Assembly (NCBI GenBank): GCA_964530135.1
Contig: CAZGXN010000008.1
Coordinates: 1-42,766 of the forward strand
Direction of reading: 5' to 3'
DNA from: an uncultured Bdellovibrionales bacterium
GTDB taxonomy: Bacteria > Patescibacteriota > Minisyncoccia > Moranbacterales > UBA1568
Length of the DNA: 42,766 nt
Shown here: positions 1 through 42,766 of the stretch, in pieces
Numbering within the stretch: the stretch's first letter is position 1
Layout: every line of letters begins with the position of its first letter
The notes under the pieces: model-generated
Seen by the model: the letters and a program-made list of their open reading frames with translations, nothing else
The model's database searches: none
Told to the model about the DNA's origin: nothing
Position numbers and translations under genes: made by a program

Positions 1-712
1 GATTCGACGAGTTGGAAACTGCCAAATCAAAATTGGCACTTGTCGGTGCGGTACCATCCCCGATCGTAAAGACTTCGGAATCCGTACCCGTATCCGTGTT
101 CTGTTGGTGGCTATCATTGAGACGCGAGTCGTCGCCACGGACGAGCTGATTCTTGCCCGTTCCGACCGGAAGCTGCTTGATACTTACCTTGCCGCTCTTT
201 CCCAGGACGAGAAGATTACCTTCGCTTGTCCCAAAGGATCGCCCCCGCAGAAATTGCGCATTGAGGGCAGCCGGGACAGCACCGAGCTTCTTTCGTGGCA
301 CCATCTCAGAATCCGTTCCGAATCGGATACCGAGATAGTAGTCGCCGCTCTCAAAGTTGAGTCCGGCGGGCAAGGGTGTCGAGGCACCAAGAGAAGCTCG
401 CAAAATACCATTCTTGACCGTGATGTTTTGCGTCTCATCCCAGAGACGATTGCCAATATCTGTATTGGATGGATATGGATCGCGGGTTGTCCGATCTGTC
501 CGATAGATTGAGAAGCGGACTGGATACTCACCATTGGTGATGATTTTACTCTCGGCGTCAAAGAGAGAGACAGCAACTGAAATTTGGTTTATCGACTGCG
601 CAAAAACTGGCCGGAAATCATATCCCCACCCAATGAGACTCCCCGTCGCCACCGCGATCGCTAGGAGATATGTATACAGTTTTCTATTTTTATTTTCTAC
701 ATAACAATACAT
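1..712 (-). CDS. N-terminal part of a large secreted/surface protein; runs off the left edge and is absent from the ORF track
   Basis: Manual translation from ATG at 712 is open to position 2 (237 codons): MYCYVENKNRKLYTYLLAIAVATGSLIGWG...NGEYPVRFSIY...LWDETQNITVKNGILRASLGASTPLP...YYLGIRFGTDSEMVPRKKLGAVPAALNAQFLRG. It has an N-terminal hydrophobic segment and resembles the leader domain I recall from giant CPR surface proteins. Confidence 0.85.
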   Translation of the reverse strand, partial: MYCYVENKNRKLYTYLLAIAVATGSLIGWGYDFRPVFAQSINQISVAVSLFDAESKIITNGEYPVRFSIYRTDRTTRDPYPSNTDIGNRLWDETQNITVKNGILRASLGASTPLPAGLNFESGDYYLGIRFGTDSEMVPRKKLGAVPAALNAQFLRGRSFGTSEGNLLVLGKSGKVSIKQLPVGTGKNQLVRGDDSRLNDSHQQNTDTGTDSEVFTIGDGTAPTSANFDLAVSNSSN

Positions 713-780
713 GGCGGACTTTCATTGTCCTGATTAAATATACCACGGAAACGCAATATTTTCACTCTCTCCATATCTGA

Positions 781-1623
781 TTATTTACTCGTTACTGCCC
801 AACCAAATACTTCACCGATCGCTCCGGCAATGAGGTCGAAAAGAGAGACCGTTCGAGCACCCGTAAACACGGCGTGCGGCTCACTTTTCACCCGATTCCC
901 ATAGCGGTCACTCGCATCGATAGTGTAAAGATAGGTCGAAGCCGGATCGAGACCAGAGATGATCACACTGTGATTATAACTATAGTCATCTTCATCAATT
1001 GATCGCTCGGTCTGACCGATACCCTTCGCATATTTCACAGCTGCTTGAGAGAGTTTGTTGGTCGTCCATGTTACAACCAGTTTGACTTCCTTCTTATTTT
1101 TTTCGGTGAAGGCCTCGCCACGGATATTTTCTATCGTGAGCGCACCAACCTCATCTTCCGATACGAGGAATTGCAACTCTCCCCCGATGACAATCTCGCC
1201 AGCTTGAAAGTTTTCACTTGCATAGTTTGCATTCTCATCTGGCAAAGCGAGTGATTCTGGATCCGGTTCAGGATTTGGTGAGGGTAATGTCGGCTTCGTC
1301 TCTGGCACCGACTGCGCGGTCTCGTTTGCCACCGGAGCACTGCCGACATCTCGAAACCACCAGTACAATATGCCGGCGATTACTGCCACCGAGAGCAGAA
1401 CGAACACACTTCGCCAGACCATACGGTGCCGCCATTTGCTCGCTGGCGTAGCGATAACATCTTCAACGCTTGACACTGGCGGTATCACACTCGCCGCATT
1501 CGGAGATGGTTCAACCGGCGCTGGCGTCGGAGTACTTTGGGCGCCTTCTTCGGCTGACACATCGGGAATCGGAGTGGTCTGATCTCTGAGGAAAGGATTG
1601 GGGGATGGTGCTGGTTCCGACAT
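781..1623 (-). CDS. Membrane-anchored hypothetical protein with a C-terminal fibronectin-III-like beta domain
   Basis: 280 aa; Pro-rich disordered N-terminus, one TM helix (VFVLLSVAVIAGILYWWF), then WTTNK...VKY...HSVIISGLDPASTYLYTIDASDRYGN (FN3 / purple acid phosphatase N-terminal-like pattern). Confidence 0.7.
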   Translation of the reverse strand: MSEPAPSPNPFLRDQTTPIPDVSAEEGAQSTPTPAPVEPSPNAASVIPPVSSVEDVIATPASKWRHRMVWRSVFVLLSVAVIAGILYWWFRDVGSAPVANETAQSVPETKPTLPSPNPEPDPESLALPDENANYASENFQAGEIVIGGELQFLVSEDEVGALTIENIRGEAFTEKNKKEVKLVVTWTTNKLSQAAVKYAKGIGQTERSIDEDDYSYNHSVIISGLDPASTYLYTIDASDRYGNRVKSEPHAVFTGARTVSLFDLIAGAIGEVFGWAVTSK

Positions 1624-1891
1624 ACGGATAACAATAACAACTTTGGGTCATTACACAGCTTGATTTCTCTCTCACTATACCATGCCCCACTGGACACTGA
1701 TACTCTCTTTTCCACGCCGATTTCAATCTCTGACTCCCTCAACTGGTTGATCACGCGTCTTTCCAATCGAAAACTTTTTTAGAAGCTCTCACATTTCCAC
1801 TCACCCCCATCACTCTCACCACCACCTGATTCAAAAATCAAAACTGAACTTACATCAATTGAAGCAGCTGATGGATTAGTTTTCTCCACTC

Positions 1892-2806
1892 TTAGGCCAA
1901 ACGACCGAGGATACCATTGAGTTCTTCGTTCGAATAAAATTCAATCGTGATCTTGCCACCCTTACCTCGCGGCTGGATCCGGACTTTTGTCCCGAGCTGT
2001 TCAGTCAACCACTCTTCTTTGGCCACGATTTCGGGTGCTTGTTCCCGAGAGGTACGCACATGCGAACGAACCGAAACTGCACGCGCCTTGTCCTCTGTTT
2101 CTCTGACTGTCAGAGTCTCTTTGAGGATGAGCTCGAACAGAGCGCGTTGCTTTTCGGCATTCTCGATCGAGAGCAGTGCCTTGGCATGTCCCTCACTGAT
2201 CTCACCAACGATGATGGCACGCTGAATCTCCACTGGCAGAGTCAGCAGCCGGAGCGTATTGGAGATGTTCGACCGACTCTTGCCCATTTTCTTGGCGACT
2301 TCGTCCTGATGCAGACCAAACTCATCCGTGAGACGGAGATATGCCTTCGCCTCTTCAATCGGATTCAAATCATGTCGCTGGATGTTCTCGATGATCGCTA
2401 ACTCAAGTCTTTCTTGATTGCCCGCTTGCCGGAGTACGATCGGGACGGTGGATAAACCCGCCCGCCGGGCAGCTTGAAGACGCCGTTCTCCGGCGATCAA
2501 TTCATATTTCCCATCGTCGAGCCGAGATACGACGAGTGGCTGCAGGATGCCATACTCCCGAATCGAATCCGCTAGCTCAGTCAATTTTGTTTCATCAAAG
2601 TGGAGGCGCGGCTGATGTGAGTTTGGAATGATATCGCCAATCGATACTTCACGCGTTATCGGCACATCAGGATGCGAGACGGTCATCGATGGGAGCGCCG
2701 AAGGAGCAGCCGGATCAGAGGCAATCGGTTGCGAAGAATCCTGAGAATTTTTTTTCGGCGGGATGAGTGATGCGAGTCCCCGCCCGAGTCCATACTGCTG
2801 TGCCAT
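1892..2806 (-). CDS. parB: Chromosome partitioning protein ParB/Spo0J
   Basis: GLGRGLASLI N-terminus, QPR, GILQPL, YELIAGERRLQAA box, ENIQRHDLNPIEEA, HTH; directly downstream of parA. Confidence 0.97.
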   Translation of the reverse strand: MAQQYGLGRGLASLIPPKKNSQDSSQPIASDPAAPSALPSMTVSHPDVPITREVSIGDIIPNSHQPRLHFDETKLTELADSIREYGILQPLVVSRLDDGKYELIAGERRLQAARRAGLSTVPIVLRQAGNQERLELAIIENIQRHDLNPIEEAKAYLRLTDEFGLHQDEVAKKMGKSRSNISNTLRLLTLPVEIQRAIIVGEISEGHAKALLSIENAEKQRALFELILKETLTVRETEDKARAVSVRSHVRTSREQAPEIVAKEEWLTEQLGTKVRIQPRGKGGKITIEFYSNEELNGILGRLA

Positions 2807-2909
2807 ATGAAATCAGTGTATCAGGTATTAAAAGTATGCGGTACCTCTTCCATGTCCCCTCTATTGGTGGGTGGGGCTTGAATGTTCCCGAACGAACGCT
2901 GTCATTTTC

Positions 2910-3680
2910 TCAGGCATTGGATTCACGAGCGAGGATTTCACGCACCACTGATTTGTATGCTCGCGCGCCCTTTGAAAAAGCATCGAAATCGAGAATGGAT
3001 TTACCAAAACTCGGAGCCTCGGCAAGACGGACGGAACGTGGGATCACACTGTCGAAAACCGGTCCGGGAAAATGCCGCCGGACTTCCTCCACCACCTGAC
3101 GCGCTAGACGATTCCGGCGATCGAACAGGGTCAAGAGGGCACCGAAGATTTTTAAATTTGGCTGAAGACGCTCACGGACGAGCTCAATCGTACCGAGCAG
3201 TTGGGACAGTCCTTCGAGCGCATAGTATTCGGTCTGCACCGGCACGATAACACCATCACTGGCCACCAATCCGTTCACCGTCAGTAGACCGAGTGAGGGC
3301 GGACTATCAATGAGGATATAGTCGAACTCGGATCGCACCTGACGAAGTGCGTGATACAGCCGAAATTCTCGATCGCTGATATGCACCATCTCAATCTCTG
3401 CGCCCGCGAGATCTTGGGCTGCTGGGATGAGGTAGAGATTGGGAATACCGATATCGAGGATAATTTCGAGAGTCGGTAAACCAAGCGTCATCGCATGGTA
3501 GAGGTTTTTTTCGAGATTGCGAGTGTGGACTCCGAGTCCGGACGAAGCATTACCCTGCGGGTCGAGATCAACCAATAACACACGCTTCCCCGCTTCAGCG
3601 AGATATCGGGCAACATTGATCGTGGTCGTGGTTTTCCCCACTCCACCCTTTTGGTTGACGAATGCGATGACCTGAGCCAT
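2910..3680 (-). CDS. parA: Chromosome partitioning ATPase ParA/Soj
   Basis: Deviant Walker A NQKGGVGKTTT, DLDPQGNAS, DSPPSLGLLT, PVQTEYYALEGL, IPRSVRLAEAPSFG. Confidence 0.97.
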   Translation of the reverse strand: MAQVIAFVNQKGGVGKTTTTINVARYLAEAGKRVLLVDLDPQGNASSGLGVHTRNLEKNLYHAMTLGLPTLEIILDIGIPNLYLIPAAQDLAGAEIEMVHISDREFRLYHALRQVRSEFDYILIDSPPSLGLLTVNGLVASDGVIVPVQTEYYALEGLSQLLGTIELVRERLQPNLKIFGALLTLFDRRNRLARQVVEEVRRHFPGPVFDSVIPRSVRLAEAPSFGKSILDFDAFSKGARAYKSVVREILARESNA

Positions 3681-3794
3681 AGACAGTGCTGTCGCTTATA
3701 GAGTATGAACACAACATAACCCATGAGAACCGCGGCTCTCAAAACCCTTGATATCTCTTTCTTTGCAGTATACCTGCTCAACTAGTATATTCCA

Positions 3795-3823
3795 TTGACA
3801 ACGCTCTTTCAATTCCCTACCCT
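3795..3823 (+). promoter_or_regulatory. Putative sigma70 promoter for tRNA-Leu
   Basis: TTGACA-17 nt-TACCCT about 45 nt upstream of the tRNA. Confidence 0.5.
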
Positions 3824-3867
3824 TCATCTGCAGAGTGCCCCAGACTTTTCCAGAGAACAGATAAAAC

Positions 3868-3950
3868 GCCGCGGTGGTGGAATGGTAGACACACGGGACT
3901 CAAAATCCCGCGATAGCAATATCATGAGAGTTCGAGTCTCTCCCGCGGCA
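3868..3950 (+). tRNA. tRNA-Leu (anticodon CAA); CCA end not encoded
   Basis: Acceptor stem GCCGCGG/CCGCGGC plus A73; D-arm with GGTAGAC; anticodon stem CGGGA/TCCCG with loop CTCAAAA; long variable arm; T-arm GAGAG-TTCGAGT-CTCTC; followed by CCC rather than CCA. Confidence 0.97.
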
Positions 3951-3958
3951 CCCCCAAC

Positions 3959-3981
3959 CAGGCTCCAAGGCCTGTTTTTTT
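3959..3981 (+). terminator. Intrinsic terminator after tRNA-Leu
   Basis: CAGGC-TCCAAG-GCCTG followed by T7. Confidence 0.7.
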
Positions 3982-4007
3982 GTCGTTCGACCTATATTCC
4001 ACCATTC

Positions 4008-4520
4008 CTAATAGTCCCTCGGACGGATGCCTAGCTCAATGACCCGCGAGGTGCGTTGGTAAAACCCCTCCGCCCGAATACGCACCACAGCGTCACGCCA
4101 TTGGGTATCACCACACGCAATAACGGCATCAGACGAATCGTAAAAAATCACTTGAAAGGTATAGTTTGGACTCGAAGACGGACTATTGGTCGCGCTCACG
4201 ATACCACCCGAACAACCGGCACCAGTAACCGAGGCAAGATTGCCAGCCAACGATGTCAGTGTCGCATCATTCGGCATTGTTCCATTTATCGGGATAACTG
4301 AAATGGGCGGCGAATTATCAATGTAGATGCGTTTCAAGACCCGCTCAGCGGCACTATCAGCCGCCTGAAATGAAGTAACCGATTTCTGAGTCGCAAAACT
4401 CGCCTTCCGCTCCAACACTGACGCACTCATGAGTGAAACACCTGAAAGCAGAATCAGGGAAAGGAGAATGATCGAAAACCCGATTGCTGACCCCTTGAGC
4501 TGTGTGTGTTTGCTCGCCAT
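4008..4520 (-). CDS. PilX/GspK-like minor type IV pilin
   Basis: Short basic leader MASKHTQLKG, hydrophobic helix SAIGFSIILLSLILLSGVSLM lacking Glu5, then SFQAADSAAE (PilX N-terminal AFQAAEAG-like) and a terminal RTSRVIE beta strand. Confidence 0.75.
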   Translation of the reverse strand: MASKHTQLKGSAIGFSIILLSLILLSGVSLMSASVLERKASFATQKSVTSFQAADSAAERVLKRIYIDNSPPISVIPINGTMPNDATLTSLAGNLASVTGAGCSGGIVSATNSPSSSPNYTFQVIFYDSSDAVIACGDTQWRDAVVRIRAEGFYQRTSRVIELGIRPRDY

Positions 4521-4522
4521 AC

Positions 4523-5377
4523 CTACAGTATACTCTCATTCGCCCCGCCACCGAGTGCCAGCTCGGTAACACGCCCGATAAGCCACGCGACCGTAACCGG
4601 CCCCACGCCTCCTGGCACAGGAGTGATATATCCATCCACTGACTGAAAACTCTTGGGCTCAGCATCACCCATCACCTGTGCCCCGACACGGGTGATACCA
4701 CCATCGATAATCACCGCACCCGAACGCACCATCTGCCCCGTGAGAAAATGTGGTGTGCCTGTAGCTGAAATTACGATCTCAGCGGAGCGCAGACACTCCT
4801 CCACTTTGGCCTGAGGGGTTAGGCTCAGATGTTCCGATGTGTGAATCCCATGACGGCTGAGTGTCTTACTCATCACTTGGGCAAAAAGATTTGAATTAGC
4901 AAGGATACACGCGTGTTTTCCAGCGAGCGGAAGTGCGGTGCTTTCGAGGAGTGTGAGGAGAGCGCGTGGAAACACCGGTGGTATCAGTGCGGTGCCGGCG
5001 AGAAACCGCGCCACTGTCTCAGGATGAAAACCGTCTGCATCCTTCTCTGGCTGGATAGCTGCGATGACCGCAGCCGTATCAATGCCAGAGGGTAACGGCA
5101 ACTGGACGATGATGCCATGGAGGGTAGTTTGTTGATTTAGCCGTCGGATAAGGGAACAGATCGCGGCTGTCTGTGTCGTGGCTGGCAACAAATGTTTTTC
5201 AAAATGTACGCCAACTGACTGTGCAGCGCGTTCTTTCAACCCGACATACATCTCGGATGCCGGATCATGACCAACCAACACCACCGCCAGTCCTGGCATG
5301 ATGCCACGCTCATGAATCACATCCCTCACCCTCGAGAGGATCTGATCAGCGATAGGTTTTCCAGAAATACACTGCAT
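4523..5377 (-). CDS. folD: Bifunctional methylene-THF dehydrogenase/cyclohydrolase
   Basis: PGLAVVLVGHDPASEMYVGLK, GIIVQLPLP, KDADGFHP, AVIIDGG, YITPVPGGVGPVT. Confidence 0.95.
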   Translation of the reverse strand: MQCISGKPIADQILSRVRDVIHERGIMPGLAVVLVGHDPASEMYVGLKERAAQSVGVHFEKHLLPATTQTAAICSLIRRLNQQTTLHGIIVQLPLPSGIDTAAVIAAIQPEKDADGFHPETVARFLAGTALIPPVFPRALLTLLESTALPLAGKHACILANSNLFAQVMSKTLSRHGIHTSEHLSLTPQAKVEECLRSAEIVISATGTPHFLTGQMVRSGAVIIDGGITRVGAQVMGDAEPKSFQSVDGYITPVPGGVGPVTVAWLIGRVTELALGGGANESIL

Positions 5378-5382
5378 GTTTT

Positions 5383-6147
5383 TTACAAAACGATAAGGGC
5401 AAAGAATAGTGCCACGAGAATACGATAGACCCCAAAGGCGATAAAGGAATGCGTTTTGACGAAGCGGAGAAGAAATTTGATCGCCATGAGAGCAACGAGG
5501 AATGACACACCAAATCCGATGGCGAGAGACTGGATATCTGCAGTGGAAAAAGTAGCCTGATGCTTGATGATATCAAGAGTGGTCGCAGCGACCATCGTCG
5601 GAACACCGAGCAAGAAAGAGAACTCGACCGCCGCCGAACGTGAGAGGCCAATAGCGAGTCCACCGATAATCGTCGCACCGGCGCGGGAGACGCCAGGAAT
5701 AACAGACAGTGCCTGTGTGAGACCAATGAAAAAAGCTTGGGGGTACGAAATGGATTCCACGGTTACTGGGTTGATGGGCTCGGTCCGATACCGTTCAAAG
5801 ATAATCAAGACGATGCCTCCTAGAAAGAGCGTTATCACCACCGTCCACGGCGATGCAAGTAGTGAGCGAATAAAGGCATAGAACAAAAATCCAATGCCAA
5901 GCGCGGGCAACAACGCAACAATAATGTGCTGCATCAAGGCACGATCAAAGAAAAGTTTCCGCCAATACAATACCACAACGGCAAGAATCGCACCGAGCTG
6001 AATGACAATTTCAAAAGATTTGAGAAAATCTGAATTTGCAATCCCCAACAGGTGAGCGGTCAGCACCAGGTGTCCCGTCGAGGAAATGGGAAGAAATTCC
6101 GTCAGTCCTTCAACGATTCCCAAAAGAGCCGCTTCAAAAACATTCAT
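5383..6147 (-). CDS. uppP: Undecaprenyl-diphosphatase UppP/BacA
   Basis: GIVEGLTEFLPISSTGHL, IQLGAILAV, PGVSRAGATI, AVEFSFLLGVP. Confidence 0.97.
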   Translation of the reverse strand: MNVFEAALLGIVEGLTEFLPISSTGHLVLTAHLLGIANSDFLKSFEIVIQLGAILAVVVLYWRKLFFDRALMQHIIVALLPALGIGFLFYAFIRSLLASPWTVVITLFLGGIVLIIFERYRTEPINPVTVESISYPQAFFIGLTQALSVIPGVSRAGATIIGGLAIGLSRSAAVEFSFLLGVPTMVAATTLDIIKHQATFSTADIQSLAIGFGVSFLVALMAIKFLLRFVKTHSFIAFGVYRILVALFFALIVL

Positions 6148-6153
6148 AGAGGG

Positions 6154-6828
6154 TTAGAAAAGAGTATTCGTGTGCAACACTGTGTCTTCATAGCTCGCAT
6201 GCTCCGTCTTGGCTGATTCGAGGAGGGATTGATTGCCGTGCAACTCCGTGAGGTACTGCCAGTTACGAAATTCCGGATACCGCCGAAGCTGTTCCTCGAG
6301 GATTTCCACGGTTGCCCGGACATCTCCCGCACCGGTATGTGCCAGTGTATGGTCTTTGCCGCAATACAACCGGTAGGCCGCTGTCAAATTCCGCGGAGCG
6401 AACATATCGCGCTTCTCCATCTTGTGATACAAAATTTTTGCATCGAGGATTTTTTTGGTAAGATAATCAAAATTCTTCCCGACTGAAGCAAATTCTGACT
6501 TGAGAAAAGGCAGATCAAAACCGGTGATATTGAACCCCCCAACATCCGCCCCCTCAAAAGCGCTCCAGAGCGTATAGGACAACTTGGCAAAGCTCGGGGC
6601 AAGTGCGACATCTGCATCGGTAATACCATTGATCGCGCTCGCTTCAGGCGGTATCGGACGACCTGGATTGATCTGATAGACATATGCCGTAACACTCCCG
6701 TCCGGCATGATTTTCTCATAGGCCAGCTCGATAATCTTGTCCTCACCCGTAGCAAGTCCCGTCGTTTCCAAATCAAAAACAATTAGTGGACGATCCAGCG
6801 GCAGGAATTGAGGGAGAGAACTTTTCAT
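6154..6828 (-). CDS. DEDDh 3'-5' exonuclease (DnaQ/epsilon-like)
   Basis: VFDLETTG (Exo I), GFNITGFDLPFL (Exo II), HTGAGDV (Exo III). Start placed at MKSSLP (6828); the ORF extends to 6870. Confidence 0.88.
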   Translation of the reverse strand: MKSSLPQFLPLDRPLIVFDLETTGLATGEDKIIELAYEKIMPDGSVTAYVYQINPGRPIPPEASAINGITDADVALAPSFAKLSYTLWSAFEGADVGGFNITGFDLPFLKSEFASVGKNFDYLTKKILDAKILYHKMEKRDMFAPRNLTAAYRLYCGKDHTLAHTGAGDVRATVEILEEQLRRYPEFRNWQYLTELHGNQSLLESAKTEHASYEDTVLHTNTLF

Positions 6829-6981
6829 GTTTTCGATGGTATGTGATAAAGGGTAATTATAACTACTCAAGTATATTACTCGACCGTAACACTCTTTGCT
6901 AGATCGCTGAGCTGATTGATGACGTCTCTACGCCCGACAATAGGGATCAAACCGACGGCGTCGGACCGAGCTTCCGTGTAT

Positions 6982-9465
6982 TTAAGAAACCACAAAATTA
7001 AGAATGCGGCCCGGGACATAGATGCATTTTCGCAACTGTTTCCCCACGATGAAGGCTTGTATCTTTGGATCGGCGAGCGCGAGCGCTCTGGCCTCAGCCT
7101 CCGTTGCACGGACGGCCAGATCGATCGTACTACGGACTTTACCATTCACCTGGACGCCAATCGTCTTCGTCTCTTCACGAATTTTCTTCGGATCATACTT
7201 CGGCCAGGCACTGAGGAAAATAGATTGCTTGTTTCCTAATCTCTGCCAAAGTTCTTCACTGATATGTGGTGCAAATGGACCGAGGAGGATAAGCAATATT
7301 TTAAAGCTTGCTTCTGAAACTTGAGATTCTTTTTCGAGGTCATTCACGAAAATCATCAGCGCACTCATCGCCGTATTGAATTTCAACCCCGCTATGTCCT
7401 CTGTTACCTTCTTGATCGTTTTATGGAGCAATGACTCAAGCCTCTGCTGGCTGACGACTGATGATTGATGGCTGACCTTCCCTCCGAGTTTCCAAACTTT
7501 TTCCAAAAACCGCCGCAGTCCGATGATGCTACCAGTATTCCACGCCTTCATCTCATCCAACGGACCCATAAACATCTCATAGAGCCGCAGACTATCTGCT
7601 CCGAATTCGGCAATCACCTGATCTGGATTCACGACATTTCCCTTTGATTTGGACATCTTGTTCCCATCCGGCGCAAGAATCATGCCTTGATGACGGAGCT
7701 TCAAAAATGGTTCATCAAACGCAAGGTAGCCATGCTGCCGGAGCGCCTTGGTAAAGAAACGGGCATAGAGGAGATGCAGCACCGTGTGTTCGGCTCCACC
7801 CATGTAGAAATCCACGGGGAGATACTTTTCCAGAGCCTTCTTCGAGGCGAACTGCTTGGCATTCTGCGGGTCAGCGTAGCGGAGATAGTACCAGCTCGAG
7901 CAGACGAACGTATCCATCGTATCGCTTTCGCGCCGCGCCTTCTTCCCGCACTTCGGACACTTCACGCGATGGAAGGACTTCGAACGGATGAGTGGCGACT
8001 CTCCGGTCGGACGGAAATCGACATCGGTCGGAAGCTTCACCGGTAGATCCTTTTCGGGTACCGGCACCATGCCGCAGTCATCGCAGTAGATAATCGGAAT
8101 CGGCGCTCCCCAGTAACGCTGGCGGGAGATGAGCCAATCGCGCAGCCGGTAATTCACCACTTTCTTACCGAGCTTTTCTTTTTTCAGCCACGCGACCATC
8201 TTCTCGCGAGCCTCGGCAGAAGATAATCCGGAAAATTCCTTGGAATTTACTAACTTACCGTCATTAGCATAGTGACTATTCCATTCATCTTCAAAATTTT
8301 GAATGTGCCCGATTCCTTTTTTATCAACATAGCCACTAACGCTTCCATGTGTCGATATTGATTGCTGAATCGGTAAATCGTACTTCTTTGCAAAAGCCCA
8401 ATCTCGCTCGTCATGCGCCGGAACTCCCATCACTGCTCCCGTGCCATAGGTCCCGAGGACATAGTCCGCGACATAGACCGGCAATCGCTCGCCCGTAAAC
8501 GGATGGGCGACCTCGATACCCTGGAGACACACTCCTGTTTTTTCTTTATTGAGCTCGGTTCGCTCCAAATCGGTCTTTTGTTTGGTCGCTGTGAGATAAC
8601 ATTCGACCTCTTTCCAATTCTTGATTCTCGATTTTTGATGTTTGATCAACGGATGCTCGGGCGCCACGATGACATACGTACAGCCATAGATAGTATCGAG
8701 TCGCGTCGTGAAAACTCGGATCTCTTCCTCGGTCTCCGTAACATAAAAGGCTACCTCAGCACCTTCGGAACGGCCGATCCAGTGCCGTTGCGCCGCTTTG
8801 GTTGATTCCGGCCAATCAATTTTTTCAAGCCCAGAGAGCAATCCAGAAACTTTCTTGCCGTCTTTTGCTTTCTTCGGCTCCACAAAATCAGTAATTTTGA
8901 AAAACCACTGCTCGAGGTCTTTCTGGATGACACTATCACCCGAACGGTCACACTTCCCATCGATAACTTGTTCATTGGCCAGGACTGTCTGACACGCCGG
9001 ACACCAATTTACTTTTGCCTTTTTTTTGTAGGCCAGACCATGCTTGTAGAGAAAGAGGAACATCCACTGGGTCCACTGGTAGTATGCCGGACTCGAGGTA
9101 TTTATTTCTCGTTCCCAATCATACGAGAGGCCAATCGCCTTGATCTGACGCGTAAAGTTTCGAATTGATTCCTTGGTCCGTTTGTCTGGATGAATGCCAG
9201 TTTTGATGGCGAAGTTTTCCGCTGGCAACCCGAATGCATCCCAGCCAATCGGATGCATCACAGCATGTCCCTGAAAACGCATAAAGCGCGCCAAGATGTC
9301 GGTCGCCGTGAAATTTTCGACATGACCGACATGGAGCCCATCCCCTGACGGATACGGGAACATATCGAGAATCGAGTATTTCCCTTTCGTCGCTTTTGGC
9401 TTGGGATGACCCGCTGCCCAGACAGCCTGCCACTTCTTCTCTACTTTTCTCGGATCGTATTGCAT
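6982..9465 (-). CDS. leuS: Leucine--tRNA ligase
   Basis: MFPYPSGDGLHVGH, GWDAFGLPAEN, FTTRLDT editing motif, GTGAVMGVPAHD, RLRDWLISRQRYWG, GGAEH, KMSKSKGN. Confidence 0.98.
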   Translation of the reverse strand: MQYDPRKVEKKWQAVWAAGHPKPKATKGKYSILDMFPYPSGDGLHVGHVENFTATDILARFMRFQGHAVMHPIGWDAFGLPAENFAIKTGIHPDKRTKESIRNFTRQIKAIGLSYDWEREINTSSPAYYQWTQWMFLFLYKHGLAYKKKAKVNWCPACQTVLANEQVIDGKCDRSGDSVIQKDLEQWFFKITDFVEPKKAKDGKKVSGLLSGLEKIDWPESTKAAQRHWIGRSEGAEVAFYVTETEEEIRVFTTRLDTIYGCTYVIVAPEHPLIKHQKSRIKNWKEVECYLTATKQKTDLERTELNKEKTGVCLQGIEVAHPFTGERLPVYVADYVLGTYGTGAVMGVPAHDERDWAFAKKYDLPIQQSISTHGSVSGYVDKKGIGHIQNFEDEWNSHYANDGKLVNSKEFSGLSSAEAREKMVAWLKKEKLGKKVVNYRLRDWLISRQRYWGAPIPIIYCDDCGMVPVPEKDLPVKLPTDVDFRPTGESPLIRSKSFHRVKCPKCGKKARRESDTMDTFVCSSWYYLRYADPQNAKQFASKKALEKYLPVDFYMGGAEHTVLHLLYARFFTKALRQHGYLAFDEPFLKLRHQGMILAPDGNKMSKSKGNVVNPDQVIAEFGADSLRLYEMFMGPLDEMKAWNTGSIIGLRRFLEKVWKLGGKVSHQSSVVSQQRLESLLHKTIKKVTEDIAGLKFNTAMSALMIFVNDLEKESQVSEASFKILLILLGPFAPHISEELWQRLGNKQSIFLSAWPKYDPKKIREETKTIGVQVNGKVRSTIDLAVRATEAEARALALADPKIQAFIVGKQLRKCIYVPGRILNFVVS
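7444..7478 (-). repeat. Degenerate 7-mer tandem repeat (5 units) translated in frame in leuS
   Basis: Coding strand AGGTCAG CCATCAA TCATCAG TCGTCAG CCAGCAG, encoding KVSHQSSVVSQQ. Confidence 0.7.
8612..8646 (-). repeat. Degenerate 7-mer tandem repeat (5 units) translated in frame in leuS
   Basis: Coding strand ATCAAAC ATCAAAA ATCGAGA ATCAAGA ATTGGAA, encoding IKHQKSRIKNW. Confidence 0.75.
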
Positions 9466-9491
9466 AGCAGGAAAAAGCCTAGTACTCCCAC

Positions 9492-9520
9492 ACTCTAGCC
9501 GAAAAAAAGCCTTTTTTCAA
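9492..9520 (-). promoter_or_regulatory. Putative sigma70 promoter of leuS
   Basis: TTGAAA-17 nt-TAGAGT, 26 nt upstream of the ATG; this leaves no room for a T-box. Confidence 0.6.
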
Positions 9521-9619
9521 GGGAAAGAACCGAATTCACAAACCTCAACAGCCGCACCAAAAATTCTTTCATTTATCGATATTTGTTCTATACTACCAGC
9601 AGTACCTTAGGAGCAGGTC

Positions 9620-9796
9620 ATGCAGCAACATCCCCTTGGCATCAAAACCCCAAAGCGGCAACGATTCAAAGGCGATCTCCGGTATATCTGGGACGATCCT
9701 CGGCCAAAAATGTCGTTGCCATTTCATCCACCCTACCCCCGCCCCTTTCCCAGAGTAACTTTTGAGGAATTACGGCCAGTGGGACGCGATGTCTAA
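9620..9796 (+). CDS. Small Pro/Arg-rich hypothetical protein (58 aa), below the ORF-track cutoff
   Basis: AGGAG 6 nt before ATG; MQQHPLGIKTPKRQRFKGDLRYIWDDPRPKMSLPFHPPYPRPFPRVTFEELRPVGRDV; TATACT at 9589-9594 and its own terminator downstream. Confidence 0.65.
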   Translation: MQQHPLGIKTPKRQRFKGDLRYIWDDPRPKMSLPFHPPYPRPFPRVTFEELRPVGRDV

Positions 9797-9817
9797 TGAC
9801 ATCCAGACACAAAGCGT

Positions 9818-9853
9818 GGCGCCCCGCTTACCTCTTGGGCGCCTTTTCTTTTC
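9818..9853 (+). terminator. Intrinsic terminator after the 58-aa ORF
   Basis: GGCGCCC-12 nt-GGGCGCC followed by TTTTCTTTT. Confidence 0.75.
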
Positions 9854-9856
9854 TAC

Positions 9857-9891
9857 AAAAACAGCCGGCCACTTCAGAGCCGACTGTTTTT
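9857..9891. terminator. Bidirectional intrinsic terminator
   Basis: AAAAACAGCCGGC-CACTTCAGA-GCCGACTGTTTTT between convergent genes. Confidence 0.75.
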
Positions 9892-9906
9892 AGTTTTGAC
9901 CAAACG

Positions 9907-10878
9907 CTACTTCCGCCGGACTACTCTGTTGGCCACTACCCGAGCAAAGCGATAAGCCACCCAGATAAAAAATCCGTAGATAACGAGCACTGGTACACCG
10001 CTAATGAGTAGTGCCAGCAATGCACTCCCAACGGCAATACCGAAACGAGAAATGTCTGTGATTGACTGCTTGACTGCGTTGCCATCACGTACCGCATTGG
10101 TATCGACAACGACGCGCGGGTCCTCGGTAATACTGATAGTAAGAGATGCCATCGCTATCTGACCTACCAAAAGACGGTCTTCTGCCTCCATTCGCTCGAT
10201 ATCACTCCGCACCATCGAGAGGCGTTCTGTTACCTGGATAACATCATTCACTCCGGTCGCCCTCTCGAGGAGAGACATCAGCGCTGTCTCTTCTGCACGC
10301 TTGGTGTTCAGACGCGCGGTGAGATCAATGCTCTGTTCGGTTACATCTCCAGCATAGGCGTTTTCACTGACGACGGCTGAGGCAGCCCGCTTCACCTCTT
10401 CCAAAGTTACATCGAGACGGTCGGTCGGGACCCGCACCGAGAGCCAGGCTGTCTTCACTCCGGTCAACGGCTGCGCGATATGTACATTTTCAATAGAGCC
10501 ACCGACATTTTTGACTATCTCTTGGATCTTGTCTGTCGTCCACTTCAAACTTTGTGCCCGTAGATCCAGTGTCGCACCCTTGGCTATTTTCTGTCCTGAA
10601 GAGAGTGAAACAATAGTCGTCTGTGGCGGCATTGGCCGCGCCACACGATTCACCGCAGCCGGAGCGTTCATCATCCGACCGACCGTTGCGGTATCAGCGC
10701 GTTGATCCATCATCGGCATCGGAACGGGGGTCATATGCGACAGCCCATTCACCCGCTTCGGGAAAAATGCCAGTGTCTTCACGAGAAAAATAAAAAGTAC
10801 CGGAGCGAACAACATGAAGACGAGAAGGAATCCACCCATCCGCACATATTTTTGCCACTTCGGAGGTCGGGCTGCCAT
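9907..10878 (-). CDS. DUF4349-like membrane protein
   Basis: N-terminal TM helix; AWLSVRVP...DVTEQSIDLTARL...ERLSMVRSDIERMEA...MASLTISI pattern; C-terminal hydrophobic hairpin. Confidence 0.85.
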   Translation of the reverse strand: MAARPPKWQKYVRMGGFLLVFMLFAPVLFIFLVKTLAFFPKRVNGLSHMTPVPMPMMDQRADTATVGRMMNAPAAVNRVARPMPPQTTIVSLSSGQKIAKGATLDLRAQSLKWTTDKIQEIVKNVGGSIENVHIAQPLTGVKTAWLSVRVPTDRLDVTLEEVKRAASAVVSENAYAGDVTEQSIDLTARLNTKRAEETALMSLLERATGVNDVIQVTERLSMVRSDIERMEAEDRLLVGQIAMASLTISITEDPRVVVDTNAVRDGNAVKQSITDISRFGIAVGSALLALLISGVPVLVIYGFFIWVAYRFARVVANRVVRRK

Positions 10879-11009
10879 ATGATTTTGTTATGTATTACAA
10901 AAAAAACTAAAAGCACCAGAGTCCTTTTAGTGTACCCCTGGTTTTCTAAATGCGCCAGTACTCACCTCACATCTTTTATGTTTTTCAAATGTTTTGCACC
11001 GAAAAAGTG

Positions 11010-11467
11010 CTAGTGATCTTCACGAGAAATCACATTGGGCGCAACCCGACTACGATGTTTGCGAGCGATCTTGATCCGCGCCAGCTCTTTTTCAAGTGCG
11101 GCCGCAACCTGCGCATATTCTTCTTCTCCCATCGAGACACGCTCATTTCGAAGTGCTTCAGCTCGAACCCGTGCTTGTTCAGCGCGTTCCATATCGATAT
11201 CGATCGCCCGCTCGGCCGTATCTGCCAGTACCGACAGCTCATTTGCATCGAAGACCACAAAACCACCAGAAACCGCGAAACTTTCCGTCGAACCATCCGA
11301 ACTATGAACAATCACTTCACCTGCCCGGAGCGCGCCAATATACGACACATGTTCTGGAAGTATCGTTACATCTCCATCCGCGATAGGCAGTGTTACCCCA
11401 ACAGCCTCAACCAGCGCGACGGCGCGTTCGGGTGTTATCAGTTTCATTGAGAGGGTGTGTGGTGTCA

Positions 11468-11468
<1 letters not shown>
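11010..11468 (-). CDS. atpC: F1Fo ATP synthase epsilon subunit
   Basis: MKLITPER, GDVTILPEH, AVSGGF, VLADTAERAIDID; TGATG overlap with atpD. Confidence 0.95.
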
Positions 11469-12892
<1,424 letters not shown>

Positions 12893-12969
12893 TTATTTAA
12901 TGGATGGACTGCTTGCTGATGTATACTTGCTCACCTCTGGATGTTATGACGATCTCGAGGGATCTCTTG

Positions 12970-13860
12970 CTACCCTGTAACCGCCGCCATACCCGCTGAA
13001 AGCTCGGCTATCTCCTGTGTGATCTTTTGCTGACGAAGCTGATTATAGGCAAGCGTAAGATCATCAGCCATCTCTTTGGCAGCATCCGTAGCATTGCGCA
13101 TCGCGACCATCCGTGCGGCCTCCTGTGAAGCATTTGATTCCAGAACAGCATGATACAATTCCGCTTCAATCAGGCGAGGGATCAGCGCTTCAAGTACCAT
13201 TTCAGGCAACGGCTCGATGAGGCAGTCGCTGTGTGAATTTTCCTTCGGTTCAAGACCAATTTCGTCAAGCATTTTTTTAATGTCTTTCTCCCTAACCGGT
13301 AACAAGGCACGGACCTTCACCCGCTGTACCAGGGCCGAAACATAGTCCGTATAGATCATAACAACCCGATCAACGCGCCCAGCGAGAAATTCATCAAGGA
13401 TAACCCGGGTAACTGGCCGCATATCCGTAACACGCGGATACTCGAAGACGGCTGGGAATGAAGCAATGATCTCACCGCGAAGCCGGCGTACGGCCTGTTC
13501 ACCCTTTTTCCCGAGTGTGATAAAAGAGGCCTTACGATCAACATCTTCCGCTCGCACTTCTCGCAATTTTTTTAGGACTTGCGTGTTGAAAGAACCACAC
13601 AAACCACGGTTGGATGTGATCACCACATACAACTCACGGCGGATTGGTCGCTCGAGCAGCAAGGGATGTTTTTCATACTTGACGGCAGCAGCTACACTCT
13701 GCAGGACAAACAATGCCGCCTGCGCATAGGGTCGCAAAGCCAATGCTCGCTCAACCGCGCGACGCATCTTCACCGCCGAAATCATCTCCATGGCCCGGGT
13801 AATTTTTCCCGTTCCTCTCACGCCCTTGATTCGTCTTCGAATATCTTTTCCGCTCGGCAT
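12970..13860 (-). CDS. atpG: F1Fo ATP synthase gamma subunit
   Basis: KITRAMEMISAVK, SNRGLCGSFN, ARMVAMRNATD, YNQLRQQKITQEIAE. Confidence 0.98.
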   Translation of the reverse strand: MPSGKDIRRRIKGVRGTGKITRAMEMISAVKMRRAVERALALRPYAQAALFVLQSVAAAVKYEKHPLLLERPIRRELYVVITSNRGLCGSFNTQVLKKLREVRAEDVDRKASFITLGKKGEQAVRRLRGEIIASFPAVFEYPRVTDMRPVTRVILDEFLAGRVDRVVMIYTDYVSALVQRVKVRALLPVREKDIKKMLDEIGLEPKENSHSDCLIEPLPEMVLEALIPRLIEAELYHAVLESNASQEAARMVAMRNATDAAKEMADDLTLAYNQLRQQKITQEIAELSAGMAAVTG

Positions 13861-13931
13861 AGACTTTTACATCTGGAATGTGAATCTGAGATTTGAAAAC
13901 CAACCCTCAAGATCCAGAATTCTTATTTACC

Positions 13932-15431
13932 CTATACAACAAAACCTTTTTTGAAATCTTCGATATGCTTTTTGAGCATTGCCTCGACCGTTTCCGTTAG
14001 CGCCTTTTCGGTCCGAATCGCTTCAATGAGGCTTTGTCCATCACTTTCGAGCGAAAGCAAAAGCTCCTTTTCAAAACGACTGATAGCATCGACGGCAATG
14101 TCATCGAGGTGTCCGCGGGAAAGCGCATAGAGGAGGACGATCTCGCTCTCAACCGAGAGTGGGGCATACTGCGGCTGCTTCAAGATTTCAACCGCCCGCC
14201 GGCCACGTTCGATGAGCGAACGAGTCTTCTCATCGAGATCCGATCCGAACTGAGCAAACGATTCCATTTCACGAAATTGAGCCAGGTCAAGACGGAGTGT
14301 ACCGGCCACCTGTTTCATGGCCTTGATTTGCGCAGCGGAACCGACCCGAGAAACTGAAATACCAACATTCAATGCTGGACGAATACCTTTGTAGAAAAGA
14401 TCTGACTCCAGGTAAATCTGTCCATCCGTAATAGAGATAACGTTTGTCGGGATGTAGGCAGACACATCACCCGCCTGTGTCTCGATGATTGGCAGCGCTG
14501 TGATCGAACCACCCCCATGCTCCGCATTCAACTTTGCACTGCGTTCCAAGAGGCGAGAATGCACATAGAAAACATCGCCCGGGTACGCCTCACGCCCTGG
14601 TGGCCGCCGAAGGATGAGCGAGATCTGACGATAACTGACCGCATGTTTAGAGAGATCATCATACACAACCAGCACATCTTTACCCTGATCCAGGAAATAC
14701 TCACCCATCGCACAGCCAGCATACGGCGCGATATAGGACAGTGCCGCTGATTCAGAAACGCCCGCGACAACAATAGTGGTATAGTCCATCGCCCCAGCCC
14801 GGTCGAGTGCCGCCTTGATACGCGCAACTTTGGATTCTTTCTGGCCGATCGCGACATAGATACAGATCACCCCTTGCCCTTTTTGATTGATGATAGTATC
14901 GATAGCCACGGCTGTTTTCCCAGTCTGCCGATCACCGATGATGAGCTCACGCTGACCACGGCCAATCGGGATGAGGGCATCAATTGCTTTGATGCCTGTC
15001 TGAAGTGGCTGATGAACTGATTGTCGCGTAATAACACCCGGGGCGATCTTTTCGACAGGGTAATAGGTGGCGGCCTGAATCTCGCCTTTCCCATCAATCG
15101 CCTGACCAAGCGCATTCACAACGCGCCCGATGATACCCTCACCCACGGGAACGGAGAGAATGCGGCCTGTCGCTTTTACTCTCATTCCTTCGGAGAGCTC
15201 GCCCATCTCACCCATCACCATTACACCGACTTCACTCTCTTCCAGGTTGAGTGCGACACCCAATGTCCCATCCTCAAACTCCACCATCTCAGAAGCCATG
15301 ACTTCCGATAAACCAGCTACTCGAGCAACACCATCACCCACCTCGAGGATCGTGCCAACTGCTTCACGCTCCACCGCATGATGAAAACGCAAAAGTTCTT
15401 TTTTTAATTCTTCGATAAGTGGATTCGACAT
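13932..15431 (-). CDS. atpA: F1Fo ATP synthase alpha subunit
   Basis: [44 protein letters not shown]. Alternative GTG start at 15446 overlaps the atpH stop. Confidence 0.99.
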
Positions 15432-15442
15432 AGGTGTACGTG

Positions 15443-15841
15443 TCACAATGATTTACGGAGTTCTTTGAGCGCACGGGCGACGGTTCCATCGTAGCGGGTG
15501 TCGGCTGTATCGAGTCGGATGCCGCCAAGTAGTGTCGCATCTTCATGAAACTCGATCACAGCTTTGCGACCTGGCTTTTGGAGAAGCTGTGGCGCGAGCA
15601 GGGAGACTGACTGCCGCTCACTCGCCGGAAGCGGATGGGCACTCGTCGCGGTGATAGAAAGGACGCCTGACTCCTGTTCGGCATATACATCGAGCGCTCG
15701 CATAATTTTTCCAACACGACGGGCGTACCGTTTTCGCCGGAGCAAACCGACAAAGGCCTGAATGAGCTCTCTCCCCTGCAGCTCACCGGCACGCTGAAGT
15801 TCACCCGCGGCCCGAACTAATTGCGCTTCCGCGATTCTCAT
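15443..15841 (-). CDS. atpH: F1Fo ATP synthase delta subunit (short form)
   Basis: Lies between atpF and atpA; C-terminal TSAHPL...[10 protein letters not shown]...YDGTVARAL motif; only 132 aa. Confidence 0.88.
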
Positions 15842-15846
15842 AGCGC

Positions 15847-16341
15847 TTACGATTTCTTATTCAACACCGCCGTAACCAGCTGCGTATCCACCTTGGTATC
15901 AATCGTCTCTCCGAGTACGCGCTCAACGGCGGTTACGATAAGGCCCGAAAGCTCAGCCTTTGCCTCACGCACCAACCGCTCCTTTTCATCCGCCAGATGC
16001 GCATCTGTATCGGCCACCATTTTATCAATTCGTACTTTCGTTTCCTGAAGCATCATGGCATCGCGTTTTTTGGCAGCCTGTTCTGCCTGAAGCAAGATGT
16101 CTCGAGCTTCTTCGCGTGCAGCAGCCAAGAGTTGCTTCTCGGCCTCGACGCTCGACCGAAGTTTTTCTTGAGAGAGTGCCGCATCCTTCAGTCCCTGTTC
16201 AATTTTTTTCGTCCGAGCCTCAAGCGCCTTCAGAATAGGTTGATAAGCATATCGCCGCAGCACCCAGAGGAGGATAACAAAATTCAGCGCCTGAGCGATG
16301 AGGAGCTTCCAATCGATACCGAGCTTTGCGAGAACTTCCAT
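15847..16341 (-). CDS. atpF: Fo subunit b
   Basis: LIAQALNFVILLWVLRRYAYQPI TM helix followed by an Ala/Glu-rich coiled coil. Confidence 0.96.
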   Translation of the reverse strand: MEVLAKLGIDWKLLIAQALNFVILLWVLRRYAYQPILKALEARTKKIEQGLKDAALSQEKLRSSVEAEKQLLAAAREEARDILLQAEQAAKKRDAMMLQETKVRIDKMVADTDAHLADEKERLVREAKAELSGLIVTAVERVLGETIDTKVDTQLVTAVLNKKS

Positions 16342-16464
16342 GCAGAAAATTTAATATGTCATGAATCCAGTTTGGAATGCGATCGGGGCCTGATGTCATC
16401 GTATACCAACATATGATGACAAACTTCAAGCGGCCGAACCGCAAGAATCGGCCAAAAGAAGTTT

Positions 16465-16713
<249 letters not shown>

Positions 16714-16833
16714 TTAATCTCATCTCCCACTTTGGACACCAAACATCAAACCAACCATTTACTGTCTTTAGTCGCTCACATGATGAGTATGGACGCTCAT
16801 CTCGTTCACTTTGTTCGACAATAAAACGCCTCC

Positions 16834-16862
16834 AGTGTACCGTAAAATCGACAAATTGTCCA
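16834..16862 (-). promoter_or_regulatory. Putative internal promoter for atpE
   Basis: TGGACA-17 nt-TACACT in the 255-nt atpB-atpE spacer. Confidence 0.5.
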
Positions 16863-16947
16863 ATCTCTCACAAATCCAACAACACACCTCATTCATCATA
16901 CACCACTCGATACTGACCATGGGATCCAAATGAAGCTGGCCCAGATC

Positions 16948-17700
16948 TCAGTGTTCCGGTTCAACCGTCGCCATCTTCAGGAAAACAAGCGTGAGCATAG
17001 CAAAGACGACAGCCTGGATAAACCCAACAAAGATCTCAAGAAATAAGAACGGGAGCGGGAGAAAATACGGCACCAAATGGAGCATAACCGTCAAGAGTAC
17101 TTCTCCAGCAAACACATTGCCGAAAAGCCGAAAGGTAAACGAGATAATCTTGCCGATCTCGGAAACCAGTTCGAGTATACCGACCGCTGTACCGATACCA
17201 TACGGCTGTTGAAAGGGACTCACAAAAAACTTCTTCCCATATTTGACGAGACCCAGTGCCGCAATACCAGTAAACTGGATAGTGAAGACAACGATCAGTG
17301 AGAGGGCGAGCGTGAAGTTGAGATCGGCCGAAGTACTCCGCAGAAAAGGAATGATAGTCGCATGACTCGCATCCCCATGAGCCAGACCAATCGTCCCAAG
17401 TCCTGGCAGAAGTCCAGCCCAATTTGAAAAAAGGACAAAGAAAAAGATCGTGGCAATGAGCGGGAAAAATTTGAGCGCTTGTTTTCGATCTTGTGTTACT
17501 GACTCCACGAGATCGAGGAGTGCCTCAATAATTGTTTCCAAGATATTTTGGGCGCCGCGTGGCACTTCTTGCCAATGCTCAACGATACGGCGAGTGAAGA
17601 GCATCAGACCGCCTGAAACAATGGCACCAATGAGAAACGCATTCGTCACCGGAAAAGTGCCAAACGAAAACAGTTTTTCAGCAGCAATAGAAATTTCCAT
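16948..17700 (-). CDS. atpB: Fo subunit a
   Basis: PFLRSTSADLNFTLAL, SFTFRLFGNVFAGE (essential Arg), LEIFVGFIQAVVFAMLT. Confidence 0.97.
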   Translation of the reverse strand: MEISIAAEKLFSFGTFPVTNAFLIGAIVSGGLMLFTRRIVEHWQEVPRGAQNILETIIEALLDLVESVTQDRKQALKFFPLIATIFFFVLFSNWAGLLPGLGTIGLAHGDASHATIIPFLRSTSADLNFTLALSLIVVFTIQFTGIAALGLVKYGKKFFVSPFQQPYGIGTAVGILELVSEIGKIISFTFRLFGNVFAGEVLLTVMLHLVPYFLPLPFLFLEIFVGFIQAVVFAMLTLVFLKMATVEPEH

Positions 17701-17760
17701 ACGATATTCAAATCGTCAATCGAGAGAAGAGATAGAATGATCTTCTTTTTGAGCGATTCT

Positions 17761-17789
17761 ATGGTACAAGCTCCCTCATGTAAAGTCAA
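17761..17789 (-). promoter_or_regulatory. Putative sigma70 promoter of the atp operon
   Basis: TTGACT-17 nt-TACCAT, 60 nt upstream of atpB. Confidence 0.7.
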
Positions 17790-17795
17790 CGCGAA

Positions 17796-18071
17796 CTATT
17801 CCCCTTCACTTGCTGCCTTCGGTATTCCGCGGAGGATCTCCATCCGACGCATCTGATACCCCGCCCGCTCCTGAAGCTTCCTTGAGACTTCGCTTTCTAA
17901 AGCTTTCCGAGCCATTTTATCCGTCGCGACAGCCCGCCGCTGAAGCAGGTCCGTAAGCTCCTGCGAAAGTTTTTCTATATTGTCCTCCACCTCCGGAAGC
18001 AACATTTCCTCCAAGGCTTTTGGCTGCTTGGGTGTTTCTGGAGTTGGCGCAGTCGGAAATTGTTCAGACAT
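17796..18071 (-). CDS. Hypothetical protein (91 aa, helical)
   Basis: Fills the tatD-atpB gap; Pro-rich start followed by a coiled-coil-like charged region. Confidence 0.6.
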   Translation of the reverse strand: MSEQFPTAPTPETPKQPKALEEMLLPEVEDNIEKLSQELTDLLQRRAVATDKMARKALESEVSRKLQERAGYQMRRMEILRGIPKAASEGE

Positions 18072-18080
18072 AGGTATACT

Positions 18081-18947
18081 TTATGATAACCGAAAGAATA
18101 CTTTCTTGAAATTCTGATCGAGGGCTGCTGAGAGTTTTGAGAGAGAGACGCCCTTCAATCGACACAACGCCTCACCAATCGCAATCACAAAAGCGGGCTC
18201 ATTGCGCTCACCCCGTTTCTCTTGCGGTGCGAGAAAGGGGCAGTCTGTTTCAACAAAAAGACGCGCGAGCGGGATGAGCTTCACAGTCTCATGTAAATCA
18301 TCTTTTGTGCCGACTGCAGTTTTTTTCACTGGGTATGTGATATTGCCAGTAAAGGAAAAGAAAACGTTGGGAAGTGTCAAAAAACGCTGTGTTACCTCGG
18401 TATTACCCATATAGCAATGCAGGATGATCGTCCGCAGGTCTTTCCCAGCATGTGCCAAGATCTCGAGCATCTCTGCATACGCATCACGACAATGAACGAT
18501 GAGTGGCACATCCATCTCTTTCGCCAGTTCAATCTGTGCCAAGAACCCCTGCCGCTGTGCCGCCTTTGTCTCATCAGAAATGACCGCTGCTCCCCGTCCA
18601 ACAAATGACTGCTGCGAATCGATCACCGTCGGACGAACAAAGTAGTCGAGTCCACACTCCCCGATAGCGATCACTTTCCGCGACTTCTTGGCACACTCAC
18701 GGAGCGCCTCGATATCAACCGCGAGATCTTTCACATCATCCAATGTCCGGAATTCATGCGGATGAATACCGACACTCGCATACAATGCCGGATATTTTTC
18801 AGCCAATTCGACACACTGTTGACTCTCTTCAACCGTACAGCCAACCACAAGTATGTTTTCTACACCAGCGGCCTGAGCGCGCGCCAGTACCGCGTCGCGG
18901 TCCGTATCGTATGTGTCCCAATAGAGATGGGTATGGATATCATGCAT
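18081..18947 (-). CDS. tatD: TatD-family nuclease with an internal insertion
   Basis: DIHTHL, GIHPH, IGECGLDY, VHCR, LHCY, ETDCPFLAP; extra segment RPTVIDSQQSFVGRGAAVISD after GLDY. Confidence 0.93.
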   Translation of the reverse strand: MHDIHTHLYWDTYDTDRDAVLARAQAAGVENILVVGCTVEESQQCVELAEKYPALYASVGIHPHEFRTLDDVKDLAVDIEALRECAKKSRKVIAIGECGLDYFVRPTVIDSQQSFVGRGAAVISDETKAAQRQGFLAQIELAKEMDVPLIVHCRDAYAEMLEILAHAGKDLRTIILHCYMGNTEVTQRFLTLPNVFFSFTGNITYPVKKTAVGTKDDLHETVKLIPLARLFVETDCPFLAPQEKRGERNEPAFVIAIGEALCRLKGVSLSKLSAALDQNFKKVFFRLS

Positions 18948-19011
18948 GGATTTGCGATTTTATTCAGACATTGCTAAGGTGTTGGCATCTCTTCCTTCAG
19001 GAGATATTATC

Positions 19012-19107
19012 GTGTTGCAAAAGATTCCCAGTTGGCTTCTCGTTATTGGTTGCATCGCCGCCATAGCGATTGTCTTGCTCATAGGAGCCGGAGTGCTCCG
19101 TCTCTGA
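19012..19107 (+). CDS. Small single-TM protein (31 aa), unannotated
   Basis: AGGAG 8 nt before GTG; MLQKIPSWLLVIGCIAAIAIVLLIGAGVLRL; extended -10 TGCTAAGGT upstream; hairpin downstream. Confidence 0.7.
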   Translation: MLQKIPSWLLVIGCIAAIAIVLLIGAGVLRL

Positions 19108-19128
19108 GCCACTATTCACCCAACTGCC

Positions 19129-19161
19129 AGCGGGCAACCGAAGATCCGGTCGCCCGCTTTT
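19129..19161. terminator. Terminator hairpin between the 31-aa ORF and metG
   Basis: AGCGGGCAACCG-AAGATC-CGGTCGCCCGCT then TTT. Confidence 0.65.
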
Positions 19162-20580
19162 CTATTTGATCCGCTGAAAGAGCGGTTCGACCTTCCCCGT
19201 CTTCAATGCCGTCTCAATTTTTTCGGAGGTTTCCGGAAGGAATGGTTTCAAGATAAAGCTAATGCCCGCAAGTGTTTTCAGGTATCCCTTCATGACTTGC
19301 TCAAACTTTTCCTCGTTTGTTTTTGCCAACTCCCAAGGCTTGTCGTTATCAATAACCTGATTTGTAACTCTGATGTACGACCAGATTTGATTCAAAGCAT
19401 CTGCCAGCATACACTGCTCTAGATATCCATTCACATCATTCCACATATTGCTACCGGAAAAATCAAGCTCTAATTTTTCACTCAGATTCTCTGAAAGCTT
19501 CAGTACGCGTGAAACCAAGTTCCCGAGACCATTGGCGAGATCAGCATTGTATTTCTCGGTCATGCGTTCCAGGGTGAGATCGACATCGTCGCCAAATGTC
19601 CCCGCGCTCATGAGGAGATAGCGCGTGCCGTCCACACCAAACCGCTCGAGCATATCGCCGATCGCGATCACATTGCCGAGCGTCTTACTCATCTTCTTCC
19701 CGCCCGACAGGATATGGCCATGTGTGAAGAGAAGTTGTTGCGTCGGCAACCCCAGATGCATGAGTATGACAGGCCAGATAGTGGCGTGCACCCGCAAAAT
19801 ATCTTTGCCGATGAATTGAATATTAGCCGGCCATTCCATTGGAACTGTCTTCACATCACCCTCCCAACCCAGCACCGTGAGATAATTCAAGAAAGCGTCT
19901 ACCCAGACATAGGTCGTATGGGCTTCATCAAATGGAAGTGGTATTCCCCACTGGACATTCTTCCGTGAGATAGAGATATCCGTCAGCGGCTCCCCCCTCA
20001 AGAAAGAGAGGATTTCGTTCCGGTACTGCTCCGGCGCAATGCGCAGTTCATCCGTCTCGATCCTCCGGATGAGTTCTGGCTGAAGCTCCGTCATCTTCAT
20101 CAGATAACTCTCTTCCTTCATAAATTCGGGTGCGCGATTGTGATCCGGACACTTTCCATCCACCAAATCATCCGCTGTCTTGAACTGCTCGCAGCCGACA
20201 CAGTAGAGACCCTCATAAAAACCTTTGTAGATGAGTCCGCGCTCGTAAAAATCAGCGAGAACTTTCTGCACAGCCCGCTTGTGCGCTGGCTCAGTTGTCC
20301 GGATGAATTTCGTATAGTCGATATTGAGCGCTTTCCAGAGTTTTTGAAACTCTCCTGCCAGCGCATCGACAAAGACTGCCGGCTCTTTTCCTTCTTCTTC
20401 AGCCTTCTTGGCGATCTTCATCCCATGTTCGTCCGTTCCGGTCGAGAAAAAGACCTCCTTGCCCTGCATTCGTTTAAAGCGTGCCAAACAGTCCGCCGCA
20501 ACCGTCGTATAGGCGTGGCCGATATGCGGCGGGCCGTTCACATAATAAATCGGCGTCGTGATGAAAAATGGCTTACTCAT
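19162..20580 (-). CDS. metG: Methionine--tRNA ligase (short form without the C-terminal tRNA-binding domain)
   Basis: ITTPIYYVNGPPHIGHAY, GTDEHG, single knuckle CVGCE...CPDH, YVWVDA, IGKDI, KMSKTLGN; 472 aa. Confidence 0.97.
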   Translation of the reverse strand: MSKPFFITTPIYYVNGPPHIGHAYTTVAADCLARFKRMQGKEVFFSTGTDEHGMKIAKKAEEEGKEPAVFVDALAGEFQKLWKALNIDYTKFIRTTEPAHKRAVQKVLADFYERGLIYKGFYEGLYCVGCEQFKTADDLVDGKCPDHNRAPEFMKEESYLMKMTELQPELIRRIETDELRIAPEQYRNEILSFLRGEPLTDISISRKNVQWGIPLPFDEAHTTYVWVDAFLNYLTVLGWEGDVKTVPMEWPANIQFIGKDILRVHATIWPVILMHLGLPTQQLLFTHGHILSGGKKMSKTLGNVIAIGDMLERFGVDGTRYLLMSAGTFGDDVDLTLERMTEKYNADLANGLGNLVSRVLKLSENLSEKLELDFSGSNMWNDVNGYLEQCMLADALNQIWSYIRVTNQVIDNDKPWELAKTNEEKFEQVMKGYLKTLAGISFILKPFLPETSEKIETALKTGKVEPLFQRIK

Positions 20581-20601
20581 AGTATCTTCAGTATATCACT
20601 A

Positions 20602-20630
20602 TTGACTTTTACATTAAGAAGGTGTATAAT
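20602..20630 (+). promoter_or_regulatory. Near-consensus sigma70 promoter of the 56-aa ORF
   Basis: TTGACT-17 nt-TATAAT. Confidence 0.8.
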
Positions 20631-20671
20631 AGCACAGTTAGCAGTACCTTTTTTCAACCCAAGGAGAATAC

Positions 20672-20842
20672 ATGGATACCTGGATGAAACGGCATGAGCC
20701 CAAAGTGTTCTGGGGAGGCCTCGCCCTCTTCATCTTCTATGTCTACTTCATAGCCTCGGTGGAGTGTCTCAATTACAACAACTGTTGGATCGCTAGTGCT
20801 GATTTAGCGGATGCCGTGTTGCGATTTTTTGGGACGAAATAA
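20672..20842 (+). CDS. Small membrane protein (56 aa) with a C-x5-C pair, unannotated
   Basis: AAGGAG 5 nt before ATG; MDTWMKRHEPKVFWGGLALFIFYVYFIASVECLNYNNCWIASADLADAVLRFFGTK; own promoter and terminator. Confidence 0.78.
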   Translation: MDTWMKRHEPKVFWGGLALFIFYVYFIASVECLNYNNCWIASADLADAVLRFFGTK

Positions 20843-20877
20843 CCGGCCCCTATCTCCCGAAGCTAGTCGCTAATCCC

Positions 20878-20910
20878 AAAGCCCGATATGCAACCGCGTA
20901 CTCGGGCTTT
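20878..20910. terminator. Bidirectional terminator
   Basis: AAAGCCCGA-15 nt-TCGGGCTTT between convergent genes. Confidence 0.7.
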
Positions 20911-20927
20911 AAAAATTTTATCTACTT

Positions 20928-21614
20928 TCAATATACAATTACCGAAAACTCTCCCTTCACCTTTTCTGGATGCTCGGTGAAGTAGGCAAGTCCCTCCGCC
21001 ACACTTCCTCGAATAATTTCCTCGTACATTTTTGTTAACTCACGACCGATGATAATGTGCTTTTCTGATGCCAGCGATTGAAGCAATTCCAGATTCTTCA
21101 TCAGCCGATGCGGTGATTCATAATACATGACCGGCAGTTCACTCGCGGCGACGCGTTTGAAATAGGTTTCGCGACCTTTCTTGTGTGGCGGGAAGCCCAG
21201 AAAGAGAAACTCTCGCATATCGACACCAGCGACCGAGACGAGTGCTGCGACGGCCGACACACCCGGAATGGGGATGACCGATATGCCTCGCTGGATGGCG
21301 AACGAGACGAGGATGTTGCCCGGATCCGATAGTCCTGGCGTCCCCGCATCGGTCACAACGGCGACATTTTCTCCAGCACCGATACGATCGAGAAAACCGT
21401 CGAGTTTTTTCACCTCAGTATGTTCATGCGCGGAGTACACTGGCACAGTGATTTCGTACTTCGTGAGAAGCTTCTTCGTCACGCGGGTATCCTCGGCCAG
21501 GATGAAGTCGACGGACTTCAGCGTCTCGAGTGCCCGCAGCGTGATGTCGCCAAGATTGCCGATTGGTGTACCGACAATGTAGAGCGTACCCGTTGCTTGA
21601 TTTGGTTGATTCAT
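20928..21614 (-). CDS. rsmI: 16S rRNA (C1402 2'-O)-methyltransferase
   Basis: LYIVGTPIGNLGDITLRAL, AEDTR, VTDAGTPGLSDPG, YESPHR, RELTK, KGEF. Start placed at MNQPN; the ORF track starts at 21632. Confidence 0.96.
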   Translation of the reverse strand: MNQPNQATGTLYIVGTPIGNLGDITLRALETLKSVDFILAEDTRVTKKLLTKYEITVPVYSAHEHTEVKKLDGFLDRIGAGENVAVVTDAGTPGLSDPGNILVSFAIQRGISVIPIPGVSAVAALVSVAGVDMREFLFLGFPPHKKGRETYFKRVAASELPVMYYESPHRLMKNLELLQSLASEKHIIIGRELTKMYEEIIRGSVAEGLAYFTEHPEKVKGEFSVIVY

Positions 21615-21684
21615 AAGAATTGACTCTAGCATACATCCATGCTATTTCAAGTATACCCAATACCGGACAGCAAAGGAGCTTATC

Positions 21685-21945
21685 ATGACCGCCGTGTCCC
21701 TTCCAATCAAAGTCGTGCCCTTTGGAGAAGTCCAAACGAAAGGGATGTTCATCCTTGCGAACGAGGCATCGCTTGCCACCATTCCCCTGCAGTACCCCGA
21801 CATGTTGCCTATCGTCATGAGAAAGATCGGCCCCGACCCAGAATTCAACTGGGTACCTGTTTTCGACATCCACATCAACAACGGCCGCGAACGCTTGACC
21901 GGGGGTAGGCTTGCTGACGACCAACTCTGCATCCTGGTCCGGTAG
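21685..21945 (+). CDS. Hypothetical protein (86 aa)
   Basis: AAAGGAG 6 nt before ATG; beta-rich soluble-looking sequence; followed by a terminator. Confidence 0.7.
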   Translation: MTAVSLPIKVVPFGEVQTKGMFILANEASLATIPLQYPDMLPIVMRKIGPDPEFNWVPVFDIHINNGRERLTGGRLADDQLCILVR

Positions 21946-21967
21946 AGACCAGTGCCCCCGCCTCACT

Positions 21968-22003
21968 GATCCCCTTGGCATAGCCCGGGGGTCGTTTTTT
22001 TTT
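21968..22003 (+). terminator. Intrinsic terminator after the 86-aa ORF
   Basis: GATCCCC...GGGGGTC imperfect stem followed by T9. Confidence 0.6.
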
Positions 22004-23270
22004 ACAGTCGTACCAATTTCTCCAATTTCTTCTTGTCGGCTTTTGGTCCGATGACGGCGAGATTGAGACGGTTATTTGTGAAGATTGATTGCGCGACTCG
22101 GAGCACATCGTCCGCCGTCACCTTATCGATGAGCTTAGCATACTCTTTCGGCAAGACGATTTTTCCTTTCAATGTTTCTTGATTGACGAGATACTCCACC
22201 ACATCATCCGATCCCTCGAGTCCCATGGCAATCTTGCCTTTAATGTATTCCTTCGCCTTTGAAATTTCCTCGGGTCCAACTTTCTCGGCCGCGATTTTCT
22301 TGTACTCGTCGAGGATGACTTCGATGGTCTTCTCCAGATTCTCGTGCTCGATGCCACACTGCGTCGCGAGATAGCCCACATCATGATAACTTTCAGCCGA
22401 GGTGTGGACATTATAGGCGAGGCCACGCCGCTCACGCACTGAGAGAAAAAGACGCGATGACATACCACCGCCGAGAATAGTCGAAAGAACGGCAACTGCG
22501 TACCGATCCGGATGATTCATATCAAATGTCCGCACGCCGAGTAACATGTGGGTCTGATCGGTTTTCTTGTGCTGGAAAAACACTCCCGGTACGGACTGCT
22601 TGTCAGTCGCTTTCTTGAAGACTGGCTTCTCACCGGTACGGATATGCGCGAAGCGCTTCTCGATCTCGCGTTTCATTTTCTTGGGATCCATTTTCCCGGC
22701 AACGCCGACGACAACATTACCCGAGACATAGCCACGAGCGAGATACTTCATGAAGTCCGTGCGCTTGAAGCTCTTGATATTGGACTTCGGTCCGACGATC
22801 TCCCAACCGAGGGGGGTGTCGCCATAGAGGTGCCTCTCCCATAGGTCATTGATGTGACGCATCGGCATGTCTTCGTACATGTTGATCTCTTGGAGGATAG
22901 CACCACGCTCACGGTCGATTTCCTCCTGCTCAATTTTGGCATTCATGAAGATATCGGAAACGACATCAAGGGCAATATCGGCATGTCGTGCCTCGACCTT
23001 GGCATAGTAGCCAGTCCGATCCTTGCCCGTGTACGCATTGTATTCCGCTCCGACCGCATCCAGTTCCTTACTGATATCGAGTGCAGCCGGACGCTTGGTC
23101 GTCCCCTTGAAGAACATATGCTCGAGGAAATGGGCGAGGCCATTTTCCTTGCGCGTCTCATAGCGGCTGCCGACTCCAGTCATGACGAGCACAGTCACCG
23201 TCTCCGTCTCGTGCATGGGGGCGAGAATGATGCGCAGCCCATTCTTCAAAGTGTGTTTCTTGTAGTTCAT
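22002..23270 (-). CDS. M16 family zinc peptidase (pitrilysin/insulinase-like)
   Basis: GLAHFLEHM (HxxEH), NAYT, ERGAILQE, LGGGMSSRLFLSVRERRGLAY. Confidence 0.95.
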   Translation of the reverse strand: MNYKKHTLKNGLRIILAPMHETETVTVLVMTGVGSRYETRKENGLAHFLEHMFFKGTTKRPAALDISKELDAVGAEYNAYTGKDRTGYYAKVEARHADIALDVVSDIFMNAKIEQEEIDRERGAILQEINMYEDMPMRHINDLWERHLYGDTPLGWEIVGPKSNIKSFKRTDFMKYLARGYVSGNVVVGVAGKMDPKKMKREIEKRFAHIRTGEKPVFKKATDKQSVPGVFFQHKKTDQTHMLLGVRTFDMNHPDRYAVAVLSTILGGGMSSRLFLSVRERRGLAYNVHTSAESYHDVGYLATQCGIEHENLEKTIEVILDEYKKIAAEKVGPEEISKAKEYIKGKIAMGLEGSDDVVEYLVNQETLKGKIVLPKEYAKLIDKVTADDVLRVAQSIFTNNRLNLAVIGPKADKKKLEKLVRL

Positions 23271-23281
23271 GCGTTTCTTGG

Positions 23282-24700
23282 TTATTTCAGGTTAGTCTGG
23301 AAAAATGCGGCGAGGTCTTCGATCTTCATTCTTTCTTGCTTCATTGTGTCGCGGTCACGAACGGTAACGGTGCCTTCGAGTTCCTTGTTTTCACCGAGGG
23401 TGTCGAAGTCAATGGTAATGCAGTACGGCGTGCCGATCTCGTCCTGACGGCGATAGCGCTTCCCCACATTGCCATTGTCATCAAATTCGACGCGGAGCGT
23501 CTGACGGAGCAGGTCATATACCTCACGCGCCTTGGCGACAAGCTCGGGCTTGTTCTTCATGAGTGGAAACACCGCCACCTGTACCGGCGCGAGCTTCTTT
23601 GGAAGCTTCAGGACAATGCGCGTATCATCTTCAGCGAGTTTCTCTTCCGTATACGCATCAGTGAGAACAGCGAGGAATGTGCGCTCGAGGCCGACAGAGG
23701 TCTCCACGATCCACGGCATGAATTTCTCATTCGTTACTGGATCGCGATAAGAAAGATCGACGCCCGAAAACTTTGAGTGCTGGATCAAATCATAATCGCT
23801 CCGATTATGCACACCCTCGAGCTCTTTGAATCCGAACGGGAAATTGTATTCAATATCCCATGCGGCCTTAGCATAGAACACCAGGTTTTCATGTTGATGC
23901 CAGCGGAGGTTCTCGGCCTTGAGGCCAAGATCAAGGTAGTACTGGAAACGCTTGGCTCGCCACTCCTCATACGCAGTTGCCGCTTCCTCAGGACGGACAA
24001 AGTACTGCATCTCCATCTGTTCAAACTCGCGCTTGCGGAAGATGAACTGCCGGGCCGTGATCTCATTCCGAAACGCCTTGCCGATCTGCGCGATGCCGAA
24101 CGGCACCTTCACCCGCGAAGAATCCAACACATTCTTGAAATTCACATAAATCCCCTGACAAGTCTCGCCGCGCAGATAGGTTGGTTCCGCCGTCCAATCG
24201 CCAGTAAAATTTCCCAGATTCGACTGCACGAGGAGATTGAAACTCTTCGCTTCGGTGAAATTACTCTTACCACACTTCGGACATTTCACTTTGTCTTTGT
24301 GTTCAGAAAAAAGCGCGTTGATCTCGGCCTCGGTCATCTTCTCATCGGCAAAGACATCAACGGCTTCGAGGAGATGATCAACTCGGACGCGGGTGTGGCA
24401 CTCGCGACACTCAGCAAGCGGGTCAGAAAATCCACCCACGTGTCCTGATGCCTCCCAGACTTTCGGGTGCATGAAGATCGCCGCATCGAGACCAACGATA
24501 TTGTCATGATCATAGACCATCGCCTTCCACCAGGCATCGCGGATATTCCGAGCGAGCTCCACACCGTACGGACCAAAATCATAGACGGCCGCAAATCCAC
24601 CGTAGATTTCCGATGATGGAAACACAAACCCGCGGCGCTTGGCAAGCGAGATGATTTTCTCCATCAGACCCTCTGATTTTCCTGACTTATTTTCTGGCAT
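23282..24700 (-). CDS. glyS: Glycine--tRNA ligase, homodimeric (eukaryote/archaea-like) type
   Basis: KRRGFVFPSSEIYGG, YLRGETCQGI, AQIGKAFRNEIT, REFEQME, ETSVGLER, IGKRYRRQDEIG-like anticodon-binding motif (VGKRYRRQDEIGTP). Confidence 0.97.
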   Translation of the reverse strand: MPENKSGKSEGLMEKIISLAKRRGFVFPSSEIYGGFAAVYDFGPYGVELARNIRDAWWKAMVYDHDNIVGLDAAIFMHPKVWEASGHVGGFSDPLAECRECHTRVRVDHLLEAVDVFADEKMTEAEINALFSEHKDKVKCPKCGKSNFTEAKSFNLLVQSNLGNFTGDWTAEPTYLRGETCQGIYVNFKNVLDSSRVKVPFGIAQIGKAFRNEITARQFIFRKREFEQMEMQYFVRPEEAATAYEEWRAKRFQYYLDLGLKAENLRWHQHENLVFYAKAAWDIEYNFPFGFKELEGVHNRSDYDLIQHSKFSGVDLSYRDPVTNEKFMPWIVETSVGLERTFLAVLTDAYTEEKLAEDDTRIVLKLPKKLAPVQVAVFPLMKNKPELVAKAREVYDLLRQTLRVEFDDNGNVGKRYRRQDEIGTPYCITIDFDTLGENKELEGTVTVRDRDTMKQERMKIEDLAAFFQTNLK

Positions 24701-24706
24701 ATTCTC

Positions 24707-24735
24707 TTGACGATTTTCATTACAAACAGTAGAGT
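24707..24735 (+). promoter_or_regulatory. Putative sigma70 promoter of the zinc-ribbon ORF
   Basis: TTGACG-17 nt-TAGAGT. Confidence 0.65.
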
Positions 24736-24842
24736 AATCGAGCTCTTTAACAATCCAACCCCAAAACGATTCTTAGCCCATCCTAGCCTGTAAAGGCTAT
24801 TTCTTCAACCCAACACGGTTACCGAACAAAGGAGTCATAATA

Positions 24843-25046
24843 ATGAAGTATCTGGGGATCGGCATCGCCGCCGGTATCGCGCTCGCCCTCTTGTATGGTT
24901 ACTCTCTCGCCCGACGCCTGAGCCCAACCTGTCCAAAATGTGGAAGTCAAAAAACCGATACCCTTTGCTTCAGCTTCCATCGCACCCTCTATGGGTGTCG
25001 GGACTGCGGATACGAATGGAGGATGAGTGATAGTGATCCAGATTGA
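24843..25046 (+). CDS. Small membrane-anchored zinc-ribbon protein (67 aa)
   Basis: AAAGGAG upstream; N-terminal hydrophobic helix, then CPKC-x18-CRDC. Confidence 0.8.
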   Translation: MKYLGIGIAAGIALALLYGYSLARRLSPTCPKCGSQKTDTLCFSFHRTLYGCRDCGYEWRMSDSDPD

Positions 25047-25198
25047 TGATCAAAGAAAACAGGTACTCACCAAACTGCGCATACTTTCTCTCGTATGACT
25101 CGTGATCACCCATCACATCCTCTGATTTGTACAAGCCAGGTCGTCCCAAATATCAGAATCCGAACACGCGCGAAGCAATAATTTGCCGCGCGCTTTTT

Positions 25199-26311
25199 TT
25201 ATTCTTCCCGCAATTTTTTCATCAGCTCCAAATAGAAAGCAAGGTTGTGCAATGTCGCCAACCGTCCCGCCAATGGTTCATCCATCATGAACTGATGGCG
25301 AAGGTAGGCTTTTGAATATTCACGCAGAAGTGATACCGGACTCTCTGCATCAATAGGTGAAAAATCCTCCCGAAACTCTTCACTTTTCAGATTTTTGGTC
25401 GTGTAAAAATTCCCACCCTTGTCCAAAGCATCACCCGTCCAAGAGAACAGCCGGCCATGCCGCCCCTCCCGTGTCGGGATAACGCAGTCAAACATATCTA
25501 CTCCCGCCCGCACCGCCGCAACGATTTCCTCGGGCCGGCCGAGTCCCATCAGGTAGCGCGGTTTATCGGCAGGGAGATGCGGCAATGTCGCCGCAAGGAT
25601 AACAGGCAAGGTCTCACGCGGTTCGCCCACCGCGACACCGCCGATAGCATAACCATCGAGATGAAGTGCCACAAGGGAGCGAGCTGACTGTTCGCGGAGA
25701 TCGGGATATTGGGAACCCTGCACGATGCCAAACAACAGTGGGCGATGTGTCTCAAGGCCAAGCTCGATGATCCTTTTTTCAAAGTGCGTCTTGGCCCGAG
25801 CGGCCCAACGCGTCGTGCGTTCGAGTGAAGCGAGGGCATAGCTATGCTCACACGGATACGGCGGACACTCGTCGAGCACCATGATGATGTCTGACCCGAG
25901 ATTGAGCTGGATATCAATGGATTTTTCGGGTGAGAGAAAATACGTGTTGCCATTGGTCGGATCCTGAAATTCAACCCCCTCTTCTGAAAGTTTCACGCCG
26001 TTTTTTCCGAAACGCTCGGCCGCGCGGGCTCCTAGCGAGAATACCTGGAACCCGCCCGAATCTGTCAGAATCGGTCCATCCCACTGCATGAAATGATGGA
26101 GATCACCGGCGCGGGCGATCAGATCATCGCCAGGCCGCAGCCACAGATGGTAAGTGTTACCAAGCACGATTTCAGCACCAAGCATCTTCAGGTCCTCGGT
26201 GGTCAAGTGCTTCACTGCCCCGCGCGTCGCAATGGGCATGAACACTGGCGTCCGCACCGTACCGTTCCGCGTTACAATCGAGATATTTCCCCGCTCCGTT
26301 CCCTGTGTCAT
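25199..26311 (-). CDS. tgt: tRNA-guanine transglycosylase (zinc cysteines absent)
   Basis: TPVFMP, GNTYHLWLRPG, TDSGGFQVFSL, VLDEC, LFGIVQG, GYAIGGVAVGE, PRYLMG, DMFDCVIPTR; GGAG 7 nt before the ATG at 26311. Confidence 0.97.
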   Translation of the reverse strand: MTQGTERGNISIVTRNGTVRTPVFMPIATRGAVKHLTTEDLKMLGAEIVLGNTYHLWLRPGDDLIARAGDLHHFMQWDGPILTDSGGFQVFSLGARAAERFGKNGVKLSEEGVEFQDPTNGNTYFLSPEKSIDIQLNLGSDIIMVLDECPPYPCEHSYALASLERTTRWAARAKTHFEKRIIELGLETHRPLLFGIVQGSQYPDLREQSARSLVALHLDGYAIGGVAVGEPRETLPVILAATLPHLPADKPRYLMGLGRPEEIVAAVRAGVDMFDCVIPTREGRHGRLFSWTGDALDKGGNFYTTKNLKSEEFREDFSPIDAESPVSLLREYSKAYLRHQFMMDEPLAGRLATLHNLAFYLELMKKLREE

Positions 26312-26326
26312 AACGCTCTCCACAGG

Positions 26327-28276
26327 TTAAAGTCTGGGCCTCACTTTGCCGCCCATAACACTTGTAATCTGCCCATCTTCGGGGAGAGTAATAAGTTTGG
26401 CGGGCAAATCGAGACGCAGGGCTTCTCCGCTCCAGATATCTTTTCCCGTAAAGACCGCCGAGTTTATGAGTTTCGCCTCGCTGTTTTCTTGGCTCGGGTC
26501 AGGTGTAAAGCCGATCTGAATAACCAATCCAACCGCTTTCCCTACCCCCGGTGCCAGCGTTCCAATATTCCAAAAAATCTCACCCGTGCGATCATTGTAG
26601 ACCACGGTTCCCTGACTGCTCGCCTGTGTCTTCAAATATCGGACTTGTCCCGGTATAGAAAGGGTAACTCGCGCATCTTCAATCGCATTCAATGTACTCG
26701 TTGCTCGAAGATTGAGCGTATAAGTCGTTTCTTGTCCGACGACCGGCGGCATCGGTCCCGTATTTCCATAACTGTCAAAATAATAGCCCAGGAGGTCAAG
26801 GGTCGCTGCAGTCTTCACCTTGAAAGCAACTCGATTACTGGCGATAATTTTATTCGCACCGATAGGCGTCGGAACATCCGGACTATCGATTTTCGCAATC
26901 GACTCGATCTCGAGATTATTTCTGCCAGAATTTGCAATATCTGCTCGCACCGGAACCGAAAAAGTGATTTCCCCACCTCGACCAGGTTCGATCAGCGACA
27001 ACACCTCACGATCTGAAGCTCGAAAAATCACTTGCTGCTTGGCAATACTGTATGTACCACCATTCCCCAGTTTGATATTGTTCACATCGAAATACTGCGG
27101 ATCGAGATCAACGGTAACAATAAGATCCCGCAAACCGACATCGCCATCATTCCTGAAAATGATCCGGTAAGAGAGTCCTTCACCCGGCGCGACGGATTTC
27201 TTCTCACTACCATCGCCAATTTTCTGGAAAATAACAAGGGGCGAAGCAATGATACGTGTCTGTCGATCAATCTCTGCATAGGCCAAAAGTGATCCATCAC
27301 CTTGTGGCACACCGATCTTTGCAAGCACGCGTTTTACATCGCCCTGGGATCCAGTGATGATGCCCCGCACCGTTACCATACCTGATTCTCCAGGTGCGAG
27401 AGCAGATATATTCCAACGATTTTCTCCACTTGACGGGACTGGGGTAGATTCACGGTAAGTGAAACCCGTCGGGTACTCAATGACGAGCTCTAGATTTTCA
27501 ACTGTTTCAGTACTTTCATTACGATAGGTGGCGACATAATCTGCGAACTGACCATCGCCAGCTTGGGACGGAACCGCAAGCTCAACCACGATTGCTGAGC
27601 TCTCCACTGCGACACTGTACTTGTATTCAGTATCAACTCGACTCGAAACTCCCGCTGGAGCGGCGCGCAATGTTACCGTAAAGAGTGCTACTTGATCCTG
27701 CAATGACTGAAATGACCCCTTGAGAACTAAGTTATTCAGGCTAGATTTTTTCACCGTTCCCAATGAGAGAGCCGCGCGATTCGTACTCACCTGCAACCCG
27801 TCCGTAGGCATCAGACGAAACATCTCTGGATATGTGATAATGAGTTCGGCATCATCAAGATCAACCCAGTTATTATTTTCATAACGAATCACATACTCAA
27901 CCGCCTCATTGCTTTCCACGCGTTTCGGTCCCGTCATACTCACCTGGACATTGGCTGGGACAAACAACCACCCACCGGCTTTGAAAACAACCCCGGCCAC
28001 AATCAATGTTAATGCCAAGCCACCCAGGAACAAAGCAACCTTCTTCGGCAATCGAGCGAATGGATTATGCGATCTCAATCCGGTAGGCGCAATTGGTTCT
28101 TCTCGTCGCTCCTGACCACCCCAAGCATCACCCAGGGGGACCTCGGGAGTGGTTACCTCAACTGGTTCGGGAAGCACTGACCGTGGTTGAATACCAGCCA
28201 GCGAGTCGGCTGACTGAGATGATTCAGCTTCCCGACTCCGACGATGAAGTTCCTCATTGATATCAGCAAGTGACAT
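26327..28276 (-). CDS. Membrane-anchored surface protein with repeated Ig-like (DUF11-like) beta sandwiches
   Basis: 649 aa; disordered N-terminus, one TM helix, repeated modules (YVIRYENN, YVATYRNES, YRIIFRNDG, YTLNLRATS) each followed by WNI/LAPG-type strands. Confidence 0.75.
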   Translation of the reverse strand: MSLADINEELHRRSREAESSQSADSLAGIQPRSVLPEPVEVTTPEVPLGDAWGGQERREEPIAPTGLRSHNPFARLPKKVALFLGGLALTLIVAGVVFKAGGWLFVPANVQVSMTGPKRVESNEAVEYVIRYENNNWVDLDDAELIITYPEMFRLMPTDGLQVSTNRAALSLGTVKKSSLNNLVLKGSFQSLQDQVALFTVTLRAAPAGVSSRVDTEYKYSVAVESSAIVVELAVPSQAGDGQFADYVATYRNESTETVENLELVIEYPTGFTYRESTPVPSSGENRWNISALAPGESGMVTVRGIITGSQGDVKRVLAKIGVPQGDGSLLAYAEIDRQTRIIASPLVIFQKIGDGSEKKSVAPGEGLSYRIIFRNDGDVGLRDLIVTVDLDPQYFDVNNIKLGNGGTYSIAKQQVIFRASDREVLSLIEPGRGGEITFSVPVRADIANSGRNNLEIESIAKIDSPDVPTPIGANKIIASNRVAFKVKTAATLDLLGYYFDSYGNTGPMPPVVGQETTYTLNLRATSTLNAIEDARVTLSIPGQVRYLKTQASSQGTVVYNDRTGEIFWNIGTLAPGVGKAVGLVIQIGFTPDPSQENSEAKLINSAVFTGKDIWSGEALRLDLPAKLITLPEDGQITSVMGGKVRPRL

Positions 28277-28380
28277 AGTATATGTATTCTCTTATCTTAT
28301 CAGAGTAGACAGTGGGATGAAAGGATTTTATATTCCCGCCTGATGGCTGGCCCTCGAGACGACTTGTTCCAAACAGGTAT

Positions 28381-29106
28381 CTAGTCCCGAATCCACCGAC
28401 GATACCTATTCCGCAAACGAGCGATCTCTTCAAGTGTTCCTTCGTCCAGGACAATCTTTTGAATATGCAGGAGTGGGTGCTCACCTATCAGACGAAGGGC
28501 CTTAATTGCGTTTTCCGAAATGATCTGAGCATCTCGCGCTTCATGGACATGCGTATGCGAGACAACTCCACCAGATTCAAAACTCAGGAAAAATCTCTCT
28601 CCCGAATGAAGGCGCTCATGAGAAAGAACGCACGACCCTAACTCAAAACGATACCCCAAAAGCCCGAAGAGTTGATAATATACGGCTTCGGTCAAGAGTC
28701 GGGTGGGTTGAATCGCTGCCCCCTCCTGAGAAAAATGCTCCATGAGTTCCAAGTAATTCCGTAGAAGATGAAACAGCACCTCATCCCTTTCTCCAAGTTC
28801 GATGAGACGATCCACATCCGTCAAAAAGCTAGTAACACTCCGCAGAGTTTCGTATGATTGGTGAAGAGCTGGATATGATTCTTCCAGGACGGCTCCGGTA
28901 ATTTTCCCCGTTCCGCGCGTTCGGGCAACCATGATCTCAGCGAGTGTGGCGGTTTCAAGTGAACTCGCCAGTTTTGCTTCTGACTTCCGAACACCCTTGG
29001 CAACGGCCGTTACTTTTCCCTGTTCGCGAGTGAAAAAAGTGTACAAACGATCGGTCTCTCCAATCTCGCGCTTCCGGAGCATAATGCCAGTGAATCGGTA
29101 TTCCAT
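28381..29106 (-). CDS. recO: DNA repair protein RecO
   Basis: GIMLRKREIGETDRLYTFFTREQGKVTAVAKGVRKSEAKLASSLE OB-fold; start placed at MEYRF (the ORF track starts at 29211). Confidence 0.93.
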   Translation of the reverse strand: MEYRFTGIMLRKREIGETDRLYTFFTREQGKVTAVAKGVRKSEAKLASSLETATLAEIMVARTRGTGKITGAVLEESYPALHQSYETLRSVTSFLTDVDRLIELGERDEVLFHLLRNYLELMEHFSQEGAAIQPTRLLTEAVYYQLFGLLGYRFELGSCVLSHERLHSGERFFLSFESGGVVSHTHVHEARDAQIISENAIKALRLIGEHPLLHIQKIVLDEGTLEEIARLRNRYRRWIRD

Positions 29107-29227
29107 ATGATGTAGGGTATCCCGATCAACTGTCTGTACGCAAGACATGAAACGAAGTAGGGTATTTCCTGTACATCTATCCACGGACCATACCCTTGTT
29201 GCGCGCCCCAAGCTCTGAAACCTGACT

Positions 29228-30919
29228 TTACTTATCCATAGGGCTGGCTGTTGTGTTCGCTACCAGACGCGAATACTGTCTCTTTGCGACCGTTTCATTC
29301 TTTTCCGGATCGAAATACTCAATATCAAACATCGGACGACCCGTCTCAAAAGAAACCTGTATGTTCCGAGCGGCCACCGGTTCAGGCGGTGCGATGACTG
29401 TCCACCCAAAACGCTCTTTCATCGCCTGAGCGATCCCTCCATCCATACCCGTACCGCAGGAGATAAGGATGATACGGGCATCTTTTTCAAATATCTGTGC
29501 CGCGGCCCGTGTTATCCCATCGCCGGACAGATCCGCCATGTGTATTTGCTGATTCGGACTTCTCCCTTCACCAAAGAGAATGCTTGAGATTGTGCCATGA
29601 CCTCCGATAATACCAAAGTCAATTTTATTTCCGCCACTTCCAGATGCATACTGGCTATCGAGCCGCAACAGCGTTTTCCCGATGCCAATTTTCCCTTCAG
29701 CTTCAATGATCCGGAGCCGATAGCCATGCGCTGAGAGTTCATTTTGCATTTTTGCGATCTCTTGGGCATAGGCCATGAAAGCACCATTATGATCAGCATA
29801 GGGAAAAATCACCACACCATATGGATCCTGACTCTCTCGTTCCTGATACTGTTTTTTGAGCGTTTCTGTCGTATAACACCCAAAATGAGTAATACCAAAA
29901 TCCGCATGTAAGGCAGCCGGTGCCTCTGGAGCGACTTCCTTCAGAGCATAGAGAGCACGCATATTCGATTCATATGCATACTGATGACTCGGCCCATATC
30001 TTCTCTCCTCCGACTTTCGACTCGCGAGCCCCCACTCGCCGATCACTGTCTTTCCGTCCAAACCAGCAAGGTCGAGGGCATATATGGCCAAGAAATCTTT
30101 ATTTTCTTCAAGTGGCTTGCTCCGGAGAGCCAACCCTTGAGATAAAATCTTTTGATACAATGTGTTCCATTTCTGGTGTGCGGGCATGGCATCCCAGACA
30201 TTTTTCAGGGCACCGAAAACTTGTGGGAATCGTTTCGGGTCACTGGAACGCAAGAGCATATTCTGCCATGCCTTGGCGATATGCGTTTCTGGACTCTTAT
30301 CATCCCACTCATCAGAAAGGCGCTGCATGAGGAGCGGCAACTCACGCAGGAGGGTTTTTTCCGCGTACGCCCGATGATTTGGGACGGGTGAATCAAGCAT
30401 CTCGCTCAAAACCGAGAGTAGCATGTCTCGTTCACTACTTTTTTCATCGGCTAATTCAGCATCCACCGCTTCTCGAGCATCACTGAATGCATCAAAAATC
30501 GTTACCATGAGACTCTGATCTTTCGATATGTCCCGCTCGCTGTAGTGCTGTCCGGGGTACAGTTTTTTAAAGAGATCAATCGCGGTGTTCGCGGTGGAAA
30601 GCGCATAACTGCGAGTTTCGGGATAGGTCAAACCATTTCTGATAAGTTCTGGGTGGCGAATACTCTCAAGACGAAGCAGGCGGAGCGTTTCAGTCATCCC
30701 ATTCCCCCGATCACCCTCATTTTCACTTACACTATTCAACGATCTTTTTCCCTTGTGCCAGGCAAACAGGAGATTTTCATCCAGGAATTTCAGCTTTGTG
30801 GTCAGTGCTTGCCGTGCTTCAATCGAAAGCGCAGGATCGAGCAGCACCTCCTGTGTCCTGTGGAGATCAGGCGATTGGTTTGGCAATGGTCCGACCGATG
30901 ATTCAAATTTCTCTGGCAT
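29228..30919 (-). CDS. Hypothetical protein with a C-terminal putative clan CD (caspase-fold) cysteine peptidase domain
   Basis: 563 aa; helical N-terminal region; hydrophobic strands ending in IIGGHGT and IILISCGTG, resembling a His-Gly / Cys dyad. Confidence 0.6.
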   Translation of the reverse strand: MPEKFESSVGPLPNQSPDLHRTQEVLLDPALSIEARQALTTKLKFLDENLLFAWHKGKRSLNSVSENEGDRGNGMTETLRLLRLESIRHPELIRNGLTYPETRSYALSTANTAIDLFKKLYPGQHYSERDISKDQSLMVTIFDAFSDAREAVDAELADEKSSERDMLLSVLSEMLDSPVPNHRAYAEKTLLRELPLLMQRLSDEWDDKSPETHIAKAWQNMLLRSSDPKRFPQVFGALKNVWDAMPAHQKWNTLYQKILSQGLALRSKPLEENKDFLAIYALDLAGLDGKTVIGEWGLASRKSEERRYGPSHQYAYESNMRALYALKEVAPEAPAALHADFGITHFGCYTTETLKKQYQERESQDPYGVVIFPYADHNGAFMAYAQEIAKMQNELSAHGYRLRIIEAEGKIGIGKTLLRLDSQYASGSGGNKIDFGIIGGHGTISSILFGEGRSPNQQIHMADLSGDGITRAAAQIFEKDARIILISCGTGMDGGIAQAMKERFGWTVIAPPEPVAARNIQVSFETGRPMFDIEYFDPEKNETVAKRQYSRLVANTTASPMDK

Positions 30920-30976
30920 GCCTCTATTCTACAACAGATCGAGAAAGTTCCTGCCAGTTTTCAATACTCGTTTCCA

Positions 30977-33955
30977 TCAATTTCTTTTCAGTGAAAAAGT
31001 AAATGAGCCGCCTTCGATATCGACCGTTTCCGAATATTCGGTATCGGTGAGTGCGCCTGGTTCAACCACTGTCGCGAGCACTTCGTTGGCGATGAGATTC
31101 TTCAGTTCTGTGTTCGCGAAAACCGCGTCCTTGCCGATAGAGCCGAGACTAATGCGATCCTCCACATTGAACCCGGCCTTCTTGCGGCCTTCTTGGATTG
31201 CACGAATGATTTCCCGCGCCTCCCCTTCGAGTTTCAGTTCGGGAGTGATTTCCCAATCAAAATCAACTTCTTCGCTATTACTTAACCCCACTTCCTTCAC
31301 ATTAAGCTCCTCATAAATAATCCAGCTCCATTCTGTTTTATTTATAGCCTCGTCAAAAAGACTGACATATTTTTGTGATAACAGAAGTTTTCTCAATGGT
31401 TGCCTCACTTTAACTCCTTTTTCAGCTCGCTTCTGGAGGCCGATTGTCACAACTTCACGAAGAAGTCTCATATTCTCCATTAACTTCTCATCAACAAACG
31501 ATTTATCCGCTACCGGGTAGTCAGCGAGATGGACGGATTCCTCACCCGTCAGATTGCGATAGATTGCCTCGGCGAGGAACGGCGTGAACGGCGCCATGAG
31601 TTTCGCGAGCGTGACGAGGACGGTGTAGAGCGTCTGATACGCCTGTTCCTTGTCGCTGTCGTCTTCACTCTTCCAGAAACGCTTCCGGCTGCGGCGGATG
31701 TACCAGTTGGAGAGGTTGTCGATGAAACTTTCGATTCGCTGGGTTGCAGAATAGACGTCGTATCTTTCCAACAAGGTATCAACTTCTCGTATCAGGACTT
31801 GCATTTCAGAAAGAATCCATTGATCGAGCAGATTGTTTGATGTTTGACACTTGGTGTTTGATGTTTGATTCGGCTCCCACCCATCGATCGACGCGTAGGT
31901 CGTGAAGAATGAATACGAATTCCAGAGCATACGGAATACACGGTTCTGTACATCGCGCATTCCCTTCAGATCGAATCGTTTCGGCAGCCCCGGCTGATTG
32001 ATGGCAAAGAAGAACCAGCGTAATTGATCCGCTCCGAACTGATCGAACATCTCGAACGGATCGATCACATTGCCTTTGGATTTGGACATCTTTTTCCCTT
32101 CACCATCGAGGACATGTCCGAGACAGATGACGTTCTTGAAGGCATTGCCCACCGGAACTTTCCCGGCCTGATTGAGCAGAGTTGCGATCGCGTGAAGCGT
32201 GTAGAACCAACCCCGCGTCTGATCAACGGCTTCGCAGATATAGTCCGCCGGAAAGTATTTCCCCGATTCGATATTCCGCTTGTCATCTTCGGTGACTGCA
32301 TTCGGATAATTGAACTGCGCCAAAGGCATCGCACCGGAATCGAACCAGACATCCATCACCTCGGGCGTTCGCCTCATGGTTCCACCGCACGCGCACGCAA
32401 AAGTCACATCATCGATGTAGGGCTTGTGCAAATCTTTCAGTCCTCCCAATTCATTGGCGGAGGAAAGAATTTTCCGGGCATCACATTGCTCACATTCCCA
32501 GATAGGGAGTGGCGTCCCCCAATACCGTTCGCGAGAAATCGCCCAGTCCTTCACACCGGAGAGCCACTCGCCGAAACGTCCTTCCTTGATATGTTCCGGT
32601 ATCCAGGAAACGTTTTTGTTATTCGCGACAAGAGCGTCCGAAAGCTCGCTCATCCGGATGAACCATGATGGCTTGGCAAAATAGATGAGTGGAGTATCAC
32701 AACGCCAACAGAACGGGTACTCATGCTCGTACTTCTCTTTTGAAAACAGGTGCCCAGCATGCGCGAGATGTTTGATCACCTCAACATCGGTCGCTTGCGG
32801 ATCTTCTTTTGGTTTGGCGAGTAAGGAGGCAAAGTCCGTCACCGCTTCATCAAATGTTCCATCCGGCTTCACGTGATGTACAATCGGAAGTTTTTCGGTC
32901 CGTGCCAACTCCATGTCGTCTTCTCCGAAAGCCGGTGCCTCGTGTGCGATGCCAGTGCCCACATCAGTCGTAACGAAATCCGCATGATAGATCTTCCATC
33001 CGTTCTCGCGATGCTTCAGCGACTCATCCTTGGCGTAGTAATCAAACAGCGGTTTGTAGGATTTTCCAACAAGCTCAGAACCATCAACCTTTCCAATTTG
33101 TTTGAATTCTTTTCCAGCAAAAACTTTCTGAATAAGATTATAAGCCACGATGTATAATGTTCCCTCGCTTTCAATCTTTGTATAAGCAATATTTTTATTC
33201 ACTGCCAAGGCCACATTGCCCGGCAATGTCCACGGTGTCGTGGTCCACGCGAGAACGAATGTCCCTGGTTCATCAACGAGCTCGAACTTCACTGTCACGG
33301 AGAGATCCTTGACTACCTTGTATCCCTGCGCCACCTCATGCGATGAGAGCGCGGTCCCACAGCGGTAGCAGTATGGCACGACTTTGTGTCCTTTATAGAC
33401 AAATGATTCTCCCGCCTCATTTTTCAGCTCAGCGATTTTTGCCAGCTGCCACCAGACTGACTCAATGTATTCATTCTCGTACGTTACGTATGGATGCTCC
33501 ATATCCACCCAGTACCCCATCCGAGTCGTCATCCTTTCCCAGAGATCGCGATATTCCCAGACCGATGCCTTGCACTGCCGATTGAACTCGATCACGCTCG
33601 CACGAGCGTCGCCCGACACTATGTTCTCGATATCCTGCTTGCTCCTGAGCCCCAGTGCCTTTTCAACTTGAAGCTCAACCGGGAGTCCATGGGTATCCCA
33701 GCCAGCTTTCCGCGCCACTCGATAGCCCTTCATCGTTTTGTAACGCGGGATGATGTCTTTGAAGGATCTAGCCAAAACGTGATGCAGCCCCGGTTTGCCA
33801 TTGGCGGTCGGCGGCCCCTCATAAAAGATGAATGACTTATCTTCGGGATTCTTCTTCACCGACTTTTCGAAAATCCCGTTCTCATTCCAGAACTTCAGTA
33901 TCTCCTCTTCGAGTTTCGGAAAATTCACTTTGGCGTCAACTTTTTTGAATGGCAT
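30977..33955 (-). CDS. ileS: Isoleucine--tRNA ligase, type 2
   Basis: YEGPPTANGKPGLHH, GWDTHGLPVE, WTTTPWTLPGN, GTGIAHEAPAFGEDD, CWRC, WAISRERYWGTPLP, EAVDQTRGWFY, KMSKSKGN; type-2 C-terminus (KVRQPL...EGEAREIIRAIQEGRKKAGF). Confidence 0.98.
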   Translation of the reverse strand: MPFKKVDAKVNFPKLEEEILKFWNENGIFEKSVKKNPEDKSFIFYEGPPTANGKPGLHHVLARSFKDIIPRYKTMKGYRVARKAGWDTHGLPVELQVEKALGLRSKQDIENIVSGDARASVIEFNRQCKASVWEYRDLWERMTTRMGYWVDMEHPYVTYENEYIESVWWQLAKIAELKNEAGESFVYKGHKVVPYCYRCGTALSSHEVAQGYKVVKDLSVTVKFELVDEPGTFVLAWTTTPWTLPGNVALAVNKNIAYTKIESEGTLYIVAYNLIQKVFAGKEFKQIGKVDGSELVGKSYKPLFDYYAKDESLKHRENGWKIYHADFVTTDVGTGIAHEAPAFGEDDMELARTEKLPIVHHVKPDGTFDEAVTDFASLLAKPKEDPQATDVEVIKHLAHAGHLFSKEKYEHEYPFCWRCDTPLIYFAKPSWFIRMSELSDALVANNKNVSWIPEHIKEGRFGEWLSGVKDWAISRERYWGTPLPIWECEQCDARKILSSANELGGLKDLHKPYIDDVTFACACGGTMRRTPEVMDVWFDSGAMPLAQFNYPNAVTEDDKRNIESGKYFPADYICEAVDQTRGWFYTLHAIATLLNQAGKVPVGNAFKNVICLGHVLDGEGKKMSKSKGNVIDPFEMFDQFGADQLRWFFFAINQPGLPKRFDLKGMRDVQNRVFRMLWNSYSFFTTYASIDGWEPNQTSNTKCQTSNNLLDQWILSEMQVLIREVDTLLERYDVYSATQRIESFIDNLSNWYIRRSRKRFWKSEDDSDKEQAYQTLYTVLVTLAKLMAPFTPFLAEAIYRNLTGEESVHLADYPVADKSFVDEKLMENMRLLREVVTIGLQKRAEKGVKVRQPLRKLLLSQKYVSLFDEAINKTEWSWIIYEELNVKEVGLSNSEEVDFDWEITPELKLEGEAREIIRAIQEGRKKAGFNVEDRISLGSIGKDAVFANTELKNLIANEVLATVVEPGALTDTEYSETVDIEGGSFTFSLKRN
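31834..31868 (-). repeat. 7-mer tandem repeat (5 units) translated in frame in ileS
   Basis: Coding strand TCAAACA TCAAACA CCAAGTG TCAAACA TCAAACA, encoding QTSNTKCQTSN. Confidence 0.85.
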
Positions 33956-33962
33956 ATAGGTT

Positions 33963-34200
33963 TAGAGAAAAAAGAAAATCCTTAACACGCTTTGTGCTAA
34001 GGACGATTCAGAAATCGTGGTACCACCTCGCTTCGTTCACTCCTCAGTGAACCTTCATTATGGGACTAACGGGCCCCGCCCACGACGCTTCGCGTGAGCG
34101 ATGCGGGCAGGCGACCGTTGGGTTCTACACACCGTTCCGAAGCCTCTCGGCGCAGGACGGTTTCTTCCCATGGCTCCAGGATGATAGTCCCTTCAATGCC
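33963..34200 (-). ncRNA. T-box riboswitch (Ile, AUC specifier) in the ileS leader; ultrashort Stem I plus transcriptional terminator
   Basis: Stem I GGCAUUGAAGGGACU-AUC-AUCCUGGAGCC; Stem II UGGG-AAGAA...GUAGAA-CCCA; F-box CCGUUA; Stem III GUUCACU/AGUGAAC; T-box GAGG-UGGUACC-ACGAUU/AAUCGU-CCUU; terminator UCCUUAGCAC/GUGUUAAGGA followed by a U-tract. Confidence 0.93.
34074..34112 (-). repeat. GC-rich palindromic element inserted in T-box Stem IIA/B
   Basis: GCCTGCCCGC-ATCGCTCACGCGAAGCGTC-GTGGGCGGGG; arms resemble 40349-40387. Confidence 0.55.
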
Positions 34201-34216
34201 AATCGATTGTGGCCCC

Positions 34217-34245
34217 AGACTATCACGAAAAAGTGGCCAGAGCAA
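34217..34245 (-). promoter_or_regulatory. Promoter of the T-box-ileS transcript
   Basis: TTGCTC-17 nt-TAGTCT with an extended -10 TG, just upstream of Stem I. Confidence 0.65.
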
Positions 34246-34253
34246 CTATCCGG

Positions 34254-34937
34254 CTAGAGCTCATCGGCGCGATGAGCCGACATATTGCGATGGATGATCT
34301 CGTCGTTTTTGATTGAGACAAAGAGTTCGTACTCGCTCTTCACATGACGGCCATAAAAATCGAGGAAGTCGATGAGGACCGGCTTCGTCTTGAGCTCCTC
34401 AGCATGCTTCTCGACAAAAATAGAATACTGCGAGAACGCGTGGTCCTCGAAAAGATAGTTCAACTGGAGTGAGCTTTTGGGGCTGAAGAGGTAGAGAATA
34501 AATGACGCGGCCGCATAACCAAATGAAAAGAAGAGCGGAATGAGCGTGTGGCGAATAAAGCCGTCCTCGCCGTATTTCTTGGCCAACTGGGAGAGCACGA
34601 CGACATGCATCGTCTCATTGTCCTGGGACGCACGGCCGAAGCGCGATGTCTTGGATAGTTCGATCGCTTTTTTTTCGTTCGAATAAAACATCGTCAGAAG
34701 CATATAGCTCGCCACCTCCCACGACTGGTACGGGATGCGCGCGATCACCTCAACCGCTTTGAATTTTCCATAGGACGGATCATGGCCATAGACGAGATTG
34801 CCGCAGGTTACGAGAAGTGTCCCGAGAATCTTCGGGATAACGCCGACCCGATAGCCGTCGTATGACTTCTTGTATTCCTCGAGCTGACCGGTATCCAGAA
34901 GCGTTGCTAGGAGTGCTTCATGTTGGGCTTTGTCCAT
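34254..34937 (-). CDS. Alternative oxidase / PTOX-like diiron carboxylate membrane protein
   Basis: VEVIARIPY, DNETMH, FEDHAFSQY and KNDEIIH match PTOX motifs LETIARVPY, NEMHH, VESHAYETY and RDDEAEH; one hydrophobic stretch. Confidence 0.8.
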   Translation of the reverse strand: MDKAQHEALLATLLDTGQLEEYKKSYDGYRVGVIPKILGTLLVTCGNLVYGHDPSYGKFKAVEVIARIPYQSWEVASYMLLTMFYSNEKKAIELSKTSRFGRASQDNETMHVVVLSQLAKKYGEDGFIRHTLIPLFFSFGYAAASFILYLFSPKSSLQLNYLFEDHAFSQYSIFVEKHAEELKTKPVLIDFLDFYGRHVKSEYELFVSIKNDEIIHRNMSAHRADEL

Positions 34938-35164
34938 AAAAAAGATTTGGTAACCAGAAATTACATTCTCAGTCTATCATCCTCCGAGTCTTGTTTCGAA
35001 GCTCAAGGAATCTGCTCACTTAAAATTAAGTCCGTTTCAAAAAACCTTGTGGTCTGCGCACATCCCACTATCTTTCATTCTTTCCCGTTTCACACAGATG
35101 ATCTCACAGAGAAGTTTGATGACTGGTCATGCTCTCGCTGGAGAAGAGGGTTGCCGGCCATACC

Positions 35165-35779
35165 TTATCGGGAGGCAGCAGGGCTGAAAGAGTGCTGGCC
35201 ATCCCGCATGACAACGAGACAAGAGCCCTTCTCTGGAAACCAGTGGCCATCGCTCTGCTCGGCACCGATCGGTTCGCCGAGAAGTTCGGCATACATCTCT
35301 TGGAGTGTATCCGCATGAGAAACAACGACGATGTTCTTGCCGCTGAATGCCGCGGTCGTCGAGAGAAGAAAGGAACGCACCCGATCGCGAATATCCATAT
35401 AGCCCTCAACGCCATACTCCGGTGCACCAATAGCGCGAGTCCCATGTACACGCATAAATTCCAGAAAATCCTGGTACTTCGTTTCCTCAAAACTCCCAAA
35501 CGAAGCTTCACACAAACGAGTATCAATCGTTAGCGGGATATCCAACACTGTGCGGATGATCTCGGCGGTTTGTCTGGCCCGCAGTACTGGCGATGCGACA
35601 ATAAAATCCGGTGATTGTTGTTTCAAAAATGCTGCCGTCTCATGAACCGACTGTCTCCCCCGTTCGGTCAGCGCATACTCTCGCTGACTCCCCATCGAAC
35701 TGAGAACACCAAGTACATTATTCTCGGCTTCTCCATGCCGGACCAGGGTATATGTATTGCCAGTGTACTTATCCACCAT
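35165..35779 (-). CDS. Histidine phosphatase family protein
   Basis: LVRHGEAENN, ASPVLRARQTA, DTRLCEASFG, VVVSHAD; start placed at MVDKY (the ORF track starts at 35902). Confidence 0.9.
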   Translation of the reverse strand: MVDKYTGNTYTLVRHGEAENNVLGVLSSMGSQREYALTERGRQSVHETAAFLKQQSPDFIVASPVLRARQTAEIIRTVLDIPLTIDTRLCEASFGSFEETKYQDFLEFMRVHGTRAIGAPEYGVEGYMDIRDRVRSFLLSTTAAFSGKNIVVVSHADTLQEMYAELLGEPIGAEQSDGHWFPEKGSCLVVMRDGQHSFSPAASR

Positions 35780-35915
35780 AAACCGCATCGATAGCAACGG
35801 CAGCGCGGTAGATATCCGAACCGAGCGCCAAGACAAAAGCCCCCACGACAATGACATACAGATGGGCAGCAAATATCCAGGCGCGAGTGTCTTCACGGAC
35901 AACTTTTTTTGACAT
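35769..35915 (-). CDS. Small single-TM protein (48 aa), unannotated
   Basis: MSKKVVREDTRAWIFAAHLYVIVVGAFVLALGSDIYRAAVAIDAVYGG; starts 10 nt after the argS stop; its stop overlaps the phosphatase start. Confidence 0.65.
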   Translation of the reverse strand: MSKKVVREDTRAWIFAAHLYVIVVGAFVLALGSDIYRAAVAIDAVYGG

Positions 35916-35925
35916 AGTATTTGTT

Positions 35926-37515
35926 TTACATCTTCTCTGGTGCACTGATACCCATGAGACGGAGGGTTTCTGCGAGCACGATTTTTGTCGCCCTGATGAG
36001 TGCTAACCGCGCACCAGACAGCTCCAAATTCGCTCCATCAATCACTCTGCAGTCAGCATAAAACGAATGGAATCGGTCGGCGAGTCGCATAGCATACTGC
36101 GGCAATTGGTGTACAGTTTTCTCGGCTGCCATGCGCTCCACGAGTTCCGGAAACGCCATCAGATCCCGGATAAGGAGGCGTTCTTTCGGATGAACGAGTA
36201 ACGCGAGGTGCTCGGCAGAGAGCGTCAGATTCGCTTCGGCCGCTTTGCGCTCGATACTCGAGAGCCGCGCATACGCGTACTGCACATAGTAGACCGGGTT
36301 TTTCTCCGAACGCTCTTCGGCCAAGCCCAGATCAAAATTCATGTGCGTATCGGGGCTATACATGAGGAAAAAAAAGCGCGCGACATCATGACCGACTTTC
36401 TCGATGAGTTCGTCGATCGCGACTACATTCCCCGCTCGCTTCGACATCCGGACTTCTTGTCCGTCTTTCACCAACTTCACAAGCTGAACAATGGAGAAAT
36501 GAATCTCGCCGGCAAATCCGAGCATCTCAGCGACTGCTTTGAAGCGATTGATATAGCCATGATGATCCGCACCCCAGGTCTCGATGAGGATTGTAAATCC
36601 CCGCTCCATCTTGCTCAGGATATATCCGGCATCCGAAGCAAAGTAGGTTTTCGATCCATCGCTCTTCACGAGCACGCGGTCCTTGTCATCACCAAATTCG
36701 GTCGTCTTGAGCCAGAGTGCTCCTTCTGATTCAAAAGTTAATTTCTTTTCTTTCAAAATTCCAAGTGCTTTGTCGACATAACCATCCTCGATGATTTTTT
36801 TCTCCGAAATCCAGACATCGAAATGGACGCGCATCGTGTCCTGCACGATCGGCTTAATCATCTCCTCGAGGACGATCGTCGCTCCCTTTTCTCCAGCTAT
36901 ACGAACATCCGTCTCACCTTTCAAGCGTTCATGGAGCGCGTCAATATATTCACCGCCATAAACAGCCTCGCTATCTTTCAAGATACTGTGTCCGAGCTTC
37001 ATCACTTGCTCGCCGGCATCATTCACATAGTACTCGTTCGTCACATCATATCCCGCTTTCTTCATGACGCAAGCGAGGCTGTCCGCACAGAAGCCGCCCC
37101 GCCCATTGCCGAGGTGCAATGGTCCCGTCGGATTGGCCGAGATGAATTCATTGTTCACTCGCTCCCCATCGCCCTGCATCGAGTTTCCATAGCGACTGCC
37201 TGCTTTCAAAATATGCGTAAGCGTTTCCACAAAAGCGATATCAGACAAGTAGAAATTGATATGCCCCGGTCCGGCAATCTCGGTCCGGGAAATTTCCGGT
37301 ACAGCGAATTCCTTCACGATGAGTTCCGCCACCGCACGCGGATTCATACCGGCTGGTTTCGCAGCTATGAGGGCGATATTCGTTGTGTAATCGCCGAAGC
37401 TTTCCTCCGTTGGCCGCGCTACTTGAATAGTGGGTATTTCGAAATGCGACAACGCTCCGCTCTCCATAAGGCGAATAATGGTACTTTTCAGTGCAAGGGA
37501 AATTTTCTCTTTCAT
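35926..37515 (-). CDS. argS: Arginine--tRNA ligase
   Basis: FGDYTTN, AGPGHINF, EFISANPTGPLHLGNGR, EYYVNDAG, FGDDKDRVL, WGADHHGY, RMSKRAG, NPVYYVQYAYAR, APEKM. Confidence 0.98.
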   Translation of the reverse strand: MKEKISLALKSTIIRLMESGALSHFEIPTIQVARPTEESFGDYTTNIALIAAKPAGMNPRAVAELIVKEFAVPEISRTEIAGPGHINFYLSDIAFVETLTHILKAGSRYGNSMQGDGERVNNEFISANPTGPLHLGNGRGGFCADSLACVMKKAGYDVTNEYYVNDAGEQVMKLGHSILKDSEAVYGGEYIDALHERLKGETDVRIAGEKGATIVLEEMIKPIVQDTMRVHFDVWISEKKIIEDGYVDKALGILKEKKLTFESEGALWLKTTEFGDDKDRVLVKSDGSKTYFASDAGYILSKMERGFTILIETWGADHHGYINRFKAVAEMLGFAGEIHFSIVQLVKLVKDGQEVRMSKRAGNVVAIDELIEKVGHDVARFFFLMYSPDTHMNFDLGLAEERSEKNPVYYVQYAYARLSSIERKAAEANLTLSAEHLALLVHPKERLLIRDLMAFPELVERMAAEKTVHQLPQYAMRLADRFHSFYADCRVIDGANLELSGARLALIRATKIVLAETLRLMGISAPEKM

Positions 37516-37572
37516 ACTGTATAAACTAGCTTAAAAAAGCCAAAAAGTGAAGCTTGAATGAAAATTTCAAGT

Positions 37573-37607
37573 AAAAAGAAAACAGCGCTCCCTTGTAAAG
37601 GAAGCGC
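37573..37607 (-). terminator. Intrinsic terminator of the two-gene secreted cassette
   Basis: Minus strand GCGCTTCC-TTTACAA-GGGAGCGC followed by TGTTTTCTTTTT. Confidence 0.8.
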
Positions 37608-37627
37608 CGATAAGGACTCGGAACCGG

Positions 37628-38686
37628 TCACACAGGTACAGGTGGCGGGAAATTGACGACGCTGGCTTCGCCCTCTCTAACCGTAACTGTCTGGGCACCA
37701 TAGGCGTCGTCTCGAGCGTACGCGCGGATCACATATGTCCCCGCGCGGACACCGGTTAGCCGATACACGCCCCGCGCATCCGTTGTCGTATTTGCGATTG
37801 GTGCCTGTGCAAGATTCTGGTACAAACTGACAGTCCACCCCGAGAGAACGCCACCAAATCCATCGCCCACCATTCCCTCGATCGTTCCGCCAGTCACCGG
37901 AATCGGCAAGAGCGCGAGAATGGCGTTGACGATTCGTGTCCGACTGTTCGTACCGGAGAGGTATGACTCCTTGAAGCCGTGGCATCGGTACTCGTCGCCA
38001 CACGGTTCGGTGTTGGCCGCGTTGGCTGGCAGGGCGAGCAGGAAGTACTTGCGTGCAAAGCCGTCTTCGGTGAGTGTGGTGTACGGGCCACCATCAGCTA
38101 CGCTATCAGCCGGTGTCGCCACTGCCACCAGGCGTGTTTTGCCACGCTCGGTAGCAGACAATGCCAACCATTCCTGATTCGCATAGAAACTGCCCTGCGA
38201 GTGCGGCACCAGGATCACCCGCCGGCCTTGTGCCAAATGTTCGCGGTACTTGACCAAATGCTCAGCGACTTGATCACCGAGGACATAGAGCGCCGCTTCG
38301 CGCGCCACTTTCCGATAGAGGTCATCTGCCAGGAGGTTGAATCCTGGTAGCTGACTCATCGCAAGCGCTCGCAAGTAGACCTTCCAGAAAAGCGAGGTAC
38401 TCCGATCGAGCTCCTCGCTCTTTTGCAGGCCGGCTTCGATGAAGTCGAGTTTCAAGAGCTCATCCGTGTTGTAGGCGTAGTCGAAGCTGAGACAGTCCTT
38501 GAGATTGTCGGGTGTTTTCGCAAGGACTTCTTTTGCTAATTTTTCTTTTGAATTAATAGCATTGAACTCCTCCGTATCCACCCCATTGATGAAGAAGATC
38601 GTGGTCTTTTCCGTGGGACAGACAGCCCAGGAATACGCTGGCAGCATAAGTGCCAGGACGAGCATCAGAACTTTCCAGTCACGCAT
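37628..38686 (-). CDS. Secreted alpha/beta-hydrolase (lipase/cutinase-like) with a C-terminal carboxypeptidase-regulatory-like beta domain
   Basis: AAGGAGAG before MRDWKVLMLVLALMLPAYSWA (signal peptide); TIFFINGV; nucleophile elbow VPHSQG; CHGF; C-terminal GTIEGMV...TTTDARGVYRLTGVRAGTYVIRA. Confidence 0.75.
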   Translation of the reverse strand: MRDWKVLMLVLALMLPAYSWAVCPTEKTTIFFINGVDTEEFNAINSKEKLAKEVLAKTPDNLKDCLSFDYAYNTDELLKLDFIEAGLQKSEELDRSTSLFWKVYLRALAMSQLPGFNLLADDLYRKVAREAALYVLGDQVAEHLVKYREHLAQGRRVILVPHSQGSFYANQEWLALSATERGKTRLVAVATPADSVADGGPYTTLTEDGFARKYFLLALPANAANTEPCGDEYRCHGFKESYLSGTNSRTRIVNAILALLPIPVTGGTIEGMVGDGFGGVLSGWTVSLYQNLAQAPIANTTTDARGVYRLTGVRAGTYVIRAYARDDAYGAQTVTVREGEASVVNFPPPVPV

Positions 38687-38708
38687 GTTTCTCTCCTTGG
38701 AAAAGTAA

Positions 38709-39602
38709 TTAGTTGGGCAGGGAGTCAGGATTGAAGGTACAGGCGACTTTCTGCCGGTTAAGTCGTTGACTAGCAGGACCGCTATCCGAGACATAACCAC
38801 CCATGTGAGCATTCGCCTTGCGATAAGCCCGGCTGCGCTCCTTGGTGTTGAGGAAACTGGCAATCAATTCCGCGCCTGCCTTGTCGCTCGCATCGAGGTC
38901 ATCATTAAAGACATGGTTGAGACAGTCGATAGCTGCTTCCATGACTTTTCCGCCATTACTCCTCGTCTTCGCCTTGTCCTGATGATCGCGCACAAAAGCA
39001 TGAAGCATTCGTGCATTTTGCATCAAGGCCTCGCGCTTCTTGGCCGATTCGGGATAACCAAAAACGATGAAGCGTTCGATATCGTCACGGACACCGTTGT
39101 TGTTGGTGTCGATCCCGAGCAGGTCTTGCTTGCCCGCTTCTCCTGGATCACCCGGCAAGGGAATGGTTGAGAAAGTGAGCTCCACCGGAAAATGTGGCAT
39201 GAATTCCTCTTTCGTGATTCCGTCGGACAGGCGCCGGAGCAGCACCAACTCGCCGCGTTTCACACTCAGTGGTGCGTCTGGTGGAGCAGTCACACGCACA
39301 GTGACACCCACCGTCTCACCAGCCTGGATTGCGTTCCGAAATCCCGGATCGTTCACGGTGATATAGGGGGTGATCTCGCCGCGCGCCTCGACGATGAGAT
39401 GTGGGGTTTCCGAAAGCGGCTTTGGGCCGACATTCCTGAGTGCAACCGTGTGCGAAGTAGTCGCACCTGGTGCGAGACTTTCCGGTGCGAGGCGTGCAGG
39501 CACCCACGCGATGTGTGGCGTAGCGGCCCACGTGACGACCGTTACGAGAGATAAAACGGCTCCCAAGAGGAGCAGTCTCCAACGGTGTTGCTTCGTGAAC
39601 AT
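38709..39602 (-). CDS. Secreted hypothetical protein with an Ig-like domain and a DxNxNG Ca-binding-like loop
   Basis: Signal peptide MFTKQHRWRLLLLGAVLSLVTVVTWA; beta-rich N-terminal half; LLGIDTNNNGVRDDIERFI followed by a helical domain; GGAG 8 nt before the ATG at 39602. Confidence 0.75.
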   Translation of the reverse strand: MFTKQHRWRLLLLGAVLSLVTVVTWAATPHIAWVPARLAPESLAPGATTSHTVALRNVGPKPLSETPHLIVEARGEITPYITVNDPGFRNAIQAGETVGVTVRVTAPPDAPLSVKRGELVLLRRLSDGITKEEFMPHFPVELTFSTIPLPGDPGEAGKQDLLGIDTNNNGVRDDIERFIVFGYPESAKKREALMQNARMLHAFVRDHQDKAKTRSNGGKVMEAAIDCLNHVFNDDLDASDKAGAELIASFLNTKERSRAYRKANAHMGGYVSDSGPASQRLNRQKVACTFNPDSLPN

Positions 39603-39785
39603 AGTCATATCTCCAAGTGTATCACGCAGAGTGGCATGATTGTGTTGATGATGGTAAAGGACAACCCTTCGTCCGTACCGAAACGAAGGAAAAAGAAAAG
39701 AACCCTAACGAGTTCTCGGTACGGAGAAAAAATACTGCGTTTTTTATGAGATGTCAAGAGTATTAGTATCGAAAATAGTTTCGAC

Positions 39786-39819
39786 TTGACAGTTTATCAT
39801 ATTTAATGTATATTGTCAA
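39786..39819. promoter_or_regulatory. Overlapping divergent sigma70 promoters (smpB-ssrA versus the secreted cassette)
   Basis: Plus strand TTGACA-17-TATATT; minus strand TTGACA-17-TAAACT with an extended TG. Confidence 0.7.
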
Positions 39820-39886
39820 ATACTAGAGAATCAAAACAATGGCTTTATACGGCCAAATCTGGTATACAGAAGCCATAGTAAAGACT

Positions 39887-40342
39887 ATGAAATCCACCAA
39901 GGAAATCGCCTACAATCGCCGTGCCTCCTTTGATTACACCCTCCAAGACCGGTATGAGGCGGGTTTGGTCTTGACCGGCGGCGAGGTAAAAAGCGTCAAA
40001 ACTGGCCATGCCAGCCTGAAAGGTGCCTTTGTTACGGTCCACGGTACCGAACTCGTGCTCACCAATGCCCTCATTCCCCGCTATGCCCGAGCCAGCGTGA
40101 AAATCCATCACGAGGATCGGCGTCCACGCACTCTCCTCCTCCATCGATCAGAAATCCGTTCACTGATTGGAAAAGCTCGCACCGAAGGCTTGACTTTGAT
40201 CCCGATTCGTCTGTATATTAAGAGGCGACTCGTAAAGCTTGAATTTGCTGTTGGCAAGGGGAAAAAGCAGCATGACAAACGGGCCGATATCGGTAGACGT
40301 GAGAGTGATCGCCGCATCCGCCGCGAGATGAAAAATTACTAG
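39887..40342 (+). CDS. smpB: SsrA-binding protein
   Basis: NRRASFDY, EAGLVLTGGEVKSVK, RTLLLHRSEI, LIPIRLY, GKGKKQHDKR; start placed at MKSTK (the ORF track starts at 39839). Confidence 0.98.
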   Translation: MKSTKEIAYNRRASFDYTLQDRYEAGLVLTGGEVKSVKTGHASLKGAFVTVHGTELVLTNALIPRYARASVKIHHEDRRPRTLLLHRSEIRSLIGKARTEGLTLIPIRLYIKRRLVKLEFAVGKGKKQHDKRADIGRRESDRRIRREMKNY

Positions 40343-40348
40343 ACTATC

Positions 40349-40387
40349 GCCGCCCGAAACCCTTTGCAAAAAGCGTTGCGGGCGGGG
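40349..40387 (+). repeat. GC-rich palindromic element abutting the tmRNA 5' end
   Basis: GCCGCCCG-AAACCCTTTGCAAAA-AGCGTTGCGGGCGGGG; related to 34074-34112. Confidence 0.5.
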
Positions 40388-40790
40388 GTTGTCTAGACTC
40401 GACAGGGCGTACTTTTAAAATAGGCAAGCCGACCTTGGGCATATGGTCGTAAATACTATTCCCACGATGATAAATGCAAACTTCATCACCAAAGCAAAGA
40501 ACGCAATCGCGCAAGCATTTGCTCCGTCTTTCGCTCCTGCTCTCGCCTAAATTAGTGCGTTGAGCCATCGGACTCTTGATTCTCAATAGGGAAGCTCCGG
40601 TGCCATAACCATTGAGACGATGCGAGGACATTTCCTTTTCTTTCCACCTCAAATTGTATTGCCAAAGAAAAGCTGATTGAGGGATTTTGTGTGTTTTCTA
40701 CCCGCTGTCTGTATACAAAGCACACTACGCTTGTAGACTATTTTAGATAATCGTTACTGGACATGGGTGCAATTCCCATCAACTCCACCA
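40385..40790 (+). ncRNA. ssrA: tmRNA (ssrA)
   Basis: 5' GGGGTTG...GACTCGAC; 3' T-arm ATGGG-TGCAATT-CCCAT plus CAACTCC-A-CCA; G3:U wobble; tag ORF 40476-40550 ANFITKAKNAIAQAFAPSFAPALA*; directly after smpB. Confidence 0.96.
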
Positions 40791-40884
40791 ATGTGAGAAT
40801 TCAGGCACAAGTAGAGAACCAAATAGGCATTCTCTACACGAACTGAATTTTCAAACCCTCAGCTAATCACTAACCCTCCTCTCA

Positions 40885-41433
40885 ATGAGACGCCGAAGGC
40901 ACCATCGCCCCAAGCCGAAAGTAGTCGTGAAGCAACGCTACCGCGTCAACGAACAAATCCTCGTCGCGGAGGTTGTCGTGATCACGGAGGAAGGCGAGAA
41001 CTTGGGCACTATGAGTCCGGCTGACGCGATCATCATCGCTCAGGGAAGAGGCCTTGATCTCGTCGAAGTATCTCCGCAGGCCAAGCCACCCGTCTGCCGC
41101 ATTACTGACTATGGCAAGATGCAGTATCAGCAAGCCAAACAAGCACAGCAGGCCAAAGCGAAACAGAAAAAAGTTGAGACCAAAGGTGTCCGGCTCGGAT
41201 ATCGAACAGAAAAGCATGATCTCTTTTTCAAAAAATCTCAGGCGGAAAAGTTTATGCTGAAAGGTAATAAAATAAAGATTGATCTCATGCTTCGTGGCCG
41301 TGAAAAGGCAATGGGTGACAAAGCCAAAGAAAATCTCCTCGCTTTTGTAAAAACTATTACCGTCCCACATAAGATTGAAGAAAATGTAACTCGGGGACCG
41401 CGGGGGTTCAGCATCCTCATCGCCCCTGAGTAA
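40885..41433 (+). CDS. infC: Translation initiation factor IF-3
   Basis: RVNEQI, GLDLVEVSPQAKPPVCRITDYGK, DLMLRGRE. Confidence 0.97.
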   Translation: MRRRRHHRPKPKVVVKQRYRVNEQILVAEVVVITEEGENLGTMSPADAIIIAQGRGLDLVEVSPQAKPPVCRITDYGKMQYQQAKQAQQAKAKQKKVETKGVRLGYRTEKHDLFFKKSQAEKFMLKGNKIKIDLMLRGREKAMGDKAKENLLAFVKTITVPHKIEENVTRGPRGFSILIAPE

Positions 41434-41489
41434 CGCCCCAACACTCGCGTATAATGAATTAAAACCTAGTAGCAGTAACGCCAAACGAT

Positions 41490-41690
41490 ATGCCAAAAAT
41501 GAAGACGAGGAAATCCGTGTCAAAGAAGTTCAAAATCACTGGTAGTGGAAAACTCAAACGACGCTCGACGGGTCAAAACCACTATAATACTCGCGATACT
41601 GGCAAAGCTACCCGAGCCAAGCGCGCTGACCATGTTGTGCTTGCAGTCGATGTAAAAAACATCAAACGAGCGCTCCGGAACGCTGCCTAG
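41490..41690 (+). CDS. rpmI: 50S ribosomal protein L35
   Basis: MPKMKTRKSVSKKFKITGSGK; position in the infC-rpmI-rplT operon. Confidence 0.96.
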   Translation: MPKMKTRKSVSKKFKITGSGKLKRRSTGQNHYNTRDTGKATRAKRADHVVLAVDVKNIKRALRNAA

Positions 41691-41772
41691 GCGCTGCCAC
41701 CGAGGGGAAGATTTGACTTCTTCGCTCTTTTGAGACAGAATAGAGCATTCCTAATTTCGATTTTTTTATTGT

Positions 41773-42123
41773 ATGTCCCGAGTCAAGCGTGGCGTGATGA
41801 CCAAGAAACGCCATAAAAATATCCTCAAAAAAGCTAAGGGTTACCGTTGGGGGAGAAAAAAACTCTTCACCAAAGCAAAAGAGGCTGTCATCAAGGCTGG
41901 AAAATACGCCCGTCGCGATCGGCGCGCCAAAAAGCGCACTTTCCGCGCACTCTGGATTATCCGCCTGAACAATGCCCTCCGCGAAAATGGTACAACCTAT
42001 GCGAAATTCATTGCTCTGCTGAAAGCCAAAGCTATCGATCTCGACCGCAAAGTTCTCTCCGAAATGGCTGTTGAAAATCCGGAGAGCTTCACAACACTGG
42101 TCAAAAATATTCTTGCAAAATAA
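41773..42123 (+). CDS. rplT: 50S ribosomal protein L20
   Basis: MSRVKRG, KAKGYRWGR, RDRRAKKRTFRALWIIRLN, LDRKVLSEMA. Confidence 0.98.
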   Translation: MSRVKRGVMTKKRHKNILKKAKGYRWGRKKLFTKAKEAVIKAGKYARRDRRAKKRTFRALWIIRLNNALRENGTTYAKFIALLKAKAIDLDRKVLSEMAVENPESFTTLVKNILAK

Positions 42124-42173
42124 TCTGCCCTTGAAAAGAAATTGGACTTCAAGGAAGTTGACCAAGCGCCAAT

Positions 42174-42213
42174 AAAAAAATCCGTCCCGCTTTCTCTGCG
42201 TGGCGGATTTTTT
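42174..42213. terminator. Bidirectional intrinsic terminator
   Basis: A7-TCCGTCCCGC-TTTCTCT-GCGTGGCGGA-T-run between convergent genes. Confidence 0.8.
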
Positions 42214-42231
42214 TACCATCTACCCCGACTT

Positions 42232-42766
42232 TCACATATACCGCACCCCAACGACTCGTCCCCGAACGATAGTAAGGACGGCGTGTTTGGCATTACCGAG
42301 AGCATCATAGGCGGTTACGGTTACGGTGCCTTGCTTGAGCTTCCGCACCGTGTAGGCAATAGCCGCTGCATTGGCCCGCTTCTTTTTGGTGCCATTGATC
42401 GAGACAAACATGGCCTGGATACCGGAGCGATCACGGGCGACTGCCCGAACAGGGAAGCGCGTGGTGGTAAGTGTCCCGCGTTGAGGGGTGATAAGGGTAA
42501 TAAAGGGAGCGGTTCGTTCACCCGGGCGAGTGGTGATTTTGGATGAAATACTGCTTGTTTTCTTCTTTCGTTTACTATTTCCACTACCACCCGGGCTCGT
42601 CGTGGTATTCGCCACCGTCACCGTAACACCTGTGATGGAATACGTATTCCCCGCAATATCCGTAATACGGGCCGAAAGAACATGCGTCCCGTTTGAAACC
42701 AGGGCGGTATTCCAACTGGTGGTATACGGGCTCGTGGTATCAACGATGCCGAGATTTGATCCATCC
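42232..42766 (-). CDS. C-terminal part of a surface protein with bacterial Ig-like domains (5' end outside the window)
   Basis: Open from the right edge: DGSNLGIVDTTSPYTTSWNTALVSNGTHVLSARITDIAGN...; Ser/Gly/Lys linker; second Ig-like module ending VTAYDALGN. Confidence 0.8.
   Translation of the reverse strand, partial: DGSNLGIVDTTSPYTTSWNTALVSNGTHVLSARITDIAGNTYSITGVTVTVANTTTSPGGSGNSKRKKKTSSISSKITTRPGERTAPFITLITPQRGTLTTTRFPVRAVARDRSGIQAMFVSINGTKKKRANAAAIAYTVRKLKQGTVTVTAYDALGNAKHAVLTIVRGRVVGVRYM

What the first reader, a model, noticed from the sequence alone, without database searches (positions are those of the whole stretch)
9620..25046. Five stand-alone antisense mini-genes interleaved among core genes
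Seen: in an otherwise minus-strand block, five plus-strand ORFs of 31-86 aa (9620, 19012, 20672, 21685, 24843) each occupy one intergenic gap divergent from a core gene (leuS, tatD, metG, rsmI, glyS). All have AGGAG at 5-8 nt; most have a recognisable sigma70 promoter and terminator. Three are below the 60-aa cutoff and three are membrane-anchored. Inference: a dispersed accessory micro-proteome, possibly inserted one cassette at a time at divergent promoter regions without integrase, and relevant to an episymbiotic lifestyle.
Basis: partly seen in the sequence, partly recalled or inferred. Interest (0 to 1): 0.62.

Follow-up and report, generated by a model that had tools for sequence, protein, structure and literature searches.

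The report
Five real antisense small-protein genes
Five tiny genes on the opposite strand between housekeeping genes of a Moranbacteria (candidate phyla radiation) genome are real; four were inherited within the genus rather than inserted, and their functions are unknown.

Summary
Five plus-strand ORFs of 58, 31, 56, 86 and 67 aa each fill one gap in a minus-strand core-gene array (leuS, tatD, metG, rsmI, glyS). Each has AGGAG 5-8 nt before its start and a plus-strand hairpin with a U-tract after its stop. Chance gives about 0.01 such ORF per gap, about 1e-10 for all five.

Four are conserved protein genes:
- s3 (20672-20842) belongs to an undescribed family: a TM helix followed by S-x2-C-x4-5-C-x-[FIL]-A-[NS]. 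It is single-copy, always lies between rsmI and metG, and is confined to one Moranbacteria family.
- s1, s2 and s5 have orthologs in the same gaps in 3, 1 and 2 other species of the genus.
- All four show the coding pattern of substitution (position 2 > 1 > 3; pN/pS 0.3-0.5 with synonymous sites saturated).
- s4 is found only in this genome, but its composition is coding-like.

The cassette-insertion idea is not supported. There are no flanking repeats, G+C is native, the positions are syntenic, and carriers are scattered over the species tree. This points to ancestral genes that were lost repeatedly; where they are lost the gaps shrink to 3-44 nt. Functions are unknown. These are new members of a known kind: lineage-restricted intergenic microproteins.

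The parts
9586..9855 (+). s1 transcription unit. It has a -10 box TATACT (9586-9591), AGGAG 6 nt before the ATG at 9620, a 58-aa soluble, basic, Pro-rich ORF (9620-9796), and its own terminator GGCGCC..GGCGCC followed by U-rich sequence (about 9818-9855). It is divergent from leuS.
   Evidence: Orthologs lie in the same gap in G008 (L193 2890-3066), G014 (L196 4181-4372) and G003. The -10 box, SD and terminator are conserved. Codon-position identity is .58-.66/.64-.72/.29-.38.
9857..9891 (.). Bidirectional hairpin AAAAACAGCCGGC..GCCGACTGTTTTT. It probably terminates the convergent DUF4349 gene and backs up the s1 terminator.
   Evidence: inverted repeat I1; -14.5 kcal/mol, z -3.65.
18953..19161 (+). 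s2 transcription unit. It has a weak conserved promoter TTGCGA-17-TAAGGT, AGGAG 8 nt before the GTG at 19012, a 31-aa single-TM peptide (19012-19107), and a plus-strand terminator (19129-19158 plus UUUU). It is divergent from tatD.
   Evidence: -20.8 kcal/mol, z -4.2. The ortholog in G008 (L185 9723-9827) keeps the GTG start and is 52% identical (phmmer E 2.7e-7). Codon-position identity is .58/.87/.29.
20602..20918 (+). s3 transcription unit. It has the promoter TTGACT-17-(TG)TATAAT (20602-20630), a conserved 5'-UTR motif GCAGTACCTTTTTTCAAC (20641-20658), AGGAG 5 nt before the ATG at 20672, and a 56-aa ORF (20672-20842) with a TM helix then SVEC-LNYNN-C-WIASADLADAV. A hairpin AAAGCCCGA..TCGGGCTTT follows (20878-20910). 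It is divergent from metG and convergent with rsmI.
   Evidence: The AF2 model has a TM helix at 9-35 and a helix at 43-52, with pLDDT 69. pN/pS is 0.3-0.5.
21622..22003 (+). s4 unit. It has AGGAG 6 nt before the ATG at 21685, an 86-aa soluble ORF (21685-21945), and a weak stem followed by U9 (about 21968-22003). A possible -35 TTGACT (21622-27) overlaps the rsmI -10 on the other strand. It is divergent from rsmI.
   Evidence: No homolog was found anywhere. GC1/2/3 of .58/.37/.72 is coding-like. G009 has a counterpart of the same size, SD and position, but the similarity is not significant.
24707..25200 (+). s5 unit. It has the promoter TTGACG-17-TAGAGT (24707-24735), a conserved 5' UTR of about 100 nt with a small hairpin (24784-24799), AGGAG 8 nt before the ATG at 24843, and a 67-aa ORF (24843-25046) with an N-terminal TM helix and a CPKCG...CRDCG zinc ribbon. 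About 110 nt of spacer precede the terminator GCGCGCG..CGCGCGC plus U7 (25167-25200). It is divergent from glyS.
   Evidence: Orthologs lie in the same gap in G014 (L188 5651-5863; E 4.8e-15) and G010 (L182 5550-5939). The promoter and UTR are conserved. Codon-position identity is .61/.73/.36.

Best explanation
The five ORFs are genuine small-protein genes of a Candidatus Moranbacteria genome (888 kb), each with its own transcription unit. Each sits head-to-head with a housekeeping gene, sharing a 65-155 nt divergent promoter region, and ends at its own or a shared terminator just before the next housekeeping gene's stop.

Shown: s1, s2, s3 and s5 are vertically inherited, fast-evolving genes under purifying selection, restricted to the genus (s3 to the family). 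They have been lost repeatedly in sister species, and where they are lost the gap collapses so that the flanking core genes abut. s4 is an orphan seen only in this genome.

Inferred from sequence only, how the products work:
- s3 is an N-in membrane-anchored protein, or possibly one cleaved by signal peptidase. It would display a disulfide-closed C-x5-C loop and a short amphipathic helix on the cell surface, and its consensus promoter suggests high expression.
- s2 is a single-TM microprotein, of the sort that modulates a larger membrane complex.
- s5 tethers a cytoplasmic four-Cys zinc ribbon to the membrane, which would suit an adaptor or regulator.
- s1 is a soluble, basic, Pro-rich cytoplasmic peptide with an invariant PFHPPY motif.
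- s4 is a soluble protein of unknown fold.
For: - Start signals and ORFs are far beyond chance.
- Plus-strand-oriented terminators follow all five.
- A gene caller had already called s1, s3, s4 and s5 in public assemblies.
- s3 family: a profile built from 4 members finds an independent fifth at E 1e-9. There are 51 clusters at 50% identity among 1.84 billion proteins, with invariant Ser and two Cys. It occurs in 27 of 301 genomes of the order, all in one family and always as a single copy. In all 12 loci that were fetched it lies between rsmI and metG.
- s1, s2 and s5 orthologs are syntenic, and their SD, start codon, -10 box and terminator are conserved.
- Codon-position identity follows 2 > 1 > 3, and pN/pS is 0.3-0.5 with saturated pS. 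Flanking core genes give 0.07-0.42.
- Carriers sit in both sub-clades of the core-protein tree.
- Where a small gene is absent, the gap is 3-44 nt.
- There are no flanking repeats, and G+C is native.
- TM-grade hydropathy in s2, s3 and s5; CPxCG knuckles in s5.
Against:
- Codon-model scores are low for real genes. s1, s4 and s5 are at or below the 6th percentile of real gene segments, although all five are within the top 13% of spurious ORFs.
- s4 has no homolog. Its similarity to the G009 counterpart is not significant (P 0.09), and its predicted structure is uninformative (pLDDT 38).
- Promoters for s1, s2 and s4 are weak.
- Synonymous sites are saturated, so omega cannot be estimated precisely.
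- All functional assignments are inferred from sequence features alone.
Confidence: 0.8

Rival explanations
1. Each mini-gene is a self-contained promoter-ORF-terminator cassette, acquired horizontally and inserted independently into a divergent promoter region without an integrase.
For: Presence across species is patchy. s4 is unique to this genome, and its GC3 of 0.72 exceeds that of the flanking genes, 0.52-0.64. The same gaps in relatives hold different genes, so they are variable sites.
Against: Four of the five have orthologs at exactly the same site and orientation in species from both sub-clades. s3 is fixed between rsmI and metG across five genera. There are no flanking repeats, no paralogs in this genome, and no hits to phage or defence libraries. 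Promoter regions are shared with the core gene and are conserved.
Confidence: 0.08
2. The gaps are cradles of de novo gene birth. Divergent transcription from the core genes' promoter regions exposes non-coding DNA, which then acquires an SD and an ORF. The five genes would represent graded ages: s4 species level, s1, s2 and s5 genus level, s3 family level.
For: All five start 65-155 nt from a divergent core-gene start. Taxonomic restriction is graded. Codon-model scores lie between spurious and real. None resembles any known family. In the metG|tatD and M16|rsmI gaps, relatives carry different antisense SD-led TM peptides.
Against: No non-coding ancestral state was found that aligns to any of the ORFs. 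Rapid divergence of older genes would give the same pattern. s4 and the G009 counterpart both have gene-like GC1/GC2. Published reviews conclude that durable de novo genes are rare in bacteria (PMC12315717, PMC13753837; abstracts only).
Confidence: 0.15
3. The plus-strand units are regulatory antisense or divergent RNAs, or type I toxin-antitoxin loci (notably s2). On this view the ORFs are incidental, or toxic peptides held in check by an antisense RNA.
For: s2 is a 31-aa hydrophobic peptide in an intergenic gap, like Hok, TisB and Ldr. The 5' UTRs of s3 and s5 are more conserved than the coding third positions.
Against: Amino-acid-level conservation with the coding pattern 2 > 1 > 3. Strong SD sequences lie at optimal spacing. 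5' UTRs are short for s1-s4, with no long structured leader. Rfam finds nothing in the gaps. The conserved UTR stretches coincide with -35-like TTGAAn boxes of the divergent core genes on the other strand.
Confidence: 0.05

Closest known systems
Lineage-restricted intergenic small ORFs (microproteins), as catalogued in Enterobacteriaceae ('The Cryptic Bacterial Microproteome', PMC11188072; abstract only)
   Same: Stand-alone ORFs of 15-90 codons in intergenic DNA. They have narrow taxonomic range, many are membrane peptides, they evolve fast, and annotation pipelines often miss or under-call them.
   Different: Here they lie in a streamlined CPR genome of 0.9 Mb. All are antisense to a housekeeping array, five are clustered in 16 kb, each has a perfect AGGAG, and four keep the same position across species.
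Small single-TM regulators of membrane complexes (AcrZ, KdpF, MgtS, CydX; from my own knowledge)
   Same: s2, and possibly s3 and s5, are 30-70 aa proteins with one TM helix and little else.
   Different: There is no sequence similarity. They are not encoded next to a membrane complex that they might serve. No partner is known.
Type I toxins (Hok/Sok, TisB/IstR, Ldr/Rdl; from my own knowledge)
   Same: s2 is a short hydrophobic peptide encoded in an intergenic gap.
   Different: No long folded 5' UTR and no detectable antisense RNA gene. The gene is conserved as a single-copy syntenic ortholog, whereas these toxin loci are typically multicopy and mobile.
Generic zinc-ribbon modules (Pfam Zn_ribbon_IS1595, Zn_Ribbon_YjdM; NCBIfam VdcD, FmdB-type CxxC_CxxC_SSSS)
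   Same: s5 has two CxxC knuckles (CPKCG, CRDCG) 18 residues apart.
   Different: All hits fall below the curated cut-offs. s5 also adds an N-terminal TM anchor.
Pediocin-like (class IIa) bacteriocins, with a YGNGV-x-C-x4-C disulfide loop (from my own knowledge; a lead only)
   Same: The conserved part of s3 is a short extracytoplasmic C-x4-5-C loop followed by an amphipathic, Trp-containing stretch.
   Different: s3 has no YGNGV box, no double-glycine leader, and no immunity or ABC-transporter genes nearby. Its hydrophobic segment looks like an anchor, because the -1 residue before the motif is often V, I, F or M.

Membership tests
s3 family (undescribed; defined here by alignments A1 and A2) | One N-terminal TM helix followed by S-x2-C-x4-5-C-x-[FILV]-[AS]-[NS]-x2-[LWF]-x-[ND]-[WA] | tested here: met
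   The window protein scores E 1.3e-18 against the profile. The invariant Ser29, Cys32 and Cys38 are present.
s3 family (undescribed; defined here by alignments A1 and A2) | A single-copy gene between rsmI and metG, on the opposite strand | tested here: met
   this holds in all 12 fetched loci and in the window.
Any curated protein family (Pfam, NCBIfam, PHROGs, PADLOC) | A score at or above the curated cut-off | tested here: not met
   s1-s4 give nothing. s5 gives only sub-threshold generic zinc-ribbon hits.
Integron-type or other mobile gene cassettes | Flanking recombination sites or repeats, and presence at varying genomic sites | tested here: not met
   No flanking repeats. Orthologs sit at fixed syntenic sites. 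No paralogs in this genome.
Type I toxin-antitoxin | A hydrophobic peptide under 60 aa | tested here: met
   s2 is 31 aa, with a Kyte-Doolittle 19-residue window mean of 2.89.
Type I toxin-antitoxin | An overlapping or adjacent antisense sRNA, and a long structured 5' UTR that hides the SD | tested here: inconclusive
   The 5' UTR is only about 25 nt if the conserved -10 box is used. There is no Rfam hit. RNA data were unavailable.
Class IIa (pediocin-like) bacteriocins | A YGNGV box before C-x4-C, and a double-glycine leader | tested here: not met
   Both are absent from all 29 aligned family members.
Protein-coding gene under purifying selection | Codon-position conservation 2 > 1 > 3 and pN/pS below 1 between orthologs | tested here: met
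   Met for s1, s2, s3 and s5. Not testable for s4, which has no ortholog.

The most novel reading that the evidence does not exclude
In this Moranbacteria genus, the promoter-bearing gaps between co-directional housekeeping genes act as a standing nursery for new antisense microprotein genes. On this reading s4 (species level), s1, s2 and s5 (genus level) and s3 (family level, with a surface-exposed Cys loop) are successive age classes of genes born from divergent-promoter transcripts. Some would be retained because they serve the cell envelope or host contact of an episymbiont.
Probability: 0.15. Interest if true: 0.65.

Novelty: new member of a known kind. Interest (0 to 1): 0.4.

Why it matters
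CPR bacteria have tiny genomes in which every retained gene is presumed to matter, yet much of their lineage-specific content is unannotated small proteins. This locus offers four conserved microprotein families that are not in Pfam or NCBIfam, each with defined promoter, SD and terminator. One of them (s3) is a probably surface-exposed Cys-loop protein fixed next to metG across a whole family. The locus also shows gain, loss and turnover of small genes inside an otherwise rigid housekeeping array, which bears on the debate over where bacterial ORFans come from. It also shows that the usual 60-aa cut-offs would miss three of the five genes: s2 was not in the 15-billion-protein collection at all.

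Tried and rejected
- Strain-level dN/dS: the other assemblies that carry s4 are 100% identical over 6.3 kb, so they are uninformative.
- Single-sequence searches: s1, s4 and s5 found only themselves among 5.8 billion proteins, and s4 had no hit in 40 relatives. The s1, s2 and s5 orthologs turned up only after the syntenic gaps of same-genus genomes were read directly.
- G009 as closest relative: I first took G009 as closest because its MetRS is 74% identical. Other core genes show that G010, G012 and G008 are closer, so metG misleads.
- Relic hypothesis for s4: I tested whether the s4 gap is a remnant of the same-strand genes that fill this gap in relatives (AI-2E permease and others). tblastx and blastn found nothing except a 32-nt rsmI promoter match to G009.
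- s4 structure: prediction from the single sequence gave pLDDT 38, so no fold search was run.
- Shared 5'-UTR words: AGCAGTACCTT is shared by s1 and s3, and TTCAACCCAA by s3 and s5. I considered them as cassette signatures. They are better explained as conserved promoter or UTR elements: the first is invariant in s3 orthologs, and the second is the complement of a TTGAAn -35-like box facing the core gene.
- The AAGCCCG..CGGGCTT hairpin after s3 in five genomes was judged to be an ordinary terminator stem, not a structured RNA.
Full report
**What is in the sequence**

The window is contig C8 of an 888-kb, 21-contig genome. Titles of the nearest MetRS relatives place it in Candidatus Moranbacteria/Moraniibacteriota (Parcubacteria, CPR). 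From 6982 to 28276 every long gene is on the minus strand. Pfam identifies LeuRS, a DUF4349 protein, the F-ATPase operon, TatD, MetRS, an RsmI-type methylase, an M16 peptidase, class II GlyRS and TGT.

- s1: 9620-9796, 58 aa
- s2: 19012-19107, GTG start, 31 aa
- s3: 20672-20842, 56 aa
- s4: 21685-21945, 86 aa
- s5: 24843-25046, 67 aa

Each lies in one gap of 214-498 nt. Each begins 65-155 nt from the start of a divergent core gene and has AGGAG 5-8 nt upstream of its start.

**Is it more than chance?**

Yes.
- In first-order Markov shuffles of each gap, an AGGAG-spacer-start-ORF of at least 30 codons appears on the plus strand with probability 0.007-0.014. The joint probability for all five gaps is about 7.5e-11. 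None occurs on the minus strand of these gaps.
- Genome-wide there are only 35 AGGAG-led intergenic ORFs of 25-99 aa. Thirteen have opposite-strand genes on both sides, and five of those thirteen are these, inside 1.8% of the genome.
- All five are followed by hairpins whose U-tract is on the plus strand. This marks plus-strand transcription units rather than terminators of the convergent core genes.
- Promoter evidence is uneven. s3 has TTGACT-17-TATAAT with an extended TG. s5 has TTGACG-17-TAGAGT. s1 has TATACT and s2 has TTGCGA-17-TAAGGT, and both are conserved in relatives. s4 has none that passes the scan.

**Are they genes?**

Codon-model scores are intermediate. They fall in the top 0.8-13% of 4,523 spurious ORFs, but mostly in the lower tail of real gene segments. 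Comparative data settle the question for four of the five. Synteny tgt-glyS-M16-rsmI-metG-tatD-atp-DUF4349-leuS is conserved across Moranbacteria, so the gaps can be compared directly.

*s3.*
- Antisense SD-led ORFs in the rsmI|metG gap of L131, L012 and L093 share a post-TM motif with s3.
- A profile of those four found an independent member in G011 at E 1e-9.
- A profile of five (A1) found 51 clusters at 50% identity among 1.84 billion proteins, all 53-127 aa. The consensus is ...YT..SADCATGGSCTFANGDLANWLF, with an invariant Ser and two invariant Cys.
- In 301 genomes of the order the family is present in 27. All 27 are in the window's own family (5 genera), and the gene is always single copy.
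- In all 12 fetched loci it lies between rsmI and metG.
- No Pfam or NCBIfam model matches.
- Against G008 and G012 orthologs (61-64% identity), codon-position identity is .73-.75/.84-.86/.50-.61 and pN/pS is 0.3-0.5.
- The promoter, a 5'-UTR stretch GCAGTACCTTTTTTCAAC and the terminator stem are conserved.

*s1.* Orthologs lie in the same DUF4349|leuS gap of G008, G014 and G003. MQQH-L-IKT, QR, W-D and PFHPPY are invariant. The -10 box, AGGAG and the plus-strand terminator are conserved, and codon-position identity is .58-.66/.64-.72/.29-.38.

*s2.* G008 has a 34-aa ortholog in the same metG|tatD gap. It keeps the GTG start and is 52% identical (E 2.7e-7), with position identity .58/.87/.29.

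*s5.* G014 (70 aa, E 4.8e-15) and G010 (129 aa) have orthologs in the tgt|glyS gap. The TM segment and both CxxC knuckles are kept, and position identity is .61/.73/.36.

Flanking core genes between the same genome pairs give pN/pS of 0.07-0.42, with pS saturated at 0.63-0.75. The small genes are therefore selected as proteins, and they evolve about as fast as the fastest neighbour (tatD) or faster.

*s4.* This is the exception.
- There is no homolog in 40 relatives, in 5.8 billion clustered proteins, in six-frame translations of about 190 related loci, or by tblastx.
- Its GC1/GC2/GC3 of .58/.37/.72 is gene-like in the first two positions; real genes average .58/.40 and spurious ORFs .47/.50. 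Its third position is unusually G+C-rich.
- G009 has an 82-aa antisense ORF at the same site with the same AGGAG-6-ATG, a terminator and a similar composition of .61/.41/.66. However, the protein similarity is not significant (27% identity, shuffle P 0.09).
- I rate s4 as probably a real, young or fast-evolving gene.

**Inserted cassettes or inherited genes?**

- A tree from six core proteins puts the window next to G010 and G012, with G001/G011 and G003/G008/G007 as the sister sub-clade.
- Carriers of s1 (G000, G008, G003, G014) and of s2 (G000, G008) span both sub-clades. s5 is in G000, G010 and G014. s3 is nearly universal in the genus and occurs in four other genera.
- Where a small gene is missing, the gap is usually closed: metG|tatD is 3 nt in G010 and G002, and M16|rsmI is 13-44 nt in G010 and G008 and about zero (one search reports -1 nt) in G014. 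In other cases the gap is filled by unrelated genes.
- No repeats flank the genes, G+C is like the neighbours, and there are no paralogs in this genome.
- The simplest reading is ancestral genes at fixed sites, lost repeatedly. This contradicts one-at-a-time insertion.
- It stays open whether the genes first arose de novo from divergent-promoter transcripts. The graded age classes, and the different antisense TM peptides that occupy the same gaps in G009, G004, G013, G014 and L122, are compatible with that idea but do not prove it.

**How they probably work (inference only)**

- s3: basic residues come before the TM helix and the conserved motif follows it. That implies an N-in, C-out orientation with a disulfide-closed loop and a short helix outside (AF2 on the family alignment: helices 9-35 and 43-52, pLDDT 69). 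Many members have an (A/L)-S-A before the D/N-C that resembles a signal-peptidase site. Others have V, I, F or M at the -1 position, so an uncleaved anchor is more likely. The near-consensus promoter suggests high expression.
- s5: RR follows the TM helix, which places the zinc ribbon in the cytoplasm.
- s2: this peptide is little more than a TM helix.
- s1: this peptide is basic and Pro-rich, with no hydrophobic segment.
- No partner or phenotype can be assigned to any of them.

**Comparison with what is known**

These are lineage-restricted intergenic microproteins, a recognised class (PMC11188072; reviews PMC12315717 and PMC10723866; abstracts only). None belongs to a curated family. Membership in type I toxin, mobile-cassette and pediocin-like families was tested and was either not met or inconclusive.

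**Verdict**

These are new members of a known kind, of moderate interest.

Noticed in passing
window 19162-20580 (metG): The window's MetRS is 73-75% identical to those of G009, L122 and L131 and 69-70% to those of other Moranbacteria genera. It is only 44-49% identical to the MetRS of its closest relatives by every other core gene (G010, G012, G008 and others; 75-93% for glyS, M16, atpB and tgt). This suggests metG was replaced in situ by a xenolog in one of the lineages, inside unchanged synteny.
   Followed up: partly
L185 (G008) 1606-3945; L190 (G003) 2352-4816; L182 (G010) 3954-6045; L188 (G014) 4396-6007: In sister species the tgt|glyS gap is a 1.6-2.5 kb island on the antisense strand. 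It holds tandem paralogs of proteins of about 113-133 aa, 146-163 aa multi-TM proteins and, in G010 and G014, the s5 ortholog. All have AGGAG-type SDs. The window keeps only s5 plus about 110 nt of spacer.
   Followed up: partly
window 20641-20658 and 9598-9608: The s3 5' UTR contains GCAGTACCTTTTTTCAAC. This stretch is essentially invariant in the G008, G012 and G003 orthologs, while the 10 nt before it and the synonymous sites vary. The 11-mer AGCAGTACCTT occurs only twice in the genome, and the second copy is in the s1 5' UTR. Its function is unknown. It may be an operator, or an upstream element of the divergent metG promoter.
   Followed up: partly
window 21614-21650 and 20580-20600: Core genes here seem to have very short leaders or none. 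For rsmI, TTGAAA-16-TAGAGT is followed 8 nt later by the ATG at 21614 (the gene caller's start). For metG, TATACT is followed 9 nt later by the ATG. At their longest starts, only 65 of 522 long genes have any SD-like motif.
   Followed up: no
L090 (G009) 9178-9459; L189 (G013) 11305-11643: G009 and G013 lack the s3 family. In the same rsmI|metG gap they carry a different antisense 93-112 aa protein that ends in a TM helix and R-P-(N/T)-P-F-Q.
   Followed up: no
L090 11459-11605; L189 9523-9657; L184 11418-11534: A second family of antisense TM peptides occupies the metG|tatD gap in the G009/G013/G004 clade. They are 38-48 aa, with a TM helix followed by PW...GEAL..M.R.
   Followed up: no
L188 (G014) 6008-7348: GlyRS of G014 is only 56% identical to the window's, against 83-93% in the other species of the genus. 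This probably explains why G014 is misplaced in the concatenated tree.
   Followed up: no
window 17796-18071 (-): A 91-aa minus-strand ORF just upstream of atpB has no Pfam hit. A gene caller has called it. It may be an AtpI/AtpZ-like accessory subunit.
   Followed up: no
window 1-42766: GC skew is negative in almost every 1-kb bin. The minus-strand core genes are therefore probably on the leading strand, and the five small genes would be head-on to replication.
   Followed up: no

Follow-up and report, generated by a model that had tools for sequence, protein, structure and literature searches.

Structures that we take to represent Class III ileS T-boxes are PDB 6UFM (Nocardia farcinica) and PDB 6UFG (Mycobacterium tuberculosis), and the actinobacterial ileS T-boxes with a short Stem I are reportedly the subject of a study by Sherwood, Grundy and Henkin from 2015.

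A Class III T-box is defined by a short Stem I without an elbow platform and by a specifier placed in a penta- or hexanucleotide apical loop; Classes III and IV are said to “mostly regulate translation initiation” (PMC10482949). Reviews tie the short Stem I to translational control and regard it as peculiar to actinobacteria and to Ile (PMC7583486, PMC10482949, PMC9177973), and the short-stem model of TBDB was searched in Actinobacteria only. Transcriptional T-boxes have been argued to need an elbow-binding platform for fast co-transcriptional capture of the tRNA (PMC7583486). Gene regulation in Patescibacteria was called virtually unknown in a 2024 perspective (PMC11665869). No report linking T-boxes with Patescibacteria, CPR, Parcubacteria or Saccharibacteria was found in our literature search, and rare actinobacterial exceptions, short-stem leaders bearing a terminator, may be on record.

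The leader described here resembles the actinobacterial Class III ileS T-boxes in its 29-nt K-turn Stem I, in the AUC-purine sequence within a 6-nt apical loop, in the absence of an elbow platform, in the S-turn strands GAAGAA and AGUAGAA, in Stem IIA/B, Stem III and the UGGU bulge, and in its target, ileS. Unlike them, it ends in a hairpin and U-tract terminator and not in a Shine-Dalgarno (SD) sequestrator, resides in a member of the Patescibacteria, belongs to an architecture that is not confined to Ile in the CPR, and carries an insert of 41 nt in the IIA loop. With Class I T-boxes (Bacillus subtilis tyrS type, RF00230) it shares the mutually exclusive antiterminator and terminator, the T-box sequence, the Stem II S-turn, Stem IIA/B with the F-box and Stem III, as well as an aminoacyl-tRNA synthetase gene under transcription attenuation (predicted for this leader). 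However, it has no long Stem I, AG bulge, distal loop or interdigitated T-loop platform, and its specifier lies in the apical loop, whereas that of Class I lies in an internal loop. The nearest IleRS proteins outside the CPR (43–49% identical) are those of Dehalococcoidia and Rubrobacterales, whose ileS T-boxes have a long Stem I and share with the present leader the AUC specifier, the terminator platform and the gene family.

The ileS locus and the sensor half of its leader

The window, that is, the whole stretch of 42,766 nucleotides analysed, corresponds to contig C8 of the genome, which amounts to 888 kb and is 99.4% complete. The gene behind the leader was identified as ileS, with a score of 926 bits against NCBIfam TIGR00392 (cut-off 621). 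The IleRS proteins closest to its product come from Candidatus Moraniibacteriota MAGs (61–72% identity), and for this reason the host is assigned to the Patescibacteria/CPR, as the first-pass annotation had proposed. The ORF of 992 aa starts with the ATG at 33955 and is preceded on the minus strand by a 298-nt intergenic stretch containing a complete T-box leader, from 34200 to 33968 (Table 1).

Table 1. Positions of the leader elements and of other features in the window
Feature	Position	Strand	Basis or remark
Stem I, ultrashort, 29 nt (GGC-AUUGAA-GGGA-CUAUCA-UCCU-GGAGCC)	34172..34200	-	sequence; Rfam alignment; covariation
Specifier AUC (Ile) in apical loop, then conserved purine A34182	34183..34185	-	invariant; cognate to tRNA-Ile(GAU)
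Stem II with S-turn strands GAAGAA (34167-34162) and GUGUAGAA (34130-34123)	34119..34170	-	covariation; conservation
Stem IIA/B (IIA ACGG:CCGU; possible IIB GGGGC:GUCCC)	34062..34118	-	IIA pairing; IIB partly conserved
F-box CCGUUA, within CCCGUUAG (34073-34066)	34072-34067	-	Stem IIA strand
Hairpin insert in IIA loop, 41 nt, G+C-rich	34074..34114	-	folds on its own
Stem III hairpin GUUCACU-GAGG-AGUGAAC	34035..34052	-	relatives have a hairpin of other sequence in the same place
Antiterminator (GAGG / bulge UGGUACC / ACGAU-loop-AUCGU / CCUU)	33999..34029	-	Rfam alignment; covariation; -4.0 kcal/mol
T-box sequence AGGUGGUACCACG	34016..34028	-	UGGU at 34025-34022, complementary to ACCA 3' end of tRNA-Ile
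Intrinsic terminator, 11-bp hairpin GUCCUUAGCAC-AAAGC-GUGUUAAGGAU	33978..34004	-	-14.1 kcal/mol; covariation
U-tract UUUUCUUUUUU, 11 nt	33968..33978	-	directly 3' of terminator hairpin
Promoter-like motif: TTGCTC (34245-34240), 17-nt spacer, extended -10 TGaTAGTCT (34225-34217)	34217..34245	-	putative
ileS, isoleucine-tRNA ligase, 992 aa	30977..33955	-	Pfam tRNA-synt_1 and Anticodon_1; NCBIfam TIGR00392
Gene-end terminator, 12 bp, 7 G-C, then UUUUCUUUUU	37583-37609	-	strongest terminator-like site in 20 kb
Gene 5' of the leader, 227 aa	34254-34937	-	weak Pfam match to alternative oxidase (AOX; E 1.3e-7, 32 bits)
tmRNA gene	40385-40790	+	RF00023, 104.8 bits
tRNA-Leu(CAA)	3868-3952	+	

The window also encodes a tmRNA and a tRNA-Leu. 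The neighbour on the 5' side of the leader resembles an AOX-like di-iron oxidase, a protein unexpected for a CPR genome. Elsewhere in the assembly, contigs C15 and C16 (4.5 and 4.3 kb) have a G+C content of 31%, compared with about 49% for the rest, and C16 carries a second tRNA-Tyr(GTA); these two contigs may represent contamination or a mobile element.

All the T-box elements named in the first-pass annotation could be located on the minus strand, none more than a few bases from the position it gave, among them a Stem I of about 29 nt with AUC in its terminal loop. Stem I comprises a C-stem (GGC:GCC), a K-turn with an AUU bulge and tandem G.A pairs, an NC-stem (GGGA:UCCU) and the apical loop CUAUCA. 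The specifier and the purine that follows it (AUC-A) thus lie in a hexanucleotide loop on a short stem without an elbow platform, as in Class III, and the earlier labels of a “class II” sensor on a “class I” platform differ from the four-class scheme, in which this sensor is Class III (PMC10482949). The S-turn and Stem IIA/B expected of that class are likewise present, with GAAGAA and GUAGAA strands and the F-box, and both the base of Stem II and IIA covary. Conservation of the S-turn strands extends across CPR and actinobacterial leaders, and the distal extension of Stem II ends in a GAGA loop.

Of the IIA/B pseudoknot with CCGUUA that had been proposed, the F-box and the IIA pairing were borne out, while the IIB pairing is plausible and conserved in part only among the aligned leaders. 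The 41-nt hairpin within the IIA loop, which had gone unmentioned, is missing from all aligned relatives; the 3' end of the loop (GGGGC) is still able to pair with GUCCC to form IIB. The insert was considered as a repeat or mobile element and rejected as such, being single-copy in the genome.

The specifier, the gene and the tRNA of the host agree. A tRNA-Ile(GAU) complementary to AUC is encoded on contig C2 and carries the discriminator A73, which is complementary to the U of UGGU, so that the bulge matches the A73-CCA end of this tRNA as the earlier reading had supposed.

In an Rfam scan at the gathering threshold no T-box was found in the window. Comparison with RF00230, which the first-pass annotation had recommended, gave a divided result: searched against the leader alone, the model aligned from end to end, but at 37.8 bits (E 5.4e-7), far below the gathering cut-off of 93. 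This alignment bridges 76 model positions of Stem I with 6 nt and leaves the T-box core intact; the long Stem I with AG bulge and distal loop platform is absent, Stem I amounting to 29 nt in total. Standard annotation misses the leader because of this score. Our own covariance model, R1 (97 positions, 16 pairs, built from 10 CPR decoding modules), scores the leader at 61.6 bits (E 4e-12). RF00230 and R1 agree on a single T-box in the genome, no second one being detected by either in the 888 kb searched.

The expression platform

The 5' arm of the terminator overlaps the 3' strand of the antiterminator, and GUCCUU is common to both folds, which are therefore mutually exclusive, as the first-pass annotation had claimed. 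With predicted energies of -4.0 kcal/mol for the antiterminator and -14.1 kcal/mol for the terminator, the pair fits a default-off switch, typical of T-boxes; the corresponding TBDB means are -7.4 and -19.5 kcal/mol. Only 4 of the pairs in the terminator stem are G-C, and a single C breaks the U-tract. Two details of the earlier description needed correction: the terminator counts 11 pairs (10 plus a G.U) in place of 10, and the uninterrupted U-run ends 12 nt before the ATG, or 8 nt if the trailing CUCU is counted, and not 7 nt.

Among 41 genomes belonging to the genus, family or order of the host, 31 contain sub-threshold matches to RF00230, and none has a match that passes the cut-off. Fourteen of these matches, together with five leaders from named MAGs, all directly 5' of ileS, made up a set of 19 CPR ileS leaders, which follow the same plan as the window leader. 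AUC is invariant in 10/10 close ileS leaders of a 10-leader alignment, in which Stem I and the base of Stem II covary (GGGA:UCCU, GGGG:CCCC, GGAG:CUCC and GAGG:CCUC); the basal helix of Stem II shows UA/CG and GC/AU exchanges. From the T-box core to the U-tract, the 19 leaders retain the antiterminator in 97.1% of cells, with 4 compensatory pairs, and the terminator in 93.7% of cells, with compensatory changes in 6 of its 11 pairs. In a shuffle test of both helices 0/500 reached the observed covariation score, and slid controls were paired at about 45%. Moreover, the distal terminator helix, which has no role in the antiterminator, covaries too. The survey of CPR ileS leaders that had been suggested at the outset thus gave a clear outcome, a hairpin with a long U-tract in all 19, consistent with an intrinsic terminator that consists of a stable hairpin and an immediate U-tract and is under selection.

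Several CPR ileS leaders are larger than this plan, although compact leaders of about 180 nt are common. An extra hairpin was seen at one of three sites (L019, L023, L024, L005, L015, L021; L025, L035; L037): it separates the specifier hairpin from the 3' strand of the K-turn, giving a Y-shaped Stem I, or lies between Stem I and Stem II, or, in L037, sits inside the specifier loop, with AUC placed after it. The occurrence of extra hairpins at three sites marks the short Stem I as a hotspot of lineage-specific insertions. In two genus-level relatives (L003 and L024) a small ORF of about 90 aa, hydrophobic-looking, lies between the T-box terminator and ileS, so that the leader there controls a two-gene unit.

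The hairpin of the window leader could alternatively act on translation, alone or in addition to transcription, as a sequestrator that hides an AAGGA ribosome-binding element, in the manner of the actinobacterial ileS T-boxes. AAGGA does lie in the 3' arm of the hairpin; it ends, however, 23 nt 5' of the ATG, too distant for an SD, and no SD was found within 20 nt of the ATG. Nor was SD enrichment detected genome-wide, SD-like 4-mers being present ahead of 12% of the 457 long ORFs examined and in 15% of random 18-mers, a rough estimate in which start codons were picked crudely. The 16S tail GGATCACCTCC was not found in the assembly. Furthermore, the host uses the same style of hairpin and U-tract at the end of an ordinary gene, which counts in favour of attenuation. 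Together, the lack of a nearby SD, the lack of SD enrichment and the shared terminator style make translational control unlikely in the window.

This gene-end terminator starts 19 nt past the stop codon of a gene located at 37628-38863, and only about 68 nt separate it from the ATG of argS. It was considered as a second attenuator, for argS, and rejected because of its position just past the upstream gene. The 20-kb scan for promoters and terminators returned 23 terminator-like sites compared with 19 in shuffles and, as this is no overall enrichment, was used only for individual strong sites. The promoter-like motif was not called in the consensus promoter scan. Relatives of the genus and family have the pattern TTGnnn-17-TGnTAnnnT conserved in the corresponding position 5' of Stem I, and a putative transcription start would lie near CACAAU, a few nucleotides before Stem I.

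Short Stem I leaders in the CPR and in other phyla

R1 gave matches in 115 of 401 evenly sampled Patescibacteria genomes, representing 98 of 320 genera. When 100 of the matches were aligned to the model, 97.1% of cells were paired and all 16 pairs showed compensatory changes (451 cells), with slid controls at about 40%; the alignment is fitted to R1, and the effect far exceeds that bias. The Stem I helices are 95–99% paired across the 100 sequences, with compensatory changes at every pair, and the IIA pairs are kept in 96% of cells. Of 109 matches retrieved, 107 have a T-box core downstream and 94 a hairpin with U-tract, as judged by a simple finder.

The triplet in the apical loop, the base of the UGGN bulge and the synthetase encoded downstream, named by NCBIfam, are concordant across the CPR. 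About 45 leaders combine AUC and UGGU with IleRS and about 23 combine GUC and UGGU with ValRS; GAC with UGGC precedes AspRS, mostly of the non-discriminating type, AAC with mostly UGGC also precedes AspRS, and a single leader joins CGC and UGGU to ArgRS. One further short-stem leader lies 5' of a class I LysRS. No AUC-ValRS or GUC-IleRS crosses were found among the CPR leaders surveyed. This agreement indicates that the short Stem I sensor is a general CPR device and not a peculiarity of ileS. The specificity for ileS claimed by the first-pass annotation accordingly stands for this genome, with its one T-box, and falls for the phylum, where valS, aspS and argS share the architecture.

Six leaders with an AAC (Asn) specifier (L121, L133, L134, L146, L158 and L162) precede AspRS genes that NCBIfam names aspartate-tRNA(Asn) ligase or aspS. 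Such an arrangement is expected if a non-discriminating AspRS charges tRNA-Asn where AsnRS is absent.

One strict classifier was applied to the short-stem leaders of the CPR and the Actinomycetota. In the CPR 80 leaders had a terminator and 12 did not, whereas among the 20 leaders from 300 Actinomycetota genomes none had a terminator and all were SD-sequestering, with the SD-bearing 3' arm adjoining the start codon in 20/20; terminators in the Actinomycetota sample accompanied only a long Stem I. The hybrid nature proposed for the leader, a short-stem sensor on a transcriptional platform, is thereby supported (80/92 CPR leaders with a terminator versus 0/20). R1, although built from CPR sequences only, scores the 20 actinobacterial ileS leaders at 38–71 bits, which places the decoding modules in one family. 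No short-stem leaders, with or without terminator, were found in 552 genomes of Bacillota (301) and Chloroflexota (251), where R1 matches were weak, at 42 bits or less. These matches were rejected as short-stem leaders, all of them being partial and situated inside canonical leaders with a long Stem I.

Inspection of the 12 CPR leaders classed as lacking a terminator revealed several weak terminators, two parsing mis-hits inside ORFs and three that look translational. The latter (L168, L192 and L198, a GC-rich CPR family) have before ileS an alternative hairpin with GAGG 7–8 nt before the AUG and no U-tract, a platform that looks translational, like the actinobacterial type, within the CPR. 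Terminators are dominant and this family exists beside them, so the CPR hold both platforms.

For the window leader, the translational reading can draw on this SD-bearing family and on the uniformly translational use of the sensor in Actinomycetota. Against it stand the long U-tract that follows the hairpin in every one of the 19 relatives and the distance from U-tract to start codon, which is unconserved (median 26 nt, 10th–90th percentile 7–109, maximum 399). Such variation, from under 10 to about 400 nt and in two cases with a small ORF between, argues against masking of a ribosome site. Taken together with the absence of a usable SD, we consider control of this ileS gene at the level of translation highly improbable.

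The same survey bears on whether the leader is a decayed relic, a former T-box that no longer senses tRNA and whose terminator is constitutive or dead. Such decay would be in keeping with the low Rfam score, the IIA-loop insertion and a host whose genome is reduced. All functional elements are intact, however, their helices are maintained by compensatory changes across about 100 genomes, specifier, UGGN and the identity of the gene change in concert from one amino acid to another, and AUC is invariant in ileS leaders; degeneration is hardly credible in the face of this.

Proposed mechanism and significance

Very probably, the leader is a T-box riboswitch that responds to tRNA-Ile and controls ileS by attenuating its transcription. 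In the proposed mechanism, transcription would begin a few nucleotides 5' of Stem I, and the 29-nt stem would then offer the AUC of its apical loop to the GAU anticodon of tRNA-Ile, without contact to the tRNA elbow. If the tRNA is uncharged, its ACCA-3' end would pair with the UGGU bulge and stabilise the weak antiterminator (-4 kcal/mol), allowing readthrough into ileS. With a charged tRNA, or with none, the stronger terminator (-14 kcal/mol) with its U-tract would form, and transcription would stop about 12 nt before the ATG. The binding of tRNA, the discrimination of its charge and termination itself are predicted from the sequence.

Several considerations weigh against attenuation: the Rfam score far below the cut-off, the few G-C pairs of the terminator stem, the interruption of its U-tract and the insert in the IIA loop, which might disturb the pseudoknot on which Class III sensors depend. 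Given the elbow platform ascribed to transcriptional T-boxes (PMC7583486), an attenuator with a short Stem I may also need compensations that are not apparent in the sequence. This last point leads to a variant of the attenuation model in which the short sensor does not suffice alone and a K-turn-binding protein, pausing of RNA polymerase or insertions acting as a timer replace the elbow contact. The elbow platform is held to speed tRNA capture before the polymerase reaches the terminator (PMC7583486), and in CPR leaders Stem I, Stem II, Stem III and the IIA loop are frequently interrupted by variable insertions, of which the 41-nt hairpin in the window is an instance. These insertions are, however, unconserved in position and sequence, many leaders remain compact (about 180 nt), and no candidate partner was identified. 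Moreover, tRNA is bound about 6-fold more tightly by Class III sensors, which make no elbow contact, than by sensors with a long Stem I (PMC10482949). A requirement for such a helper therefore seems unlikely to us. The tighter binding of tRNA by Class III sensors may be enough for the kinetic demands of co-transcriptional sensing, and pausing, a protein partner or the frequent lineage insertions could contribute. Attenuation by the short sensor remains our preferred reading.

Beyond the window, it is rather probable that the CPR use the elbow-independent short Stem I as a general T-box design, driving intrinsic terminators in about 30% of the sampled genomes and placed before ileS, valS, aspS (with Asp or Asn specifiers), argS and possibly class I lysS.

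The arrangement is a known sensor combined with a known platform contrary to the rule of the field, for several amino acids and in a phylum whose T-boxes are unannotated. Both parts of that rule, that transcriptional T-boxes need a long Stem I with an elbow-binding platform and that a short Stem I means translational, Ile-specific control in Actinobacteria, are broken by the window leader and about a hundred relatives. They make up a large set of T-boxes left unannotated because they score under the Rfam cut-off, and they reveal a native regulatory RNA system in Patescibacteria. The CPR leaders provide a natural test of whether elbow contact is needed in co-transcriptional sensing, and supply natural terminator switches that respond to tRNA, are compact (roughly 180 nt) and cover several amino acids. 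If these leaders do attenuate transcription, contact with the elbow would be dispensable for co-transcriptional sensing of tRNA and the Class III sensor would be no Ile-specific actinobacterial oddity. Evolution would then have recombined the sensor and platform modules of T-boxes, a point relevant to the question of which of the T-box classes arose first.

What the first reader, a model, noticed from the sequence alone, without database searches (positions are those of the whole stretch)
34254..34937. PTOX/alternative-oxidase-like diiron protein in a lineage thought to lack quinones and a respiratory chain
Seen: all six candidate iron ligands are present (E in VEVIA; E and H in NETMH; E in FEDHA; E and H in DEIIH), with PTOX-like context. 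Established: AOX/PTOX enzymes oxidise quinols with O2, and most Patescibacteria lack quinone biosynthesis and terminal oxidases. Inference: it may scavenge O2 or oxidise host-derived quinols, or be a repurposed ferritin-like enzyme. It sits directly upstream of the ileS T-box promoter, so the two may have been acquired together.
Basis: partly seen in the sequence, partly recalled or inferred. Interest (0 to 1): 0.65.

Follow-up and report, generated by a model that had tools for sequence, protein, structure and literature searches.

The report
Compact PTOX-like oxidase in a Moranbacterium
A tiny-genome candidate-phyla (CPR) bacterium with no respiratory chain or recognisable quinone synthesis carries a conserved, very divergent relative of the plant and parasite di-iron "alternative" oxidases. 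It probably lets the cell reduce oxygen, but the source of its electrons is unknown.

Summary
Window 34254-34937 (minus strand) encodes a 227-aa protein with the E / ExxH / E / ExxH ligand set (E63, E108, H111, E164, E213, H216) and the catalytic tyrosine (Y171).

**Family.** It passes Pfam PF01786 (AOX) at 32 bits against a cut-off of 22.7. Its confident AlphaFold model (pLDDT 91.6) matches only trypanosome alternative oxidase in the PDB and cyanophage PTOX among viral models. It does not match Coq7, rubrerythrin or ferritin.

**Clade.** In a tree it falls in a well-supported third clade beside PTOX and AOX. That clade holds a Patescibacteria group and a sister group from other bacteria.

**Inheritance.**
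- The gene is under strong purifying selection (dN/dS 0.05-0.14).
- It is present in 13 of 14 sampled genomes of its genus.
- It sits in a conserved smpB-argS-phosphatase-AOX-[variable slot]-ileS backbone, so it was not co-acquired with the ileS T-box.

**Genome.** The 99%-complete genome has no cytochrome bd, heme-copper oxidase, NDH-2, VKOR or true UbiE/MenG. Its one UbiA-family gene is not a MenA/UbiA orthologue.

**Best reading.** It is a non-energy-conserving membrane O2 reductase that runs on a scavenged quinol or another lipophilic donor. Databases already call it "alternative oxidase", but I found no paper on this clade.

The parts
34254..34937 (-). Gene for a 227-aa compact AOX/PTOX-family di-iron protein. 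Ligands: E63, E108, H111, E164, E213, H216. Catalytic Tyr: Y171. Pocket residues: K58, H166, A167, Q170. Two hydrophobic helices, about 31-50 and 127-151, are the likely membrane-binding helices.
   Evidence: ORF. PF01786 at 32 bits against a cut-off of 22.7. Invariant columns. AlphaFold2 pLDDT 91.6, pTM 0.89. Foldseek finds TAO only in the PDB and cyanophage PTOX in BFVD. Residue mapping to TAO. Hydropathy. dN/dS 0.05-0.14.
34938..35164 (-). A 227-bp AT-richer spacer (43% GC) upstream of the oxidase gene, between it and the His_Phos_1 gene. It presumably holds the gene's own promoter; no sigma-70 consensus was found.
   Evidence: Composition. The promoter scan found 0 sites. The spacer is 62-94 bp in relatives.
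34236..34254 (-). Weak terminator-like hairpin (6 pairs, 4 G-C, T-rich tail) overlapping the stop codon of the oxidase gene. It would separate the gene from the ileS leader.
   Evidence: Consensus scan only: 4 sites found in the region against 1.5 expected.
33996..34205 (-). Neighbour, not part of the oxidase unit: the T-box leader of ileS (ileS is at 30977-33955, minus strand).
   Evidence: RF00230 at 37.8 bits (gathering score 93), E 1.7e-6, with the GGUGGUACC box and a terminator at 34004-33978. An earlier follow-up, e1-5229332, reached the same reading.
35165..35902 (-). Syntenic upstream neighbour: a histidine-phosphatase (His_Phos_1) gene. It sits next to the oxidase gene in close relatives, with no evident functional link.
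   Evidence: PF00300 at E 1.8e-33. Same adjacency in L011, L012 and L020; in L020 it is fused to NADAR.

Best explanation
The gene encodes a functional di-iron carboxylate oxidase of the AOX/PTOX superfamily that binds one face of the membrane.

**Shown**
- Family membership.
- A complete di-iron site and the catalytic tyrosine.
- An AOX-type fold with two hydrophobic helices.
- Strong purifying selection.
- Vertical inheritance within the genus.
- No other terminal oxidase, NDH-2, VKOR or UbiE/MenG in the genome.

**Inferred**
- Like AOX and PTOX, the enzyme takes two electrons at a time from a lipophilic quinol-type donor bound next to the di-iron centre. In the alignment K58, H166, A167, Q170 and Y171 fall at the columns of the TAO residues that I recall as lining its quinol/inhibitor pocket.
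- It reduces O2 to water without pumping protons.
- The cell has no recognisable quinone pathway. The quinone is therefore most likely scavenged from a host or the environment together with membrane lipids. The enzyme would then serve as an oxygen scavenger or redox vent, not as part of an energy-conserving chain.
- What re-reduces the carrier is unknown.
For: **Family and fold**
- PF01786 is the only Pfam family matched by this protein and by all 30 aligned relatives.
- The six ligands and Y171 are invariant and co-linear with TAO and cyanophage PTOX.
- The AlphaFold2 model is confident: pLDDT 91.6, pTM 0.89.
- Foldseek against the PDB gives 14 TAO chains at probability 0.99-1.00. Everything else is at or below 0.12.
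- Foldseek against BFVD gives named cyanophage PTOX models at ranks 2 and 4 (probability 1.00 and 0.96); the two other hits at probability 1.00 carry no name. Everything below rank 4 is at or below 0.12.

**Pocket and membrane binding**
- The TAO pocket positions are conserved in kind: R118->K58, A216->A167, T219->Q170, Y220->Y171, N161->N107, D265->D212.
- Two hydrophobic helices, 31-50 and 127-151, have 19-residue Kyte-Doolittle means of 1.7-1.8.

**Selection and inheritance**
- dN/dS is 0.05-0.14.
- The gene is present in 13 of 14 genomes of the genus and in 28 of 301 of the order.
- Synteny is conserved.

**Context in a relative**
- A sister-clade member in a quinone-using Paludibacteraceae genome lies next to the nqrA-F NADH:quinone reductase operon.

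**This genome**
- It lacks cytochrome bd, heme-copper oxidase and NDH-2. This protein is therefore the only candidate O2 reductase found.

**Precedent**
- CPR genomes encode cytochrome bo3 quinol oxidases and lack quinone biosynthesis genes (PMC8407418).
Against: - No member of this clade or its sister clade has been assayed.
- The genome shows no quinone-reducing dehydrogenase. It has no NDH-2. Its only FAD_binding_4 protein is MurB-sized. Its only other flavoproteins are a TrxB-like protein and a glycan-cluster PRK07233 protein.
- It has no true UbiE/MenG. A turnover cycle therefore cannot be drawn.
- The similarity to characterised enzymes is weak:
  - 32 bits to PF01786.
  - phmmer and a 30-sequence profile find no TAO chain in the PDB.
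  - Foldseek E-values are 6e-3 to 8e-2 with TM about 0.5.
- Two pocket residues differ from all AOX and PTOX sequences examined: K for R118 and Q for T219. This could mean a different substrate.
- Gene neighbourhoods vary and name no partner.
Confidence: 0.55

Rival explanations
1. It is a di-iron oxygenase (hydroxylase or desaturase) or an oxidase acting on a non-quinone lipophilic substrate, such as a scavenged lipid, an isoprenoid or a cell-envelope precursor. It would be an AOX-fold enzyme repurposed in the way Coq7 and AcsF use the same ligand set for oxygenation.
For: - No quinone synthesis or quinone reductase is recognisable in the genome.
- Two pocket residues are clade-specific: K58 and Q170, instead of the R and T/S found in AOX/PTOX.
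- The branch leading to the clade is very long, 1.48 substitutions per site.
- That membrane di-iron carboxylate proteins include hydroxylases and cyclases is from my own knowledge (Berthold and Stenmark's classification); I did not read it here.
Against: - The catalytic Tyr, the ExH motif and the ARxPY motif are shared with PTOX.
- The only fold and profile matches are to quinol oxidases.
- No reductase partner that an oxygenase would need is conserved nearby.
- A sister-clade gene sits beside nqr in a quinone-using bacterium.
Confidence: 0.22
2. It is a real quinol oxidase and the cell does make its own quinone, by an unrecognised route. The route would use the 550-aa UbiA-family fusion protein and the trans-prenyl diphosphate synthase. 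Part of the Moranbacteria would then have a minimal endogenous quinone pool.
For: - The genome encodes a UbiA-family prenyltransferase domain with both Asp-rich motifs (PF01040, 102-105 bits).
- It encodes a PF00348 prenyl diphosphate synthase (183 bits).
- Relatives in the same family carry VKOR, a quinone-dependent enzyme.
Against: - The UbiA-family protein scores only 23-25 bits on the two MenA models that matched (cut-offs 264 and 277) and matches no UbiA-specific model. Its best hits, ChlG- and DGGGP-synthase-like, are also far below their cut-offs.
- It is present in the oxidase-negative relative G298 and absent from the oxidase-positive G178.
- The prenyl synthase lies directly upstream of a gene whose N-terminus looks like the undecaprenyl-PP synthase UppS (motif read by eye, not scanned), so it probably makes the undecaprenyl primer.
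- There are only generic SAM-methyltransferase partial hits to UbiE.
Confidence: 0.1
3. It is an oxidative-stress enzyme that uses the di-iron site as a peroxidase or for other reactive-oxygen detoxification, as rubrerythrin does. Electrons would come from a soluble donor such as a thioredoxin system or ferredoxin, and not from a membrane quinol.
For: - The genome has TrxB-like reductases and a 2-oxoacid:ferredoxin oxidoreductase-like gene (motifs seen).
- Neighbourhoods of relatives contain redox or oxygen-related accessories: a NirK-like copper oxidase, cupredoxins and TspO. Earlier notes also report a hemerythrin.
Against: - There is no sequence or fold similarity to rubrerythrin or ferritin.
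- There is no rubredoxin-like domain.
- Two strongly hydrophobic helices point to a membrane-facing substrate entry, as in AOX.
Confidence: 0.08
4. The gene is foreign: a binning contaminant, or a recent horizontal import that arrived with the ileS T-box unit.
For: - The family is patchy at phylum scale: 8 of 401 genomes.
- GC3 is slightly raised: 0.667 against 0.55-0.62 for the neighbours.
Against: - The gene is flanked by housekeeping genes on a 42.8-kb contig.
- The same argS-His_Phos-AOX-ileS order occurs in relatives at 85-86% identity, with other genes inserted between AOX and ileS.
- It is present in 13 of 14 genomes of the genus.
- Overall GC is 0.509 against 0.493 for the genome.
- dS is saturated between orthologues while dN stays low.
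Confidence: 0.03

Closest known systems
Plastoquinol (plastid) terminal oxidase, PTOX/IMMUTANS, including the cyanobacterial and cyanophage forms
   Same: - It belongs to the same Pfam family, PF01786.
- It has the same six ligands and catalytic Tyr.
- It shares the PTOX-type signatures that AOX lacks: A-R-x-P-Y after the first ligand (R67, Y70), and E-x-H-A at the third ligand (H166 where AOX has Glu).
- Cyanophage PTOX models are the only named matches in BFVD, at ranks 2 and 4.
- It is compact, like phage PTOX (167-168 aa), and has no long N-terminal arm.
   Different: - It does not nest inside the PTOX clade. It lies in a separate clade (SH-aLRT 99, branch 1.48), while PTOX is its own group (SH-aLRT 85).
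- It has K58 where every PTOX sequence has Arg, and Q170 where PTOX has Thr or Ser.
- tblastn of this protein finds no cyanophage PTOX, whereas a PTOX-like protein from another CPR family finds 102.
- The organism has no photosynthesis, no plastoquinone and no PDS-type partner. The one amine-oxidase-fold flavoprotein does not co-occur with it.
Mitochondrial and proteobacterial alternative oxidase (AOX), e.g. Trypanosoma brucei TAO (PDB 3VV9)
   Same: - TAO is the only solved structure with a similar fold: probability 0.99-1.00, TM about 0.5 over about 230 columns.
- The ligand set, Y220 and the N161/D265 second-shell residues are identical.
- The two hydrophobic membrane-binding helices are arranged the same way.
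   Different: - phmmer and a 30-sequence profile do not detect TAO.
- It lacks the AOX motifs LET-A-VPGMVGG and LEEEA.
- It is on the opposite side of the tree from AOX.
- A canonical AOX does exist in another Patescibacteria genome (G211, 227 bits to PF01786) and is clearly a different protein.
Cytochrome bo3 quinol oxidase operons of Saccharibacteria, Doudnabacteria and some Parcubacteria
   Same: They present the same puzzle: a quinol-dependent O2 reductase in CPR genomes that lack quinone biosynthesis genes. The literature reads them as some aerobic respiratory capacity (PMC8407418) or as an oxygen-scavenging system (PMC9530719).
   Different: - The enzyme family is unrelated: heme-copper, multi-subunit and proton-pumping.
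- None is present in this genome.
Sister group of the CPR clade: uncharacterised 219-250-aa 'alternative oxidase' or hypothetical proteins of Paludibacteraceae, Thermoleophilia and unbinned metagenome contigs
   Same: - They share K at the R118 position, the ExH motif, all ligands and a similar length.
- They are 30-38% identical to the window protein.
- Together with the CPR group they form the clade with SH-aLRT 99.
   Different: - They occur in bacteria that have respiratory chains. One lies beside nqrA-F.
- They have E, not Q, at the T219 position.
- None has been characterised either.

Membership tests
AOX/PTOX superfamily (Pfam PF01786, membrane-bound di-iron carboxylate quinol oxidases) | The sequence scores above the curated family threshold. 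| tested here: met
   32 bits against a gathering cut-off of 22.7, E 1.3e-7, covering profile positions 58-213 of 216. All 30 aligned relatives also match, with a best E of 7e-14.
AOX/PTOX superfamily (Pfam PF01786, membrane-bound di-iron carboxylate quinol oxidases) | Six iron ligands in the order E, ExxH, E, ExxH on four helices. | tested here: met
   E63, E108/H111, E164 and E213/H216 are invariant in 30 sequences. They fall in the columns of TAO E123, E162/H165, E213 and E266/H269. Each lies in a predicted helix.
AOX/PTOX superfamily (Pfam PF01786, membrane-bound di-iron carboxylate quinol oxidases) | A conserved catalytic tyrosine seven residues after the third ligand (TAO Y220). | tested here: met
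   Y171 is invariant in the CPR clade, the sister clade, PTOX and AOX.
AOX/PTOX superfamily (Pfam PF01786, membrane-bound di-iron carboxylate quinol oxidases) | AOX-type fold: a four-helix bundle plus two hydrophobic, membrane-facing helices. | tested here: met
   The AlphaFold2 model has pLDDT 91.6. Foldseek probability is 0.99-1.00 for TAO chains and no more than 0.12 for any other PDB entry. Helices 33-50 and 127-151 are hydrophobic. The TM-score is only about 0.5, so the fit is partial.
AOX/PTOX superfamily (Pfam PF01786, membrane-bound di-iron carboxylate quinol oxidases) | Quinol:O2 oxidoreductase activity (cyanide-insensitive, gallate- or SHAM-sensitive). | not testable with these tools
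   This needs expression and an oxygen-electrode assay.
AOX/PTOX superfamily (Pfam PF01786, membrane-bound di-iron carboxylate quinol oxidases) | The host organism has a quinone pool and at least one quinone reductase. | tested here: not met
   The genome has no NDH-2, no true UbiE/MenG and no VKOR. Its only FAD_binding_4 protein is MurB-sized. Its UbiA-family protein scores far below the MenA cut-offs and matches no UbiA-specific model. DsbB and the Men/Mqn/Ubi ring enzymes were not searched, so absence is not complete proof.
PTOX proper (plastoquinol terminal oxidase) | PTOX-type sequence signatures: ARxPY after ligand 1 and ExHA at ligand 4. | tested here: met
   A66-R67-I-P69-Y70 and E164-D-H166-A167 are present. 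PTOX has R, Y and H in these columns in 20-21 of 21 sequences; AOX has G/S, G and E.
PTOX proper (plastoquinol terminal oxidase) | It branches inside the PTOX clade. | tested here: not met
   In a quick IQ-TREE of 78 sequences, PTOX (phage, algal and another CPR family) forms one group with SH-aLRT 85. The window protein lies in a different group with SH-aLRT 99 on a branch of 1.48. The root is arbitrary, so a sister relationship to PTOX is not excluded.
PTOX proper (plastoquinol terminal oxidase) | A plastoquinone-based photosynthetic or carotenoid-desaturation setting. | tested here: not met
   This is a non-photosynthetic 0.89-Mb genome. The only amine-oxidase-fold flavoprotein (PRK07233-type) lies in a glycan cluster and does not co-occur with the oxidase.
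AOX proper (mitochondrial/proteobacterial) | AOX motifs (LET-A-VPGMVGG, NERMHL, LEEEA, RADE--H) and detectable sequence similarity to TAO. | tested here: not met
   phmmer and profile searches of the PDB do not find TAO. The protein has VEVIARIPY and FEDHA in place of the first and third motifs. It lies on the other side of the tree from AOX.
   There is no PF03232, rubrerythrin or ferritin match at E <= 10 for the protein, or at E <= 0.01 for 30 relatives. None appears among the Foldseek PDB hits. One 64%-identical homologue carries a precomputed weak PF03232 tag beside PF01786 (P0080).

The most novel reading that the evidence does not exclude
A third major branch of the AOX/PTOX superfamily exists beside AOX and PTOX. 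It would be compact, with K in place of the pocket Arg. Its Patescibacteria sub-branch would give many Parcubacteria-type 'obligate fermenters' a vertically inherited O2 reductase. That enzyme would work without any self-made quinone or any known quinone reductase. It would run either on quinones taken from the host with membrane lipids, or on a new kind of lipophilic donor. In this family the oxidase and the quinone-dependent VKOR are almost mutually exclusive (one shared genome). This hints at two alternative uses of a scavenged quinone pool.
Probability: 0.3. Interest if true: 0.7.

Novelty: new variant of a known kind. Interest (0 to 1): 0.5.

Why it matters
**Significance.** CPR/Patescibacteria make up a large share of bacterial diversity. 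They are described as fermenters without electron transport chains, and how they cope with oxygen is an open question (PMC8672522 and PMC12577380). A conserved, single-gene di-iron O2 reductase would be a simple answer for part of the radiation. It would also raise a sharp question about where the electrons and the quinone come from. That question bears on how these cells exploit their hosts' membranes.

**Testability.** It can be tested directly. The protein is small, needs no partner subunits, and its relatives AOX and PTOX are routinely assayed in E. coli membranes.

**Enzymology.** The clade offers a natural variant of the AOX pocket (Lys for Arg, Gln for Thr) that could show how substrate specificity is set.

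**Limits.** Databases already label these proteins "alternative oxidase". The same family was reached by earlier follow-ups of this scan in other genomes, so this window adds one more well-documented member, not a discovery.

Tried and rejected
**Leads tested and rejected**
1. **A PTOX-plus-desaturase pair, as in plastids.** The genome's only amine-oxidase-fold flavoprotein (PRK07233/HpnE-like, C6:37930-39261) occurs in 21 of 301 genomes of the order. Many of those lack the oxidase, and it is missing from many oxidase-positive genomes. It sits in a glycosyltransferase cluster.
2. **A DsbA-VKOR-quinone-oxidase disulfide relay.** VKOR is absent from this genome. In the family it occurs almost only in oxidase-negative genomes: 15 genomes over the cut-off, and only G498 has both.
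3. **An oxidase plus FAD-linked D-lactate dehydrogenase module** (a lead from earlier notes). The only FAD_binding_4 protein here is MurB-sized, in a 317-aa frame.
4. **The UbiA-family gene as MenA/UbiA.** Its best NCBIfam hits are ChlG- and DGGGP-synthase-like. All are far below their cut-offs. The two MenA models score 23-25 bits against cut-offs of 264 and 277. Its distribution is uncoupled from the oxidase.
5. **The PF00348 synthase as a quinone side-chain synthase.** It lies directly upstream of a gene whose N-terminal motif looks like UppS; I did not scan that gene.
6. **UbiE/MenG.** There are only partial hits of 24-35 bits to the SAM-binding core.
7. **Co-acquisition with ileS or foreign origin.** Rejected by synteny, distribution and GC.

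**Searches that found nothing or could not run**
8. Sequence searches of the PDB with the protein and with a 30-sequence profile found no AOX. Only the fold search did.
9. tblastn of the protein against phage genomes found nothing. A PTOX-like protein from another CPR family was needed to fetch cyanophage PTOX references.
10. NCBIfam has no model for it.
12. Literature searches found no paper on this clade. One paper mentions a single canonical AOX in a CPR genome as a transfer from Proteobacteria (PMC9540462).
Full report
**1. Observation**

The ORF listing shows a single long ORF at 34254..34937 on the minus strand, with an ATG start and 227 aa.
- VEVIA (E63)
- NETMH (E108, H111)
- FEDHA (E164)
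- DEIIH (E213, H216)

The start is supported by homologues that begin with the same MDK-(Q)HE sequence.

**2. Family**

Sequence profiles:
- Pfam matches only PF01786 (AOX), at E 1.3e-7 and 32 bits against a gathering score of 22.7. The match covers profile positions 58-213 of 216.
- NCBIfam has nothing.
- All 30 members of a diverse alignment of homologues (A1) match PF01786. None matches Coq7, rubrerythrin or ferritin at E <= 0.01.
- The similarity to characterised enzymes is weak. phmmer and a profile of A1 find no alternative oxidase chain in the PDB.

Structure:
- The AlphaFold2 model built on A1 is confident, with pLDDT 91.6 and pTM 0.89. It is all-helical.
- Foldseek against the PDB returns 14 chains of Trypanosoma brucei alternative oxidase (TAO). 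Their probability is 0.99-1.00, TM about 0.5, E 6e-3 to 8e-2. No other entry exceeds probability 0.12.
- Against viral models, the named matches are cyanophage plastoquinol terminal oxidases at ranks 2 and 4. Two further hits at probability 1.00 carry no name. Nothing below rank 4 exceeds 0.12.

**3. Active site**

I aligned the protein with three references:
- the TAO core, taken;
- a canonical bacterial AOX from another Patescibacteria genome (G211);
- two annotated cyanophage PTOX proteins.

The six ligands fall in the columns of TAO E123, E162, H165, E213, E266 and H269. Y171 falls on the catalytic Y220. All are invariant in the family.

Other positions. That the first four TAO residues line its quinol/inhibitor pocket is from my own knowledge of the TAO structure papers; I did not read them here.

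| TAO residue | Window protein | Note |
|---|---|---|
| R118 | K58 | K in all 18 CPR-clade and all 20 sister-clade sequences; R in all 21 PTOX sequences and in AOX |
| A216 | A167 | conserved |
| T219 | Q170 | T/S in PTOX and AOX; E in the sister clade |
| E215 | H166 | H as in PTOX; E in AOX |
| N161, D265 | N107, D212 | second-shell residues, conserved |

After the first ligand the protein reads A-R-I-P-Y, as in PTOX. AOX has A-G-V-P-G there.

Helices 33-50 and 127-151 are strongly hydrophobic, with 19-residue Kyte-Doolittle means up to 1.8. They are candidates for the two membrane-binding helices of AOX; that equivalence rests on my knowledge of the TAO structure, and I did not superpose the helices.

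**4. Phylogeny and distribution**

Homologue searches:
- The word-indexed search finds 964 homologous clusters. The best 120 are all 219-259 aa long, apart from one 198-aa fragment.
- Several are named by NCBI as "alternative oxidase" of Moranbacteria, Minisyncoccota or Patescibacteria, or by JGI as "ubiquinol oxidase".
- The exhaustive search of 1.84 billion representatives finds only 256 clusters at E <= 1e-3 and 12 at E <= 1e-30.

Tree: a quick IQ-TREE (LG+C20) of 78 ligand-complete sequences resolves three groups.
- AOX: TAO plus the G211 AOX.
- PTOX, SH-aLRT 85: cyanophage, algal-length sequences, and the PTOX-like proteins of another CPR family.
- A third clade, SH-aLRT 99, on a stem of 1.48 substitutions per site. 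It consists of the CPR group containing the window protein (SH-aLRT 92) and a sister group of 22 representatives.

Named members of the sister group come from Paludibacteraceae and Thermoleophilia. The root is arbitrary. I therefore call the protein PTOX-like but not a PTOX.

Genome scans:
- PF01786 is found in 8 of 401 Patescibacteria genomes.
- The window protein's orthologues are found in 28 of 301 genomes of the order. All 28 are in the window's own family, and they include 13 of the 14 genomes of its genus.

**5. Inheritance, and the ileS claim**

In relatives at 85-86% identity the gene order is smpB, argS, His_Phos_1, AOX, [variable slot], ileS. The slot varies:
- a NirK-like copper oxidase gene in L011;
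- two NUDIX genes in L020;
- nothing in the window.

More distant orthologues sit in unrelated neighbourhoods:
- a copper ATPase with cupredoxins;
- a TspO operon;
- a GSDH gene and a sigma factor gene;
- two others.

Further evidence on origin:
- GC is 0.509 against 0.493 for the genome.
- dN/dS against four orthologues is 0.05-0.14, with dS saturated.
- The gene has its own 227-bp upstream spacer and a weak terminator-like hairpin at its stop codon.
- The T-box leader of ileS follows at 33996-34205. An earlier follow-up had already analysed it.

The gene is thus a vertically inherited, selected, stand-alone unit. The idea that it arrived together with the ileS T-box is not supported.

**6. 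The rest of the genome**

The assembly is 888 kb in 21 contigs and 99.4% complete. Whole-genome six-frame profile searches gave these results:

| Search | Result in this genome |
|---|---|
| Cytochrome bd | none |
| Heme-copper oxidase | none |
| VKOR | none |
| PF07992 (NDH-2 type) | a TrxB-like protein, a TrxB-like fragment at a contig end, and the N-terminal FAD motif of a PRK07233/HpnE-like flavoprotein; so no NDH-2 |
| FAD_binding_4 | one protein, MurB-sized |
| UbiE/MenG | only generic methyltransferase-core hits of 24-35 bits |
| PF00348 (prenyl diphosphate synthase) | one gene, directly upstream of a gene whose N-terminal motif looks like UppS (not scanned) |
| PF01040 (UbiA family) | one 550-aa fusion of a 300-aa membrane domain to a UbiA domain |

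The UbiA-family fusion has best NCBIfam hits to ChlG- and DGGGP-synthase-like models, all far below their cut-offs. The two MenA models score 23-25 bits against cut-offs of 264 and 277. It is present in an oxidase-negative relative and absent from an oxidase-positive one.

A motif screen of 665 ORFs for dinucleotide-binding folds found no further candidate dehydrogenase.

Within the limits of these searches, the oxidase is the only candidate O2 reductase. No quinone synthesis or quinone reduction can be assigned. DsbB and the Men/Mqn/Ubi ring enzymes were not covered.

**7. Partner hypotheses tested**

- **PRK07233 flavoprotein.** It does not co-occur with the oxidase. It is in 21 of 301 genomes, including many oxidase-negative families, and in 7 of the 14 genomes of the genus.
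- **VKOR.** This quinone-dependent enzyme is present above its cut-off in 19 of 301 genomes of the order, 15 of them in the window's family. Only one of those (G498) also has the oxidase.
  - This does not support a VKOR-quinone-oxidase relay.
  - It does show that some close relatives carry an enzyme that needs a membrane quinone although the lineage is thought not to make one.
- **Sister clade context.** The Paludibacteraceae gene lies next to, and convergent with, the nqrA-F NADH:quinone reductase operon. This is weak contextual support for a quinol-linked role of the wider clade.

**8. Mechanism**

Best reading, with confidence about 0.55 for the whole statement and about 0.9 for superfamily membership with an intact di-iron site:
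- The protein is an interfacial membrane di-iron oxidase.
- It oxidises a quinol-type donor and reduces O2 to water without conserving energy.
- It uses a carrier that the cell scavenges.
- It serves oxygen scavenging or redox venting.

Rivals are given with their odds in the rival list:
- a non-quinone oxygenase or oxidase;
- an endogenous unrecognised quinone route;
- a rubrerythrin-like detoxifier;
- foreign DNA.

**9. Literature**

- CPR genomes with cytochrome bo3 quinol oxidases but no quinone synthesis are described, and read as possible aerobic respiratory capacity or oxygen scavenging (PMC8407418; PMC9530719).
- Surveys of oxygen adaptation in CPR list other O2-using enzymes but not this family (PMC12577380; PMC8672522).
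- One AOX phylogeny notes a single canonical AOX in a CPR genome as a transfer from Proteobacteria (PMC9540462).
- No paper found in seven searches mentions an AOX/PTOX-like clade in Patescibacteria.
- The library excludes most subscription journals, so this is absence of evidence only.

**10. Earlier notes of this scan**

Earlier notes reached the same family call for orthologues in other genomes. I used them as leads and re-derived the family assignment independently. I tested their partner ideas in this genome:
- The D-lactate dehydrogenase partner is absent here.
- NirK sits in the slot in L011.
- The phosphatase::NADAR neighbour is in L020.

**11. Verdict**

This is a real feature and the family call is correct. 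It is a distinct and apparently undescribed branch of a known enzyme family, in an organism where its substrate supply is unexplained. Interest is moderate (0.5): the enzyme is testable and ecologically relevant, databases already annotate it, and this scan has met it repeatedly.

Noticed in passing
Genomes of the window's order (handles), e.g. G498:C10:95020-95415, G558:C7:3551-3943 (L022): VKOR (vitamin K epoxide reductase family, PF07884) is quinone-dependent. It occurs above its cut-off in 19 of 301 genomes of the order, 15 of them in the window's family. Only one of those (G498) also carries the AOX-like gene. The two quinone-linked genes look nearly mutually exclusive, in a lineage thought to lack quinones.
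   Followed up: partly
Own genome, contig C3:90605-92257 (-): A 550-aa polytopic membrane protein fuses an unknown 300-aa N-terminal domain to a UbiA-family prenyltransferase domain with both Asp-rich motifs. Its best NCBIfam hits (ChlG, DGGGP synthase, homogentisate phytyltransferase) are all far below their cut-offs. It is conserved in the family (G298, G376, G389). Its substrate is unknown.
   Followed up: partly
L011:6741-7784, and L020:6003-6941, between the AOX-like gene and ileS: The spacer between the oxidase gene and ileS is a variable slot in close relatives. It holds a 347-aa NirK-like two-domain copper oxidase in one, two NUDIX hydrolase genes in another, and nothing in the window.
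   Followed up: partly
L015:6001-7182 and L016:4059-5240: In a Kaiserbacteria-like relative (58% identity) the oxidase gene abuts a TspO/MBR gene: stop at 6690, next start at 6691. TspO is a tetrapyrrole-binding membrane protein. The pair looks like a two-gene operon and may be an oxygen- or porphyrin-related pairing.
   Followed up: no
L013:1-5990: In a Moranbacteria relative (66% identity) the oxidase gene follows a copper cluster: a copper P-type ATPase, an HMA-DsbD_2 protein, two cupredoxin/COX2-like proteins, DUF305 and two unknown proteins.
   Followed up: no
G211 (another Patescibacteria family): C1:85352-85936 (L002); C6:3522-4433 and C6:6350-6760: This genome carries a canonical bacterial AOX: 227 bits to PF01786, E 4.7e-40 to TAO. 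On another contig, a 376-aa Pyr_redox_2 protein (possibly NDH-2 or SQR) lies 2 kb from a 524-aa FAD_binding_4 dehydrogenase. This may be a minimal imported chain.
   Followed up: no
L026:5001-10660 (Paludibacteraceae contig): A sister-clade AOX-like gene lies convergent with the nqrA-F Na+-NADH:quinone reductase operon. It is downstream of a Fur regulator gene and a small rubredoxin-like ORF.
   Followed up: no
window 39839-40342 (+) and 40385-40790 (+): smpB is followed directly by the tmRNA gene (RF00023, 104.8 bits). The tmRNA carries a long insertion after the resume and tag region relative to the model.
   Followed up: no
window 37628-38863 (-): A 411-aa protein with an N-terminal hydrophobic segment and a C-terminal carboxypeptidase-regulatory-like domain lies two genes upstream, beyond argS.
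   Followed up: no
Own genome, contig C6:37930-43641 (+): A PRK07233/HpnE-like amine-oxidase-fold flavoprotein (428 bits to NF005560) heads a run that continues with a 951-aa glycosyltransferase-like protein and a 508-aa membrane protein. Its distribution is patchy: 21 of 301 genomes of the order.
   Followed up: partly
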